Below are positions 1-40,095 of a stretch of 40,095 bases of DNA, in pieces. The stretch comes from a virus. The DNA lies in the IMG/VR virus record IMGVR_UViG_2799112531_000001, positions 1-40,095 of that record; one strand, given 5' to 3'. Each line of letters opens with the position of its first letter. Positions within the stretch are counted from its first letter, which is position 1. The translations under genes and the position numbers were made by a program. Below the pieces are notes generated by a model that had not been told where the DNA came from, ran no database searches, and worked only from the letters and a program-made list of their open reading frames with translations.

Positions 1-99
1 TGGTCCACAGGCCCTTGCCCATGCAGGCGATCACCAGGTCCCCGTTGTCCAGCGCCGCCTTGGCTTGGGCGTGATAGGGGCTGTTGGCGTTGCCGTAGA
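1..99. repeat. 99-bp terminal direct repeat, copy A (identical to 39997..40095)
   Basis: Read directly: the first 99 bases equal the last 99 bases. This is the typical overlap of a circular molecule linearised by an assembler. Confidence 0.95.
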
Positions 100-385
100 T
101 ATAGGCCGGGGTGATCTGCTTGCAGTCCAGGCCGTACCGCTTGGCGGCGGCGGCGAAGTAGGGGTAGGCCGTGCCCTGATGGGGGTACTTGTACCCGTGG
201 GCCAGGGCCCAGGCCGCCTCCGTCTTGGGCGTAACGGACGGGTCCGCCCAGGTAGCCAGCACCATAGCCATGGCTGTGGGGCCGCAGCCCGCCCGTCCGA
301 TGGTGGTGCTTTCCCCTTTGGCGGAGTAAGGGATATTCGCCCACTTGTGGTCCGTCTGGAGATAGGAAACAGGCTGTTTATTCAT
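1..385 (-). CDS. Endolysin, 5' part: papain-like (peptidase C39-like) cysteine peptidase domain; continues across the junction into 39527..39996
   Basis: ATG at 385 preceded by GGAGAGGAG. Hand translation: MNKQPVSYLQTDHKWANIPYSAKGESTTIGRAGCGPTAMAMVLATW... The frame runs off base 1 and, through the 99-bp overlap, is in frame with ORF 39527..40030 (385+470 nt = 285 codons). The Cys (GCGPT) ... His (SSGHYVLV) ... NDP order fits C39-like peptidases. The start overlaps the holin stop. Confidence 0.8.
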   Translation of the reverse strand, partial: MNKQPVSYLQTDHKWANIPYSAKGESTTIGRAGCGPTAMAMVLATWADPSVTPKTEAAWALAHGYKYPHQGTAYPYFAAAAKRYGLDCKQITPAYIYGNANSPYHAQAKAALDNGDLVIACMGKGLWT

Positions 386-578
386 TGGAGGTCTCCTCTC
401 CGCTGTCCTTTGAGCGCTTGGTAAAGAAGTAGGTGACGATGGCCCCGTAGGCGGTGCAGAAGAGGCTTTGGGCCTCCGGGTTCGGCGTCCCGCCGTAGAA
501 AAGCAGGGCGATCATTGCCGCTGTCATCGCCAGTGTGACAATGCTTTTCACGTCGATCAGGTCCAGGATCTTCTTCAT
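378..578 (-). CDS. Holin (66 aa, two hydrophobic helices, charged C-terminus)
   Basis: MKKILDLIDVKSIVTLAMTAAMIALLFYGG...GAIVTYFFTKRSKDSGEETSNE. It overlaps the endolysin start (ATGAATAA) and the upstream gene stop. Confidence 0.7.
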   Translation of the reverse strand: MKKILDLIDVKSIVTLAMTAAMIALLFYGGTPNPEAQSLFCTAYGAIVTYFFTKRSKDSGEETSNE

Positions 579-796
579 TTACTCGCCCCCTCCAAAATGT
601 CCAAACGATGGTTGATGTTTTCGATCTTTTCCTCGACGACAGGCATTCGCTTTGCGAAGTTGTTGTGTTCCCGGACTTCCCGTGTGAGCTCTTCCAGTTT
701 GGTGTCCGTCACCGCCTGGGCCTTGCTGTTTGAGATAAGTACCCCGATGAGGGTGATAGCCCCGGTTATGAGGGCGACGATGATTTCCCCTGACAT
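575..796 (-). CDS. Small N-terminally membrane-anchored coiled-coil protein (holin-associated, XhlA-like in size and context)
   Basis: 73 aa: N-terminal TM IIVALITGAITLIGVLI followed by a heptad-like charged helix. Translationally coupled to the holin. Confidence 0.55.
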   Translation of the reverse strand: MSGEIIVALITGAITLIGVLISNSKAQAVTDTKLEELTREVREHNNFAKRMPVVEEKIENINHRLDILEGASK

Positions 797-814
797 AGCA
801 GTCGCCTCACTTCC

Positions 815-2605
815 TTATACGACCCCGGCAGTTGTGCCGAGCTCGTTTACCTTGCGCTGAAGGGCGGAGTAGCCGCCGCCGGTGGGCACCTCCATCTTCT
901 GGCCCTGGTCTGCGACGCCGCCCTCCGGCGCGGGGGCCGGTCCGCCGCCTCCCTTCTCCGGGGGAACCATAGCCGCCTGCATCTGGGCCTGCTGCTCCAT
1001 CTGCTGCCGCAGCTCCTCCACCAGCTTTCGCCGCTCCGGGATGTACCCGTCGGGGATGCGCTCCAGGTATTGCAGAATGGTGATCTTGTCCATCTGAAGC
1101 AGGTTGTCTAGGGTCTGGATAGACGCGATCTCCGAGTAGTAGGAAGAAGCGCCCACGTCCAGCTTCAGCTCCATGGGCATATCCTTCAGGGTGGAGAAAT
1201 CAAAGTCCATGGGCACCTCTGTCGGTACCTTCTGTTCGATAAATTCAATGGCCTGCTTCACCGGCTCCGGAGTGGGCACATCCACCGCCCGGGTTCCGTA
1301 GTAGTGGGCCATAAACTCGATGAAGATGCGGTACTGGTCCTCCACCGCCTGATAGAGATTCTGTTTCGTGATCTCCGACGGGGTGGACGCCGCCCGCTGC
1401 AGGGCGATGATGGCGGATGTATTGTCCGGCCGGGTGTCGCCCAGAGCCACCGACGTGGCGCCCAGGCTCTCTTCCGTCTGATTGACGGCAAGCTGGATAA
1501 ACTCGCTGATTTGGGGAGAGATGGCCGGCGGGTTCAGGATGGAGGCCACGTCGTTGGGGTTGCCGCCGTTGATGCCGATGGCCGCCCCCACCCGGTTGTC
1601 CCACTTGGCGATCCGCGTCTTGTCGTAGACGATCTTGGGATAGGCCGTGGTCATCAGGGAGAGCTGAGACATGGCCCATACCTTGTTGATGAAGATTTGG
1701 TTGGGGATCAGGCCGGTGATCATGGCCTGGCCGTGATAGCTGTCCTGGACGTAATCCCAGTTCAGCCACACCAGGGGATACCGGCGGATGTTCAGGTTCC
1801 AGGGCTTTCTTATGTCGCAGTTCTGGGCGCACTTGAAGCCCCAAATTTCCTTGGTCTTCCGGTCCCGCCACAGCAGCAGGAGGGTGGTCACCTTGTCGGT
1901 GGTCTCCTTGGCGCTGTCCCCCTGGCGGTTGTCCGGGTCCGCCCCGATGGCCTCCCACTCGGAAAAGCCGTTGTCCCGGGCTTCCCGCTGGGCCTGGCCG
2001 ATCATCTCCCGCCGTTCGATGATGATATAGGGCTGAGACTGTACACGGCGGTCATTGGGGTTCCCGAAATGGACCCGGGTGTTTTCCAGCAGCTCGGTCT
2101 TCACCGCGCCCTTGGCCTTCTGCCCCGTGTCCTCCTCCGGGTCCCAGTAGGTATAGATGCAGCCGTCCCCGTCCACCGCCGCGTTCCGGGCAAACTCCCG
2201 GATGAGAGGCGGGATGCTGTTCCGCTCCGTGATGGCGTCCAGCTCCTCGTTGACGATCCGGGTGGGCTCCACCAGGTCGTTGGTGCCGGGGGTGGCGGAC
2301 AGCGGCGTCGCATTGACCTTGATGTTGTCGCTGGTGATGGTGGCCACGATGAAGCAGCACACCCGTTTCAGGATGTTGAATACCGGGGTGGGCAGGCCGT
2401 TGGAGACAACGCCCTCCCATTGCTTCCCGATGAAGAAATTCTCGTTGACCCGCACTGTCTCGTTCAGGTCGATGGAGGTGTTGAAGGCAAGGCATTTCAA
2501 ATACCGCTTCCATACCATTTCATGGGTGGGAAGGGTGCCGTCCTCTCCCGCCTTGTGGGTGTAGAGGCCGCTGGTGTCCGGGACCTGCTTACTCGTCTCC
2601 GCCAT
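815..2605 (-). CDS. Portal protein
   Basis: 596-aa ORF downstream of terL, RBS AAGGCGGTGA. Size, acidic/Gly-rich C-terminal tail and position are typical of portals. No HMM run. Confidence 0.75.
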   Translation of the reverse strand: MAETSKQVPDTSGLYTHKAGEDGTLPTHEMVWKRYLKCLAFNTSIDLNETVRVNENFFIGKQWEGVVSNGLPTPVFNILKRVCCFIVATITSDNIKVNATPLSATPGTNDLVEPTRIVNEELDAITERNSIPPLIREFARNAAVDGDGCIYTYWDPEEDTGQKAKGAVKTELLENTRVHFGNPNDRRVQSQPYIIIERREMIGQAQREARDNGFSEWEAIGADPDNRQGDSAKETTDKVTTLLLLWRDRKTKEIWGFKCAQNCDIRKPWNLNIRRYPLVWLNWDYVQDSYHGQAMITGLIPNQIFINKVWAMSQLSLMTTAYPKIVYDKTRIAKWDNRVGAAIGINGGNPNDVASILNPPAISPQISEFIQLAVNQTEESLGATSVALGDTRPDNTSAIIALQRAASTPSEITKQNLYQAVEDQYRIFIEFMAHYYGTRAVDVPTPEPVKQAIEFIEQKVPTEVPMDFDFSTLKDMPMELKLDVGASSYYSEIASIQTLDNLLQMDKITILQYLERIPDGYIPERRKLVEELRQQMEQQAQMQAAMVPPEKGGGGPAPAPEGGVADQGQKMEVPTGGGYSALQRKVNELGTTAGVV

Positions 2606-2939
2606 TGCCGTTCACCGCCTTTCTGGCCTGGGCCATGTCGTAGTTGAGGATGTTGTGCATCCCCTCCAGGACCATCTGCTCCTGTCTGTCCCGGGCTTTC
2701 ACAGCCTCGGACATTTCCCTCACCTGAGTTTCCAGGGCAGGCACCGCGTCCCGCAGGGCCTTCACGTCCTTGACCACGGCGTCCCGGTCCTCCTGAAGCA
2801 CGGAGAGCCGGTCATTCTGCCGGGAGATGGTTTCATACAGGCCGTTGATCTCCCGCTGCTGGTCCTTCCGCTTCCCGTCCAGGAACGTAAAGCACCCGAA
2901 CAGAATGCCGAAAACAACGGCAACTGCAAGATATTCCAT
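2589..2939 (-). CDS. Membrane-anchored coiled-coil protein, unknown function (116 aa)
   Basis: Internal ATG at 2939 with RBS GGAGGA. MEYLAVAVVFGILFGCFTFL (TM) followed by a long charged helix. Overlaps the portal start by 17 nt. The longer track ORF (to 3305) overlaps terL and looks spurious. Confidence 0.6.
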   Translation of the reverse strand: MEYLAVAVVFGILFGCFTFLDGKRKDQQREINGLYETISRQNDRLSVLQEDRDAVVKDVKALRDAVPALETQVREMSEAVKARDRQEQMVLEGMHNILNYDMAQARKAVNGNGGDE

Positions 2940-2961
2940 GTGCTTCCTCCATTCTTCACGC

Positions 2962-3020
2962 TTGCTTGTGTTTGCTTCCGGCTTGCTTGGCGTTGCTTGC
3001 CGCTTGCTTATAACTTGCTT
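2962..3020. repeat. Six helically phased TTGCTT repeats (AAGCAA on the minus strand)
   Basis: TTGCTT starts at 2962, 2972, 2983, 2993, 3004 and 3015 (spacing 10-11 bp). They fill the intergenic gap immediately after the terL stop. Confidence 0.9.
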
Positions 3021-4527
3021 ACCCGGCGCCCAGATAGGAGGCCGTGACCTCGCCGCCGCACATATAGGAGGTGTAGTCCTCGCCGGCCTCATCGTCGTCG
3101 TAGTCCAAAATATCCATGAGACTGATCTTCTTCCTTCCGGCCTGGTCCTCTGCCTGGGCGGGGAGGACGCGGGAAATGGCGTAATATCGAACACCGTCCA
3201 CGGTGTGGGTGACCTCGTGGGGGTCCTTGGCGCAGTCGTCGGGGTTGTTCTCGTCGGCCTGGATGTCCTGGAGGTCTCCGATGACCCCCTTGCAGGTCCG
3301 GTCAAAGAACATCATGCCGGGCAGGGTCTCCGGGCTCTTCCCGTCCTTGTCCTTGAAGAGGGCCCGGACGTAGGGATCGTTCAGGGGCTTGGGGGCCAGC
3401 GCCTCCTTGATGAGGTTGTGGCCCTGGACCCGGTTGTTGCTGGCCTTGACCAGCCCGATCCCGTTGAGCATGAAGAGCTCCGCCATAGTCTTGCCGGTGT
3501 CCTTCTGTCTCGACCACATATCCGGCGGGGCGTAGGTGGCGAAGGGCTCCTGCCCCTCCGGGGTGAGGTCGTGCATCTTGGCCGCCGCCTCCCGGACGAT
3601 GAGGCCCTTCCGGGTGTATTCCCGGACGCACCAGGACCGCCCGTCCTCGTCTACCGCCCACCAGAAGCAGGCGAACATATCCAGGCCGTAGTCGAAGGAG
3701 CAGTACCGCGCCCAGTGCTTGGGTATCTCGAAGGGCTTGCAGGTGTGGAGCCCCACGGAGAATTCCGGGAAGTAGTTGCCCCCGATGGCGTTCCAGTCGC
3801 CGTAGCGATAGGCCCGCCGCTTGTCCTCAGGCATATTGGCCAGCATCCGCACGTAGCCGGGGGAGGATTCCATCAGGTGATAGTTGTCCTCCACCGTGGC
3901 GAAGATGAAGTTGTAGTCCTCGGGGTTTTCGTTCTCCTCGGGATTGTCCGGGTTCTGCTTGTACTGCTTGTCGATAAACAGCCGCTTCACCCATCGGTGC
4001 CCGACGCCCCCGGGGTTGCAGGTGAGGTACATCCGCTTGGGGAATTGGTTGACGCCTCTCAGACAGCCCCCCAGGAAGTTGAAGGACCGTTCCGAGAACT
4101 GGGTGGCCTCGTCGATGAAGATCCAGTCGTATTCCAGACCGTTGTACTCGTCCTCGGAGGCGTCGCCACTCCAATGCCCAAACTTGATGGTGGACCCGTT
4201 GTGGAAGGTCATGAGGTGGGTGGTGGCGTTGTAGGACGCCAGCTCCCTGGGCACCATCTTCACAACAGGCCGGATGTGGTTCTCCTCCAGCTCCGGGTAG
4301 GTCCGGCGCATAATGAGGATTTTGATGCCCGGGTTGGCAATGGCCCCGCCGACGGCTTTAATGCGGACGGCGTGGGTTTTGCCGCCGCCCTTGGCCCCGC
4401 CGTAGGCGGTATAGGTGGCCCGGGACTGATAGAAAAGAAGCTGCTTGGGGTTCGCCTCGCCGGCGTCCCACACCACATCCTTCTTCTGGCTTTTCTGGAT
4501 CGGTTTCCGTTTCGCCGTGAAGCTCAC
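3019..4527 (-). CDS. terL: Terminase large subunit
   Basis: Walker A YGGAKGGGKTHA, Walker B WIFIDEATQF, C-terminal nuclease-type half, 502 aa. The annotated GTG start has a poorly spaced SD, so the true start may be a downstream GTG (about aa 18-19). Confidence 0.9.
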   Translation of the reverse strand: MSFTAKRKPIQKSQKKDVVWDAGEANPKQLLFYQSRATYTAYGGAKGGGKTHAVRIKAVGGAIANPGIKILIMRRTYPELEENHIRPVVKMVPRELASYNATTHLMTFHNGSTIKFGHWSGDASEDEYNGLEYDWIFIDEATQFSERSFNFLGGCLRGVNQFPKRMYLTCNPGGVGHRWVKRLFIDKQYKQNPDNPEENENPEDYNFIFATVEDNYHLMESSPGYVRMLANMPEDKRRAYRYGDWNAIGGNYFPEFSVGLHTCKPFEIPKHWARYCSFDYGLDMFACFWWAVDEDGRSWCVREYTRKGLIVREAAAKMHDLTPEGQEPFATYAPPDMWSRQKDTGKTMAELFMLNGIGLVKASNNRVQGHNLIKEALAPKPLNDPYVRALFKDKDGKSPETLPGMMFFDRTCKGVIGDLQDIQADENNPDDCAKDPHEVTHTVDGVRYYAISRVLPAQAEDQAGRKKISLMDILDYDDDEAGEDYTSYMCGGEVTASYLGAG

Positions 4528-4599
4528 CCCTTTTCACTTTGAATTGGTCCCCCGTCCCGGCCTTGCACCGAACTATGCGCCTTCTGCGCCGGGGGATGA

Positions 4600-4618
4600 G
4601 GGAGGCTTGACGCCTCCC
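4600..4618 (-). promoter_or_regulatory. Hairpin GGGAGGC-ttgac-GCCTCCC in the terL leader
   Basis: Perfect 7-bp inverted repeat read in the sequence, with no adjacent U-run. Confidence 0.5.
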
Positions 4619-4659
4619 CGCGAAGGGAGATAGATGGAGAAAGAAACTATCCCGCACGT

Positions 4660-4689
4660 GCCGGAGGGAAAGAAGCCAAACCCCCCGGC
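4660..4689 (-). promoter_or_regulatory. 9-bp stem hairpin directly 3' of the tRNA
   Basis: On the minus strand: GCCGGGGGG-uuuggcuucuuu-CCCUCCGGC (one G-U pair), beginning 1 nt after the tRNA CCA. A U-rich stretch follows about 15 nt later. Confidence 0.5.
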
Positions 4690-4690
4690 A

Positions 4691-4764
4691 TGGCACCGAC
4701 AAATGGAGTTGAACCATTTCCCGCGGGGTCAAAACCCGCCGTGCTTCCGTTACACAATATCGGC
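4691..4764 (-). tRNA. tRNA-Gln (anticodon UUG), CCA encoded
   Basis: Hand-folded cloverleaf, 74 nt. Acceptor GCCGATA/TGTCGGT (two G-U pairs). D arm GTGT-AACGGAA-GCAC. Anticodon arm GCGGG-TTTTGAC-CCCGC (U33, anticodon TTG, A37). Variable loop 4 nt. T arm AATGG-TTCAACT-CCATT. Discriminator G followed by CCA. Confidence 0.8.
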
Positions 4765-4770
4765 ATACAG

Positions 4771-4823
4771 CAAAACCCCGGAGAGAAGGCCGCCGCGTGT
4801 CCGCAGCAGCCCCTTTCCGGGGT
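4771..4823 (-). terminator. Long imperfect hairpin plus UUUUG (intrinsic-terminator-like) immediately upstream of the tRNA
   Basis: On the minus strand: ACCCCGGA-AAGG-gg-CUGCUGCG-gaca-CGCGGCGG-CCUU-cuc-UCCGGGGU followed by UUUUG. Confidence 0.6.
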
Positions 4824-4876
4824 CTCGTCTGTTTGGAGGAAAACAGAAATGCGAAAGGAGAGATCTATGCTTCTGC
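4771..4876 (-). ncRNA. Candidate 105-nt promoter-proximal leader or sRNA
   Basis: Bounded by the consensus promoter (4883-4911) and the terminator-like hairpin. Contains hairpin CUGUUU-UCCUCC-AAACAG (4829-4846), whose loop is complementary to GGAGGA Shine-Dalgarno sequences. Contains no ORF. Confidence 0.3.
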
Positions 4877-4882
4877 ACCTTA

Positions 4883-4911
4883 AGTATACTATCCGTATTT
4901 TCTCATGTCAA
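4883..4911 (-). promoter_or_regulatory. Near-consensus sigma70-type promoter TTGACA-17 nt-TATACT
   Basis: -35 at 4906-4911 and -10 at 4883-4888 on the minus strand, exact 17-nt spacer, embedded in an AT-rich patch. Confidence 0.7.
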
Positions 4912-4954
4912 TACAAATACTATAAGTAATCAAACGGCACAAAAAATAAGCCCT

Positions 4955-5113
4955 CTACCCGATAAGAATCGTCAGCGTGGTTTCCTTCGGCCACCGCTTC
5001 CCTTGATAGGGCATGACCCGGACGGACACGAACAGCCTTTCCCGACACATGATCCGGTTGATCTCCTCCATCACCTCTGCCAGGTCCTTCCTGTCAATAT
5101 GAAGCCGCGTCAT
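4955..5113 (-). CDS. Hypothetical 52-aa protein
   Basis: ATG at 5113 preceded by GGGAGGGGA with 4-nt spacing. MTRLHIDRKDLAEVMEEINRIMCRERLFVSVRVMPYQGKRWPKETTLTILIG. No recognisable motif. Confidence 0.45.
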   Translation of the reverse strand: MTRLHIDRKDLAEVMEEINRIMCRERLFVSVRVMPYQGKRWPKETTLTILIG

Positions 5114-5166
5114 TCCATCCCCTCCCAATGGGCATAGTACGCCCCCTTGTGCCACCCTTTGTTATT

Positions 5167-5435
5167 TCTGAACGGGTACCTTTTCTCGAAGGGTACCCCC
5201 TCTTTTTCCGCCCGGGGTCTTTGTTTAACTTTCTGAAAGATTGGCTGTCTCGTGGTTATCTTTTGAAAACCCTTTGTTTTTCACGAGATTCTAACTTGCC
5301 GGTAACTTTCTGCGGTTGATGTTGAAGAAGTGGTTTTCAGGTGGGTCTGAAGCGCGCGTGACTGAGGGGGATGTTTTGGGAAGCGTCTGAAATGTGCGTG
5401 GTGAAGTGTTTCCGGATAGGTCTGAAACGTGTATG
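5167..5435. repeat. Five same-orientation TCTGAA repeats, three of them 15-mers (TCTGAAGCGCGCGTG, TCTGAAATGTGCGTG, TCTGAAACGTGTATG)
   Basis: TCTGAA starts at 5167, 5232, 5346, 5386 and 5421. There is also a GGGTACC/GGTACCC hairpin at 5174-5198. Confidence 0.8.
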
Positions 5436-5482
5436 TAATATTCTTTACGGGAAAATTTTTTCCGCCGCCCGTTTTTCCGGGT

Positions 5483-5575
5483 GGGGGGATAAGGTCCATC
5501 AAAAAATCATCCACCCCGGACCGGCCCCGGACCGGCGGCACAGCACCACCCCACCCCGGGGACCTTATCGCCCCC
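5483..5575. repeat. Long-range inverted repeat GGGGGGATAAGGTCC / GGACCTTATCGCCCCC enclosing a C-tract/G-tract field
   Basis: The arms lie at 5483-5497 and 5560-5575. Inside is a perfect tandem CCCCGGACCGG x2 (5514-5535). Downstream lie CCCAGG x2 and CCTGTCAG x2 (about 5575-5630). Confidence 0.8.
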
Positions 5576-5676
5576 AGGCCCAGGCCCCCGGACCCTCCAG
5601 CCGAAATCCCCTGTCAGAATCCTGTCAGCCGAGCGGAGCACCGTTTGTAATTGACGTTTCCGTAAAGGTATAAGGT

Positions 5677-6123
5677 TTACTTGAACGCCTCCAGCCCGCC
5701 GATCCCGTCAATCTTGATCGTAACGGAGCTGTCGTTCTGCTGCTGTTGGATGTCCTGATACCCGCCGTTCTTCGGCTGCTTCAGCTGGAAGATAACATTA
5801 CTCGATGTAGTCCTGCTCTTCTCCAGCTCCTTTACCAACCGATCTTCCCGGTAGGCCACCAGCTTTTTTACAGCGTCTTCGGCCTCTCTTTTGTCTCTCT
5901 CCTCCCACACCTTCTTCTCCTCATCCGTCTTACACCGATGCTCCCAGGCGCCGCCGTCAGGGTTCCGGCCTTTGGAGAGGTATTCGTATTCGCTGGGCTT
6001 CACGCCGAGATAAGACCAAAGGGCGTGATCCGTCGGAGCGAAGCCTTCCGCCTGGGAAAGCTCGATGAAAGCGTTGATATGCTTGACAAAATCGGAGATG
6101 TTTGCAATATTCTTTCTTCTCAT
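5677..6123 (-). CDS. terS: Terminase small subunit
   Basis: 148 aa, RBS AAGGAGG. The N-terminal HTH-like segment and C-terminal ...NVIFQLKQPKNGGYQD resemble Firmicutes-phage small terminases. It lies upstream of terL. Confidence 0.7.
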   Translation of the reverse strand: MRRKNIANISDFVKHINAFIELSQAEGFAPTDHALWSYLGVKPSEYEYLSKGRNPDGGAWEHRCKTDEEKKVWEERDKREAEDAVKKLVAYREDRLVKELEKSRTTSSNVIFQLKQPKNGGYQDIQQQQNDSSVTIKIDGIGGLEAFK

Positions 6124-6151
6124 TCTGCATACCTCCTTCCTTGTTGTAGGT

Positions 6152-6190
6152 AAAAGAAAAGCGGCCCTGACAATAATGTCTGGCCGCTTT
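6152..6190 (-). terminator. Intrinsic terminator-like hairpin about 30 nt upstream of the terS start
   Basis: On the minus strand: AAAGCGGCC-agacattattgtcag-GGCCGCTTT followed by TCTTTT. Confidence 0.65.
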
Positions 6191-6422
6191 CAAAATAAAC
6201 AATTTTCGCTGGTATGCTCTGGAGCAGGGCGCCGGCGACGCTTACCGCTTGTCGCCTTGCGCGTTTACTTATCCCGCCCACCAACCTAGCATATTTTTTT
6301 GCAAAAGTCAAGTGTTCCTAGTCAAATTTATGCATTATAACGCGTTCATTTAATTATTTAGTAGTATTGCACAGAGTATACTTATACTATTTGTGCATTA
6401 TTATTGTTGCGGACGCAACATT

Positions 6423-6629
6423 TTAAGGGTTTTCGGTCTCTTCGGGGCTTCCTTGGGAAATATACGCCTCCATCGCCTCCCGCAGCACGGTATTGACCCG
6501 ATCACCCCGAGCAGCACACGCGGACTTGAAATCATCCAGGAGCTGACGCCGCACCTTCACCGTCTGATACGCCATGTTATCAGCGTCCCACTTCGCGTTG
6601 CTGGCCTTCTTCGCCTCACTGACTGCCAT
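6423..6629 (-). CDS. Ribbon-helix-helix (CopG/Arc-like) DNA-binding protein
   Basis: 68 aa: ...KKASNAKWDADNMAYQTVKVRRQLLDDFKSACAARGDRVNTVLREAMEAYI. This is the pattern of small RHH regulators. RBS GGAAGGAG. Confidence 0.65.
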   Translation of the reverse strand: MAVSEAKKASNAKWDADNMAYQTVKVRRQLLDDFKSACAARGDRVNTVLREAMEAYISQGSPEETENP

Positions 6630-6665
6630 CTATATCCGCTCCTTCCAGCAGAGAAATATATACAT

Positions 6666-6695
6666 ATTATATGCGCGAGGGCGGCACGTTGTAAA
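6666..6695 (-). promoter_or_regulatory. Promoter TTTACA-18 nt-TATAAT for the RHH gene
   Basis: -10 at 6666-6671 and -35 at 6690-6695 on the minus strand. The -35 overlaps the first CACGTTGTAA repeat. Confidence 0.55.
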
Positions 6696-6768
6696 GTGTA
6701 CGACCTGCACAAAAACACGTTGTAACTTTTGTGCGTTTCACCGCTAGACAAGGCACGTTGTAACGTGC
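6685..6768. promoter_or_regulatory. Three direct CACGTTGTAA repeats (operator-like); the third forms the 16-bp palindrome GCACGTTGTAACGTGC
   Basis: Copies at 6685, 6716 and 6754, in the divergent region between the RHH gene and the plus-strand operon that starts at 6822. Confidence 0.75.
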
Positions 6769-6821
6769 TACCATAAGGCCAGAACAAACGAGCGGCCCAC
6801 CGGCCAGCCGAACAGGAGGAA

Positions 6822-7082
6822 ATGAAAATGAAGAAGTTCAGAGTTTACAGCGTGTACCTTGATGACGGACACGACACCATGAAGATCACGGTCCCGGCGG
6901 AGTCCAAAGCGGCCGCCAAGAGATTCGTCGAAGGCAACGGCGAGATCGTAGCAATTAAGGATTCCGAGTTGCAGGACATAAACCTCGGCTGTCTGGCTGA
7001 CACACTGGCAAGAAACGGCTGGGGACAGATGGAGATCGACGTAATCACCCGGACGCTGATGATGGTAGGGCTGGACCGATAA
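6822..7082 (+). CDS. Hypothetical protein (86 aa)
   Basis: RBS AGGAGGAA. Protein-like composition, no motif recognised. Confidence 0.6.
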   Translation: MKMKKFRVYSVYLDDGHDTMKITVPAESKAAAKRFVEGNGEIVAIKDSELQDINLGCLADTLARNGWGQMEIDVITRTLMMVGLDR

Positions 7083-7161
7083 ACGGTCCGCCCCGGGTTC
7101 TGAGGGGTTCATCCTTAAAAAGCCCCATCCCATAAATCTAAAACACTAGGAGGAAACGAAA

Positions 7162-7653
7162 ATGAAGTGGTTCAACGTCAGCGAGATTCGCACCCTGGAC
7201 GACCTGAAGAAGGCCTACAGATGCCTTGCCATGAAGCATCACCCCGACGTGGGCGGCAGCACCCAGGCCATGCAGGAGATCAACGCAGAGTATGACAAGC
7301 TGTTCTCCCAGCTCAAGACCGGCTACAACGCATGGGCCAGCGCCAACAACCGCCACACAACGGAAGAGCAGCCCGACGACTTCAAGCGGATCATTTCCAT
7401 CCTTATCAAGCTGGACGGCCTGGACATTGAGCTCTGCGGCTCCTGGCTCTGGATCGGCGGCAACACCCGGAAGCACAAGGAAGCCCTGAAGGCGGCTGGG
7501 TGCCAGTGGTGCAGCAAGAAGAAGCTGTGGAGCTGGAAGCCCGCCGGCAAGCGGTATCACTCCTACAGAGGCACCAAGAGCATGGCGGAAATCCGCACCA
7601 AGTACGGCAGCCAGACCTTCACCCGCAAGGCGGACGAAATGCGGACCGCCTGA
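7162..7653 (+). CDS. J-domain (DnaJ-like) protein with a non-DnaJ C-terminal domain
   Basis: LDDLKKAYRCLAMKHHPDVGGS...EINAEYDKL carries the canonical J-domain helix II-HPD-helix III signature. RBS TAGGAGGAA. The C-terminal part is IELCGSWLWIGGNTRKHKEALKAAGCQWCSKKKLWSW. Confidence 0.85.
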   Translation: MKWFNVSEIRTLDDLKKAYRCLAMKHHPDVGGSTQAMQEINAEYDKLFSQLKTGYNAWASANNRHTTEEQPDDFKRIISILIKLDGLDIELCGSWLWIGGNTRKHKEALKAAGCQWCSKKKLWSWKPAGKRYHSYRGTKSMAEIRTKYGSQTFTRKADEMRTA

Positions 7654-7711
7654 TCCACACCGACACAAACCGCTGACCTACCGGCGAGACGGGGAGAAAG
7701 GAATAAGCGAT

Positions 7712-7810
7712 ATGAAGCCTTTTGCAATTCTGTTTGAGACTGAAGAAGGCAAGACCTTCAAGACCTTCAAGATGGAGACCGATCAATACCTGGAATTCTA
7801 CTCGATCTGA
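7712..7810 (+). CDS. Possible 32-aa micro-ORF
   Basis: ATG preceded by GAAAGGA (9 nt). MKPFAILFETEEGKTFKTFKMETDQYLEFYSI. Below the ORF-track cutoff. Confidence 0.3.
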   Translation: MKPFAILFETEEGKTFKTFKMETDQYLEFYSI

Positions 7811-7898
7811 AACGCAGAGTGACAGCCCTACGGGGCTGGTAATGCGGGACCCGAAAGGGTGCGGTCACAACCCCGCGAAACAAAAGGAGGTAAACACC

Positions 7899-8312
7899 AT
7901 GAAGCCCACCAAACACGCGACAACCAATTACAAGCTGCTTCTGCCCCTGCTGACGATCACCGACGCCAGCGAGGACCGGCACCATCGTTTTGAAAGCTCC
8001 GGCTATATGCCCCTCTCTCTGGAGTATCTGGAGTACAGCGACTACAAAGGCCGCCCGGTCTATGGGATGATGCACTGGACGACCCAGAACGGCGACCTGA
8101 TGCGCGACCCTGATATGACCTTCTCCGTCGATGCAGAGGCCGGCACAGTCCATCCCATGACCTACCAGAACGACTTCCTTCACACCTACCAAGAGGTATA
8201 CAAGACCAACGCCGCCGGCCAGCTTCTCTATTCCGCCCGCCTGAGAACGGAGCTTGACGACTTCCTGTGGCATTGGTTAAAGAACATCCACGAACAAGGC
8301 TATTTGAATTGA
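7899..8312 (+). CDS. Hypothetical protein (137 aa), recalled as resembling DUF6908-type proteins of Clostridia mobile elements
   Basis: Internal ATG at 7899 with RBS AAAGGAGG. Motif ...HWTTQNGDLMRDPDMTFSV... The family assignment is from memory only. Confidence 0.65.
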   Translation: MKPTKHATTNYKLLLPLLTITDASEDRHHRFESSGYMPLSLEYLEYSDYKGRPVYGMMHWTTQNGDLMRDPDMTFSVDAEAGTVHPMTYQNDFLHTYQEVYKTNAAGQLLYSARLRTELDDFLWHWLKNIHEQGYLN

Positions 8313-8378
8313 CGGGACGCAGGAGATGACAAGAGAAGAAGGGAACCGGCGGGACGGGCTGCAAACCGTCCACCGGAA

Positions 8379-8415
8379 GAAGGACCTGGGCGACACATCC
8401 CAGGCCCTTCTTTTT
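8379..8415 (+). terminator. Intrinsic terminator of the 6822-8312 operon
   Basis: GAAGGACCTGGG-cgacacat-CCCAGGCCCTTC (one mismatch) followed by TTTTT. Confidence 0.7.
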
Positions 8416-8495
8416 GACAGAAAAATGACAGACAATCCCGCACCAGGCCATTCCAGACCATTCCATTTTACGCCACAAAAACAGCAAAACAAAAA

Positions 8496-8555
8496 ACGCC
8501 CTACCGCTTGTCCCACAAGGCTTTTCCTTGTCTCACAAGTGATAGGGCGTTTTTG
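8496..8555. terminator. Bidirectional terminator-like structure downstream of int, containing two 13-bp palindromes
   Basis: Outer stem ACGCCCTA/TAGGGCGT flanked by an A-run and a T-run. Inner palindromes CTTGTCCCACAAG (8507-8519) and CTTGTCTCACAAG (8527-8539). Confidence 0.6.
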
Positions 8556-8596
8556 CGTCCGTCAAGATGGTTGGTCAGTCTGCAAAAGTTGTACCT

Positions 8597-9670
8597 TCAC
8601 CCATTCCCTTTCATCTCAACCACTTTCCCCTCCCCGACAGAATCCCGACAAAGAAAAGCATTCAACTTCCCCGCGCTTTCCTCCCGTCTCTTATTCCGGA
8701 TATGGGTATAGACATTCCTGGTCACAGCAATAGAGGAATGCCCCATCACTTCCTTCGCGTCCATCTCCTCGATCCCCGCCTCAAAAAGCAAGGTAGCGTA
8801 AGCATGGCGGAACTGATGGGGAGAAACCGAAGGCCGCCGGTTTTTGTTGAGCCACCCATGATCCCGGCAAAAGGCATACCACATGGCGTTATACTCCGAC
8901 AGCGTAAGGGGCGACACCCCGCCGAAGATGTAGCCCTTGCCCTTCTTCGCCAGCACCGGCCGCAGCTTATCCAGCAGCCACACGCTCCGCTCTCCGGCGC
9001 TGGTCTTGGGCGTCTTGAGCCTGGGGGAATCCCCCTCATAATAGACCGACTGTCTGACATGGATCACGCCGGCCTCCAGATCCACGTCATCCCACCGGAG
9101 CCCCAGCAGCTCCCCCCGCCGCAGGCCGGTATAGAGGAGGATAAACGCGAACAGCCCGCCGCCGGTCTTCTCCCCCTGATCCACGGCCCGCAGAATGTCG
9201 TCAGCGGGCGGCTCCCTCCTGTTGTCTCGGAGCCCTTTGGGAAGGTGTACGGGAGCACAGGGGTTATTCTCGGCCCATCTCTGGATGATGGCATAGTTGT
9301 ACGCCATGTTCAGGCAATTCAGCCGCATCTGAACGGTGCGCCGCTTAAAGTCCTTTGCCGCCAGCCACCGGAGGAAGGCGTCCACCTCATCGGCCCGGAC
9401 CTCCCGGATATACTTGCCGGCGAAATACTCCTTGATATCCTTCACCGGCTGATCGTAGGCCCGAATGGAGCTGGGGGAGACCTGCCCCTCATGCCACGCC
9501 TGCCAATCGTCCACGCAGGCCGCCAGCGTCCGGCCCTTCTCCTGTCCCTGGACAAAGGCGGCCATTTTCTTTTTGACCTCCGCCTGGGTCTTTCCGTAGA
9601 AGTATTTATAGGACTTCATCCCCGGCAGCTTGACCTGCTCCTGCCACCGTCCGTCTTTTCGCTTTAACAT
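8597..9670 (-). CDS. int: Tyrosine recombinase / phage integrase
   Basis: 357 aa. C-terminal ...HQFRHAYATLLFEAG...GHSSIAVTRNVYTHI (R-H-R-Y catalytic pattern), N-terminal SAM-like domain. RBS AGGAGG. Confidence 0.9.
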   Translation of the reverse strand: MLKRKDGRWQEQVKLPGMKSYKYFYGKTQAEVKKKMAAFVQGQEKGRTLAACVDDWQAWHEGQVSPSSIRAYDQPVKDIKEYFAGKYIREVRADEVDAFLRWLAAKDFKRRTVQMRLNCLNMAYNYAIIQRWAENNPCAPVHLPKGLRDNRREPPADDILRAVDQGEKTGGGLFAFILLYTGLRRGELLGLRWDDVDLEAGVIHVRQSVYYEGDSPRLKTPKTSAGERSVWLLDKLRPVLAKKGKGYIFGGVSPLTLSEYNAMWYAFCRDHGWLNKNRRPSVSPHQFRHAYATLLFEAGIEEMDAKEVMGHSSIAVTRNVYTHIRNKRREESAGKLNAFLCRDSVGEGKVVEMKGNG

Positions 9671-9679
9671 CTTGAAAAC

Positions 9680-9742
9680 CTCCTAATAAGTATGCTATAT
9701 TAGGAGATGTAACCAATGGCTCCAACCGTTTGTTACATCTCC
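9680..9742 (-). promoter_or_regulatory. Two overlapping inverted repeats in the int 5' leader; one pairs with the int Shine-Dalgarno
   Basis: IR-A CTCCTAATA (9680-9688) / TATTAGGAG (9698-9706) covers the SD. IR-B GGAGATGTAAC (9703-9713) / GTTACATCTCC (9732-9742) shares 4 nt with IR-A, so the two are mutually exclusive. Confidence 0.5.
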
Positions 9743-9743
9743 T

Positions 9744-9781
9744 GCGTCCCGGAGCGTTGCAGCGTTCCGGGGCGCTTTTTA
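9744..9781 (+). terminator. Hairpin plus T-run (plus-strand orientation)
   Basis: GCGTCCCGGA-gcgttgcagcgt-TCCGGGGCGC followed by TTTTTA. Confidence 0.5.
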
Positions 9782-9784
9782 TGC

Positions 9785-9813
9785 TTGTCAAATATTTTAT
9801 TGTGTGCTATAAT
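9785..9813 (+). promoter_or_regulatory. Promoter TTGTCA-17 nt-TATAAT with extended -10 (TGcTATAAT)
   Basis: Read directly. Lies about 75 nt upstream of the 9891 ATG. Confidence 0.65.
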
Positions 9814-9890
9814 ACACTTAAGTTGAAGCACCAAGACAAAGGGCCGCTCTTTGTTTAGGTGCTATTTTTATCGAAAGGAGTGTTAATTTC

Positions 9891-10148
9891 ATGCCTGCCA
9901 AAAATACCGGAAGAAAAACCGGCGCAATCACCGCTTATGCCGCAAAAAGAAAGGTCAATAACAGACCGACGGCAAAAAACGTCGCAACTCACATTGGACG
10001 GGGAACTACCGGCCGGGGCGCAGACAAACTCCCAAGCGCTCTTGGGGAATATTATCTTGCACCGTCGCCCAGCCCTAAAGCGCAATATGCCAAAGCCCTT
10101 TACGACATCCACAAAAGTAACATCAGCAAAAAGAAAAAGTATAAATGA
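9891..10148 (+). CDS. Small, very basic 85-aa protein (moron-like, with its own promoter and terminator)
   Basis: RBS AAAGGAG 10 nt upstream. MPAKNTGRKTGAITAYAAKRK...ISKKKKYK. AT-rich relative to the genome. Flanked by the 9785 promoter and the 10153 terminator. Confidence 0.5.
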   Translation: MPAKNTGRKTGAITAYAAKRKVNNRPTAKNVATHIGRGTTGRGADKLPSALGEYYLAPSPSPKAQYAKALYDIHKSNISKKKKYK

Positions 10149-10152
10149 TTCT

Positions 10153-10186
10153 ACCACCCGGTACAACCAGACCGGGTGGTCTTTTA
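10153..10186 (+). terminator. Intrinsic terminator
   Basis: ACCACCCGGT-acaaccag-ACCGGGTGGT followed by CTTTTATGTTT. Confidence 0.7.
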
Positions 10187-10207
10187 TGTTTGATTGTTTT
10201 TGACTAC

Positions 10208-11029
10208 TTAATCAATCCCTGGATCACAACGTCCGCAAGGATCATAACCCTGATCTCTTAATTCTTGACCCGTTCCGGTCCAATACAGTTTGTTTCCTTC
10301 ATTCATGTCGTCTACACTTGAACAAGTTGGTTCGTGGTATTTCTTTGAGCTTTTGTTCGCAATATAGGTTACGTCAGAGTTTTCATCTGTTTCGAAAATG
10401 TGGTCCATCGGCTCCCCGTCCTCAACCACAAAATCATAGTTTTCGGTGCTTTGCTCTGATGTCTCCTGGCCGCTTTGCTCTTCTTCGTTATTTTCTAACT
10501 GCGCTTCTGCATGCTGTAAATTTGTATTTGCAACATACAAGGCATAATTGGCTGAGTTGTACGCATTATTTCTATCAATCGCAAAGCCGCTTGCCGCCGC
10601 AAGTGCAATACACAGGGCTGTAATGGCCGCAACAAATGGCTTTTTGCTCTTGTCTTTCGCCGGAACCTCAACATAAACCGGCTTCGCAACCTCTTGAACA
10701 ACTCTAACCGGCGGTTCTTCAACCTGTTTCTGCAAAAGGCTGTTTTCTCGTTCTTTCTGCTCCAGCCGCATCCGCAGCCATGCGCATTGTTCTTTCCAGT
10801 ATCTTTCGTTGATCCGTCCATCTCCACCGGCATCATATAATTCTTTCAGCAGTCGAGCGTGAAGGCACACTTCATAATCCCGATAATTATAGATTGTTTC
10901 CATTGTGTAAGGATTCAATTTCCCACACATTTCAGTAAAAGGATGATCCTCGATCAATTCATTCAATCGACGCTTGTAAAAAGAATCGAAATCTTCAGGC
11001 AACGGGATTTTGACTTGATCCTCATCCAT
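10208..11029 (-). CDS. Single-pass membrane protein with a C-terminal Ada-like Cys/His zinc motif, co-transcribed with the repressor
   Basis: ATG at 11029 overlaps the repressor stop by 8 nt. TM PFVAAITALCIALAAASGFAI, then an acidic linker. C-terminus: KKYHEPTCSSVDDMNEGNKLYWTGTGQELRDQGYDPCGRCDP (pattern YHxPxC...GYxPCxxCxP). Confidence 0.75.
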   Translation of the reverse strand: MDEDQVKIPLPEDFDSFYKRRLNELIEDHPFTEMCGKLNPYTMETIYNYRDYEVCLHARLLKELYDAGGDGRINERYWKEQCAWLRMRLEQKERENSLLQKQVEEPPVRVVQEVAKPVYVEVPAKDKSKKPFVAAITALCIALAAASGFAIDRNNAYNSANYALYVANTNLQHAEAQLENNEEEQSGQETSEQSTENYDFVVEDGEPMDHIFETDENSDVTYIANKSSKKYHEPTCSSVDDMNEGNKLYWTGTGQELRDQGYDPCGRCDPGID

Positions 11030-11771
11030 ACACGCTCGCCTCCTCCATCCACTCCGGATCAAGCACCCCAATCACCAACCCATTACACCAACTATCTTCC
11101 GTCAGTGGAATCGAATCGTAAGCGGGGTTTAGAGAAATCAATTCCCCGTTCCCTCGCTTTTTTACATATCCATCCCCATTCACAGAAAACACGCCGATCT
11201 GTCCCAACGGAATATCCTCGCAGCCTTCCACCAAAAGAATGTCCCCATCATGATAGACGGGCTCCATGCTATCCCCGCTAACAGCCCCGCAGAAGGACGC
11301 CCGCCGGGTTAACTCGTTTTCCTGTACATAGATGGTTTCCATCTCCTCAGGCCCAAGGTAAACACCAGTCCCCGCGCTGAAGCTCTGAAGCGAACGAGAA
11401 AGAGGAATCATATTGTTCTTCCTACCAACCCTGGCTCTGCGTATCTCTTTCATACGCTCCATTTCATGTCCCAATACCGTATCAACAATCCTTTTACCGC
11501 GGTCATCCAGGCCTCGGTATTTTTTTATGTGCTCCATCTCCGCGGGAGACACAGAATGTGCAATACGTAGAGCCATTTCATCTTGAAAAAGGTAATTAGC
11601 GTCAATGTCTAGTGCTTGGATGATTTTTGCAAAAGTAAGCATACTGGGTTCGCTGTTGCCTTTTTCATATCCGTTATATGTAGACTTCCCTACTCCAATC
11701 ATCGTTGCAAGCTGTTCCTGCGTCAAACCTTTTTCTTTTCTTGCAGTCTTCATCCTGTCCGTGTATGCCAT
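11022..11771 (-). CDS. CI/LexA-like repressor (XRE HTH plus S24 autopeptidase domain)
   Basis: ATG at 11771 with RBS GGGAGGTGA. HTH LTQEQLATMIGVGKSTYNGYEKG. S24 motifs GDSMEP (Ser) and YVKKRG (Lys). Confidence 0.9.
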   Translation of the reverse strand: MAYTDRMKTARKEKGLTQEQLATMIGVGKSTYNGYEKGNSEPSMLTFAKIIQALDIDANYLFQDEMALRIAHSVSPAEMEHIKKYRGLDDRGKRIVDTVLGHEMERMKEIRRARVGRKNNMIPLSRSLQSFSAGTGVYLGPEEMETIYVQENELTRRASFCGAVSGDSMEPVYHDGDILLVEGCEDIPLGQIGVFSVNGDGYVKKRGNGELISLNPAYDSIPLTEDSWCNGLVIGVLDPEWMEEASVYG

Positions 11772-11806
11772 CTCGATTTCACCTCCCGTGATTCGTTTGT
11801 GATGAT

Positions 11807-11835
11807 AGAATATCAAGATTCTATGAATCAGTCAA
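11807..11835 (-). promoter_or_regulatory. Repressor promoter candidate TTGACT-17 nt-TATTCT
   Basis: -35 at 11830-11835 and -10 at 11807-11812 on the minus strand. Small palindromes TAGAAT/ATTCTA and GATTC/GAATC overlap it. Confidence 0.55.
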
Positions 11836-11839
11836 GAAA

Positions 11840-11862
11840 AAAGTTTGAATTTTTCAAACTTT
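11840..11862. promoter_or_regulatory. Operator palindrome AAAGTTTGAA-ttt-TTCAAACTTT between the divergent promoters
   Basis: 10-bp perfect arms. Related half-sites lie at about 11872 (AAGTTCGG), 11904 (AAAGTTCAAG) and 11921 (ACTTTCAAGG). Confidence 0.7.
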
Positions 11863-11867
11863 AAGTA

Positions 11868-11896
11868 TTGACAAGTTCGGGATACTCGACTATAAT
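11868..11896 (+). promoter_or_regulatory. Consensus early promoter TTGACA-17 nt-TATAAT
   Basis: Exact consensus hexamers and spacing. Lies 45 nt upstream of the cro-like gene. Confidence 0.75.
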
Positions 11897-11940
11897 GAGC
11901 TCGAAAGTTCAAGATACACGACTTTCAAGGAGGTGAATGT

Positions 11941-12168
11941 ATGACAATCGCGGAATGCAATACCCCAGCATCAGAAAACATTATTCGCATCATCAAGGAT
12001 AAAGGCGTCAAACAAAAATTTGTCGCTGACCGTACCGGCTATACGGAAGCGCAGTTTAGCGCGATGATAACCGGCCGCAAGCTTATTAAATCCTGCGACA
12101 TAATCGCCATCGCCAACGCCCTTGGTGTCACCCCGAACGAGCTGTTTAGAAGGGAGGAGCCATCTTGA
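11941..12168 (+). CDS. Cro-like XRE-family HTH protein (75 aa)
   Basis: Divergent from the repressor. HTH VKQKFVADRTGYTEAQFSAMITGRK. RBS AAGGAGGTGA. Confidence 0.8.
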   Translation: MTIAECNTPASENIIRIIKDKGVKQKFVADRTGYTEAQFSAMITGRKLIKSCDIIAIANALGVTPNELFRREEPS

Positions 12169-12329
12169 TTGAGTTTGTTTTTGACCGTGCTGATCTGACG
12201 AACGACAAAGAATACATAACTCTTCTTCGGGAGTTCATGACGGCGCGCAGCAACCTTCTCACCTACCTGGAGGATAAAACCAAAATCAGATTGATGCCCA
12301 TATCAACCGAGAAAAAAACCGAGGAGTGA
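12165..12329 (+). CDS. Hypothetical 54-aa protein (TTG start)
   Basis: TTG overlaps the cro stop (TTGA). RBS GGGAGGAG 5 nt upstream. MIEFVFDRADLTNDKEYITLLREFMTARSNLLTYLEDKTKIRLMPISTEKKTEE. Below the ORF-track cutoff. Confidence 0.45.
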   Translation: MIEFVFDRADLTNDKEYITLLREFMTARSNLLTYLEDKTKIRLMPISTEKKTEE

Positions 12330-12339
12330 GATTCACTCC
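12312..12339 (-). terminator. Hairpin GGAGTGA-gat-TCACTCC with a U-run on the minus strand
   Basis: On the minus strand the hairpin is followed by CUCGGUUUUUUUCUC. It spans both stop codons of the convergent small ORFs. Confidence 0.5.
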
Positions 12340-12488
12340 CCGGAATGACGCTGAATGACAGATTCAATTGCTTTTACAATTGCGTTGCAAACCTTACTCG
12401 CTTCCACATCGCTTGCACTGAATTCAGTAACAAACTGATATGCGATCTGTTCCTTCAACTCATTTAACAGTTCCAATGTTTTATCCAT
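12333..12488 (-). CDS. Hypothetical 51-aa acidic helical protein
   Basis: ATG at 12488. MDKTLELLNELKEQIAYQFVTEFSASDVEASKVCNAIVKAIESVIQRHSGE. Preceded by AAGGCGGTG and a TATAAT promoter. Confidence 0.45.
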   Translation of the reverse strand: MDKTLELLNELKEQIAYQFVTEFSASDVEASKVCNAIVKAIESVIQRHSGE

Positions 12489-12520
12489 ACAGGCACCGCC
12501 TTTTCTTGGTTTGTAAAGAT

Positions 12521-12549
12521 ATTATACTCTATCGGCCAAGAAAAAACAA
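12521..12549 (-). promoter_or_regulatory. Promoter candidate TTGTTT-17 nt-TATAAT
   Basis: -10 at 12521-12526 and -35 at 12544-12549 on the minus strand. Confidence 0.45.
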
Positions 12550-12574
12550 CCCGCCCCACCAACCTAACCCCTCC

Positions 12575-12600
12575 GGTTCCGATCCGTACACGGGCGGCAA
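12575..12600 (-). repeat. R1: 26-bp conserved element GGTTCCGATCCGTACACGGGCGGCAA (plus-strand reading)
   Basis: 24/26 identical to R2 and 23/26 identical to the reverse complement of R3. Flanking sequence is also similar to that of R2 (about 90 bp in total). Confidence 0.85.
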
Positions 12601-12661
12601 GAGGAAACACCAGTATGACCGGAAGGAAGTGCCTGCATGAGACGTGATCTTGTGATTTGTT

Positions 12662-12898
12662 TCATACTAGGGTTTTTAACCACTCTAGCAATTCGGGTAT
12701 GTATTGCGCTAATAATGTAGCAGTCACCCCGCTAAGAACGCCGAGAAAGTAGCTCCAAATCCTTTCCTTCCAAACCCGTCTTTTGTGTTCGTTCTCGTCT
12801 GCCTCGCGCTTTCCCCTGGCGGCAGCCTCTTCGGCCTCTTTCCGTTCAAATGCCGCAACTTTCGCCGCCGCAGGACTTTTCGGACGCTGTAAAGGCAT
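12662..12898 (-). CDS. Small membrane protein (78 aa, charged N-terminus, C-terminal TM)
   Basis: ATG at 12898 after GGGGGGTG. MPLQRPKSPAAAKVAAFERKEAEEAAARGKREADENEHKRRVWKERIWSYFLGVLSGVTATLLAQYIPELLEWLKTLV. Confidence 0.6.
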   Translation of the reverse strand: MPLQRPKSPAAAKVAAFERKEAEEAAARGKREADENEHKRRVWKERIWSYFLGVLSGVTATLLAQYIPELLEWLKTLV

Positions 12899-12926
12899 AG
12901 CAGCACCCCCCAAAAAAGATAATCAC

Positions 12927-12935
12927 ATTATACCA
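12927..12935 (-). promoter_or_regulatory. Extended -10 element TGgTATAAT
   Basis: Read on the minus strand, about 30 nt upstream of the 12898 ATG. There is no good -35. The R2 palindrome is centred about 45 nt upstream of the expected transcription start. Confidence 0.5.
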
Positions 12936-12951
12936 CACCAACACAACCCAT

Positions 12952-12977
12952 GGCTCCGACCCGTACACGGGCGGCAA
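12952..12977 (-). repeat. R2: GGCTCCGACCCGTACACGGGCGGCAA
   Basis: See R1. Confidence 0.85.
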
Positions 12978-13274
12978 AAAGAAAATGCCCGCAGCAACCG
13001 TGCGGACATTCTCTCCCGAGGCATTGACCCGGCAAAGGTTCAGTTTTCCAGCGGGTATGGCTGCTCGCCTTCCAGCGGGCCCTGTTGGTTGCGGCCCTGC
13101 CCTGAGCCTTTCGCCCTCACTCACGAGCCCCGGTCCCGTGCATCAGCGCATCGGGCCTTCCCGGTTGGTTTACCGGCCGCCGGGGACGGAAAGCGGAAAG
13201 CCACCAGCGATGAGCGCGGTCACAATAACGGACGTTGCTTCGATGGCAACCACCCCCTTCCTGTCTGATGTATT

Positions 13275-13300
13275 TTGCCGTCCGTATACGGACCGGAACC
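13275..13300 (+). repeat. R3: TTGCCGTCCGTATACGGACCGGAACC (inverted copy of R1/R2; perfect 12-bp palindrome TCCGTATACGGA in the centre)
   Basis: Its reverse complement GGTTCCGGTCCGTATACGGACGGCAA matches R1 at 23/26 positions. It lies 60 nt upstream of the 13360 ATG. Confidence 0.85.
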
Positions 13301-13359
13301 ACCGTACCACAAACACCCCGCGCAAGTCTATTGACAGACGAACCAAAAGGAGCCCACCC

Positions 13360-13533
13360 ATGACCGACTACCTCATCACCATCCAGCAGGACCTTGCCTT
13401 CCACCAGGCCCGTCTTGCCCAGGCCGACCCCGAGGCTGTCCCGGTGATCCGCCAATCCATCGAGGCAATCGAGAAAGACCTTGCCCGGTGCATGGAAATC
13501 TGGGAACGAGCTGAAAAGGCCGCGAACAAGTAA
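13360..13533 (+). CDS. Hypothetical 57-aa helical protein
   Basis: ATG at 13360 with RBS AAAAGGAG. The long N-terminal extension of track ORF 12985..13533 is P/R/S-rich and not protein-like. Confidence 0.6.
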   Translation: MTDYLITIQQDLAFHQARLAQADPEAVPVIRQSIEAIEKDLARCMEIWERAEKAANK

Positions 13534-13573
13534 GACCCACCCACCCCCAACCGCCCTTCCCGGGCGCCCCTTC

Positions 13574-13652
13574 CGGTTACAGTTTTGGTTTCAGTTCCGT
13601 ATTCAGATTCAGTAGGTGACCAGTGGTCACCACTGGTCACCAGTTGTAACCA
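13574..13652. repeat. Dense repeat cluster: GGTTACA/TGTAACC inverted repeat flanking three TTCAG repeats and three TGGTCACC 8-mers
   Basis: GGTGACCA (13615-13622), TGGTCACC (13624-13631) and TGGTCACC (13634-13641). The first two form a 17-bp palindrome. The region is non-coding. Confidence 0.8.
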
Positions 13653-13791
13653 CATCCATAGACACGTCCTTTCCTTCATGACAAAATCCTCCTATTTTTG
13701 TTCTGATACTCCTTTGTTCGGCTGGGTGCACAACGGGAGGGACGCCCCGGAAAGGCGGCTGGGGAACGACACAACGAAAGGAGCTGATACC

Positions 13792-13995
13792 ATGCCCCGC
13801 GAGAAAGAAGGCTACCGGGACCAACTGGAGTATCTGTTGGACTACTTTGGCCCCGTGGGGCTCCTGACCAAGCACCAGGTGGCCGAGTACCTGGGCCGGT
13901 CTGACCGCTACGTCAAGGACCGTCTGGGCGTAGGCCGGGAGGGCGTGACCCTTCCCATCCTGGCCCGGCGTCTGCTGGCGCTCTGTGATGAATGA
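13792..13995 (+). CDS. Small HTH DNA-binding protein (67 aa; excisionase or regulator-like)
   Basis: ATG at 13792 with RBS GAAAGGAG. LLTKHQVAEYLGRSDRYVKDRLGV resembles MerR/Xis-type HTH proteins. Confidence 0.6.
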   Translation: MPREKEGYRDQLEYLLDYFGPVGLLTKHQVAEYLGRSDRYVKDRLGVGREGVTLPILARRLLALCDE

Positions 13996-14281
13996 GTGGC
14001 AGATGTCCAACCGGGATTTCCTGTCCCGCGAGTTTGCCCGGAGCATGGGCAAGGCAAGCCGCGCTGCAACGCGGCACGACGTAAACCACAAAGAAGCCAT
14101 GCGCCTGTATAAACGGGGCCTGAGCGATCTGAATATCGCCAACGTCCTGGGCGTGAGTAAAGGAGATGTATTCAAATGGAGAAAACAATGTGGACTTATC
14201 AGCAATTCGATCCGATTACGGGAACAGCCTACCCGGTCCCAGAGGACAAGGAAGCCTACACCGTCCCCGGAAGAGAAGTGA
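13988..14281 (+). CDS. HTH protein (about 97 aa)
   Basis: EAMRLYKRGLSDLNIANVLGVSKGDVFKWRKQCGL is an HTH motif. The low-complexity tail overlaps the next ORF by 106 nt, so the true 3' end is uncertain. Confidence 0.5.
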   Translation: MNEWQMSNRDFLSREFARSMGKASRAATRHDVNHKEAMRLYKRGLSDLNIANVLGVSKGDVFKWRKQCGLISNSIRLREQPTRSQRTRKPTPSPEEK

Positions 14282-14382
14282 CCGTTCTGGGCGTTCCCGA
14301 TGGGTACGAAAAACCGATCCTTGCCATGTTCGCCGCCCGCGACGCCCGCCGCGCCCGCTGCCGCATCGTGGCGTTTCAGTGA
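14176..14382 (+). CDS. Hypothetical protein (68 aa)
   Basis: RBS AAAGGAG 10 nt upstream. Third-position G/C bias in this frame is stronger than in the overlapping frame. Confidence 0.6.
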   Translation: MEKTMWTYQQFDPITGTAYPVPEDKEAYTVPGREVTVLGVPDGYEKPILAMFAARDARRARCRIVAFQ

Positions 14383-14394
14383 AAGGAGAACACA

Positions 14395-14607
14395 ATGAAC
14401 GAACCCAACCCCGCCTACAACTTCGGCGATATCCGGGTGACCATCACCCCCGACCATGTGAAGGACTACTTCATGGAGACCCCGGCGGCCGTCTCCGCCC
14501 TTCTGGACCACCTGATCGTCACCTCACCCTACACCCTGTCCGTCTTCCTGGACGAGCACCGGGACGACTTCGAGGACTTTGTCCTCTCCAGAGTAGGAGG
14601 GGCGTAA
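14395..14607 (+). CDS. Hypothetical protein (70 aa)
   Basis: RBS GAAAGGAGAA. Acidic, protein-like composition. Confidence 0.7.
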   Translation: MNEPNPAYNFGDIRVTITPDHVKDYFMETPAAVSALLDHLIVTSPYTLSVFLDEHRDDFEDFVLSRVGGA

Positions 14608-15314
14608 TGGGCATCCCGGTTATCATCTACGGCAAATCCGGCTCCGGCAAGTCCCGCAGCCTGAAAGCCTTTTCCCCCGAGGAGATCACCCTCATCAACG
14701 TCCTGGGCAAGCCCCTCCCGTTCAAGGGAGCCTTCCGGTACACCATCAACTCCGACAACTACAACGACGTCTTCAAGGCCCTGAAGGCCCTCCCCACCAA
14801 CGCCGCCGTCATTGATGACGCGACCTATCTCATGACAAATATGTTCATGAGAGGCCACGCAATGCCGCAGTCTGGAGGGAGCGTATTCAGCCTCTATAAC
14901 GACATTGGGGACTTCTTCTGGTCCCTGATCCGCTCCATCCAGCAGGACCTTCCCGCCGACGCCGTGGTCTATCTCATGATGCACGAGGAGCCATCCGGCG
15001 ACCTGGGCGACGTCAAGCTCAAGACCATCGGCAAGCTGCTGGACGAAAAGGTCTGTATCGAGGGCCTGGTCACCGTGGCCCTCCACTGTGTTTACGCCGG
15101 CGAGAAGCACGTCTTCAAGACCCACACCAACGGCCGGGACGTATCCAAGAGCCCCGAAGGGATGTTCCCTTCCGACGAGATACCCAACGACCTGAAGGCG
15201 GTGGACGCCGCCATCCGGGACTACTGGTCCCTGCCCCCGCTGGGCAAGCGCACCAAACAGGAACCCAAGGAAACCAAGGAAAAACCCAACACCAAGGAGG
15301 AAACCAGGAAATGA
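14607..15314 (+). CDS. P-loop NTPase (AAA_24/Sak4-like recombination ATPase candidate)
   Basis: ATG at 14607 (TAATG overlap). Walker A IIYGKSGSGKSRS, Walker B-like AAVIDDATY. Followed by a DUF669-like gene, a common phage pairing. Confidence 0.75.
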   Translation: MGIPVIIYGKSGSGKSRSLKAFSPEEITLINVLGKPLPFKGAFRYTINSDNYNDVFKALKALPTNAAVIDDATYLMTNMFMRGHAMPQSGGSVFSLYNDIGDFFWSLIRSIQQDLPADAVVYLMMHEEPSGDLGDVKLKTIGKLLDEKVCIEGLVTVALHCVYAGEKHVFKTHTNGRDVSKSPEGMFPSDEIPNDLKAVDAAIRDYWSLPPLGKRTKQEPKETKEKPNTKEETRK

Positions 15315-15910
15315 GAAACCTGAACCTGCAAAACGTCACCGCCAAGACCGGCGGAGACTTCCCCCCCGTGGAGCCCGGCGGCTACATCTGCCGGATCATC
15401 AACGTCACCGACGTTCCCGAGAAGGAATACCTCATGATCGACCTGGACGTTGCCGCCGGGGAATACAAGGACTACTACAAGGACCTGGCCGCCCGGGCCG
15501 GCTTCTGGGGCTGCACCCAGTATTGGTCCTACAAAGAAGCCAACCTTCCCTATTTCAAGGGCAACATCACCGCCGTGGAGGAATCCAACACCGGCTATCG
15601 CTTCTCCGACCAGAACGAGCAGGACCTTCGGGGCAAGCTCATCGGCGCCGTCTTCGGGGAGGAGGAGTACAAGACCAAAGCCGGGGAGATCAAGTGCAAC
15701 GTGAAGCCCCGGTTCGTCTGTTCAGCCCAGCGGATCATGGACCACGACTACAGCATCCCCAAGCGCAAGGTCTACGACCCCTCCAAGGACAAGCGGAACC
15801 GCTCCGCCGGCGCCCGGGCCGACTACCTCAACCCCGTTGTGAATGAAGTCTCCGCCGTTGCGGACGAGCTGGACACCTGGGCCAAGGGTCGGAAGCTCCC
15901 CTGGGATTGA
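15311..15910 (+). CDS. DUF669-like protein (putative ssDNA-binding or recombination accessory protein)
   Basis: 199 aa. N-terminal ...FPPVEPGGYICRIINV... pattern, and position between the ATPase and the replication genes. From memory of the family; no HMM run. Confidence 0.6.
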   Translation: MRNLNLQNVTAKTGGDFPPVEPGGYICRIINVTDVPEKEYLMIDLDVAAGEYKDYYKDLAARAGFWGCTQYWSYKEANLPYFKGNITAVEESNTGYRFSDQNEQDLRGKLIGAVFGEEEYKTKAGEIKCNVKPRFVCSAQRIMDHDYSIPKRKVYDPSKDKRNRSAGARADYLNPVVNEVSAVADELDTWAKGRKLPWD

Positions 15911-15923
15911 GGAGGGATCGTGA

Positions 15924-16520
15924 ATGGCCCGCACACAGTTTACCTTTTACGAGAGCTGGTATAAGGCGGTGAGCCAGCTCAGGAAGAAGAGCGACCAGGC
16001 GGAGACCATGGACGCCATCTGCAAATACGCCCTGTACGCGGAGGAGCCGGATATCTCCGGCCCTCCTGCGGCGATCTTTGAGAGCATCCGCCCCGCCCTG
16101 AACACCGCCCGGAAGAAATCCGAAAACGGGAAGAAGGGCGGAAGCAAAGGGAAAGCAAAAGAAAGCAAACCGGAGGAAGAAGAAAGCAAAGACGAAACTA
16201 GAAATAGTACTAGTACTAGAAATAGTAATAGAACTATATGTTATTCTCCTGAAACTTCCTCTTCGAGGAAGTTTGCCCCTCCTTCCGTGGACGAGGTGGC
16301 GGCTTACGTCCGGGAAAAGGGCTATCACATCGACCCGGAGACCTTCGTGGCCTTCTACCAGTCCAAGGGCTGGAAGGTCGGTTCCCAGCCCATGAAGGAC
16401 TGGAAGGCCGCCGTCACCACCTGGGAGAAGAAAGACAAGGCCGCCGCTTCCCAGCCCGAAAGCGAAGCCAGGGAGCGCCGGGAGGAATGGGAAAAGCGAT
16501 TCTACGGAGGGAGTGAGTGA
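15924..16520 (+). CDS. Replication organiser-like protein (DUF6291-like N-terminus; conserved C-terminus ...YQSKGWKVGSQPMKDWKAAVTTWEKK)
   Basis: Lies immediately upstream of, and overlaps, dnaB. The central K/E/S-rich linker coincides with the repeat and AT-rich field. Confidence 0.65.
   Translation: MARTQFTFYESWYKAVSQLRKKSDQAETMDAICKYALYAEEPDISGPPAAIFESIRPALNTARKKSENGKKGGSKGKAKESKPEEEESKDETRNSTSTRNSNRTICYSPETSSSRKFAPPSVDEVAAYVREKGYHIDPETFVAFYQSKGWKVGSQPMKDWKAAVTTWEKKDKAAASQPESEARERREEWEKRFYGGSE
16142..16274. repeat. Origin-like field inside the replication gene: four phased AAGCAAA repeats, an AT-rich segment with a 13-bp direct repeat, and a 10-bp inverted repeat
   Basis: AAGCAA starts at 16142, 16153, 16163 and 16184 (spacing 11, 10 and 21 bp). 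ACTAGAAATAGTA occurs at 16197-16209 and 16215-16227. AAACTTCCTC-ttc-GAGGAAGTTT lies at 16252-16274. Confidence 0.55.
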
Positions 16521-17797
16521 GCGTGTATACTGCAGGGATCGAGGCAGCCACCAGCATTCTGGGCTCCATCCTCATTGACGCCTCCTGTCTCTCCTCCGTC
16601 CGGGACGAGATCACCCCGGAGATGTTCCCCCTCCCGGCCCAGGCCGCCATCTACACCGCCGCCTGCGCCCTCCAGGACGAGGGCCAGCCCGTGGACCCGG
16701 TGACCATCGGGGCCCGGGTGAAGGAGACCGGCGGGGAGTGGTCCAATGCCTACGCCATGCAGCTTATGGAGGTGACCCCCACCTCTGCCAACGTCCTGGA
16801 GTATTGCCGTCTGCTCCGCCGGGAGGCCATGTCCCGGACCCTGGAGGAGAACGCCCGCCGGGCGTCGGAAGAGCTCACCGCCGGCCAGGACCCCTTCGCC
16901 GTGGCCCAGGAGCTCACCGCCGCCATCGAGGACGTGTCCAAGATGGAAAACACCTCCGGCGTGGTCACCGGCTCCGACGCCATGGTGGAGCTCTTCGACG
17001 CCATGACGGCGGCGGAGGAGGCCGCCCCCTATCTCAGGACGGGCTACCGTGCCCTGGACCGCATTTTGGGCGGCGGGCTGATCAACGGATGCCTGTACAT
17101 CCTGGCGGCCCGTCCGGGGCAGGGAAAGACCACCTTGGGGGCCGCCATTGCGGAGCACGTCGCCGCCGGGGGGAAGACGGTGCTCTTTGTCTCCCTGGAG
17201 ATGACCCGTCAGCAGTTGGCCGCCCGCCGGGTGGCCGCTTATGTGGGCACCGTGACCGCCACCCAGGTCCTCACCGGGGACTGTCACGGGGAGGACCTGG
17301 ACAAGGTGACCGCCGCCATCACCACCCTGTCCAAGCGCAAGATTTTATTCAACCGCCGGGGCCGGGTGAATGTCCGGGAGATACAGTTTCTTGCCCAGAA
17401 GAACAAGGTGGATTTGGTGGTCATTGACTACCTGGGCCTCATCCAGCACGGCGACGGAAAGAGCCTGTACGAGAAGGTCACAGAGACCTCGAACCGTTTG
17501 AAGCAAATGACCATCCTCCTGAATCTTCCGGTGCTGTGCCTGGCCCAGCTCAACCGGGAGGTGGAGGGCCGGGGAAACAAGCCCCCCCGCCTGTCCGATC
17601 TCAGGGATTCCGGGGCCATCGAGCAGGACGCCGACGCGGTTTTGTTTCTCCACCGGCTGGACGATCCGGACCGGGAGGAAACCAGCCTGACCCCGCTGGA
17701 CCTCATCGTGGAGAAGAACCGGTACGGCCCCCGGGGCACCGTGGCCCTGGGCTGGTCCCTGAACAACGGACGGATCGTGGAAGGGGGCGGGCGCTGA
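16517..17797 (+). CDS. dnaB: Replicative DNA helicase (DnaB family)
   Basis: 426 aa. Walker A AARPGQGKTT, DYLGLI, SDLRDSGAIEQDADAV. GTG start overlaps the upstream stop. Confidence 0.92.
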   Translation: MSVYTAGIEAATSILGSILIDASCLSSVRDEITPEMFPLPAQAAIYTAACALQDEGQPVDPVTIGARVKETGGEWSNAYAMQLMEVTPTSANVLEYCRLLRREAMSRTLEENARRASEELTAGQDPFAVAQELTAAIEDVSKMENTSGVVTGSDAMVELFDAMTAAEEAAPYLRTGYRALDRILGGGLINGCLYILAARPGQGKTTLGAAIAEHVAAGGKTVLFVSLEMTRQQLAARRVAAYVGTVTATQVLTGDCHGEDLDKVTAAITTLSKRKILFNRRGRVNVREIQFLAQKNKVDLVVIDYLGLIQHGDGKSLYEKVTETSNRLKQMTILLNLPVLCLAQLNREVEGRGNKPPRLSDLRDSGAIEQDADAVLFLHRLDDPDREETSLTPLDLIVEKNRYGPRGTVALGWSLNNGRIVEGGGR

Positions 17798-18267
17798 TGT
17801 ACTGGATTCCCCACACCGCCACGCCGCCCCTGAACAAGCAGGATGTATTGGTCTGGAACTACCGAAGGCCGGCGGAATACACCGTGGCGAAATACTATGA
17901 CATGGGTGCTGAGATGGACGACGGACAAACGGCTTATCTCAGCGGTTTTTACACCAAAAACAAGGGAGGCCGCCGCGCCCTGATCCGCTCCGGCGTCAGC
18001 TATTTTCTCCCCCTGGAGGTGCCAAAACCCGCAGAGGAGACCAAGGCCAAGCTGTACCGCCGGGGCTACCGCGCGGCCCTCCTGCGGACCATGGCGATCC
18101 TGGAGGACATGAGCCGCACCGCCATAGCCGGCGAAGCCTGGGCCATTAAGACCCTCCACACCCGCCTCCAGGCCGAAGCAAAGGAAGTCATGAGCAAAGG
18201 CTATATAACCATGGACCTGCCGGACCAAAAGGAAGAAGGCGGCGAGGAAGTGAGGGGGATGGGATGA
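17797..18267 (+). CDS. Hypothetical protein (156 aa)
   Basis: ATG at 17797 overlaps the dnaB stop (TGATG). Protein-like sequence from MYWIPHTATPPLNKQ... Confidence 0.65.
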   Translation: MYWIPHTATPPLNKQDVLVWNYRRPAEYTVAKYYDMGAEMDDGQTAYLSGFYTKNKGGRRALIRSGVSYFLPLEVPKPAEETKAKLYRRGYRAALLRTMAILEDMSRTAIAGEAWAIKTLHTRLQAEAKEVMSKGYITMDLPDQKEEGGEEVRGMG

Positions 18268-18419
18268 TTCTGGTAATCCACATCGACAATCCCGGTGACA
18301 TCATCGGGATCAAGGAGCTCATCGCATCCCGCCTGGAGGACCTGGGCGGGGTGCGGGTGGTGGAGGTCAGGGAGGAGCTGACAAAGCAGACGAGCCTTTG
18401 GAAGGAGGACAAACCATGA
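18264..18419 (+). CDS. Hypothetical protein (51 aa)
   Basis: ATGA overlap with the upstream stop. MILVIHIDNPGDIIGIKELIASRLEDLGGVRVVEVREELTKQTSLWKEDKP. Below the ORF-track cutoff. Confidence 0.5.
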   Translation: MILVIHIDNPGDIIGIKELIASRLEDLGGVRVVEVREELTKQTSLWKEDKP

Positions 18420-18742
18420 GCGTTATTGTGATGGGGATGCAGATGCCTAAAAGGTGTTTTGAGTGTCCAATTATTGACGCAACAGATGGCTTTTGGTGTT
18501 CTGCCGCAGATAAGGATTTGCGACAAGAACATGGTATCAATCTATCTAAGCCTGACTGGTGCCCCCTCCGCCCACTGCCTGAGAAGCATGGGAGGTTGAT
18601 TGATGCGGATGCCTTTATAGGAACAATACGACCTATTGTAGAAGAAGATGATTATGCTGGCTGCACTTTTAGAACCGTAAAAGAGCTTATGACTGAGCAT
18701 ATAGATGAAGCGCAAACCATCGTGGAAGCGGATGGAGAATAA
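18416..18742 (+). CDS. Hypothetical Cys-containing protein (108 aa)
   Basis: ATG at 18416 with RBS GGAAGGAGGA. CFECP...C...DWCP pattern. Beginning of the low-GC block. Confidence 0.65.
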   Translation: MSVIVMGMQMPKRCFECPIIDATDGFWCSAADKDLRQEHGINLSKPDWCPLRPLPEKHGRLIDADAFIGTIRPIVEEDDYAGCTFRTVKELMTEHIDEAQTIVEADGE

Positions 18743-18743
18743 G

Positions 18744-19001
18744 ATGATAATAAAACGAAAAATTGAAGAAGAAATAAAGGTATATTATACAATGATTGAA
18801 CTACTAAAAGGAAAGGTTCGCCCAGTCCGAAGCTATTTTGAGCGACACGGATGGAAAGAATGTGGTGGTTATTCTGGTGAAGTCTGTGTTGATGGAAAAG
18901 AATATGCAGGTCATACTAAATATGTAAAAAGGTTTCGGAGCGAAGATGAACGGGAAAATGAGATGGAAGATATTTATACATTCATTTCGTTAATGGAATA
19001 G
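18744..19001 (+). CDS. Hypothetical protein (85 aa)
   Basis: ATG at 18744 after GGATGGAGAA. AT-rich codon usage. Confidence 0.55.
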   Translation: MIIKRKIEEEIKVYYTMIELLKGKVRPVRSYFERHGWKECGGYSGEVCVDGKEYAGHTKYVKRFRSEDERENEMEDIYTFISLME

Positions 19002-19011
19002 AGGTGAAACA

Positions 19012-19416
19012 ATGAACCGAGAAATTTTGTTCAGAGGAAAGCGGATTGATAACGGTTGGTGGATGGAAGGATACTGCAGCAAATATTTTGATGGATTTAA
19101 AACTGCAACGTGCATTGCACAGCCGACCAGAGAGACGATTACAGGAAGTTTGTGCTATGAAGTTGACCCTTCCACTGTAGGCCAATACACCGGCCTGACC
19201 GACAAGAACGGAAAAAGGATTTTTGATGGAGATTTGATAACGATCCCCGGTAGCAAACGTCAGGGATTGCCCGCTCCTGTGAAGTGGTCAAATTTCGATG
19301 CGCGTTTCGAGGTATGCAGGAGAGGGTTTAATCCAATTTGCTTAGATGGTGACGAGGGAATTTATGAGGTCATCGGAAACATCCACGACAACTATGAATT
19401 TTTGGAGGGAGAATGA
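19012..19416 (+). CDS. YopX-family protein
   Basis: FRGKRIDNGWW...VDPSTVGQYTGLTDKNGKRIFDGDLI...EVIGNIHDN matches the remembered YopX pattern. Confidence 0.8.
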   Translation: MNREILFRGKRIDNGWWMEGYCSKYFDGFKTATCIAQPTRETITGSLCYEVDPSTVGQYTGLTDKNGKRIFDGDLITIPGSKRQGLPAPVKWSNFDARFEVCRRGFNPICLDGDEGIYEVIGNIHDNYEFLEGE

Positions 19417-19417
19417 G

Positions 19418-19618
19418 ATGACTAAATTGAAACCGTGCCCGTTTAGAGTGCACGGAGAGAGGACGGCAAGTCGGACTGTTGCAGGGGAGTTTTACTACAA
19501 CGAAACATTTATGCCCTGCATGGGAGAAGGTTGCCCCGCTTTCCGTTCAGACAATAACACCTGTACTAACTATGGTGCGAATTACGACCTTAACAGGAGG
19601 GCAGGAGAAGATGGCTGA
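19418..19618 (+). CDS. Small Cys-rich protein (66 aa), Lar-like N-terminus
   Basis: MTKLKPCPF... resembles the start of Lar-type restriction-alleviation or zinc-ribbon proteins. Weak, from memory. Confidence 0.5.
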   Translation: MTKLKPCPFRVHGERTASRTVAGEFYYNETFMPCMGEGCPAFRSDNNTCTNYGANYDLNRRAGEDG

Positions 19619-19913
19619 ATACATCGAAAAGCAGGCGGCGATTAAGGCCGTTCATGCTGAGTTCGACGAATGCCTTGTATGGGATGAAAGCGGGCAATAT
19701 ACTGCAAACGAAGTGGAAAATGTCCTTGAAGCAATCCCACCCGCCGACGTTCGGCCTGTGGTGAGGGGGCAGTGGATTGAAGATGAAAGCGGAATCGTTA
19801 TATGTTCCAACTGCGGTGAAGAACACGAGTGGGATAACTATCGCGCCAACTTCTGCGACACATGCGGTGCCGACATGAGGGGTGGTGATGCCGATGGCGA
19901 AGAGAAAGATTGA
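19611..19913 (+). CDS. Hypothetical zinc-ribbon protein (100 aa)
   Basis: ATG at 19611 after GGCAGGAGAAG. CSNCG...CDTCG motif. Confidence 0.6.
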   Translation: MAEYIEKQAAIKAVHAEFDECLVWDESGQYTANEVENVLEAIPPADVRPVVRGQWIEDESGIVICSNCGEEHEWDNYRANFCDTCGADMRGGDADGEEKD

Positions 19914-20124
19914 CCTCATGCACCAGCTGTTCGGAAAAACCGAACAACTATGCAAGGACTGTGACCACTTTCTCCGGGAGAGATACCGTGATAAGACGTA
20001 CCGCAAGTGCGAAGTCTACGGCGTGACGAACAGTGAGGCATCCGATTGGAACGTATCCTATCAGGCTTGTGGGTTGTTTAACAAGACGTACCCGTATAAA
20101 GGAAAACTATTGCGTTACTCCTAA
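19888..20124 (+). CDS. Hypothetical protein (78 aa)
   Basis: ATG at 19888. Contains CKDC...C...C cysteines. Overlaps the upstream gene end. Confidence 0.5.
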   Translation: MPMAKRKIDLMHQLFGKTEQLCKDCDHFLRERYRDKTYRKCEVYGVTNSEASDWNVSYQACGLFNKTYPYKGKLLRYS

Positions 20125-20151
20125 ATCACGGAATCATCAGGGAGAAGCCGG

Positions 20152-20619
20152 ATGAGAGAAGTTAAGTTTACAAAGGCAGCTCCGGGGGCCTGTCCTTCAT
20201 ACGGTGAATATTACATCCAAGACAGGCCCTACGGGAGAGATATCCATGGAAACGAGTGCTATCAATATGCGTTATACCGAAAGAGGCGTTTCGAGACTTT
20301 GCGGAGATTTCGTACTCGGAAGCAAGCATATCAATACCTAAGCAACCGCACTGGCACCTCCCGCTGGGATATACAGTACGGCAGTTACAGCATTATCGTG
20401 AACGACCGGGATTATCTCGGTATCTTGCATGGGAGCGTAATGTATCGGCTAAACAAGAGGTCACGGGAGATACAAACTCGACCTGCAGAAGATGAGAGGG
20501 TTACCGTGTGGTATGACAAACTTAACGAATGCATCGCGGAAGCAAAGCAGATAATCACAGAAATGGAGGATGAACAATTGGAAGGACAACTTGATTTGTT
20601 AGGAGGTGATGCCGAATGA
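20152..20619 (+). CDS. Hypothetical protein (155 aa)
   Basis: RBS GGGAGAAG. Basic N-terminal part and acidic C-terminus. No motif recognised. Confidence 0.6.
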   Translation: MREVKFTKAAPGACPSYGEYYIQDRPYGRDIHGNECYQYALYRKRRFETLRRFRTRKQAYQYLSNRTGTSRWDIQYGSYSIIVNDRDYLGILHGSVMYRLNKRSREIQTRPAEDERVTVWYDKLNECIAEAKQIITEMEDEQLEGQLDLLGGDAE

Positions 20620-20695
20620 CAGGAGACCAACTAACTACCTACACACCGCCAATGCCACAAAGCCCCGGTGACGGGGCGGAAGGAGGAAATAATAA

Positions 20696-21085
20696 ATGAG
20701 AAAAATCTTGATGTTAGTGATGATTGCCGCCATGGCGGTGACGATGTGCGCCTGCAGAGAAGCCTCTAAGGTTAGCTATAACCTCTCCAAAGAGGCCGAC
20801 AACTTTAACATAGTGCGGCGACTCACCGTCTTCGACACCAGGACTGACACGGTGATGTTTCAGATGACCGGAACCTTTTCCATCAAGACGGACGTCGATG
20901 ACGGGCAACTGGAGGTCACCTGTGAGCTGCCGGATGGTACGTTTGCAAAACACTTCTGCTATCTCAGCAGGGATACCACCTATGTGGTAGAGGACCTGTC
21001 CGGGACGGACGTGAGTAAGTATTCCTATGAATTAAACTTCCTGCCGGAGATGATTCCCGGCGTAAAAATCACGTCCAATGATTAA
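20696..21085 (+). CDS. Putative lipoprotein (129 aa)
   Basis: Signal peptide MRKILMLVMIAAMAVTMC with Cys at position 18 (lipobox-like TMC). RBS GGAAGGAGGAA. Confidence 0.65.
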   Translation: MRKILMLVMIAAMAVTMCACREASKVSYNLSKEADNFNIVRRLTVFDTRTDTVMFQMTGTFSIKTDVDDGQLEVTCELPDGTFAKHFCYLSRDTTYVVEDLSGTDVSKYSYELNFLPEMIPGVKITSND

Positions 21086-21093
21086 GGAGAAGA

Positions 21094-21609
21094 ATGATGA
21101 AAGACTTATCCAAACTGAGCCTTGAAGAAACGAAAGACAAGGCATACATCAAGAGGCTGGAAAAAGAGAACCAAATGTTGAAGGAAGCCTTCGATATGTA
21201 CGGCGGCGATGTGGGTATCACTGCCGTTTACGTGGAGAGGAATCGGCTGAAAGAAGAAAACCGCGCACTCCGCACGGAGCTGACCACCAATCGCAGACCG
21301 GATACCAAGGCTAACGACCAGCAGGCCAAAGCCGACGCTGGCAAACCAAGGCTGACGTTGGTGCCGCCCAGGATCATTTGGGTCATTGCGGCGGTGAGAG
21401 AGTACGGGACAGCCAAATACAAGGACCCGGAAAACTGGTGGAAGGTTTCGCCTCAGAGATACCGGGACGCCGCCTTCCGGCACTTCATGAGGTATCTTGC
21501 AACGCCCCACGGTGTGGACGAGGAAAGCGGGTTGCCTCACCTGTGGCACCTGGCCTGCAACGTGGCGTTTCTGTGTGAATTGGAGGACGAGCCATGGCAA
21601 AACCGGTAA
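21094..21609 (+). CDS. Coiled-coil N-terminus fused to a DUF5664-like (dATP/dGTP diphosphohydrolase N-terminal-like) domain
   Basis: C-terminal KPRLTLVPP...AVREYGTAKYKDPENWWK...RDAAFRHFMRYL...DEESGLPHLWHLACNVAFLCEL matches the remembered DUF5664 pattern. Confidence 0.6.
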   Translation: MMKDLSKLSLEETKDKAYIKRLEKENQMLKEAFDMYGGDVGITAVYVERNRLKEENRALRTELTTNRRPDTKANDQQAKADAGKPRLTLVPPRIIWVIAAVREYGTAKYKDPENWWKVSPQRYRDAAFRHFMRYLATPHGVDEESGLPHLWHLACNVAFLCELEDEPWQNR

Positions 21610-21914
21610 ACCCCATGCTGGCCGGCATCGAGGCCAGGCACCAGCGGGACATTGCCCGCCAGCGCTCCTTCACCCTCCAACAGTGCTGCGACATGATGCT
21701 CATTGCCGCCAACGCCGCCTTCGGCTTCGGTCCGGACCGCCTCTCCAAGCTACAGGAAACCTACGAAGCGGTGTTCCTGGAATATGCGGAAATGGCCGTC
21801 TCTGACGGGGCGGACGACCCGGAGATCGTTTACACCCGGGCCAAGGTGGACCAAAAGCTGGAGCAGATATTGGGGGACCGGTTCGTCCCTTGGGAGGCGC
21901 GGTATGGAGCATAA
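21594..21914 (+). CDS. Hypothetical protein (106 aa)
   Basis: In the ORF track; overlaps its neighbours by 16 and 11 nt; protein-like. Confidence 0.6.
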   Translation: MAKPVNPMLAGIEARHQRDIARQRSFTLQQCCDMMLIAANAAFGFGPDRLSKLQETYEAVFLEYAEMAVSDGADDPEIVYTRAKVDQKLEQILGDRFVPWEARYGA

Positions 21915-22161
21915 GAGCAATCTCGGCAAAGCCCTGGTCCTTCTCCATGTCCTGGTGGACGAAACCAGAGAGGACGCGCCGATGACAAAGCGCCAGCTTT
22001 TGCGGCGCTGTGAGGACAAGGGGGGCTTCTACCTCCACCCGAAAACCTTTGACAGGTACATCCGGGATATGGCACAGGGCGGGATCGTCATCCGCCGGCG
22101 GGTGGATATTGGCAAGGAACGCAACGCCCAACTGTTCTGGTACGCGGATGGATGGATTTAA
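21904..22161 (+). CDS. Small winged-helix-like DNA-binding protein (85 aa), candidate late regulator
   Basis: ATG at 21904. MTKRQLLRRCEDKGGFYLHPKTFDRYIRDMAQGGIVIRRR resembles wHTH proteins. The functional role is inference only. Confidence 0.5.
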   Translation: MEHKSNLGKALVLLHVLVDETREDAPMTKRQLLRRCEDKGGFYLHPKTFDRYIRDMAQGGIVIRRRVDIGKERNAQLFWYADGWI

Positions 22162-22170
22162 GGAGGAACT

Positions 22171-22659
22171 ATGAACATACTGGCAATCGACCCCGGCAAC
22201 GTCCTTTCCGGCTGGTGCATCCTGGACGACAACACCCTGAAACCCCTGAACTTCGACAAGAGCCTGAACCAGGACCTTCTGGCTATCCTGAGCAATCAGG
22301 ACAGCATGACGCCCCCCGACGCCGTGGTCATTGAGCGGGTGGCCTCTTACGGGATGGCAGTAGGGAAGGAGGTCTTCCAGACCTGTGAATGGATCGGGCG
22401 CTTTACCCAGCGGGCCCAGGACCTTGGCCTTCCGGTGGGCTACGTCTACCGCCGGGAAGAGAAGGTCCACATCTGCGGCGACAGCAGGGCGAAGGACAGC
22501 AACATCCGCCAGGCCCTCATTGACAGGTTCGCCCAGCACGACCTGAAAAACGGCAAGGGCACAAAAAAGGACCCGGACTGGTTCTACGGCTTCCGGGCCG
22601 ATATCTGGATGGCCTACGCCGTGGGTCTCACCTACATAGAGCAGGACCGCCCCCACTGA
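22171..22659 (+). CDS. ruvC: RuvC-like Holliday junction resolvase
   Basis: MNILAIDPGNVLSGWCILDD (catalytic Asp motif). 162 aa, last gene of the early operon. Confidence 0.8.
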   Translation: MNILAIDPGNVLSGWCILDDNTLKPLNFDKSLNQDLLAILSNQDSMTPPDAVVIERVASYGMAVGKEVFQTCEWIGRFTQRAQDLGLPVGYVYRREEKVHICGDSRAKDSNIRQALIDRFAQHDLKNGKGTKKDPDWFYGFRADIWMAYAVGLTYIEQDRPH

Positions 22660-22680
22660 GGGGACGGTCCTGCTTTTGTT
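22641..22680. terminator. Convergent terminator between the early (+) and late (-) operons
   Basis: GCAGGACCGCCCC-actga-GGGGaCGGTCCTGC followed by TTTTGTT on the plus strand. Confidence 0.75.
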
Positions 22681-22684
22681 GGTG

Positions 22685-25600
22685 TCAGATGGCCCATTCC
22701 TTCCCATAAACATAGTAATACGCTTCCTCAAAAGATTTGTTGAAGGCCTTGCTTCCACGTTTGTTGTTCGTGTCCTTGAACGCAGAGGGCCATTCGTTCC
22801 TGGGAATACCAGATTGTTCGCAGGCTTTGAAGAATCCGTGATAGGACTGCTCGTTTGCAGCTACAGCCGACCTGAATGCGTCTATGTCCTCCTGAGGTGC
22901 GTCTCCCCAAATGGCGTTCGTCTCCTTCTTCTTCGTCTCCTCTTTCCCTTGTTTCTTCATGAAGGAATCGAAGGTTCTGTTGACGCCATTCTCCTTCCAG
23001 GCATTGTCTCCTCTGGCGGCCTGGATGCCGTCGAAGGCGGCCTTCTGCTGTTCGTAAGTGCCGCCCATGTTGAGGATCGCATCGTAAGCCTCCGCCTGGT
23101 TCATGCTGGCGAGGTTGCCTCCGCAGGCATCCATGAGGGAGGTCTGCATCTCGTTGGGCAGGGCGGAAATATACTTGTCGATATTTGCCTGAATCCTGGC
23201 CTTTTCATCCGCTTCGGCCTTGTACTCGTCATAGGTTTTACTTGTGCCGTTGTATATATCGAACAGAGCTTTCTGCTCGTTCTCAGACAGTCCGTTGGTT
23301 TTGGTCATGTCCTGGATACCGTCCCAGGCCTCTTCCGTCTTGACGGTGCCGTTGCCGTCTGCGTCGTACTTGGTATCCATCGTCAGACTGGCCCGCAGCA
23401 GAGCGGACACTTCAACGCTGTGCTCCGCTGCGGCGCTGTCCAGCTTTGCGATCCACTCTGGGACCTTGTCCGGATTCTCGCCGGCTGCCTGTTTGCCCTT
23501 CACCGTTGCATACTTCTCTAGTTTGCTCAAGTAATCTGCCTTGTCTGCGTCAGCTAGTTCCTTGTACTCATCGGAGTTGATAGCCTGCGTATAGAGGTCC
23601 TTCATGGTCTGGCCCTTCACGCTCTGGAGAAGGTTGAATTGCTCCATGCTCATAGGCTCGCCGTTGATTTTCGTGCTGGTTTTCTCAATGGTCGGGAATA
23701 CATTAAAATCGTTGTCATAGAGCCGTTGCAACTCTGCCTCTACTTCGCCGCCCTGTTCTTTCTTGATATAACCGGGGCTGATGAAGTTGGAGAAAATGCG
23801 GAGGGCCGGATTTCCGGTCATTTCCGGTTCGCCCCATGCGTTCAGATATTCCCGCTGGTGATACTCGCCAGGCAGCTTGTTGAAGGTCTTGCCAAGCAGG
23901 TATTGTATCTCGCTGGGAACCGCCGAATCCCGGTCTATCCAGGTGCTGTATCGCCGGTCCTCAAAGCTTCGCTCGATCTGCCCGCCGATGGTGGGAACAA
24001 ATTGGGTCAGGTACCCTGTGGCAAGCGTGCTGATGACTGACATGAATTTATTGTCTGCATAGCTCAGATTGTCCAGAAGGTCGTTGACCCCTTGCAGCAT
24101 GGACATTTCCAACATGGGATCAGAAATTCGCCGCAGGAAATTCCAAACGACATCTTTCCCTTTTTCTCCTACCCGAATGTCTTGTATCCCTTTTTGCAGC
24201 TCCACCCCCATAAAGAAGGGAATTGCTTCGGGTGCCAGCCAATCCAATGTGACGTTGTATCCCCCGGGAAGATTGAGGGCATAACTCTGTTTCCCTAAAA
24301 GCTGGTTAAACCTGTTCTGAGTGTCGTCCTCATCGTCGCCGGGAGTGACGATCCCCACCAGGCCCAAAACAGCGCCAAGACCCGCCAAGGCCGTTCCGGT
24401 CAGGCCGGAGGCCAGTTCGTCGATGCCCTGGGCCGCTGTCATTTCTCCCTTCCTGACCTTGATGCCCATATCTGCAATGCCTTTGATCAAGCCGATAGGA
24501 GAGTATTCGATCCCGCGTACCAGGACATTTGCCGGGGTCTTTTTGAAGGGAAGAAGGCCCTCTGTCAGGTAATGAACTCCTTTTTCAAAGGTTGTTTGGG
24601 GCGTTCCACCAAGCTTCTTCATGATAAACTGAGAGAACTGGTTCAGGTCCCGGTAAGTGGCCTTCTGCGCTTCTTCGATTGCGATGGCCTGAATCGCCTC
24701 TCTCGTCTGCGGAGAAAAGGCCGGGTCGGTGTATTCCTCTGCCGTGATTCCTCTGGCTTTCAGGACCCCCGCCAGACTGTCGGCATAAGTCCGCTTGGCA
24801 AAGAACACGTCGCCCTTCTCTAAGCCTGCGTTGGTCAGTTTCCGCCAGCCCTCAAATGGTTTGAATCGGAATATGGTTCGGTACTGGTCAATGTCGGAAA
24901 ACGTATCGTTGTACTTCCCGTTCCCCATAATGATTGATTCAACAGAATCATATTCCGCCAACCCGGCGTCATATCTTGCCTTGTCCGCCCTGGAAAGCCC
25001 TTTGAATTGCAGGCTTTTCGTCCGCTCTGACGGGTCAAGCCCCATCATCCGTTCCAGACCTGCGCCGATCATGTTCTTGGCGATTCGCACCGGTTGGAAG
25101 CCCAGGTTGCCAACGATATTTCGTATCTGTGTTCTGGGATTGCCCAACATTGCCATGTACCGCCAGGCGTCCAGCTTGTCCCCCAACGTGTTGGGAATTT
25201 GCTGAGCAATGGCTTTCTTGATTTCTGTCTCTATGGCAAGCTGTTCTTCCTCGGTCTGGGCCTCCATATACGCTTTGCCCAGGTCCTCCGGGATGGTGAT
25301 CCCGTCCCAATGCTCTGCGTCCAGCTTCTTATTCTGACGGATTTTATTTTCCAGCTTTTCCAGAGAAGACGCCAGGGAATAGAGCTTTCCGGTGGGTCCC
25401 AGCTTGTTGATGATATTGACGGCCTGTAAGACTTGACCGGCGGTTTTCCCGTACTCGATCATCTCGATTGCCAGGTCCATAGCCTCCACGATATGCCCAG
25501 AATTTGCGGCGTTGTTATACAGGACGATGCCCATAGTGGTCAGGTCCTTGCTCATCTTCCCGGCGTGAATGTCAGAGAGCCAGCTTTCCTTTGCACGCTG

Positions 25601-28600
25601 ATACCCCTGTTCGTTGATGATCCGTTCCGCCTCTGCTGTCGCCGCGCTGTCCGTATACGGAATGCGGGACAGTTGCCCGTTCCGTGCCATCTCTGCCAAC
25701 CCCCGGCTGATTTGATCCGGGGTCATACCGGCGTTGATAAGGGTGGAGGCGGTTTTACTGGTCAACTGCCCGAAGGGGTCCCGAACAGGGATGTCAACGG
25801 GGGCTCGTCCCCAATTCTCAGCTTCGGCTTCAACAGCCCGGTCGTTGATGGGGTGGAATTGGTCGGTGCCAAGCTGCCAGTCAGAGAGGGGATCAAACCC
25901 TCCCGGCGCAGCCCCCACGCTCCACTTCTCCCGAATCGCCCTCTCTTCCTCCAGCATCCGGGCAAGCTGCTCGTTGAAGAACTCCTGGTTGAAGCCGTCC
26001 GTCTCCGCTTCCTCCATAAGGATTTCCATGCGCTCCTGGAGGTCGGCCAGCTCCTCTTCCTCAGACTGGAAAGAAGATTCTGTGGTTTCCGCAAAATTCC
26101 CGTTGCTATTTTGATCCTGCTGTGGTATACTTGTTTCAGAATCGGAAGTTACTACGGTGCCTGACCCTTGGGTACGCCCGTCTGATGTAGCTTCCGGTTC
26201 TTTTTTTTCGCCATAAATTAGATCGCCGTTCTGGTCAACGACTTCATGTAAATAGTATTTGTTGCCTCGGCCTTTATACTCATTAACAATTACGCCAATT
26301 ATGCGCGGAGAACCCTTATACATTACTGGTCCGGCAAAGACATAAGAATCATACCCGCGTCCTTTCCAGTTAGGTTCAAAACCAATCTGATCTCCTTTGG
26401 AAATTACCTCTGGCACGCCTGCCATTAGTTCTATCTTTGCGTCACTTACTCCGTGGCCGATAAAACTGCTCTTTATTTTGTTTTTAGAAAACAAGACGTC
26501 GCCAAACCCAGGGCGCAACACGGACATGCCTATTCGGTTCAAGAAAGAAAACACTCGCTCAGTAGCTCGTCCTTCTTTTGGAATTTCAGTTCCGTCCAAA
26601 ACAGCAACAGGCTCCATGTTGTTCAAATCTTCGAGATTGTTTTGCAGATGTTCGACCAAAGCATCGAAATCGGTCCCCTTAGGATGGTGCGGCCTCTCGG
26701 GCTGTACTGCTTCCTCCGCCTCCGGCGGAGTATTTTTTAAGTTTTGACCGGTGGCAAGTGATCTACCCGATACGATTTGGATTTGATCGTCATTAAATGC
26801 AATATACACCCGATGCCTGGTATTATCCTTTTTATTGAATCTTCCTCCGCCGATATGGGTAATCCCGTCATAACCCAAATTGAATTGTAAAAAGTCACTG
26901 GCTGCCTCTTCACCTTGGAATTTATAATAACCTAGGTCGGCCAGATTCTCTTTCAGGGCTCGGAAACAGTCCTCGTTTGTTGGCTGTCCCTTCAGCTCTA
27001 GCAAATACGAGACGTCAAGGTCTTCGTTCTCTCGGAATGCTCCGATCCACTCCTCCATGTTGGCCGGAGCATCCATGTCAATGGGGTTACGAATGGAGAG
27101 ATATGCGGAATAGACACCCGGTTTCTGGCCCTTTCCTTTTTTTGTGTAGCTTTCAGCCACAGTCGGATCATCGGTAAAGTAGGAACCGTAGCCGAACAGC
27201 CCAAAACTGGAGCTGTATGGGTCAAAACGATCAAATCCATATTTGCTTGTGCCATGATACATAAGTTTCGGAGACCCGTCTGCCTGCACAACCCGGCTTC
27301 CATCAAACCATTTCTTAAATTCTTCCGATTCCTGATTCTGCCCCGCTTCCCACTCAGCCCGCAGCTCCTCTTCCGTCACCTCGCCCAGCTCCAGAGACAG
27401 CGCATTGTCCCGGAGAACCTGTTCAAAGGACCCCCGGGCCACGCCTCCGGCGATCCCTTCCTTGGTGCGGATGTAATCCTGATTCGCCCCGATCCGGGCG
27501 TCCGGATTCCCGCCAGCCTCCACCGGGGTATACCCGTTGGACAGCATATCGTCCAACGCCAGCTCCACCAGCTTGGCCGCCTTCACGTTCTCCTGGCCGT
27601 GGTCGCTGATGAGGGCGTCGCAGGCCTTGAGGATGTCTGTAGAGGACAGCCCCAGGTCGTGGAGCTTCCGCAGGGGCTCATTCCTCGCCATGAGAGTACC
27701 GGTCTTCCGCCCCAGAGCCCGGTCCTTGTTGGACCCCCGCACCGTCTGACGGCTGGCAAGGGAGGCCTCCACCTCTGTCTTGAGGGCCTGGGCCGCCTCC
27801 TGATAGAAGGGCTTGATCTCCGGGTGGTCCCACTGGAACGCCTTCACCTTCCGGTCCCCCAGCGCCCCGGCGTCCCGGTTGTCGATGTGGTTCTCCGGCT
27901 GACCGTACTGCCGAGACGTCGCACGGGCCGTTTCCTGGCCCTCTGCGGGCGTTTCCGTCCGGGTGGTCTCGGCTGCCTGCTCAGCACCGGGAACCGTCTG
28001 GGGCCGTCCTGCGGTCTCCTGCGGGGCCTCCTGCGCCGCGTTCTCCCTGCCTCCCCTTGCCAAGGGGAGGGGGACCGGCGAAGCCGGTGGAAGGGTGGAA
28101 ACGTCGCTGTCCCGCACCGCCTGAGCCTCCGGGCGCTCCTGTTCCGCTCTCTGCGCTTCTTCCGCCTGCCGCTGTGCCTGCTGTGCCTTCTCCTGCTCCA
28201 CCTGGGTCCGCTGTGCCTTCTGCATTTCCAACCCCACAAGCTGTTGCCGGAGTTGTTCCCCCTGGGCCTGGTGCTGGGCCAGCTCGTTCAAAAGATGCTT
28301 GTGCCAGGTGGGGTCCTGCTCGGTGAAGGTCATGCGATCAAGCAATTCGGTTGCCCGGTTCTTCCATGCCTCGATCTGATCCTGGATGGCGGCTTCCCGC
28401 TGGGCCAGCTCGTCCACCGTGGGGGTCACCCGGTCCATGGCGGCGGTGGTTCTGTCCGCCTGTTCGGTCTGCCCTCCGGTCCGTCCGCTTCTCCTCGCGC
28501 CGATCATCCCGGCCCCGGCTCCCATGCCGATGGAGGTCAGGGCGGAGATAGCCGCCGTGTCGAGAAGGTCCCGGGCGGTCAGGGAGGCGTTGGGGTCCTT

Positions 28601-30550
28601 GAAAGCCCGGTCCGCGCCGTATTCCAAAAGCTCGGACGCCTCCTCGGTGCCCACTTCCTCCAATGCCTGGGTCAGCAGATTTCGGGCAAAGGAATCCCCG
28701 CCCCCTCTTGCGATCCTGGTCAGGTTCCGCAGGGGGATCAGTTCGGTCCCGGCCTCGATGGCCCCGGAGAGAACGCCCCGTTCAAAGGCTTCGACAGGAT
28801 CAGCGCCCTGTCCTTCCAGGGCGCCCATTTCCCGGCCGGCGGCCTGGGCGCCCATAACGGCAAGGCTGGGGAGAGTAGCCCCGCCGGTGGCTGCCGCCGC
28901 CAGCAGGCCCGGGGCCATTTCGCCGCCGGTGATAAGGGCTTCCGTCAGATACCGTTCCAGTCCCCGCTGGCCCTCTGTGGCCTGTTCCCGGTACTGGTTG
29001 GACTGGTTCAGCAGCCGCTGAGACAAGGGCTGTTCTTCCCTTGCCTTTTCCAAAGCATACCGCAGCAGATTGGCTCTCGCCTGGGGGGAGGCGTTCTGAT
29101 ACCGCTCACTGGAAAGCAGGGCGGAGATTTTGTCCTCTGCCCTGGGCAGGGCCTCCGGTTCGGAGATATTGACCTCTCCGCCGCCCCGGATGTCCGACAG
29201 GGCTTGCAGGAAGTCCCGGTTCCGCGCCGCGTCGGCCCGGAGCGCCCGCCCGGTGGTTCCGGGGATAGAAAGAAAGGACCCGGCGATCCCCGTCCCGATG
29301 GCCTTCGGGATGGCTGCCGCCTGGTCCTGCTCCCTTTTCCGTTCCTCTGCCGTGCCGGCGTACCGCATCCGGCCTTCGCTGTCCGTCTCCCGGTAAGCCC
29401 CCCGGTCAAACCCTGCCTTCCGGAGGGTGGGGTCCCGTCGGATGGCTGCCCCCTGGGCGGCGTACCGGGCCCGTTCCTCGTCGGTCTGGGCGTTCTGATA
29501 CCCCAGCTTGGCCGCCCGGAGCCGGGTCAGGCCCTCTTTGGTCAGGCTGGCCCGGTCCTCCCGGGTGACCTCCGGGGTGTTGTGCTCGTTGCCCTTGTCG
29601 CCGCCGGAATAGCCGCCCCGGATACGCCGCCAGGTCTCCGCCCGCCGGTGGGCCTTCTCCATGCCCTCCGTGTCGCCTCTCCGCTTGGCCGCGTCGTAGT
29701 CCTGTTTTGCCAGCCGGATTTCATCCCGGTACTGCTGCCCCAGAGCGTTGTCATACCGGGAAAGGGTCTGCTGTTTCGCGCCCCGCTGCCGGGTCCGCTC
29801 CCTGATCCTGGCTGCCGCGTCCTTCACGCGGTCCGCGTCGGTCTGCTCCTTCTGCTTGACCGTCACGCCCACATTTCTGCCGAAGTTGGCATAAGAGCGG
29901 GAGTCCGCTTTCAGGGCAGAGAGGGGGTCCAGGGCGGTGGCGTCAATGATGTCCTTGTAGGGGACTTTTGTCCCGGTGAGGCCGTACCCTTGTCTCGACA
30001 GCTCCTCGTCCCGGACCATGCGGTCCAGCGCCGATTCCGTCAGAGTGGTCTTATACATCCCCGCCGGCGTGGCGGGGTTGTTCTCTTTGCGGCCTGCTTC
30101 GTGATACTTCTCCATGCCCAGCTCTTTCAGGATGCCGGACGGCTTCTGGGGGAGGTATCGGTTCCGGGCGATGTTCTCGCTTTGTACCGCCGACCTTGCG
30201 GCCACGTCCCGGACAAACCGGGTCCTGTCGAAGGTGCCCTGCATCGCCTTTTCGGTCTGGGCGGCCCGCTTCACCTGGGGCTTGCCTGCCACCGTCTTGG
30301 TCGCCTGCTTTCCCACCCGCTTGGCAGGGGTGGCGCTCCCGGTCTTAACGGCCTTTGCGGCCTTCTGGCTCACCTTCTTCGCGGCGGTCTGGGCCGCTGG
30401 CTTCCCGTTGCGGCGGGTGTCCGTGCTCTTTGTGCCGGCCCTGGTGTTGGTCTTTGCGGTCTGGGCCGGCTTCTGCGCGGCGGTCTTCGCCCTGTTGGCG
30501 GTGGTCTGCGCCGTCTGTTTTAACTTGTCCTTCATCGTGGAAATCGACAT
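22685..30550 (-). CDS. Giant 2621-aa virion/ejection-type polyvalent protein
   Basis: Last gene of the structural operon, RBS AAGGCGGTGA. Contains an N-terminal K/A/T-rich basic tract, Gly/Ala-rich hydrophobic segments, central ART-like and second effector-like domains, and a large alpha-helical C-terminal half. Confidence 0.85.
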   Translation of the reverse strand: MSISTMKDKLKQTAQTTANRAKTAAQKPAQTAKTNTRAGTKSTDTRRNGKPAAQTAAKKVSQKAAKAVKTGSATPAKRVGKQATKTVAGKPQVKRAAQTEKAMQGTFDRTRFVRDVAARSAVQSENIARNRYLPQKPSGILKELGMEKYHEAGRKENNPATPAGMYKTTLTESALDRMVRDEELSRQGYGLTGTKVPYKDIIDATALDPLSALKADSRSYANFGRNVGVTVKQKEQTDADRVKDAAARIRERTRQRGAKQQTLSRYDNALGQQYRDEIRLAKQDYDAAKRRGDTEGMEKAHRRAETWRRIRGGYSGGDKGNEHNTPEVTREDRASLTKEGLTRLRAAKLGYQNAQTDEERARYAAQGAAIRRDPTLRKAGFDRGAYRETDSEGRMRYAGTAEERKREQDQAAAIPKAIGTGIAGSFLSIPGTTGRALRADAARNRDFLQALSDIRGGGEVNISEPEALPRAEDKISALLSSERYQNASPQARANLLRYALEKAREEQPLSQRLLNQSNQYREQATEGQRGLERYLTEALITGGEMAPGLLAAAATGGATLPSLAVMGAQAAGREMGALEGQGADPVEAFERGVLSGAIEAGTELIPLRNLTRIARGGGDSFARNLLTQALEEVGTEEASELLEYGADRAFKDPNASLTARDLLDTAAISALTSIGMGAGAGMIGARRSGRTGGQTEQADRTTAAMDRVTPTVDELAQREAAIQDQIEAWKNRATELLDRMTFTEQDPTWHKHLLNELAQHQAQGEQLRQQLVGLEMQKAQRTQVEQEKAQQAQRQAEEAQRAEQERPEAQAVRDSDVSTLPPASPVPLPLARGGRENAAQEAPQETAGRPQTVPGAEQAAETTRTETPAEGQETARATSRQYGQPENHIDNRDAGALGDRKVKAFQWDHPEIKPFYQEAAQALKTEVEASLASRQTVRGSNKDRALGRKTGTLMARNEPLRKLHDLGLSSTDILKACDALISDHGQENVKAAKLVELALDDMLSNGYTPVEAGGNPDARIGANQDYIRTKEGIAGGVARGSFEQVLRDNALSLELGEVTEEELRAEWEAGQNQESEEFKKWFDGSRVVQADGSPKLMYHGTSKYGFDRFDPYSSSFGLFGYGSYFTDDPTVAESYTKKGKGQKPGVYSAYLSIRNPIDMDAPANMEEWIGAFRENEDLDVSYLLELKGQPTNEDCFRALKENLADLGYYKFQGEEAASDFLQFNLGYDGITHIGGGRFNKKDNTRHRVYIAFNDDQIQIVSGRSLATGQNLKNTPPEAEEAVQPERPHHPKGTDFDALVEHLQNNLEDLNNMEPVAVLDGTEIPKEGRATERVFSFLNRIGMSVLRPGFGDVLFSKNKIKSSFIGHGVSDAKIELMAGVPEVISKGDQIGFEPNWKGRGYDSYVFAGPVMYKGSPRIIGVIVNEYKGRGNKYYLHEVVDQNGDLIYGEKKEPEATSDGRTQGSGTVVTSDSETSIPQQDQNSNGNFAETTESSFQSEEEELADLQERMEILMEEAETDGFNQEFFNEQLARMLEEERAIREKWSVGAAPGGFDPLSDWQLGTDQFHPINDRAVEAEAENWGRAPVDIPVRDPFGQLTSKTASTLINAGMTPDQISRGLAEMARNGQLSRIPYTDSAATAEAERIINEQGYQRAKESWLSDIHAGKMSKDLTTMGIVLYNNAANSGHIVEAMDLAIEMIEYGKTAGQVLQAVNIINKLGPTGKLYSLASSLEKLENKIRQNKKLDAEHWDGITIPEDLGKAYMEAQTEEEQLAIETEIKKAIAQQIPNTLGDKLDAWRYMAMLGNPRTQIRNIVGNLGFQPVRIAKNMIGAGLERMMGLDPSERTKSLQFKGLSRADKARYDAGLAEYDSVESIIMGNGKYNDTFSDIDQYRTIFRFKPFEGWRKLTNAGLEKGDVFFAKRTYADSLAGVLKARGITAEEYTDPAFSPQTREAIQAIAIEEAQKATYRDLNQFSQFIMKKLGGTPQTTFEKGVHYLTEGLLPFKKTPANVLVRGIEYSPIGLIKGIADMGIKVRKGEMTAAQGIDELASGLTGTALAGLGAVLGLVGIVTPGDDEDDTQNRFNQLLGKQSYALNLPGGYNVTLDWLAPEAIPFFMGVELQKGIQDIRVGEKGKDVVWNFLRRISDPMLEMSMLQGVNDLLDNLSYADNKFMSVISTLATGYLTQFVPTIGGQIERSFEDRRYSTWIDRDSAVPSEIQYLLGKTFNKLPGEYHQREYLNAWGEPEMTGNPALRIFSNFISPGYIKKEQGGEVEAELQRLYDNDFNVFPTIEKTSTKINGEPMSMEQFNLLQSVKGQTMKDLYTQAINSDEYKELADADKADYLSKLEKYATVKGKQAAGENPDKVPEWIAKLDSAAAEHSVEVSALLRASLTMDTKYDADGNGTVKTEEAWDGIQDMTKTNGLSENEQKALFDIYNGTSKTYDEYKAEADEKARIQANIDKYISALPNEMQTSLMDACGGNLASMNQAEAYDAILNMGGTYEQQKAAFDGIQAARGDNAWKENGVNRTFDSFMKKQGKEETKKKETNAIWGDAPQEDIDAFRSAVAANEQSYHGFFKACEQSGIPRNEWPSAFKDTNNKRGSKAFNKSFEEAYYYVYGKEWAI
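26216..26608 (-). other. Second effector-like domain, aa about 1315-1445 (possible PBECR/LPD-type)
   Basis: ...SSFIGHGVSDAKIELMAGVPEVISKGDQIGFEPNWKGRGYDSYVFAGPVMYKGSPRIIGVIVNEYKGRGNKYYLHEVVD. Assignment is tentative. Confidence 0.35.
26771..27319 (-). other. ART-like (ADP-ribosyltransferase of polyvalent proteins-like) domain, aa about 1078-1260
   Basis: FKKWFDGSRVVQADGSPKLMYHGTSKYGFDRFD...FGYGSYFTDDPTVAESY matches the remembered ART-PolyVal signature. No HMM run. Confidence 0.55.
30251..30550 (-). other. Basic low-complexity (histone H1-like, AKxA/KT-rich) N-terminal tract of the giant protein
   Basis: aa 1-100: ...KTAAQKPAQTAKTNTRAGTKSTDTRRNGKPAAQTAAKKVSQKAAKAVKTGSATPAKRVGKQATKTVAGKPQVKRAAQ. 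Confidence 0.7.
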
Positions 30551-30565
30551 AGGATCACCGCCTTA

Positions 30566-32065
30566 TCAGATATAGCCTCTGGACCGCAGGATGTAGTAGG
30601 TCTCGGGGTTCTGGGCCGCCAGATACAAAGCCGCCGTGGAGGAATTCCCACCCACGCTGGCAAGCTGCCCGGTGTCGCCGTACCCTGCCAGCATATTGGC
30701 GATGTCGAAGCTGTTCTGCCACGCCTGCTGCTGGGCCGCGACCTGGTTCTGCCTGGTCTGCCGGTTGAAGTCCGCCACCTGCATATTAAGCTGGGCCTGC
30801 TGGACCGCCGTGTTGACCCGACTGGTCTGGGCGGTCTGATACTCCTGGAGCAGCGCCGCCGCCCGCTGGTAGTTGTTGTCCGCCACCGCCTGGGCGATCT
30901 GCTGCTGGTAGTTGTTGTAGAGCTGGGTCAGGTCGAAGTTGGCGTCCGCCAGGGCGTTGGCTTCGGCGGTATTGAGCTGGCCCAGACTATTCTGGAGCTG
31001 ATTGGAGAAGGCCAGGGCCGCCTGGCTCCGGTTCCCGGCGTTCAGGCCGTTGGCCGCCGCCTGTTCCCGGAAGGCCAGTTTCTCCCGTTCGTTGTCCGCC
31101 GCCGCCGCGTTCTTCTGGGTCTGATACAGGGCGGGGATTTTCGCCGCCTGATACTCCGCGTTGGCCCGGCTGTTGTTGTAGGAGGCCAGCAGTTGAGACA
31201 GGGAGGCGTCGTTGAGCCGGTCATAGACTGCGTTGGCCTCCTCGATCTGCGGCTCATAGACCGGCAAACCGATTTGGGCCAGCATATCCTGTTCCTGGGG
31301 CAGGATGGTCAGGTGGTTGCCGTCGCTGCCCAGAGAGTAGCCGTACTTGGCCCGGATGGCCTCCGCCTGGGCATTGATGTTGGCCCGCTCCGCCGCGCTC
31401 TTGGCGTTTACATAGTCCTGCTTGAGCTGGAGAATGAGGGCCTGGTCCGTGGCGGACAGGGTGTTTTGATCGTATGCGTTCAGGGTGATCCCCGCCCCCG
31501 TCTGGGCGGAAGCTCCGGGAAGAGCGGACCAGACAGAGGCCGGCGTGTTCTGCGGCGTCCCGATATACTGGGACCCGTCCGCCCCGCCGGAATACCCCTG
31601 CTGGGCCCGGATCAGCTCCGCCTGGGCGTGGGCGTTCTGCATCCCGGCGGTGTCCCCGGCGGCCTTGGCCGCGTTCCACTGGTTTTTCCAGTAGTCGATC
31701 TGCGCCGCCTGGTCCGCCGCCCGGAGCTCCGCGTCGTTGTAGGTCCCCTTGGGCGTATACCCGGCGTTCACCCCCGCCGTGCTGGTCCCGGTCCCCGTGG
31801 GCTTGCTCCCCGCCGCCTGGTTGATGGCGTTGACGGCGGCGGAGACCGCCCCGCCGGAGCTGCCCGAACTGCCGGAGCTGCCGGAACTCTTGGCCGCCAC
31901 CGCCTGATTGACGGCCCTGGCCGCCGCCGCAGACGCCCCGGAGCCGGAAGCGTAAGTGGTAGAGCCGCCTTTTGCGGCGGATGTCGTTTTGCTGCCGCTG
32001 CTTGCATTATACGTCTTGGTTGCGGCCTGCACCGCCGCCTTGGCCGCCGCTGTTGCGCTTGCCAT
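30566..32065 (-). CDS. A/Q/N/S-rich 499-aa protein, putative internal virion or ejection protein
   Basis: Low-complexity N-terminus. Two copies of a 40-aa module ending in GYSGGxDG, which is also present in the giant protein. Sits between the fibre genes and the giant gene. Confidence 0.6.
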   Translation of the reverse strand: MASATAAAKAAVQAATKTYNASSGSKTTSAAKGGSTTYASGSGASAAAARAVNQAVAAKSSGSSGSSGSSGGAVSAAVNAINQAAGSKPTGTGTSTAGVNAGYTPKGTYNDAELRAADQAAQIDYWKNQWNAAKAAGDTAGMQNAHAQAELIRAQQGYSGGADGSQYIGTPQNTPASVWSALPGASAQTGAGITLNAYDQNTLSATDQALILQLKQDYVNAKSAAERANINAQAEAIRAKYGYSLGSDGNHLTILPQEQDMLAQIGLPVYEPQIEEANAVYDRLNDASLSQLLASYNNSRANAEYQAAKIPALYQTQKNAAAADNEREKLAFREQAAANGLNAGNRSQAALAFSNQLQNSLGQLNTAEANALADANFDLTQLYNNYQQQIAQAVADNNYQRAAALLQEYQTAQTSRVNTAVQQAQLNMQVADFNRQTRQNQVAAQQQAWQNSFDIANMLAGYGDTGQLASVGGNSSTAALYLAAQNPETYYILRSRGYI

Positions 32066-32251
32066 GGTTGGTCACCATCCTTTCTTCTCCCGGACACTCA
32101 CCCGGGGTTACGCATCGTGGTGAATATACTCCTTGTATCTCTCCACACAGTCCAGGTCAATCAGAACCTGTTTCATCCTGCTTTTCGATTACGCCAAGCA
32201 ACTCAAAACATATGTTATTCTGCGTAGGGCTCACCGGTCGTCGCCTCCCAT

Positions 32252-33349
32252 TTACTCATTCGCCACCGTGTAATAACCGACAATGGGGTTGCCCCCTCCC
32301 ACGGTCAAAACGGCCATATTGTTGCCATTTGCGACAAGGGCAACGCCTGTATTGTTCTTAATAGCTGTTGCCGTAAGGTTAGTGATACCGTGTGCGTTCC
32401 CAAGAGATTCAGTTGCATAAAAGCGCAGTACATTGTTTTCCATATACGCCATAACATAAAGACCATTTGCATAAGCTAACCCAATCGGTGTAACCTGTGC
32501 AGACAAGATTTTACTTGCCGTAAAGGTCATACTGCCCGGAGTTCCATTAGAGTAATAAAGATATGTTCCATCGCTCTTTGTTCCTGCAATGACGAGATAA
32601 TCTCCCATCTGTGCGCAAACAGCAGAATTGAAGTTGTCAGCAATCTTAAACATTCCATGCACTGCAGTTTCTGAAAAACTTGATTTATAGGTGTAATACC
32701 CATTCAATGAAATAGCGACTGGATAACCTTTATATACACAGCATTTATATATATTCTGCGTTAATGAACCATGTTCTAATGTTCTATATGTGCCTGAACC
32801 ATCTCCGAATGCAGTAATTTTACTACCAAGCATTATCCAACTGTACACGCTATCAGGGTCAGATACAGCATCTGTAGCTTCGATGGTTTTTTTCCAACCT
32901 GCCCACGACGTATTGTTCCAACCTCCCTCTATTCTTGTTGGATTTCGTACATCCGTTGACTTTCCGAATATATACCACCAACTGCTGTCACTTGTGAATG
33001 CGATAGCATTTACGCTTGTATTTGTTCCGCTTTTTAGGTTTATATATGACCAAGAGGACAGGTTGGAGCTTCTTGCCACAATACCTTTACCGCTGCTGTC
33101 ATTTCCTCCAACATAGTAGTACCCTTTGTAGTAATAAAAACACTTCGGTGTAAAGGATGGACTGATAGTAGCCACAGAAACATTAGGAATAGTAATGCCG
33201 TATTTGTCTTTCAGTTTGCACGACATAATCTCTCGAAGCTTATCGGGGAATGTGTCGGCAACGATATTTGACGATGTGCCAAGCAGTTCACGAATTGCAT
33301 CTGCAATATCATCGAACAGAGACACCAATGTAATATGATTATTTGCCAT
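32252..33349 (-). CDS. Distal tail fibre / receptor-binding protein candidate (365 aa, low GC)
   Basis: ATG at 33349 with RBS AAGGAGGAAG. Follows the collagen-like fibre gene. S/T/Y/G-rich, beta-strand-like sequence. Visibly AT-richer than its neighbours. Confidence 0.55.
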   Translation of the reverse strand: MANNHITLVSLFDDIADAIRELLGTSSNIVADTFPDKLREIMSCKLKDKYGITIPNVSVATISPSFTPKCFYYYKGYYYVGGNDSSGKGIVARSSNLSSWSYINLKSGTNTSVNAIAFTSDSSWWYIFGKSTDVRNPTRIEGGWNNTSWAGWKKTIEATDAVSDPDSVYSWIMLGSKITAFGDGSGTYRTLEHGSLTQNIYKCCVYKGYPVAISLNGYYTYKSSFSETAVHGMFKIADNFNSAVCAQMGDYLVIAGTKSDGTYLYYSNGTPGSMTFTASKILSAQVTPIGLAYANGLYVMAYMENNVLRFYATESLGNAHGITNLTATAIKNNTGVALVANGNNMAVLTVGGGNPIVGYYTVANE

Positions 33350-33362
33350 TTTTTCTTCCTCC

Positions 33363-35012
33363 TTAATAACTTGCGGCAATCGCATTTCCGATAGCATTCT
33401 GGATTGCCGTGTTTACATTCGCCGTGGTCGGCTTGGCGTTCCAAGCCGTCCGCTCCGCCGCTGTGATGTGCTTGGTGTTGTCTCCGATGTGGTTGGTCAG
33501 GCTGGCTTCCACAGTGGGGAGTTCGACGAGGGCCTGGTTGAAAGCCGTTTCTGTCCCGGAATATCCCGCTTCGACAGCCGCCTGATAGGCACTCTTGCCG
33601 TCCTGGCCGGATACCCCCGCCGGCCCCTGGGGTCCTTCCGGTCCCGTTTCGCCCTGGGGTCCCTGGATGCCCTGGGCTCCTGTGTCGCCCTTCGGGCCCT
33701 GGGGGCCTGTCTCTCCGGTCTCGCCCTGGATACCCTGTTCACCCTGGATACCCTGGATACCCTGAGGACCTTGTGGGCCTGTGGGGCCTTGGGGTCCGGT
33801 TTCCCCCGGCTCCCCCTGTTCGCCCTGGATGCCCTGGATACCCTGAGGGCCCTGTGGACCGGTGGGGCCGGTCGCTCCGGTAGGGCCTTGTGGGCCCGTC
33901 TCTCCCTGGGGGCCTTGGGGACCTTGCAGCTTGCCCAGGCTCACCCAATCCGTTTCCAGCTCGGACCAGATGAAGATTTCGTCGTCCTCTGTCGTCACCT
34001 GATAGGCGTACTCATTGCCTGTGGGATAGGCCAGCTTCAAAGTGCCCAGGGTGGGGTAAATATCCTGGATGACAAAGGAACGGCCATCCGCACCGTCATT
34101 GCCCTGCAAACCCTGGGGCCCTCTGGGGCCTTGGGGTCCGGTGGGCCCGGCGGGGCCGGCGGGGCCGGTATCACCCTGGGGTCCCTGGATGCCCTGGGCT
34201 CCTTGCAGGCCTCTGGGGCCCGCTGCGCCGGTGGCGCCGGTATCGCCGGTATCGCCTTTTTCTCCCCGTGGGCCCTGAACACCTTGGAGCCCCCGGGGGC
34301 CGGTTGCCCCGGTAGCGCCGGTCTCCCCGGTGTCGCCCTTGTCCCCCTTGGGCCCCTGTACTCCGCGCACACCCTGGATACCCTGGGGCCCTCTCTCGCC
34401 CTGGGCTCCCTGCGCCCCCTGTACCCCCTGAGGGCCCTGGGGGCCCCGCACAGAGACAGAGCCCGGGGCGATGGCGGTGTCCTGGATGGTGAAGGACATG
34501 ATCCCGTTGGCGTCGATGGAGGGCACGATCACCGGGCCCGTCAGCCCCCGTTCCCCCTGGATGCCCTGAATACCCTGGTCCCCCTGGTCTCCCTTGTCGC
34601 CCTTGTCCCCCTTGATGCCGTGGACCACGGTCTCGATCCCGTTGTCCGTCACCTCGGAGTTGGTAAAGCGCATCCGGGCCCGCTGGGGCATCTGGTTCCC
34701 GTCCGGGTCCAGGATGATGTGGCCGGAGGAGGCAGTGGCGATCCAGGTCTCTCCGTTGGCGGAGACCTCGATCACGTCGTCGCTGTTGAGCCGAATATAC
34801 TGCACGGCGCTGTCTGCCGTCCGCAGCAGGTCCAGCACCCCCGCCGCCTCCAGGGCGGGGAGCAGCACCTCGTTCAGATAGGTCTGGATCGCCTTGCCAC
34901 CCTGGTCAAACTTAGCCTTCAGCTCTGCCGCCGTCAGGCCGCCTACGTCGTTGGGCTCGTCGTCCAACTGCTGGATAATGTTCAGATTGTCGTCGAGGGT
35001 CGGTAAAGACAT
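33363..35012 (-). CDS. Collagen-like tail fibre protein
   Basis: ATG at 35012 with RBS AAAGGAGGGGGA. Several long G-X-Y tracts ([22 protein letters not shown]...). The N-terminus ...[14 protein letters not shown]... is typical of Firmicutes phage fibres. Confidence 0.85.
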
Positions 35013-35028
35013 CGTTCCCCCTCCTTTC

Positions 35029-37122
35029 TCACCGGGCATATCCGGTGTATCGGACCCGCAGGTCCGCGTTGAGTATGGTCACGGTGGTGTCCGCCGTGGT
35101 GGTGGAGAAGATCAGCTTGTAGTACACAAACTTCTTCGCCTTGATTTTCAGCCGCTTCTGGTGGGGCTTCCGGTTGGTGTTGAAGCTCCACGCCCGGAAG
35201 TCCGCCGCCGCAAAGGACACCAGGGAAGAGGCCACCAGCTTTTCCGTGTAGCTGGATTTTCGGTCCGTCTGGATGGTGACATACACTTCCCCGTGGGCCT
35301 CCGGCTTGATGCCCACCCACAGCATGGCGGAGTATTTCCGCATAAACTCCCGGTCAAAGGGGATGGACCCGGATTCCCAATAGCTGTCGATGGCCTTTCC
35401 GTTGTCCGTCCGGTTCCCATACTGGAAGGAGTTGATCCGCCCGGACCGGTCCCCGATGTACAGGTCCCCCCGGAAATTCACAAAGCAGGCCGCCGGGAAA
35501 TCCGTGTAGCAATACCAGGCGTCCGAGGCGTAGTTGTGGACCAGGGCCCTGCCGTCATAGCAGCAGTAAAATTCCTGGTTGTCGTTGTCGTCCCAGCAGA
35601 CGCAGGCCGCCAGGTCGAAGGAATCCAGGGTGGCGGTGATCCGGTCGGAGATTCGCTTCGCCTGCCGCTCGTCTACAGACAGATTGCTGGTATAGCTGGA
35701 AGCGTTCCGCCATTCATACAGCTCATGGCCGTGGAGGGTGTAGGGGGCGTTCAGCACCAGCCGGACCTGGCCCGGCGCAGCGTTGCCGATGCTCCGGTTC
35801 ACGGGGGTGGCGTAATAGACCGGGGTGGTCAGCCCGTCCGCCAGGGTCTCCACGCTGTATTGCACGGCGTAGGCGGAGTTGGTCTTGAACACCAGCAGCC
35901 GGGAATAGTGCCGGATGAGGGCCGTAATGGGGGTGTTGGCTTCCCCGATGACCAGCACGTTCATGTCGGGGAAGTAGTCCGCCCGGGCCTCCCCATCATA
36001 GTCCAGGCCCGAATAGATGGCCTGGTTGGTCCCGTCGCCGTAGAGAAAGACCCGGTTGTCGTTCTGCCCATTGAAGAGCTCGGAGAACCGCATGGTCTCC
36101 ACCTTGGCCCGGTCCGTCTCCGCCACGGAATAACCGATCTCGTAGCTGTTCACCGCCGCAGTTGGGGCGGTGGCAAAGGTCACGGTGCCGTTGGTCAGGT
36201 CCGTGGTGTAGTCCGCCGCCGGGATGTTGTTTCCCGTGGCCCGGTCCTTCACATAGTCGATGGAGGAGAGGGCCTTTTCCGGCAGGGCGAAGGTGACGAC
36301 GCTCCCGTCCGGGGAAATCCATACCCGCCGCTGGCCGCACAGTTTATTGATCTGCTCCAGGGTGGTCCCGCCGGCGGTCCCGGCAATGGAGACCGATACC
36401 AGAGGCCGGTATCCCGCCACCTCTCCGAAGGTGGTCCCGTCCCACTGGTAGTATTTTTTCCCGTTCATGATATAGAGCTGTTCGGAATAGCCGAACATGT
36501 GGACCTGGCCCGTGGTGTCCAGGGTGCCGATCTCCGTCTTGCACCAGTCCGCGCCGTCGTGGACCTTCCACAGCTTCCCGTCGCAGGCGGCCACCATGCA
36601 CTCGGTCCCCTTCACGTTCCCGGCCCACAGCCCCGCCACCTTGGAATCGGCGGAGGCGCTCACCGCTCGGACCCGCTTCATGGTCCAGGTATAGGCGTCC
36701 GTTTCCGGGTCGTAGTCCAGAGAGACCAGCTTCCACACGGCGTACTTGTTGTAGACCCAGTAATAGCCCACATAGTCCTGCCAGTTATCGAAGGTGACGG
36801 TCACCACGTCATCAGACGGCGCCACAAAGCCCTCCGCCGTGGCGGCGGCGCTCTGGTGCATCCGAAGCTGAGAGCAGATTTCTGTGTCCGTCCGTGCCGC
36901 CTCCGCCTCCCCCTCGGAGAGGGAATAGGTCTGCATCACGCCCACCATCTGGTCCATGCCGGGCCGGCGCTGGAGGTTGCCGTCTCTTGTCACCCGGAAG
37001 TTTCGGATGACCGACGCCTCCCCCAGGGCAAGCTTGGTGTCGCCGTCCGGGTTCTCGTTGAGCCCAAGCCACCGCAGGATGCGGTAGACCTTTTCATCCA
37101 GTTTGCCGGAGATATTCGCCAT
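35029..37122 (-). CDS. Large tail structural protein (697 aa; podovirus nozzle / tail tubular B-like candidate)
   Basis: Position between the adaptor-like gene and the fibres. W/Y/G-rich repeats suggest a beta-propeller-like fold. No HMM run. Confidence 0.45.
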
Positions 37123-37128
37123 GCCGCA

Positions 37129-37581
37129 TCACCACCTGGAAAACTCGTTGTACGGATGATGGAGCACGCCGTACACGTCCTCGATCTCTTCCGCCGTCTG
37201 GGGCAGCCCCTTTGCCAGCTTGTCTCGCAGCTCTTCATACCGCTGCTGGAGGAAGGAGGCCGCCGTGGGGTTCTCGTCCAGCAAAAGCTGGGCGGCCAGT
37301 CCGTAGGGCATCACCGTCTGGCAGATGTAGTCATCCAGGTCGATGATGTCCGTGAAGGTCTGGATCACAGCCACAATGGGCCGCTTTCCGTCCTCCGGGG
37401 TGGGGAAGGTGTCGCTGTAGGGGTAGAGCTCCCCCCGCAGCGCGTTCAGGATGAGCAAGGTCCTGACCTTGTACTCCCTGGTGTCGGAGGTGTCGGTCTC
37501 CCCGGAGGATTCGTTGACCTCATCCATCAGGCCCATGGCGATGTCGAAGACCCGCTGGGCGGTCGTAGTCGGTTCTGCCAT
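37129..37581 (-). CDS. Head-tail adaptor / head completion protein candidate (150 aa)
   Basis: Lies immediately downstream of the major capsid gene. Acidic, helical. Confidence 0.45.
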   Translation of the reverse strand: MAEPTTTAQRVFDIAMGLMDEVNESSGETDTSDTREYKVRTLLILNALRGELYPYSDTFPTPEDGKRPIVAVIQTFTDIIDLDDYICQTVMPYGLAAQLLLDENPTAASFLQQRYEELRDKLAKGLPQTAEEIEDVYGVLHHPYNEFSRW

Positions 37582-37600
37582 GTCAGGCCCTCCTTTCTTT

Positions 37601-37629
37601 CAAGAAAGGGGACGGCGAACGCCGCCCCC
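37601..37629 (-). terminator. Hairpin plus U-run just after the major capsid gene (attenuator-like)
   Basis: On the minus strand: GGGGGCGGCG-tt-CGCCGTCCCC followed by TTTCTTG. Confidence 0.55.
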
Positions 37630-37646
37630 TTCTGAGGTTGAAATGA

Positions 37647-38498
37647 TCAGGCCGTGGCGGTCTTAGACACATAGATGCCCTTGGCCTTGGTGTCCAGCAC
37701 GAAGCTGTCATAGATGTAGCGGCCTTCCACCACGTCGCCGTCCACGCCCATGGGGTTCTTGTGGACCCGGTAATTCTTCAGCTGCATGGCGTCAACCGTG
37801 GCGCCCTTGAGCTTGATGAAGAAGTTGATGTTGGCGGGGAAGATGGAGGAGGGGACCGTCACCACGTCCATGCCGTCGATCTGGCCCCGATAGCCCCGGC
37901 GGACGTTCTCGGTGGTGAGGGTGTCGCTGGAGCCGGTGACCACGTCGGACAGCTTGAACTTCACGAAGGTCAGCTCAGGAATGAACAGGGTCCGCCCCAC
38001 CTTGGGGACCTTCTCATTGCTCATCTGCGCGCCGGCCTCGAAGATCTTCTCCAGGATGTTGGTCTTGGTGACCACGCCGTCGTTGGAGGACAGTACGGAG
38101 AAACCGGTGGACAGACCATTGCCGGTCACCCACTTTGCCATGCGGTAGGTGTCGATCTCGGGGGTGATGACCTCGTCGATTTCCCGCTTCAGGCAGGCGT
38201 TGGCCTGCTTGATGTTGAACTGCTGGGCCTTGTTGCCCGCGTCGATGGAGAAGGTGAAGGCCTTGTCCTGGGTCAGGGTCATGGTCTGCACGGTGTCGCC
38301 CAGCTCGGTCAGGCTGCCGAAACGGGCGGTGCCGCTGCGGGTGTAGTTGGTGGTGGCGACGGTGTCGATCTTATAGATGGTGATCTTGTTCACGCCGTCG
38401 AAATCGTAGTCTTTGCCGACATATCTGTCAGTCAGGGAGCCCAGGGAAAACCGCTCCTGGACCTTCTTTGCATATTTTTCAGCCAGGTTAATAGCCAT
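37647..38498 (-). CDS. Major capsid protein
   Basis: 283 aa. Follows the scaffold gene. N-terminus MAINLAEKYAKKVQERFSLGS... resembles the major capsid proteins of small Firmicutes phages. Confidence 0.75.
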   Translation of the reverse strand: MAINLAEKYAKKVQERFSLGSLTDRYVGKDYDFDGVNKITIYKIDTVATTNYTRSGTARFGSLTELGDTVQTMTLTQDKAFTFSIDAGNKAQQFNIKQANACLKREIDEVITPEIDTYRMAKWVTGNGLSTGFSVLSSNDGVVTKTNILEKIFEAGAQMSNEKVPKVGRTLFIPELTFVKFKLSDVVTGSSDTLTTENVRRGYRGQIDGMDVVTVPSSIFPANINFFIKLKGATVDAMQLKNYRVHKNPMGVDGDVVEGRYIYDSFVLDTKAKGIYVSKTATA

Positions 38499-38541
38499 AG
38501 AATAGCACCGTTATCCTCTCTGCCCCCCGTAGGAGGCTCGG

Positions 38542-39423
38542 TCAGGTCCCGTCGTACCAGTCCTTGTCGATCCAGTCCAGGTCATCTTTCGATGTTCCTG
38601 CCGTGGTCTGGCTGCCGGTGCTCCGGGCCTGGTTGTTTTGATTCTGCTTCATGGTCTCGATCTCCCGGTCTTTCTCCGCCAGTTGCGCCCGGAGCTGCTT
38701 GGCCTCATAGACGGCGTAGGCGTCGCCCATGTCCTTGCCTGCGGCAAAGGCCTCCCATACCTCCTGGGGAATGTCCTTGGCGTCCAAATCCGGGTGATCC
38801 TGGATGAACCGGTCCATGCTGGCCTTCATTCGCGCCTGCTCCGCTGCCTGCTTCTGGCTCGTCTCGGTCTGACGGCTCATGCTTTGGCGTTCGGCCTCCA
38901 GGGCCTTGCGGTCCCGCTCCAGCTTGATCCGCTGGAGGGCCACCGTGTGGTCGATGCCCTCCCGCTCTGCCAGGATGTTGGCGCGGGTGGTGTCCATCAG
39001 CTCCTCCACGGTCATGTTGCTGGGCGCGGCCAGCTCCTTCAAAAAGGCTTCCAGCTCGGAAAGCCGTGCGCTCTCCGCTCTGGCCTGGTCCCGGTCTTCC
39101 CGGATGCGGTCGTAGTCCATGCCCTTCTGGGCCAGGGCAATGACCTCATCCCGTCCCACCTGTCGGGTCTCGTCCAGATGCTTCAGGGTGAAAAGCTGGT
39201 CTGCCTCCGCCTGTTCATCCTTCTGGTCTTCCGCTTCGGGGGCTTCTGCCTGGCCGACGTCCTCCTCCGGCGCCCGCTGGTCTGCGCTGCCGGTCTCTCC
39301 GCCGTCCTGGCCTGCTTCTTCGTTGTCGCGGATGTCGGAAAGGTCGATGTCGTCCCAATCGTCGTGCTCGGCTTCCGGGATAACAGCCTCTTCCATACCG
39401 GTGACATTGATGTTCTCTTCCAT
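38542..39423 (-). CDS. Scaffolding protein
   Basis: ATG at 39423 with RBS AGGAAGGAGA. Highly acidic N-terminus and long coiled-coil region. Lies directly upstream of the capsid gene. Confidence 0.7.
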   Translation of the reverse strand: MEENINVTGMEEAVIPEAEHDDWDDIDLSDIRDNEEAGQDGGETGSADQRAPEEDVGQAEAPEAEDQKDEQAEADQLFTLKHLDETRQVGRDEVIALAQKGMDYDRIREDRDQARAESARLSELEAFLKELAAPSNMTVEELMDTTRANILAEREGIDHTVALQRIKLERDRKALEAERQSMSRQTETSQKQAAEQARMKASMDRFIQDHPDLDAKDIPQEVWEAFAAGKDMGDAYAVYEAKQLRAQLAEKDREIETMKQNQNNQARSTGSQTTAGTSKDDLDWIDKDWYDGT

Positions 39424-39526
39424 GGGTATCTCCTTCCTGGGGTATGGTCGCCCCATCTACTATGTTGAGGCCCTGGTCTGGGCCTGTCTTGCAATGGTTC
39501 CAAACGCCCGAATCCGGGCGGAATGG

Positions 39527-40095
39527 TCAGTCCATCCCCAGCTTCTCCGCCGTCTCGTTGGCGTTCTTGTCTCCGGGGAGCAGGCCCAGCCGGCCCAGCA
39601 TGGCAACGACCTCTACCCGCTTGGCGGGGCGCTCCGGGGCGGAGCCGTCGGTAACATCCGCCTTGACGGCCTTCTGCCACCAGCCTTCTTCCCGGCTCCA
39701 GTCCGGTTCCGGCTGGACGCTCATGGCCTTAAGGGCCTTCCGCACCAGGACCAGGGCCTCCTGGTCTGTGAGGTTTTCGATGATGGTCTTGACTTCCTTC
39801 TCGGTCATGTCCGGTTCCTCCTTTTTCGGTTCGGGTTCCGCCTTTTTCTTCGGCGCCTTGATGATCCAATACAGCTTGACCTGCTGCTTGAATACCAGAT
39901 AATTCCCGTGGGTCCGTGCCATCCTGGTTGAGGCGGGGTCATTGATATACACCATGTTCCCCTCGATCTTCCATACCAGCACATAATGGCCGGAGCTGGT
40001 CCACAGGCCCTTGCCCATGCAGGCGATCACCAGGTCCCCGTTGTCCAGCGCCGCCTTGGCTTGGGCGTGATAGGGGCTGTTGGCGTTGCCGTAGA
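39527..40095 (-). CDS. Endolysin, 3' part (end of peptidase domain, K/E/P linker, C-terminal putative wall-binding domain); last 99 nt duplicate 1..99
   Basis: ORF-track protein ...GKGLWTSSGHYVLVWKIEGNMVYINDP... followed by linker KKKAEPEPKKEEP and a roughly 90-aa C-terminal domain. It joins the 1..385 frame. Confidence 0.8.
   Translation of the reverse strand, partial: YGNANSPYHAQAKAALDNGDLVIACMGKGLWTSSGHYVLVWKIEGNMVYINDPASTRMARTHGNYLVFKQQVKLYWIIKAPKKKAEPEPKKEEPDMTEKEVKTIIENLTDQEALVLVRKALKAMSVQPEPDWSREEGWWQKAVKADVTDGSAPERPAKRVEVVAMLGRLGLLPGDKNANETAEKLGMD
39997..40095. repeat. 99-bp terminal direct repeat, copy B (identical to 1..99)
   Basis: Read directly; see copy A. Confidence 0.95.

What the first reader, a model, noticed from the sequence alone, without database searches (positions are those of the whole stretch)
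4600..4911. Consensus promoter, anti-SD hairpin, strong terminator-like hairpin, then tRNA and terL: a lambda PR'/tR'-like late switch or a phage sRNA
On the minus strand, TTGACA-17-TATACT (4883-4911) is followed by hairpin CUGUUU-UCCUCC-AAACAG. Next comes a roughly 50-nt extended hairpin ending in UUUUG (4771-4823), then tRNA-Gln, two more hairpins and the terL start.

Two readings are possible. One is a short constitutive transcript that ends at the terminator unless an antiterminator allows read-through into terL and the late genes, as with lambda Q at PR'-tR'. The other is a stable sRNA whose UCCUCC loop could pair with GGAGGA ribosome-binding sites.
Basis: inference. Interest (0 to 1): 0.65.

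Follow-up and report, generated by a model that had tools for sequence, protein, structure and literature searches.

The report
Promoter–terminator gate before phage terL
A gut or rumen Oscillospiraceae phage has a strong promoter followed about 100 bases later by its strongest terminator, just ahead of a tRNA and the DNA-packaging genes, so its late genes probably depend on controlled read-through, as in phage lambda but without lambda's known proteins.

Summary
On the minus strand there are, in order:
- TTGACA-17-TATACT (4911..4883), one of only four near-consensus promoters in this complete 39,996-bp circular temperate phage genome.
- Two CU-rich boxes.
- A -38 kcal/mol hairpin with a U-tract (4823..4772), the most stable terminator-like hairpin on that strand.
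- A functional tRNA-Gln.
- terL.

The promoter-leader-terminator unit is invariant in 11 strain variants. It is kept as an architecture in a sister lineage that is about 65% identical (L338), where the tRNA in the same slot has become tRNA-Arg. The "UCCUCC loop" hairpin is not conserved there.

Across the phage clade, 61 of 149 non-redundant relatives carry a strong terminator ending within 45 nt of the terL start; 2.7 are expected. A second promoter-terminator pair sits in front of terS.

The best reading is a terminator gate on the late operon that also yields a roughly 105-nt RNA. This resembles lambda PR'/tR', and 933W, where tRNAs follow tR', in layout only. I found no Q, N, RinA/ArpU or sigma homologue and no pause element, so the read-through mechanism is unknown. 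A trans-acting anti-SD sRNA is a weaker rival that is not excluded.

Moderately interesting; a new variant of a known kind.

The parts
4955..5113 (-). orf52, a 52-aa gene directly upstream of the promoter. It occurs only in the lineages that carry this cassette.
   Evidence: ORF reading. No Pfam, PHROG or PDB match. Only three homologue clusters among 5.8 billion proteins, at 98%, 77% and 57% identity. The AF2 model is of low confidence (pLDDT 69) and Foldseek gave no significant hit.
4913..4928 (.). Operator-like 16-mer (core TACT-N3-AGTA) abutting the -35 hexamer. An inverted copy lies at 6379..6394.
   Evidence: these are the only two copies with at most 1 mismatch in the genome (0.02 expected for matches with up to 3 mismatches). 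A palindromic equivalent, AATACTATAAGT, sits in the same place in L338.
4883..4911 (-). Sigma-70/sigmaA-type promoter, TTGACA-17-TATACT. The predicted start is near 4876. The palindrome AGTATACT (4883..4890) overlaps the -10 hexamer.
   Evidence: Both hexamers are invariant in 11 strain variants. L338 has TTGACA-18-TATAAT in the same position. The AGTATACT palindrome occurs only here and at 6375..6382.
4853..4862 (-). CU-rich box CUCUCCUUUC, about +15 to +24 of the transcript. It resembles the CCUCCUUUC box found at the same distance from the promoter in relatives L066-L070.
   Evidence: the distance from -35 to the box is 49-50 nt in the window and in L066-L070.
4829..4846 (-). Small hairpin CUGUUU / UCCUCC loop / AAACAG.
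   Evidence: It is not in the minimum-energy fold of the isolated transcript. It is absent in L338.
4771..4823 (-). T2, a long GC-rich hairpin followed by UUUUG. It is intrinsic-terminator-like.
   Evidence: -38.3 kcal/mol, the strongest on the minus strand. Strain variants change only G.U to A.U at the stem base and UUUUG to UUUUU. L338 keeps a different long hairpin plus UUUUCUAU, ending 6 nt before its tRNA.
4691..4764 (-). tRNA-Gln(UUG), with CCA encoded.
   Evidence: L214 and L216 show compensatory anticodon-stem changes with the anticodon kept.
4528..4690 (-). Structured spacer between the tRNA and terL, including hairpin 4689..4660. L001 carries an extra tRNA-Thr here.
3019..4527 (-). 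terL, the terminase large subunit and first large late gene.
   Evidence: Pfam Terminase_3/Terminase_6N and PHROG terminase large subunit.
6375..6394 (.). Second copy of the operator-like sequence, ACAAATAGTATAAGTATACT. It lies about 64 nt upstream of the terS promoter.
   Evidence: It is conserved in L001, although L001's RHH protein is only 38% identical.
6283..6311 (-). P_terS, TTGACT-17-TAGGTT with TG at the extended -10 position.
   Evidence: Direct reading. L002 has TTGACT-17-TAGGAT in the same place.
6152..6187 (-). T1, a terminator-like hairpin plus UUUUCUUUU directly before the terS ribosome-binding site.
   Evidence: It is kept in L002 and L339, with a different inner stem in each.
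5677..6123 (-). terS-like gene (148 aa).
   Evidence: Assigned by position and N-terminal HTH-like sequence. No Pfam or PHROG hit. Homologues sit next to terL in relatives.

Best explanation
This is a real promoter-terminator pair at the head of the phage's packaging and structural operon.

Inferred events:
- Host sigmaA RNA polymerase starts near 4876.
- It transcribes a leader of about 50 nt holding two CU-rich boxes.
- Most polymerases stop at the long hairpin and U-tract (T2, 4823..4772), releasing an RNA of about 105 nt.
- tRNA-Gln, terL and every structural gene lie behind T2. No further consensus promoter follows on that strand, so they are expressed only when polymerase reads through T2.

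T2 is the local version of a terminator 'gate' that this phage clade keeps directly in front of terL. A twin promoter-terminator pair (P_terS and T1) guards terS.

The gate most likely keeps late genes silent in the lysogen. It would be opened in the lytic cycle by an antitermination device that is not yet identified. Candidates are a small protein loaded at the promoter, or a cis-acting RNA in the conserved non-coding stretch between terS and terL. The palindromic operator-like sites flanking the promoter would add a DNA-binding regulator on top.

Shown: the sequence elements, their statistical rarity, their conservation, and the clade-wide terminator position. Inferred: promoter activity, termination, read-through and its control.
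For: - Promoter: an 11/12 match and one of four such sites in the genome, against 0.15 expected. All four lie in sensible intergenic positions.
- T2: the most stable terminator-like hairpin on the late strand. The only other intergenic ones on that strand are T1 before terS, the bidirectional hairpin behind the integrase gene (8554..8490) and the end of the late operon.
- Transcript fold: z = -6.5.
- Strain variants: the unit is invariant in 11 variants apart from changes that keep or improve the terminator.
- Sister lineage: L338/L339 has orf52 at 77% amino-acid identity. It keeps the operator palindrome, TTGACA-18-TATAAT, a leader of about 48 nt with a CU tract, a long hairpin plus U-tract and a tRNA 6 nt later. 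The primary sequence differs and the tRNA identity has changed.
- Clade: 61 of 149 non-redundant relatives have a hairpin of -18 kcal/mol or stronger, plus a T-run, ending -45 to +12 from the terL start. That leaves no room for a promoter. 2.7 are expected.
- Related pairs such as L169/L170 and L102/L109 keep the stem with changes on both sides.
- T1 before terS is kept in three lineages, with a different inner stem in each.
- Genome: circular and complete (99-nt terminal repeat), so the late strand runs 6695 -> 1 -> 22685.
- Precedent for the order: 933W is annotated pR' - qut - terminators - tRNA genes - late genes.
- Precedent for the logic in Gram-positive mobile elements: terminator insulators plus processive antitermination, as in conAn (PMC8191782) and Tn916 canT (PMC11658703).
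Against: - There is no transcript data.
- No antiterminator was identified. No Q, N, NusG-like, RinA/ArpU or sigma homologue was found among the proteins scanned. orf52 has no informative fold match.
- The U-tract is short (UUUUG) in the window.
- T2 could simply be leaky.
- Polymerase coming from P_terS could supply the late genes, which would make P4911 dispensable for them.
- 59% of relatives lack a terL-proximal terminator by my criteria.
- The relatives are phylogenetically related, so the enrichment P-value overstates independence.
Confidence: 0.5

Rival explanations
1. Stand-alone trans-acting sRNA gene, moron-like. The 105-nt RNA is the product. Its exposed CU-rich boxes (CUCUCCUUUC and UUCCUCC) would pair with Shine-Dalgarno regions of host or phage mRNAs. 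T2 is simply its terminator. Late transcription comes from upstream and passes through.
For: - It has its own strong promoter and strong terminator.
- Both CU boxes are unpaired in either predicted fold.
- CCUCCUUUC equals the 3' end of 16S rRNA (my own knowledge). It recurs at a fixed distance from the promoter in relatives L066-L070.
- An IMG/VR pattern scan found many unrelated phage contigs with a consensus promoter, then a CU box, then a terminator within about 60 nt. Examples are L253, L294, L287 and L258.
Against: - The UCCUCC hairpin is missing in L338. Its CU tract is predicted to be paired with the 5' end.
- There is no Rfam family match.
- The best duplex in the phage genome falls in a purine-rich coding stretch of terS, not at a translation start, and I did not test its significance.
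- The pattern scan enforced the promoter and the box, so only the downstream terminators are independent evidence, and that is uncalibrated.
- It does not explain why terminators sit in front of terL in relatives that have no nearby promoter.
Confidence: 0.2
2. tRNA promoter with a structured 5' leader. P4911 exists to express tRNA-Gln, plus tRNA-Thr in L001. The long hairpin would be a leaky terminator, or a processing or stability element of the pre-tRNA.
For: - The tRNA starts 6-7 nt after the U-tract.
- It is under purifying selection.
- tRNA cassettes upstream of terL are common in the clade.
- 933W also has a putative tRNA promoter.
Against: - A -38 kcal/mol hairpin plus U-tract between a promoter and its gene is not normal tRNA gene architecture.
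- The hairpin and U-tract are kept in L338 and improved (UUUUU) in L001 and L213.
- In other relatives the tRNAs lie upstream of the terminator, with no consensus promoter nearby.
- CAA codons are not enriched in late genes.
Confidence: 0.15
3. Antisense pair. The CU boxes are the reverse complement of two Shine-Dalgarno sites for a 26-aa plus-strand ORF (4849..4929, MRKERSMLLHLKYTIRIFSCQYKYYK). The minus-strand RNA would be its antisense regulator, like a type I toxin-antitoxin system or P22 sar.
For: - GGAGGA-9 nt-ATG and AAAGGAGAG-ATCT-ATG (about 4 nt) lie in frame on the plus strand.
- In relatives a CAT lies 4-9 nt upstream of most CCTCCTTTC boxes.
Against: - The reverse ORFs are 0-57 aa long and unrelated in sequence; one 350-aa reverse frame in L039 looks like a chance GC-rich ORF.
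- 53 of 80 pattern hits have no reverse ORF at all.
- The peptide is not hydrophobic.
- No plus-strand promoter-like site lies upstream of it.
Confidence: 0.05

Closest known systems
Lambda PR' - 6S RNA - tR' late switch with Q antiterminator
   Same: A strong sigma-70-type promoter is followed within about 100-200 nt by an intrinsic terminator, giving a short RNA. All late genes lie behind it on one strand. A small gene lies directly upstream of the promoter.
   Different: - No Q-family protein was found.
- No recognisable -10-like pause element or known QBE is present.
- The host is a Firmicute (Oscillospiraceae).
- terS lies upstream of the promoter with its own promoter-terminator pair.
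- Operator-like palindromes flank the promoter.
Stx phage 933W: pR' - qut - terminators - tRNA genes (ileZ, argN, argO) - late genes
   Same: The same order of promoter, rho-independent terminator(s), tRNA gene(s) and late genes, as annotated in AF125520.
   Different: 933W has Q and qut, plus a separate putative tRNA promoter. There is no sequence or protein homology to the window.
Cis-acting or bipartite processive antitermination in Gram-positive mobile elements (conAn of pLS20, PMC8191782; canT of Tn916, PMC11658703) and HK022 put RNA
   Same: Terminators act as insulators at the head of a long operon. A conserved non-coding region lies downstream of a promoter and upstream of the terminators. 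Here these are the C1/C2 motifs, and the A-to-B RNA motif in relatives.
   Different: No homology to these systems was tested or found. In the window only about 50 nt separate P4911 from T2. The long conserved non-coding stretch lies upstream of P4911.
Phage 'moron' cassettes (promoter - gene - terminator inserted between late genes)
   Same: Its own sigma-70-type promoter and a factor-independent terminator sit between two packaging genes. The cassette is lineage-specific: orf52, P, T2 and the tRNA occur only in the window/L001/L338 lineages.
   Different: The only 'cargo' between promoter and terminator is a 50-nt leader. The tRNA lies after the terminator.

Membership tests
Lambda-type Q-dependent late switch | Q-family antiterminator gene (Pfam Phage_antitermQ, or Q82/Q21 types), usually just upstream of the late promoter | tested here: not met
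   orf52, RHH, the 152-aa ORF 21703..22161 that contains the wHTH-like candidate, and most longer early-region ORFs gave no such hit in Pfam or PHROGs. PDB sequence searches were uninformative.
Lambda-type Q-dependent late switch | Sigma-dependent promoter-proximal pause element (-10-like hexamer in the initial transcribed region) | tested here: inconclusive
   Direct reading of 4876..4850. The best -10-like matches are 3 of 6 (CATAGA, TAGATC). No experimental pause data exist.
Lambda-type Q-dependent late switch | Strong promoter followed by an intrinsic terminator giving a short RNA, with the late genes downstream | tested here: met
   No other site of 10/12 or better lies on the minus strand downstream.
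Lambda-type Q-dependent late switch | Factor-dependent read-through of the terminator | not testable with these tools
   This needs transcription assays or RNA-seq.
Intrinsic (rho-independent) terminator | GC-rich hairpin immediately followed by a U-tract on the transcribed strand | tested here: met
   Hairpin of -38.3 kcal/mol, then UUUUG. The tail is UUUUU in L001 and L213, and UUUUCUAU in L338. There is no T-run after the hairpin on the opposite strand (direct reading).
Known sRNA families (Rfam 15) | Covariance-model match at gathering score | tested here: not met
   Only the tRNA and a Twister-P5 ribozyme match in the window. The E-value scan of 4400..6500 gave only chance-level hits.
Trans-acting anti-SD sRNA (RsaE/RoxS-like design) | Conserved, unpaired C/CU-rich motifs plus own promoter and terminator | tested here: inconclusive
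   The promoter and terminator criterion is met. The CU boxes are unpaired in the window. The UCCUCC hairpin is lost in L338, and its CU tract is predicted to be paired.
Gram-positive late activator systems (RinA/ArpU/LtrC, PMC3753634) | Activator gene of these families upstream of terS | tested here: not met
   No Pfam or PHROG hit of this kind. The gene upstream of terS is RHH-like, with weak similarity to the omega repressor (E = 0.036).

The most novel reading that the evidence does not exclude
Oscillospiraceae temperate phages would use an undescribed processive antitermination system. A conserved terminator gate in front of terL (and of terS) would be opened by a lineage-specific small protein such as orf52, or by a cis-acting leader RNA. 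The promoter-proximal CCUCCUUUC leader family, and the A-to-B RNA motif in relatives, would be that RNA element, acting like put or canT. Alternatively these could be phage sRNAs that mimic the 3' end of 16S rRNA.
Probability: 0.2. Interest if true: 0.7.

Novelty: new variant of a known kind. Interest (0 to 1): 0.45.

Why it matters
Late-gene control in temperate phages of Gram-positive bacteria is usually explained by activators (RinA, ArpU, LtrC) at a promoter upstream of terS. Here a whole clade of uncultured gut and rumen Oscillospiraceae phages keeps strong terminators directly in front of terL. At least one lineage has lambda-like promoter-terminator cassettes with no known antiterminator.

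If read-through is regulated, three things follow:
- It points to a new antitermination factor or RNA.
- It explains why variable tRNA and small-gene cassettes accumulate at this spot.
- It gives a compact promoter-terminator-operator module that can be tested in reporters.

Tried and rejected
- Direct homologues for covariation. blastn against INPHARED phages found nothing. Among the 205 loci then held (204 terL-related), the module occurs only in one near-identical contig (L001 = L082). An exact scan for the small hairpin found only that contig and a chance hit. orf52-based scans added strain variants and one diverged lineage. That is too few lineages for a formal covariation test.
- Rfam. 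No family covers the leader or hairpin. gut-2 RNA overlaps the terL-proximal terminator only in the L005/L007 subgroup.
- Reverse-strand gene at the CU box. Rejected as a general explanation, because the reverse ORFs are tiny and non-homologous.
- Codon rationale for the tRNA. CAA is 13% of Gln codons in late genes against 20% in early genes, so there is no support.
- Target search for the leader in the phage genome. The best hit is a purine-rich stretch inside terS, not a translation start, and I did not calibrate it.
- orf52 structure. pLDDT is 69. The best Foldseek hits are KH domains at E > 1, so they are not usable.
- Attenuator idea. The CUCCUUUC box can pair over 8 bp with GAAAGGGG in the 5' arm of the terminator. 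This is far weaker than the terminator and is not kept in L338 (hand reading).
- cos/pac reading of the C1/C2 motifs. Contig ends gave no consistent cut site.
- Literature search on gut-2 found nothing in the library.

Full report
**What the window is.** The window carries a 99-nt direct terminal repeat, so it is a complete circular genome of 39,996 bp. The phage is temperate.
- It encodes a tyrosine integrase (8597..9670, minus strand).
- It encodes a CI-like HTH/S24 repressor (11022..11816, minus strand) next to a perfect 12/12 promoter at +11868.
- A plus-strand early operon includes Sak4, a DnaB-like helicase, a PHROG-478 'recombination directionality factor' hit and a Holliday-junction resolvase.
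- The minus-strand late genes begin with an RHH gene, a terS-like gene, terL and a P22-like portal. They wrap through position 1 and end at 22685.
- Prophage relatives of terL lie mostly in Oscillospiraceae genomes such as Limivicinus, Scatomorpha and Sporobacter.

**The observation.**
- Promoter: TTGACA-17-TATACT at 4911..4883, an 11/12 match.
- Small hairpin: CUGUUU/UCCUCC/AAACAG at 4846..4829.
- Long bulged hairpin: 4823..4776, followed by UUUUG.
- tRNA-Gln(UUG): 4764..4691.
- A structured 160-nt spacer, then terL.

The elements are more than chance would give. Only four sites in the genome reach 11/12, against about 0.15 expected, and all four sit at sensible intergenic positions. The long hairpin, at -38.3 kcal/mol, is the most stable terminator-like hairpin on the late strand. 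The predicted 113-nt transcript folds 6.5 standard deviations better than shuffles.

Two corrections apply. In the isolated transcript the minimum-energy fold replaces the small hairpin by a 5' stem, although the CU-rich boxes stay unpaired. The tool's simple terminator scan did not list the bulged hairpin.

**Close and diverged homologues.** By sequence, the module first appeared only in one near-identical rumen contig, L001 = L082. Looking up contigs that encode exactly orf52, the 52-aa gene just upstream, gave ten more strain variants. In these the promoter hexamers, the CU boxes and the hairpins are invariant. The only changes in the terminator are G.U to A.U at the stem base and UUUUG to UUUUU. 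The tRNA shows compensatory anticodon-stem changes with the anticodon kept, so it is functional.

A protein search with orf52 found one diverged lineage, L338/L339, at 77% amino-acid identity. There the nucleotide sequence of the cassette has drifted to roughly 65% identity. The architecture is nevertheless kept:
- orf52;
- a small terminator;
- a palindromic TACT-N3-AGT site abutting the -35 hexamer;
- TTGACA-18-TATAAT;
- a leader of about 48 nt with a CU-rich tract;
- a different long hairpin followed by UUUUCUAU;
- a tRNA 6 nt later.

The small UCCUCC-loop hairpin is not there. The tRNA in that slot is tRNA-Arg(UCG), built on the same scaffold with 60 of 74 positions identical.

**The clade-wide pattern.** terL-based searches gave 204 related loci. 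The region just upstream of terL is a hot spot for tRNA genes of varying identity, all on the terL strand. Many relatives also carry a very strong hairpin plus T-run ending only 4-25 nt before the terL start, which leaves no room for a promoter. This holds for 61 of 149 non-redundant loci against 2.7 expected from the density of such sites on the same strand. That P-value overstates independence because the loci are related. Sequences differ between subgroups, while related pairs keep the stem through changes on both sides. So terL must be transcribed through a terminator in a large part of the clade. In the window, L001 and L338, the equivalent gate (T2) lies 250-360 nt upstream, with tRNAs inserted behind it.

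**A twin module before terS.** An extended -10 promoter, TTGACT-17-TAGGTT (6311..6283), is followed by a terminator-like hairpin plus UUUUCUUUU (6187..6152). This hairpin lies directly before the terS ribosome-binding site. The hairpin (T1) recurs in L002 and L339 with a different inner stem in each, and the promoter recurs in L002; L339 starts too close to terS to show it. The late strand therefore starts with two promoter-leader-terminator units in series.

**Signs of regulation at the promoter.** A 16-mer, ACAAATAGTATAAGTA, lies at 6394..6379. It recurs inverted, with one mismatch, at 4913..4928, abutting the -35 hexamer of P4911. The palindrome AGTATACT overlaps the -10 hexamer and recurs at 6375..6382. 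Neither sequence occurs elsewhere in the genome; 0.06 chance copies of the palindrome are expected, and 0.02 of the 16-mer even allowing three mismatches. Both sites are identical in L001, although its RHH protein is only 38% identical, so RHH is probably not the binder. L338 keeps a palindromic version upstream of the -35 hexamer. This argues against a simply constitutive promoter.

**Search for the factor.** Pfam, PHROGs and PDB sequence searches were run on orf52, RHH, the wHTH-like ORF (about 21907..22161) and most longer early-region ORFs. None gave a Q, N, NusG-like, RinA/ArpU/LtrC or sigma match. RHH resembles the omega repressor only weakly (E = 0.036). The orf52 model is of low confidence and has no significant structural neighbour.

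**Interpretation.** The best-supported reading is a terminator gate on the late operon. P4911 and T2 make a short RNA of about 105 nt. tRNA-Gln, terL and the structural genes are reached only by read-through. The closest known layouts are two:
- lambda PR'-6S-tR';
- phage 933W, whose record annotates pR', qut, terminators, three tRNA genes and then the late genes, in that order.

Membership in the Q system is not supported, because the Q protein test failed and the pause-element test is inconclusive.

Processive antitermination coupled to insulating terminators is known in Gram-positive conjugative elements (conAn, PMC8191782; canT, PMC11658703). This makes a protein or cis-RNA device plausible here. 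The conserved non-coding motifs between terS and terL are candidates for such an RNA, but that is inference. These motifs are C1/C2 and, in distant relatives, a promoter-proximal CCUCCUUUC box followed by a structured A-to-B motif with some covariation.

**Rivals.**
- A stand-alone anti-SD sRNA fits the exposed CU boxes. It also fits a recurring design of promoter, CU box and terminator in unrelated phage contigs. It is weakened by the loss of the UCCUCC hairpin and the paired CU tract in L338.
- A plain tRNA promoter does not explain a conserved strong terminator between the promoter and the tRNA.
- An antisense or small-ORF reading is weak, because the reverse ORFs are tiny and not conserved.

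None of these can be settled without transcript data.

**Verdict.** This is a new variant of a known kind, of moderate interest.

Noticed in passing
window 7813..7876 (+): A Twister-P5 ribozyme (Rfam RF02684, 56 bits against a gathering score of 37.6). It lies between the DnaJ-domain gene and the DUF6908 gene, on the strand opposite to terL. Relatives carry a Twister-P5 (L002, L071, L184) or a type II hammerhead (L012, L060) 2.3-3.6 kb upstream of terL, on the opposite strand.
   Followed up: partly
window 4691..4764 (-) versus L338 1069..1142 and L339 1383..1456: The tRNA in the same slot is tRNA-Gln(UUG) in the window and tRNA-Arg(UCG) in the sister lineage. 60 of 74 positions are identical, with the same D and T arms. 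Differences lie in the anticodon arm, the acceptor stem (including positions 1 and 72) and the discriminator (G73 versus A73). This is an apparent anticodon and identity switch. L001 carries an extra tRNA-Thr(UGU) 16 nt before terL.
   Followed up: partly
window 5480..5400 (-) and 5211..5160 (-); many loci: Two conserved non-coding motifs lie between terS and terL. They are shared with phages whose terL is only about 50-55% identical.
- C1: CCGGAAAAAnnGG ... TATATA ... CACACGTTTCAGAC. The window has three TTCAGAC repeats.
- C2: GGTACCGGAAAAAGAGGGGG ... AAAAAATAATAAA.
They could be terS (pac) sites, operators or part of a leader RNA. This is unresolved.
   Followed up: partly
L134 409-490, L184 2598-2677, L071 3582-3671, L039, L040, L042, L057, L077, L078: A candidate structured RNA lies downstream of a consensus promoter in distant relatives. 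It consists of a CCUCCUUUC box, a closing helix with GC<->AU/UA covariation around a variable hairpin, ACAAAC, and an invariant hairpin GGCG-UGAAAAU-CGCC. It has no Rfam match and is not present in the window.
   Followed up: partly
window 6685..6764 (-): Three direct repeats of TTACAACGTG surround the TTTACA-18-TATAAT promoter of the RHH gene (6423..6629). They look like operators for autoregulation. RHH is weakly similar to the omega repressor (E = 0.036).
   Followed up: partly
window 1..99 and 39997..40095: A 99-nt direct terminal repeat, an assembly overlap that marks a complete circular genome of 39,996 bp.
   Followed up: yes
window 22685..30550 (-): A 2,621-aa ORF at the end of the late strand. 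Its function was not examined.
   Followed up: no
L005 3901..3948, L007 3902..3949: The Rfam gut-2 RNA motif (RF02990) lies just upstream of, and overlaps the 5' arm of, the strong terminator in front of terL in this subgroup.
   Followed up: partly
window 4849..4929 (+): A 26-aa plus-strand ORF, MRKERSMLLHLKYTIRIFSCQYKYYK, with two in-frame SD-ATG pairs that are the reverse complement of the CU boxes. No plus-strand promoter lies nearby.
   Followed up: partly
L005, L006, L008, L028 (about 600-900 nt upstream of terL): tRNA-like fragments (T-arm-like GGTTCGATTCC / GGTTCAAGTCC segments) that ARAGORN does not call. They are possibly decayed tRNA genes in the cassette region.
   Followed up: no

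Follow-up and report, generated by a model that had tools for sequence, protein, structure and literature searches.

Phage-type polyvalent proteins are giant, multi-domain proteins that are encoded among late or virion genes and show extensive domain mosaicism between orthologues, as set out by Iyer, Burroughs, Anand, de Souza and Aravind (2017; PMC5512222). According to the same source, a zincin metallopeptidase is a frequent, not obligatory, hub domain of these proteins. In an infected cell, polyvalent proteins are predicted to act before all other phage proteins, and few of them have been studied. Comparable in size and position are the 'DarB-like' or LPD38 giants of Bcep22-like podophages and of the Stx podophages 933W and phi24B (JC1 gp69, BcepIL02 gp70 and phi24B gp47), in which one gene at or near the end of the virion module takes up ~15-22% of the genome and encodes a protein of polyvalent architecture. 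JC1 gp69 comprises 4515 aa with LPD3 and LPD38 domains, represents 22% of its genome at the end of the virion module, and is present in virions by mass spectrometry (PMC9144972). The phi24B gp47 protein was detected in virions and proposed as an ejection protein (preprint 10.64898/2026.04.10.717836), with a length of 2811 aa in the preprint and 2807 aa on translation of the GenBank CDS. Two further systems are described in PMC5512222. The coliphage N4 gp50 virion RNA polymerase is a giant protein that is packaged and ejected, with terminal regions for injection and encapsidation and a central enzyme as cargo, and T4 Alt is an ADP-ribosyltransferase that is packaged in the head, injected with the DNA, and modifies host proteins. 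In phage Syn5, gp43, gp44 and gp45 form the virion core and are the counterparts of T7 gp14, gp15 and gp16 (PMC5850374).

The locus compared here with these systems lies in a window of 40,095 nt, the whole stretch of viral DNA that was analysed, in which nt 1-99 are repeated at 39997-40095 and which therefore corresponds to a circular genome of 39,996 bp. The phage is a short-tailed gut phage of the P22-portal type, and its host is probably an Oscillospiraceae (Bacillota) bacterium. Related prophages occur in strains of Pseudoflavonifractor, Flavonifractor and Faecousia. A single ORF of 2621 aa occupies 19.7% of the circle, in agreement with the ~20% of the original prediction, and, again as predicted, ends a virion module; TerL, a P22-type portal, a major head protein and a collagen-like fibre are encoded in this module on the same strand (Table 1). 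The giant gene directly follows tail-fibre and unknown virion genes of that strand, starts 15 nt after the stop of the upstream gene, and is the only ORF of more than 700 aa in the module; its position is conserved in relatives. No intrinsic terminator or promoter was found at its 3' end.

Table 1. Features of the giant gene and its product (nucleotide positions are those of the window; aa, residues of the giant protein)
Feature	Residues	Position	Strand	Remarks
Giant polyvalent protein ORF		22685..30550	(-)	ATG start, 2621 aa + stop; last virion-module gene
Shine-Dalgarno-like AAGGCGGTG		30556..30564	(-)	5 nt upstream of giant-gene ATG
Basic Lys/Ala/Thr/Gln-rich tract	aa 1-100	30251..30550	(-)	24 K+R, 3 D+E
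Gly/Ala-rich weakly hydrophobic helical region	aa 401-700	28451..29350	(-)	Kyte-Doolittle peaks aa 411-429, 548-566, 662-684
Gln/Glu-rich stretch	aa 701-830	28061..28450	(-)	predicted long helices H712-742, H747-813
Compact domain, no assigned function	aa 885-1071	27338..27898	(-)	pLDDT about 75-90; N-module end
ART cassette	aa 1072-1271	26738..27337	(-)	exact 600-nt in-frame indel vs P0001 gene; holds ART-PolyVal
LPD3-type domain	aa 1296-1445	26216..26665	(-)	Pfam PF18798 aa 1342-1433
Ser/Thr/Glu-rich acidic linker	aa 1440-1540	25931..26233	(-)	lowest GC3 of gene, 0.38 (aa 1401-1500)
C1, first conserved C-module part	aa 1541-1741	25328..25930	(-)	conservation maps, AF2 model
C1-C2 loop	aa 1742-1754	25289..25327	(-)	insertion point in relatives
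C2, C-module core	aa 1755-2370	23441..25288	(-)	homologous to C-terminal region of gp16-type core proteins
Most hydrophobic helix LTGTALAGLGAVLGLVGIV	aa 2050-2068	24347..24403	(-)	KD 2.0; then DDEDD
Helical C-terminal tail	aa 2371-2621	22688..23440	(-)	conserved only in closer relatives

We assign a probability of about 0.7 to the reading that this ORF encodes a polyvalent protein on the chassis of an ejection protein, which would be packaged and ejected to deliver an ADP-ribosyltransferase (ART) cargo. The protein clearly belongs to a known class and does not represent a new kind of system, as an ART-PolyVal domain with an intact H-Y-D triad and a marginal LPD3 in the same ORF identify it as the phage-type polyvalent protein that had been proposed, and the parts listed in the original prediction are all present, far beyond chance. 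It shares with that class the properties of size, multiple domains, late gene position and mosaicism given above. Here, however, the two domains are flanked by two conserved helical modules that make up about 80% of the protein and for which term searches of PMC5512222 found no discussion. The ART is the only recognisable enzymatic domain, and neither a MuF or portal fusion nor a zincin metallopeptidase was found in the protein, which holds no HExxH or HxxEH motif and matches no peptidase family. Processing by a metallopeptidase was considered as a separate candidate and rejected on the missing HExxH motif, and no protease domain that might set the cargo free is present.

Maps based on BLAST and HMM searches show that aa 1-1075 and aa 1541-2621 are conserved and that the middle varies, and the protein is thus a three-part chassis comprised of an N-module (aa 1-1071), a variable cargo slot (1072-1540) and a C-module (1541-2621). 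The close relative P0001 lacks the ART, and the cassette is delimited by comparison of the two genes as an exact in-frame indel of 200 codons between flanks that are 92-96% identical. The ART-less member of this pair lies on ERZ27274629 k141_345258. The cassette is compositionally foreign, with a GC3 of 0.475 in the ART block (aa 1076-1275) against 0.81-0.84 in the N-module (0.84 in the domain adjoining the ART) and 0.66-0.69 in the C-module. In relatives, the cargo that separates the N-terminal region from the C-module includes ART, LPD3, PBECR5 RNase, ddrB-ParB, MuF_C and methyltransferase domains. The suggestion that the domain combination might be undescribed was not borne out, as ART-PolyVal, LPD3 and the same C-module recur in the same order in distant relatives such as P0045, and the C-module family numbers thousands. 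Full-length homologues with the same layout are present in metagenomes; among GenBank phages, tblastn of the whole protein gave only two weak domain-level matches and megablast of 25 kb nothing relevant.

The Pfam search advised in the original prediction matched the ART-like signature significantly and the second compact domain marginally. ART-PolyVal (PF18760, the Tox-ART-HYD2 clade) is found at aa 1090-1262 with 55.4 bits (E 1.5e-14; cutoff 31.2) in the whole protein and 62.8 bits (E 7.7e-17) in the isolated segment, and the sole PHROGs match, phrog_21376, lies over the same domain. In an alignment with seven other ART-PolyVal domains, H1099 (MYHGTS), Y1124 (GSYFTDD) and D1228 (YDGITH) are invariant, with D1228 assigned from conservation and not from a structure. 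These residues agree with the active site given for the family in PMC5512222, which places H on strand 1, Y on strand 2 and D on strand 5, and the domain is apparently active. The LPD3 that follows straddles its cutoff of 27 bits, with 23.9 in the whole protein and 28.2 when the segment is searched in isolation, and is supported by transitivity through 37-43% identity of aa 1296-1514 to proteins that carry PF18798. A sequence search of the PDB with the ART and LPD3 segment returned no match.

The ART may have a substrate other than a host protein. Its target is not deducible from sequence, ART substrates in general include nucleic acids and nucleotides (PMC5512222), and the absence of the domain from P0001 implies that it is dispensable for virion function. 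We therefore considered that the chassis is as proposed, and that the ART modifies nucleic acids, consumes NAD+ or a defence signalling nucleotide, or serves as a non-catalytic binding module. The triad is intact, however, and the same source relates the ART-PolyVal clade to the protein-modifying PARPs and to the diphtheria and cholix toxins, so that we regard these options, taken together, as unlikely. The comparison with T4 Alt is one of functional analogy only; Alt is a small stand-alone protein of a myovirus and belongs to the R-S-E clade of ARTs.

The N-module begins with a tract that had been called histone-like. Its basic character stands and is kept in relatives, but no match to a histone fold or a DNA-binding family emerged, and the term describes composition only; the tract is mostly of low confidence or disordered in the structure model. 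The Gly/Ala-rich hydrophobic segments that had been noted are confirmed as hydropathy peaks (Table 1) within the most widely conserved stretch of the N-module. The compact domain at the end of the module sits elsewhere in other giants (P0019, P0021, P0023, P0032, P0036 and P0051). The AlphaFold2 (AF2) model of the N-module is poor (pLDDT 62.8) and gave no informative fold match in BFVD, where its matches were confined to weak ones with N-terminal pieces of other giants and non-significant ones with tape-measure proteins (E 0.07-1.6, probability <=0.16).

These features raise the question whether the protein is a component of the tail, outside the capsid, in the manner of a tape-measure-like protein, hub or needle with accessory domains, in place of a capsid-internal protein. 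It has Gly/Ala-rich hydrophobic helices and long helices that resemble those of tape-measure proteins, the weak BFVD matches point in this direction, and the giant gene comes after the tail-fibre gene. Yet those matches are not significant, the portal is of the P22 type, the virion-module ORFs of at least 150 aa gave no match to a tube, sheath or tape-measure family, it is hard to see what an NAD+-dependent enzyme would do outside the cell, and the similarity of the C-module to internal core proteins is highly significant. We consider a tail component very unlikely. The statement that the phage carries no tape-measure or tube genes was upheld for the virion module, where a scan of the ORFs of at least 150 aa gave 0 matches to such families. 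As a specific candidate, a tape-measure protein was rejected on the missing family match, the non-significant BFVD matches, and a P22-portal module with no tube gene among its ORFs of at least 150 aa.

The C-module corresponds to the predicted helical C-terminal half, and its AF2 model is nearly all helix (mean pLDDT 80.4). It matches 6,290 cluster representatives, is C-terminal in all of the best 150 matches listed, and is covered by no curated library; Pfam has no model for either conserved module, and NCBIfam gave no match. The core carries the motifs WRYxAMLGNPRTxIRN, LPFKKTPANV, EYSPxGL, QSYALxLPGGYxVTLDWLAP, DPMLEMSMLQG and NFISPGY. Comparison by HHalign of the C-module profile with the family of P-SSP7 gp16, Syn5 gp45 and the CRP-114 'internal virion protein D' gave a probability of 99.55% (E 1.9e-23, 461 columns), and an independent profile-profile run against the gp16-type family gave 99.5% (E 3.2e-22, 533 columns). 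In BFVD, the C-module matches 'internal virion proteins' of S-CBP3, S-RIP1, S-CBP2, NATL2A-133 and a pelagiphage (E 8e-13 to 1e-5). On these similarities, we judge the core of the C-module to be a homologue of the gp16-type internal core (ejection) proteins of marine T7-like phages. The cyanophage protein holds the shared region in its C-terminal part, and the motifs, the hydrophobic helix and a beta-hairpin align, with similar predicted folds; the helix at aa 2050-2068 corresponds to the hydrophobic helix of P-SSP7 gp16 (aa 881-902). The cyanophage proteins differ in size (860-1610 aa), have no polyvalent-type cargo domain annotated in the records consulted, and belong to Autographiviridae infecting diderm hosts.

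The link to a characterised ejectosome rests on this cyanophage family, because no solved structure matches the C-module, and the gp16 label of the family was itself 'assigned by synteny and size'. No match was obtained in the PDB with the sequence of the whole protein or with the C-module profile, and a Foldseek search with the C-module model returned nothing, T7 gp15 and gp16 included (best E 0.2, TM <0.3). For T7 gp16 itself, these PDB searches by sequence, profile and Foldseek gave no sequence or fold link from either the C-module or the gp16-type profile. As the host likely belongs to the Bacillota and lacks an outer membrane, the T7 model of a tunnel spanning the periplasm may not transfer directly. 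The upstream proteins of 499 aa and 381 aa could be gp14- and gp15-like partners of the giant protein; these two ORFs have no family, PDB or NCBIfam match, a third of 697 aa has no PDB relatives, and no gp14- or gp15-like partner was identified.

The LPD38 giants share with this protein a conserved C-terminal module in which a hydrophobic helix is followed by acidic residues. They differ in that this module is Pfam LPD38 (PF18857), in their cargo of transglycosylase, methylase-helicase and LPD5/LPD1/MuF-C domains, and in their proteobacterial hosts. The Pfam LPD38 model matched 0 of 14 C-module sequences (the giant protein and 13 relatives), even at E values up to 10. An HHalign comparison of the C-module with a profile of eight LPD38-module sequences covered 659 colinear columns with E 1.3e-3 and a probability of 18%, which is not significant and suggestive only, and single-sequence comparisons match the same helix-plus-acidic patch; we make no claim of a relationship to LPD38. 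N4 gp50 resembles the protein in the placement of a central enzymatic cargo between terminal delivery regions; no sequence relation to it was detected, and it differs in its RNA polymerase cargo, its phage family and its experimentally shown ejection.

An ART requires NAD+ from the cytoplasm and might be active in the cell that produces it, and neither a MuF or portal fusion nor a protease domain was found; both points fit a protein that is not packaged. Such a protein would be a cytoplasmic takeover or anti-defence factor, made late or carried over, that acts in the producer or is released at lysis. We consider this quite unlikely, given the close translational coupling to virion genes, the same gene position in distant relatives, the homology of the C-module to capsid-internal core proteins, and the recovery of analogous giants from purified virions. 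The homology to gp16-type core proteins likewise favours the original proposal of an ejected effector or channel protein, for which we infer packaging, ejection and channel formation as well as the activity and target of the ART. On the preferred reading of a packaged and ejected polyvalent protein, the giant protein would be synthesised late, together with the virion proteins, and enclosed in the capsid; at infection it would leave through the portal and tail, either before the DNA or along with it. The C-module with its strongly hydrophobic helix would help to build or anchor a conduit through the cell envelope, to which the Gly/Ala-rich N-module probably contributes. The slot between the modules would take the cargo into the cell, in this case the H-Y-D ADP-ribosyltransferase and LPD3, and the ART, drawing on host NAD+, would modify a host target at the very outset of infection, in the service of takeover or counter-defence. 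In the course of evolution, whole domains would be gained, lost or replaced in frame in the cargo slot.

We tentatively extend this to a broader proposal, to which we give somewhat less than even odds, that in short-tailed phages of gut Clostridia the N- and C-modules together serve as a general platform for effector delivery. The platform would be a gp16-type ejectosome subunit with a cargo slot at aa ~1071-~1541 and a second site at ~1742-1754, into which effectors (ART, PBECR RNase, ParB nuclease, methyltransferase) are swapped in frame, an exchange that may be likened to that of toxin tips in polymorphic toxin systems. If true, an ejection protein with its cargo could be recognised in thousands of giant proteins that now lack annotation, and ejection proteins, reported absent from phages of monoderm hosts only for phi29-like phages, would be established there. 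The locus provides a clean case: its defined slot holds a single, apparently active ART, a natural near-isogenic relative lacks exactly the ART domain, and the chassis is tied by homology to capsid-internal ejection proteins. It thus offers a concrete way to read the giant proteins that gut viromes contain by the thousand without annotation, and the chassis may be usable for delivering chosen enzymes into gut Clostridia.

Variation at the C1-C2 loop includes insertions of 374 aa in P0009 and 120 aa in P0029, and in the relative L005 the gene is present as two ORFs split near this loop. In one prophage relative, the giant gene adjoins host genes. The C-terminal tail contains an EF-hand-like loop, DADGNGTVKTEE, at aa 2396-2407.

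The giant gene is an intact ORF with an ATG start, which lies 15 nt past the stop of the preceding gene and 5 nt downstream of the Shine-Dalgarno-like sequence AAGGCGGTG. Its 2621-aa product takes up 19.7% of the 39,996-bp genome, in agreement with the figure of about 20 percent in the original prediction, which had been made from the sequence alone. The parts named there are present as well: a basic N-terminal tract (24 K+R versus 3 D+E in aa 1-100), Gly/Ala-rich hydrophobic segments (aa 411-429, 548-566 and 662-684), an ART-like signature with a second compact domain behind it, and a helical C-terminal half. The signature belongs to the Pfam domain ART-PolyVal (aa 1090-1262; cutoff 31.2 bits, full-length protein 55.4, segment 62.8). 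The compact domain gives a borderline match to the Pfam domain LPD3 (aa 1342-1433): with a cutoff of 27 bits, the full-length protein falls short at 23.9 and the isolated segment passes at 28.2. This second region is 37-43% identical to many PF18798-bearing proteins. The ART-PolyVal family has an H-Y-D active site according to the paper that defined polyvalent proteins (PMC5512222). H1099, Y1124 and D1228 of the giant are invariant when its domain is aligned with seven others of the family, and this ADP-ribosyltransferase domain looks catalytically competent. A search of the giant for an HExxH motif found none.

Searching 5.8 billion proteins with the giant gave 148 matches, mostly giants of 1500-4500 aa, and these matches mapped onto the giant, together with HMMs, define three successive parts, the N-module, the cargo slot and the C-module (Table). 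The C-module ends no more than ~265 aa from the C-terminus in 29 of the 30 relatives examined, and the domain at aa 885-1071 of the N-module is itself mobile. Content of the slot varies among relatives: P0001 and P0002 (C-module 97% identical) have LPD3 and lack ART, P0003, P0005, P0010 and P0011 lack both, and in others a PBECR5 RNase, ddrB-ParB, MuF_C or methyltransferase domain lies after the N-terminal region and ahead of the C-module. The suggestion that the domain combination might be undescribed did not hold, as ART-PolyVal, LPD3 and the C-module follow one another in the same order in the distant relative P0045 (C-module identity 28%); the combination is recurrent, and the giant does not represent a novel type of system. 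What is new here is the anatomy of chassis and cargo slot, the homology of the C-module to gp16-type core proteins, and a very recent in-frame gain or loss of ART. Relatives also vary at a second point, aa ~1742-1754, an inter-helix loop in the AlphaFold2 model, where P0009 and P0029 have insertions and near which the gene of locus L005 is split into two ORFs. In the split giants (L005:3-5176 and L006:6357-12697) the C-module core is a separate gene of 812-898 aa, and it overlaps the stop codon of the gene in front, which has at least 912 aa (cut by the contig end) or 1215 aa, the latter with a HELTH zincin-like motif. Stand-alone C-module genes of about 800-900 aa are preceded by a separate polyvalent-like gene.

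Direct evidence for the very recent ART gain or loss comes from the DNA. Compared with the P0001 gene (locus L009), the giant gene is 92% identical to nt 3212 and 96% identical from nt 3813, and it holds exactly 600 extra nt, the 200 codons (aa 1072-1271) of the ART domain, with short GQN(Q/L) peptides at both edges of the cassette. In GC3 the N-module (0.81-0.84) and the C-module (0.66-0.69) both exceed the ART block (0.475) and LPD3 with its linker (0.50, with a low of 0.38 at aa 1401-1500), so that in composition the cargo is foreign to either flank, which is what acquisition of domains by recombination predicts.

No model in Pfam, PHROG or NCBIfam covers the C-module. Exhaustive phmmer comparison with 1.84 billion cluster representatives gave 6,290 matches at E ≤ 1e-3 (3,088 at E ≤ 1e-30), and in all of the best 150 of these 6,290 the module is C-terminal. 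Its AlphaFold2 model, built from a 34-sequence alignment, is confident and almost all-helical (pLDDT 80.4, pTM 0.59). A Foldseek search of the PDB with this model gave no match (best E 0.2). In BFVD the matches were to C-terminal portions of polyvalent proteins from viromes (E 1e-52 to 1e-28) and to proteins labelled 'internal virion proteins' from a pelagiphage and several T7-like cyanophages, among them S-CBP3 at E 8e-13. The P-SSP7 gp16 family includes Syn5 gp45, S-CBP3, S-RIP1, NATL2A-133 and a Roseobacter phage 'internal virion protein D', and a profile of eleven members aligned with the C-module core profile over 461 columns (probability 99.55%, E 1.9e-23). A second run with the 34-sequence profile aligned aa 1754-2341 of the giant with gp16 aa 542-1165 (533 columns, 99.5%, E 3.2e-22), and the hydrophobic helix at aa 2050-2068 with the following beta-hairpin aligns with P-SSP7 gp16 aa 881-950. 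Syn5 gp43/44/45 are described as making up the capsid core and as corresponding to T7 gp14/15/16 (PMC5850374). The C-module thus belongs to a family of gp16-type internal core (ejection) proteins. Any connection with the solved T7 ejectosome is indirect, since the gp16 profile did not reach T7 gp16 in the PDB and the name of P-SSP7 gp16 was given 'by synteny and size'.

For the N-module, AlphaFold2 gave a weak model (pLDDT 62.8) in which helical stretches and one small domain at aa ~905-1075 are confident; in BFVD this model gave only weak matches to N-terminal chunks of other polyvalent giants and non-significant matches to tape-measure proteins. The N-terminal part of P-SSP7 gp16 also has Gly/Ala-rich hydrophobic stretches (aa 136-243), a feature in which the two may be likened. 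Overall, the reading of the giant as a polyvalent protein of phage type, and as the best candidate for being ejected, is supported. We infer that it would be packaged and ejected, form a channel and have ART activity.

Comparable giants are known from virions. The Bcep22-like podophage JC1 has a 4515-aa 'DarB-like' gp69, 22% of the genome, which ends the virion module, combines transglycosylase, methylase, helicase, LPD3 and near-C-terminal LPD38 domains and was found in virions by mass spectrometry (PMC9144972). The Stx phage phi24B has gp47 (2811 aa as given in the preprint; LPD5, LPD1, LPD38, MuF-C), detected in virions and proposed as an ejection protein (preprint 10.64898/2026.04.10.717836). 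The conserved C-terminal ~650-800 aa of these giants form one family that reaches a Bacillus podophage; alignment of the C-module with this family is colinear and non-significant (E 1.3e-3, probability 18%). The Bacillus megaterium podophage Palmer (NC_028926 19806-24842) encodes a 1678-aa protein in which part of the LPD38-type C-terminal module of the Bcep22-like and Stx-phage giants recurs at 26% identity over 240 aa, and the module thus occurs also in phages of monoderm hosts.

The first 99 nt of the window recur exactly at 39997-40095. This assembly overlap indicates a 39,996-bp genome that is circular or circularly permuted, and the virion module, a minus-strand block closed by the giant gene, therefore runs through the window ends. 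The plus-strand block holds replication genes, including those for a Sak4-like protein and a DnaB-like helicase.

Table. Genes of the virion module and parts of the giant protein
Feature	Position	Strand	Remarks
Large terminase	3019-4527	-	virion module, order wraps through window ends
P22-type portal	815-2605	-	PF16510
Major head protein	37647-38498	-	phrog_422
697-aa protein, amidase-like C-terminus	35029-37122	-	C-terminal match to phrog_5107 (amidase PHROG), E 2e-10
Tail fibre, 558 aa, long collagen triple-helix repeats	33363-35039	-	Pfam Collagen, E 4e-43
ORF without assigned function, 381 aa	32252-33397	-	no Pfam, PHROGs or NCBIfam match (best NCBIfam E 0.066, non-significant)
ORF without assigned function, 499 aa	30566-32065	-	no Pfam, PHROGs or NCBIfam match; no PDB relative
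Giant	22685-30550	-	last gene of virion module
N-module	aa 1-1071		conserved in closer relatives; Gly/Ala-rich core detectable further out
Cargo slot	aa 1072-1540		variable
C-module	aa 1541-2621		conserved

As had been predicted, the virion module gave no match to a tape-measure or tube family, and the giant is its sole ORF above 700 aa. The 499-aa and 381-aa ORFs are candidates for tail or ejection partners; ORFs of 545 and 501 aa, close to them in size, sit directly upstream of the giant in loci L001 and L009. The 697-aa protein, for which no PDB relative was found, is possibly a virion-associated cell-wall hydrolase, which, if true, would bear on entry into a thick-walled host. Nothing close to the window was found among GenBank phages. 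Related prophages in Pseudoflavonifractor, Faecousia, other Oscillospiraceae and Peptococcaceae genomes suggest that the host is probably a member of the Bacillota.

Genome GC ranges in blocks from 45% to 67% (e.g. 0.45-0.47 at 10001-13000 versus 0.64-0.67 at 27001-32000), with swings also inside the giant gene, which points to a strongly mosaic phage put together from sources of different composition. The C-terminal tail of the giant contains an EF-hand-like loop, DADGNGTVKTEE (aa 2396-2407; window 23330-23365, minus strand), which departs at one position from the PROSITE EF-hand pattern. It is kept only in the closest relatives (P0001, P0003 and P0006), and BFVD labels some related proteins 'EF-hand domain-containing'. 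On the plus strand, a 1089-aa ORF at 27254-30523 lies antisense to the N-module section of the giant gene, where GC is high; at a GC3 of ~0.8 few stop codons remain in the opposite direction, and this ORF is most likely an artefact of that composition and not a gene.
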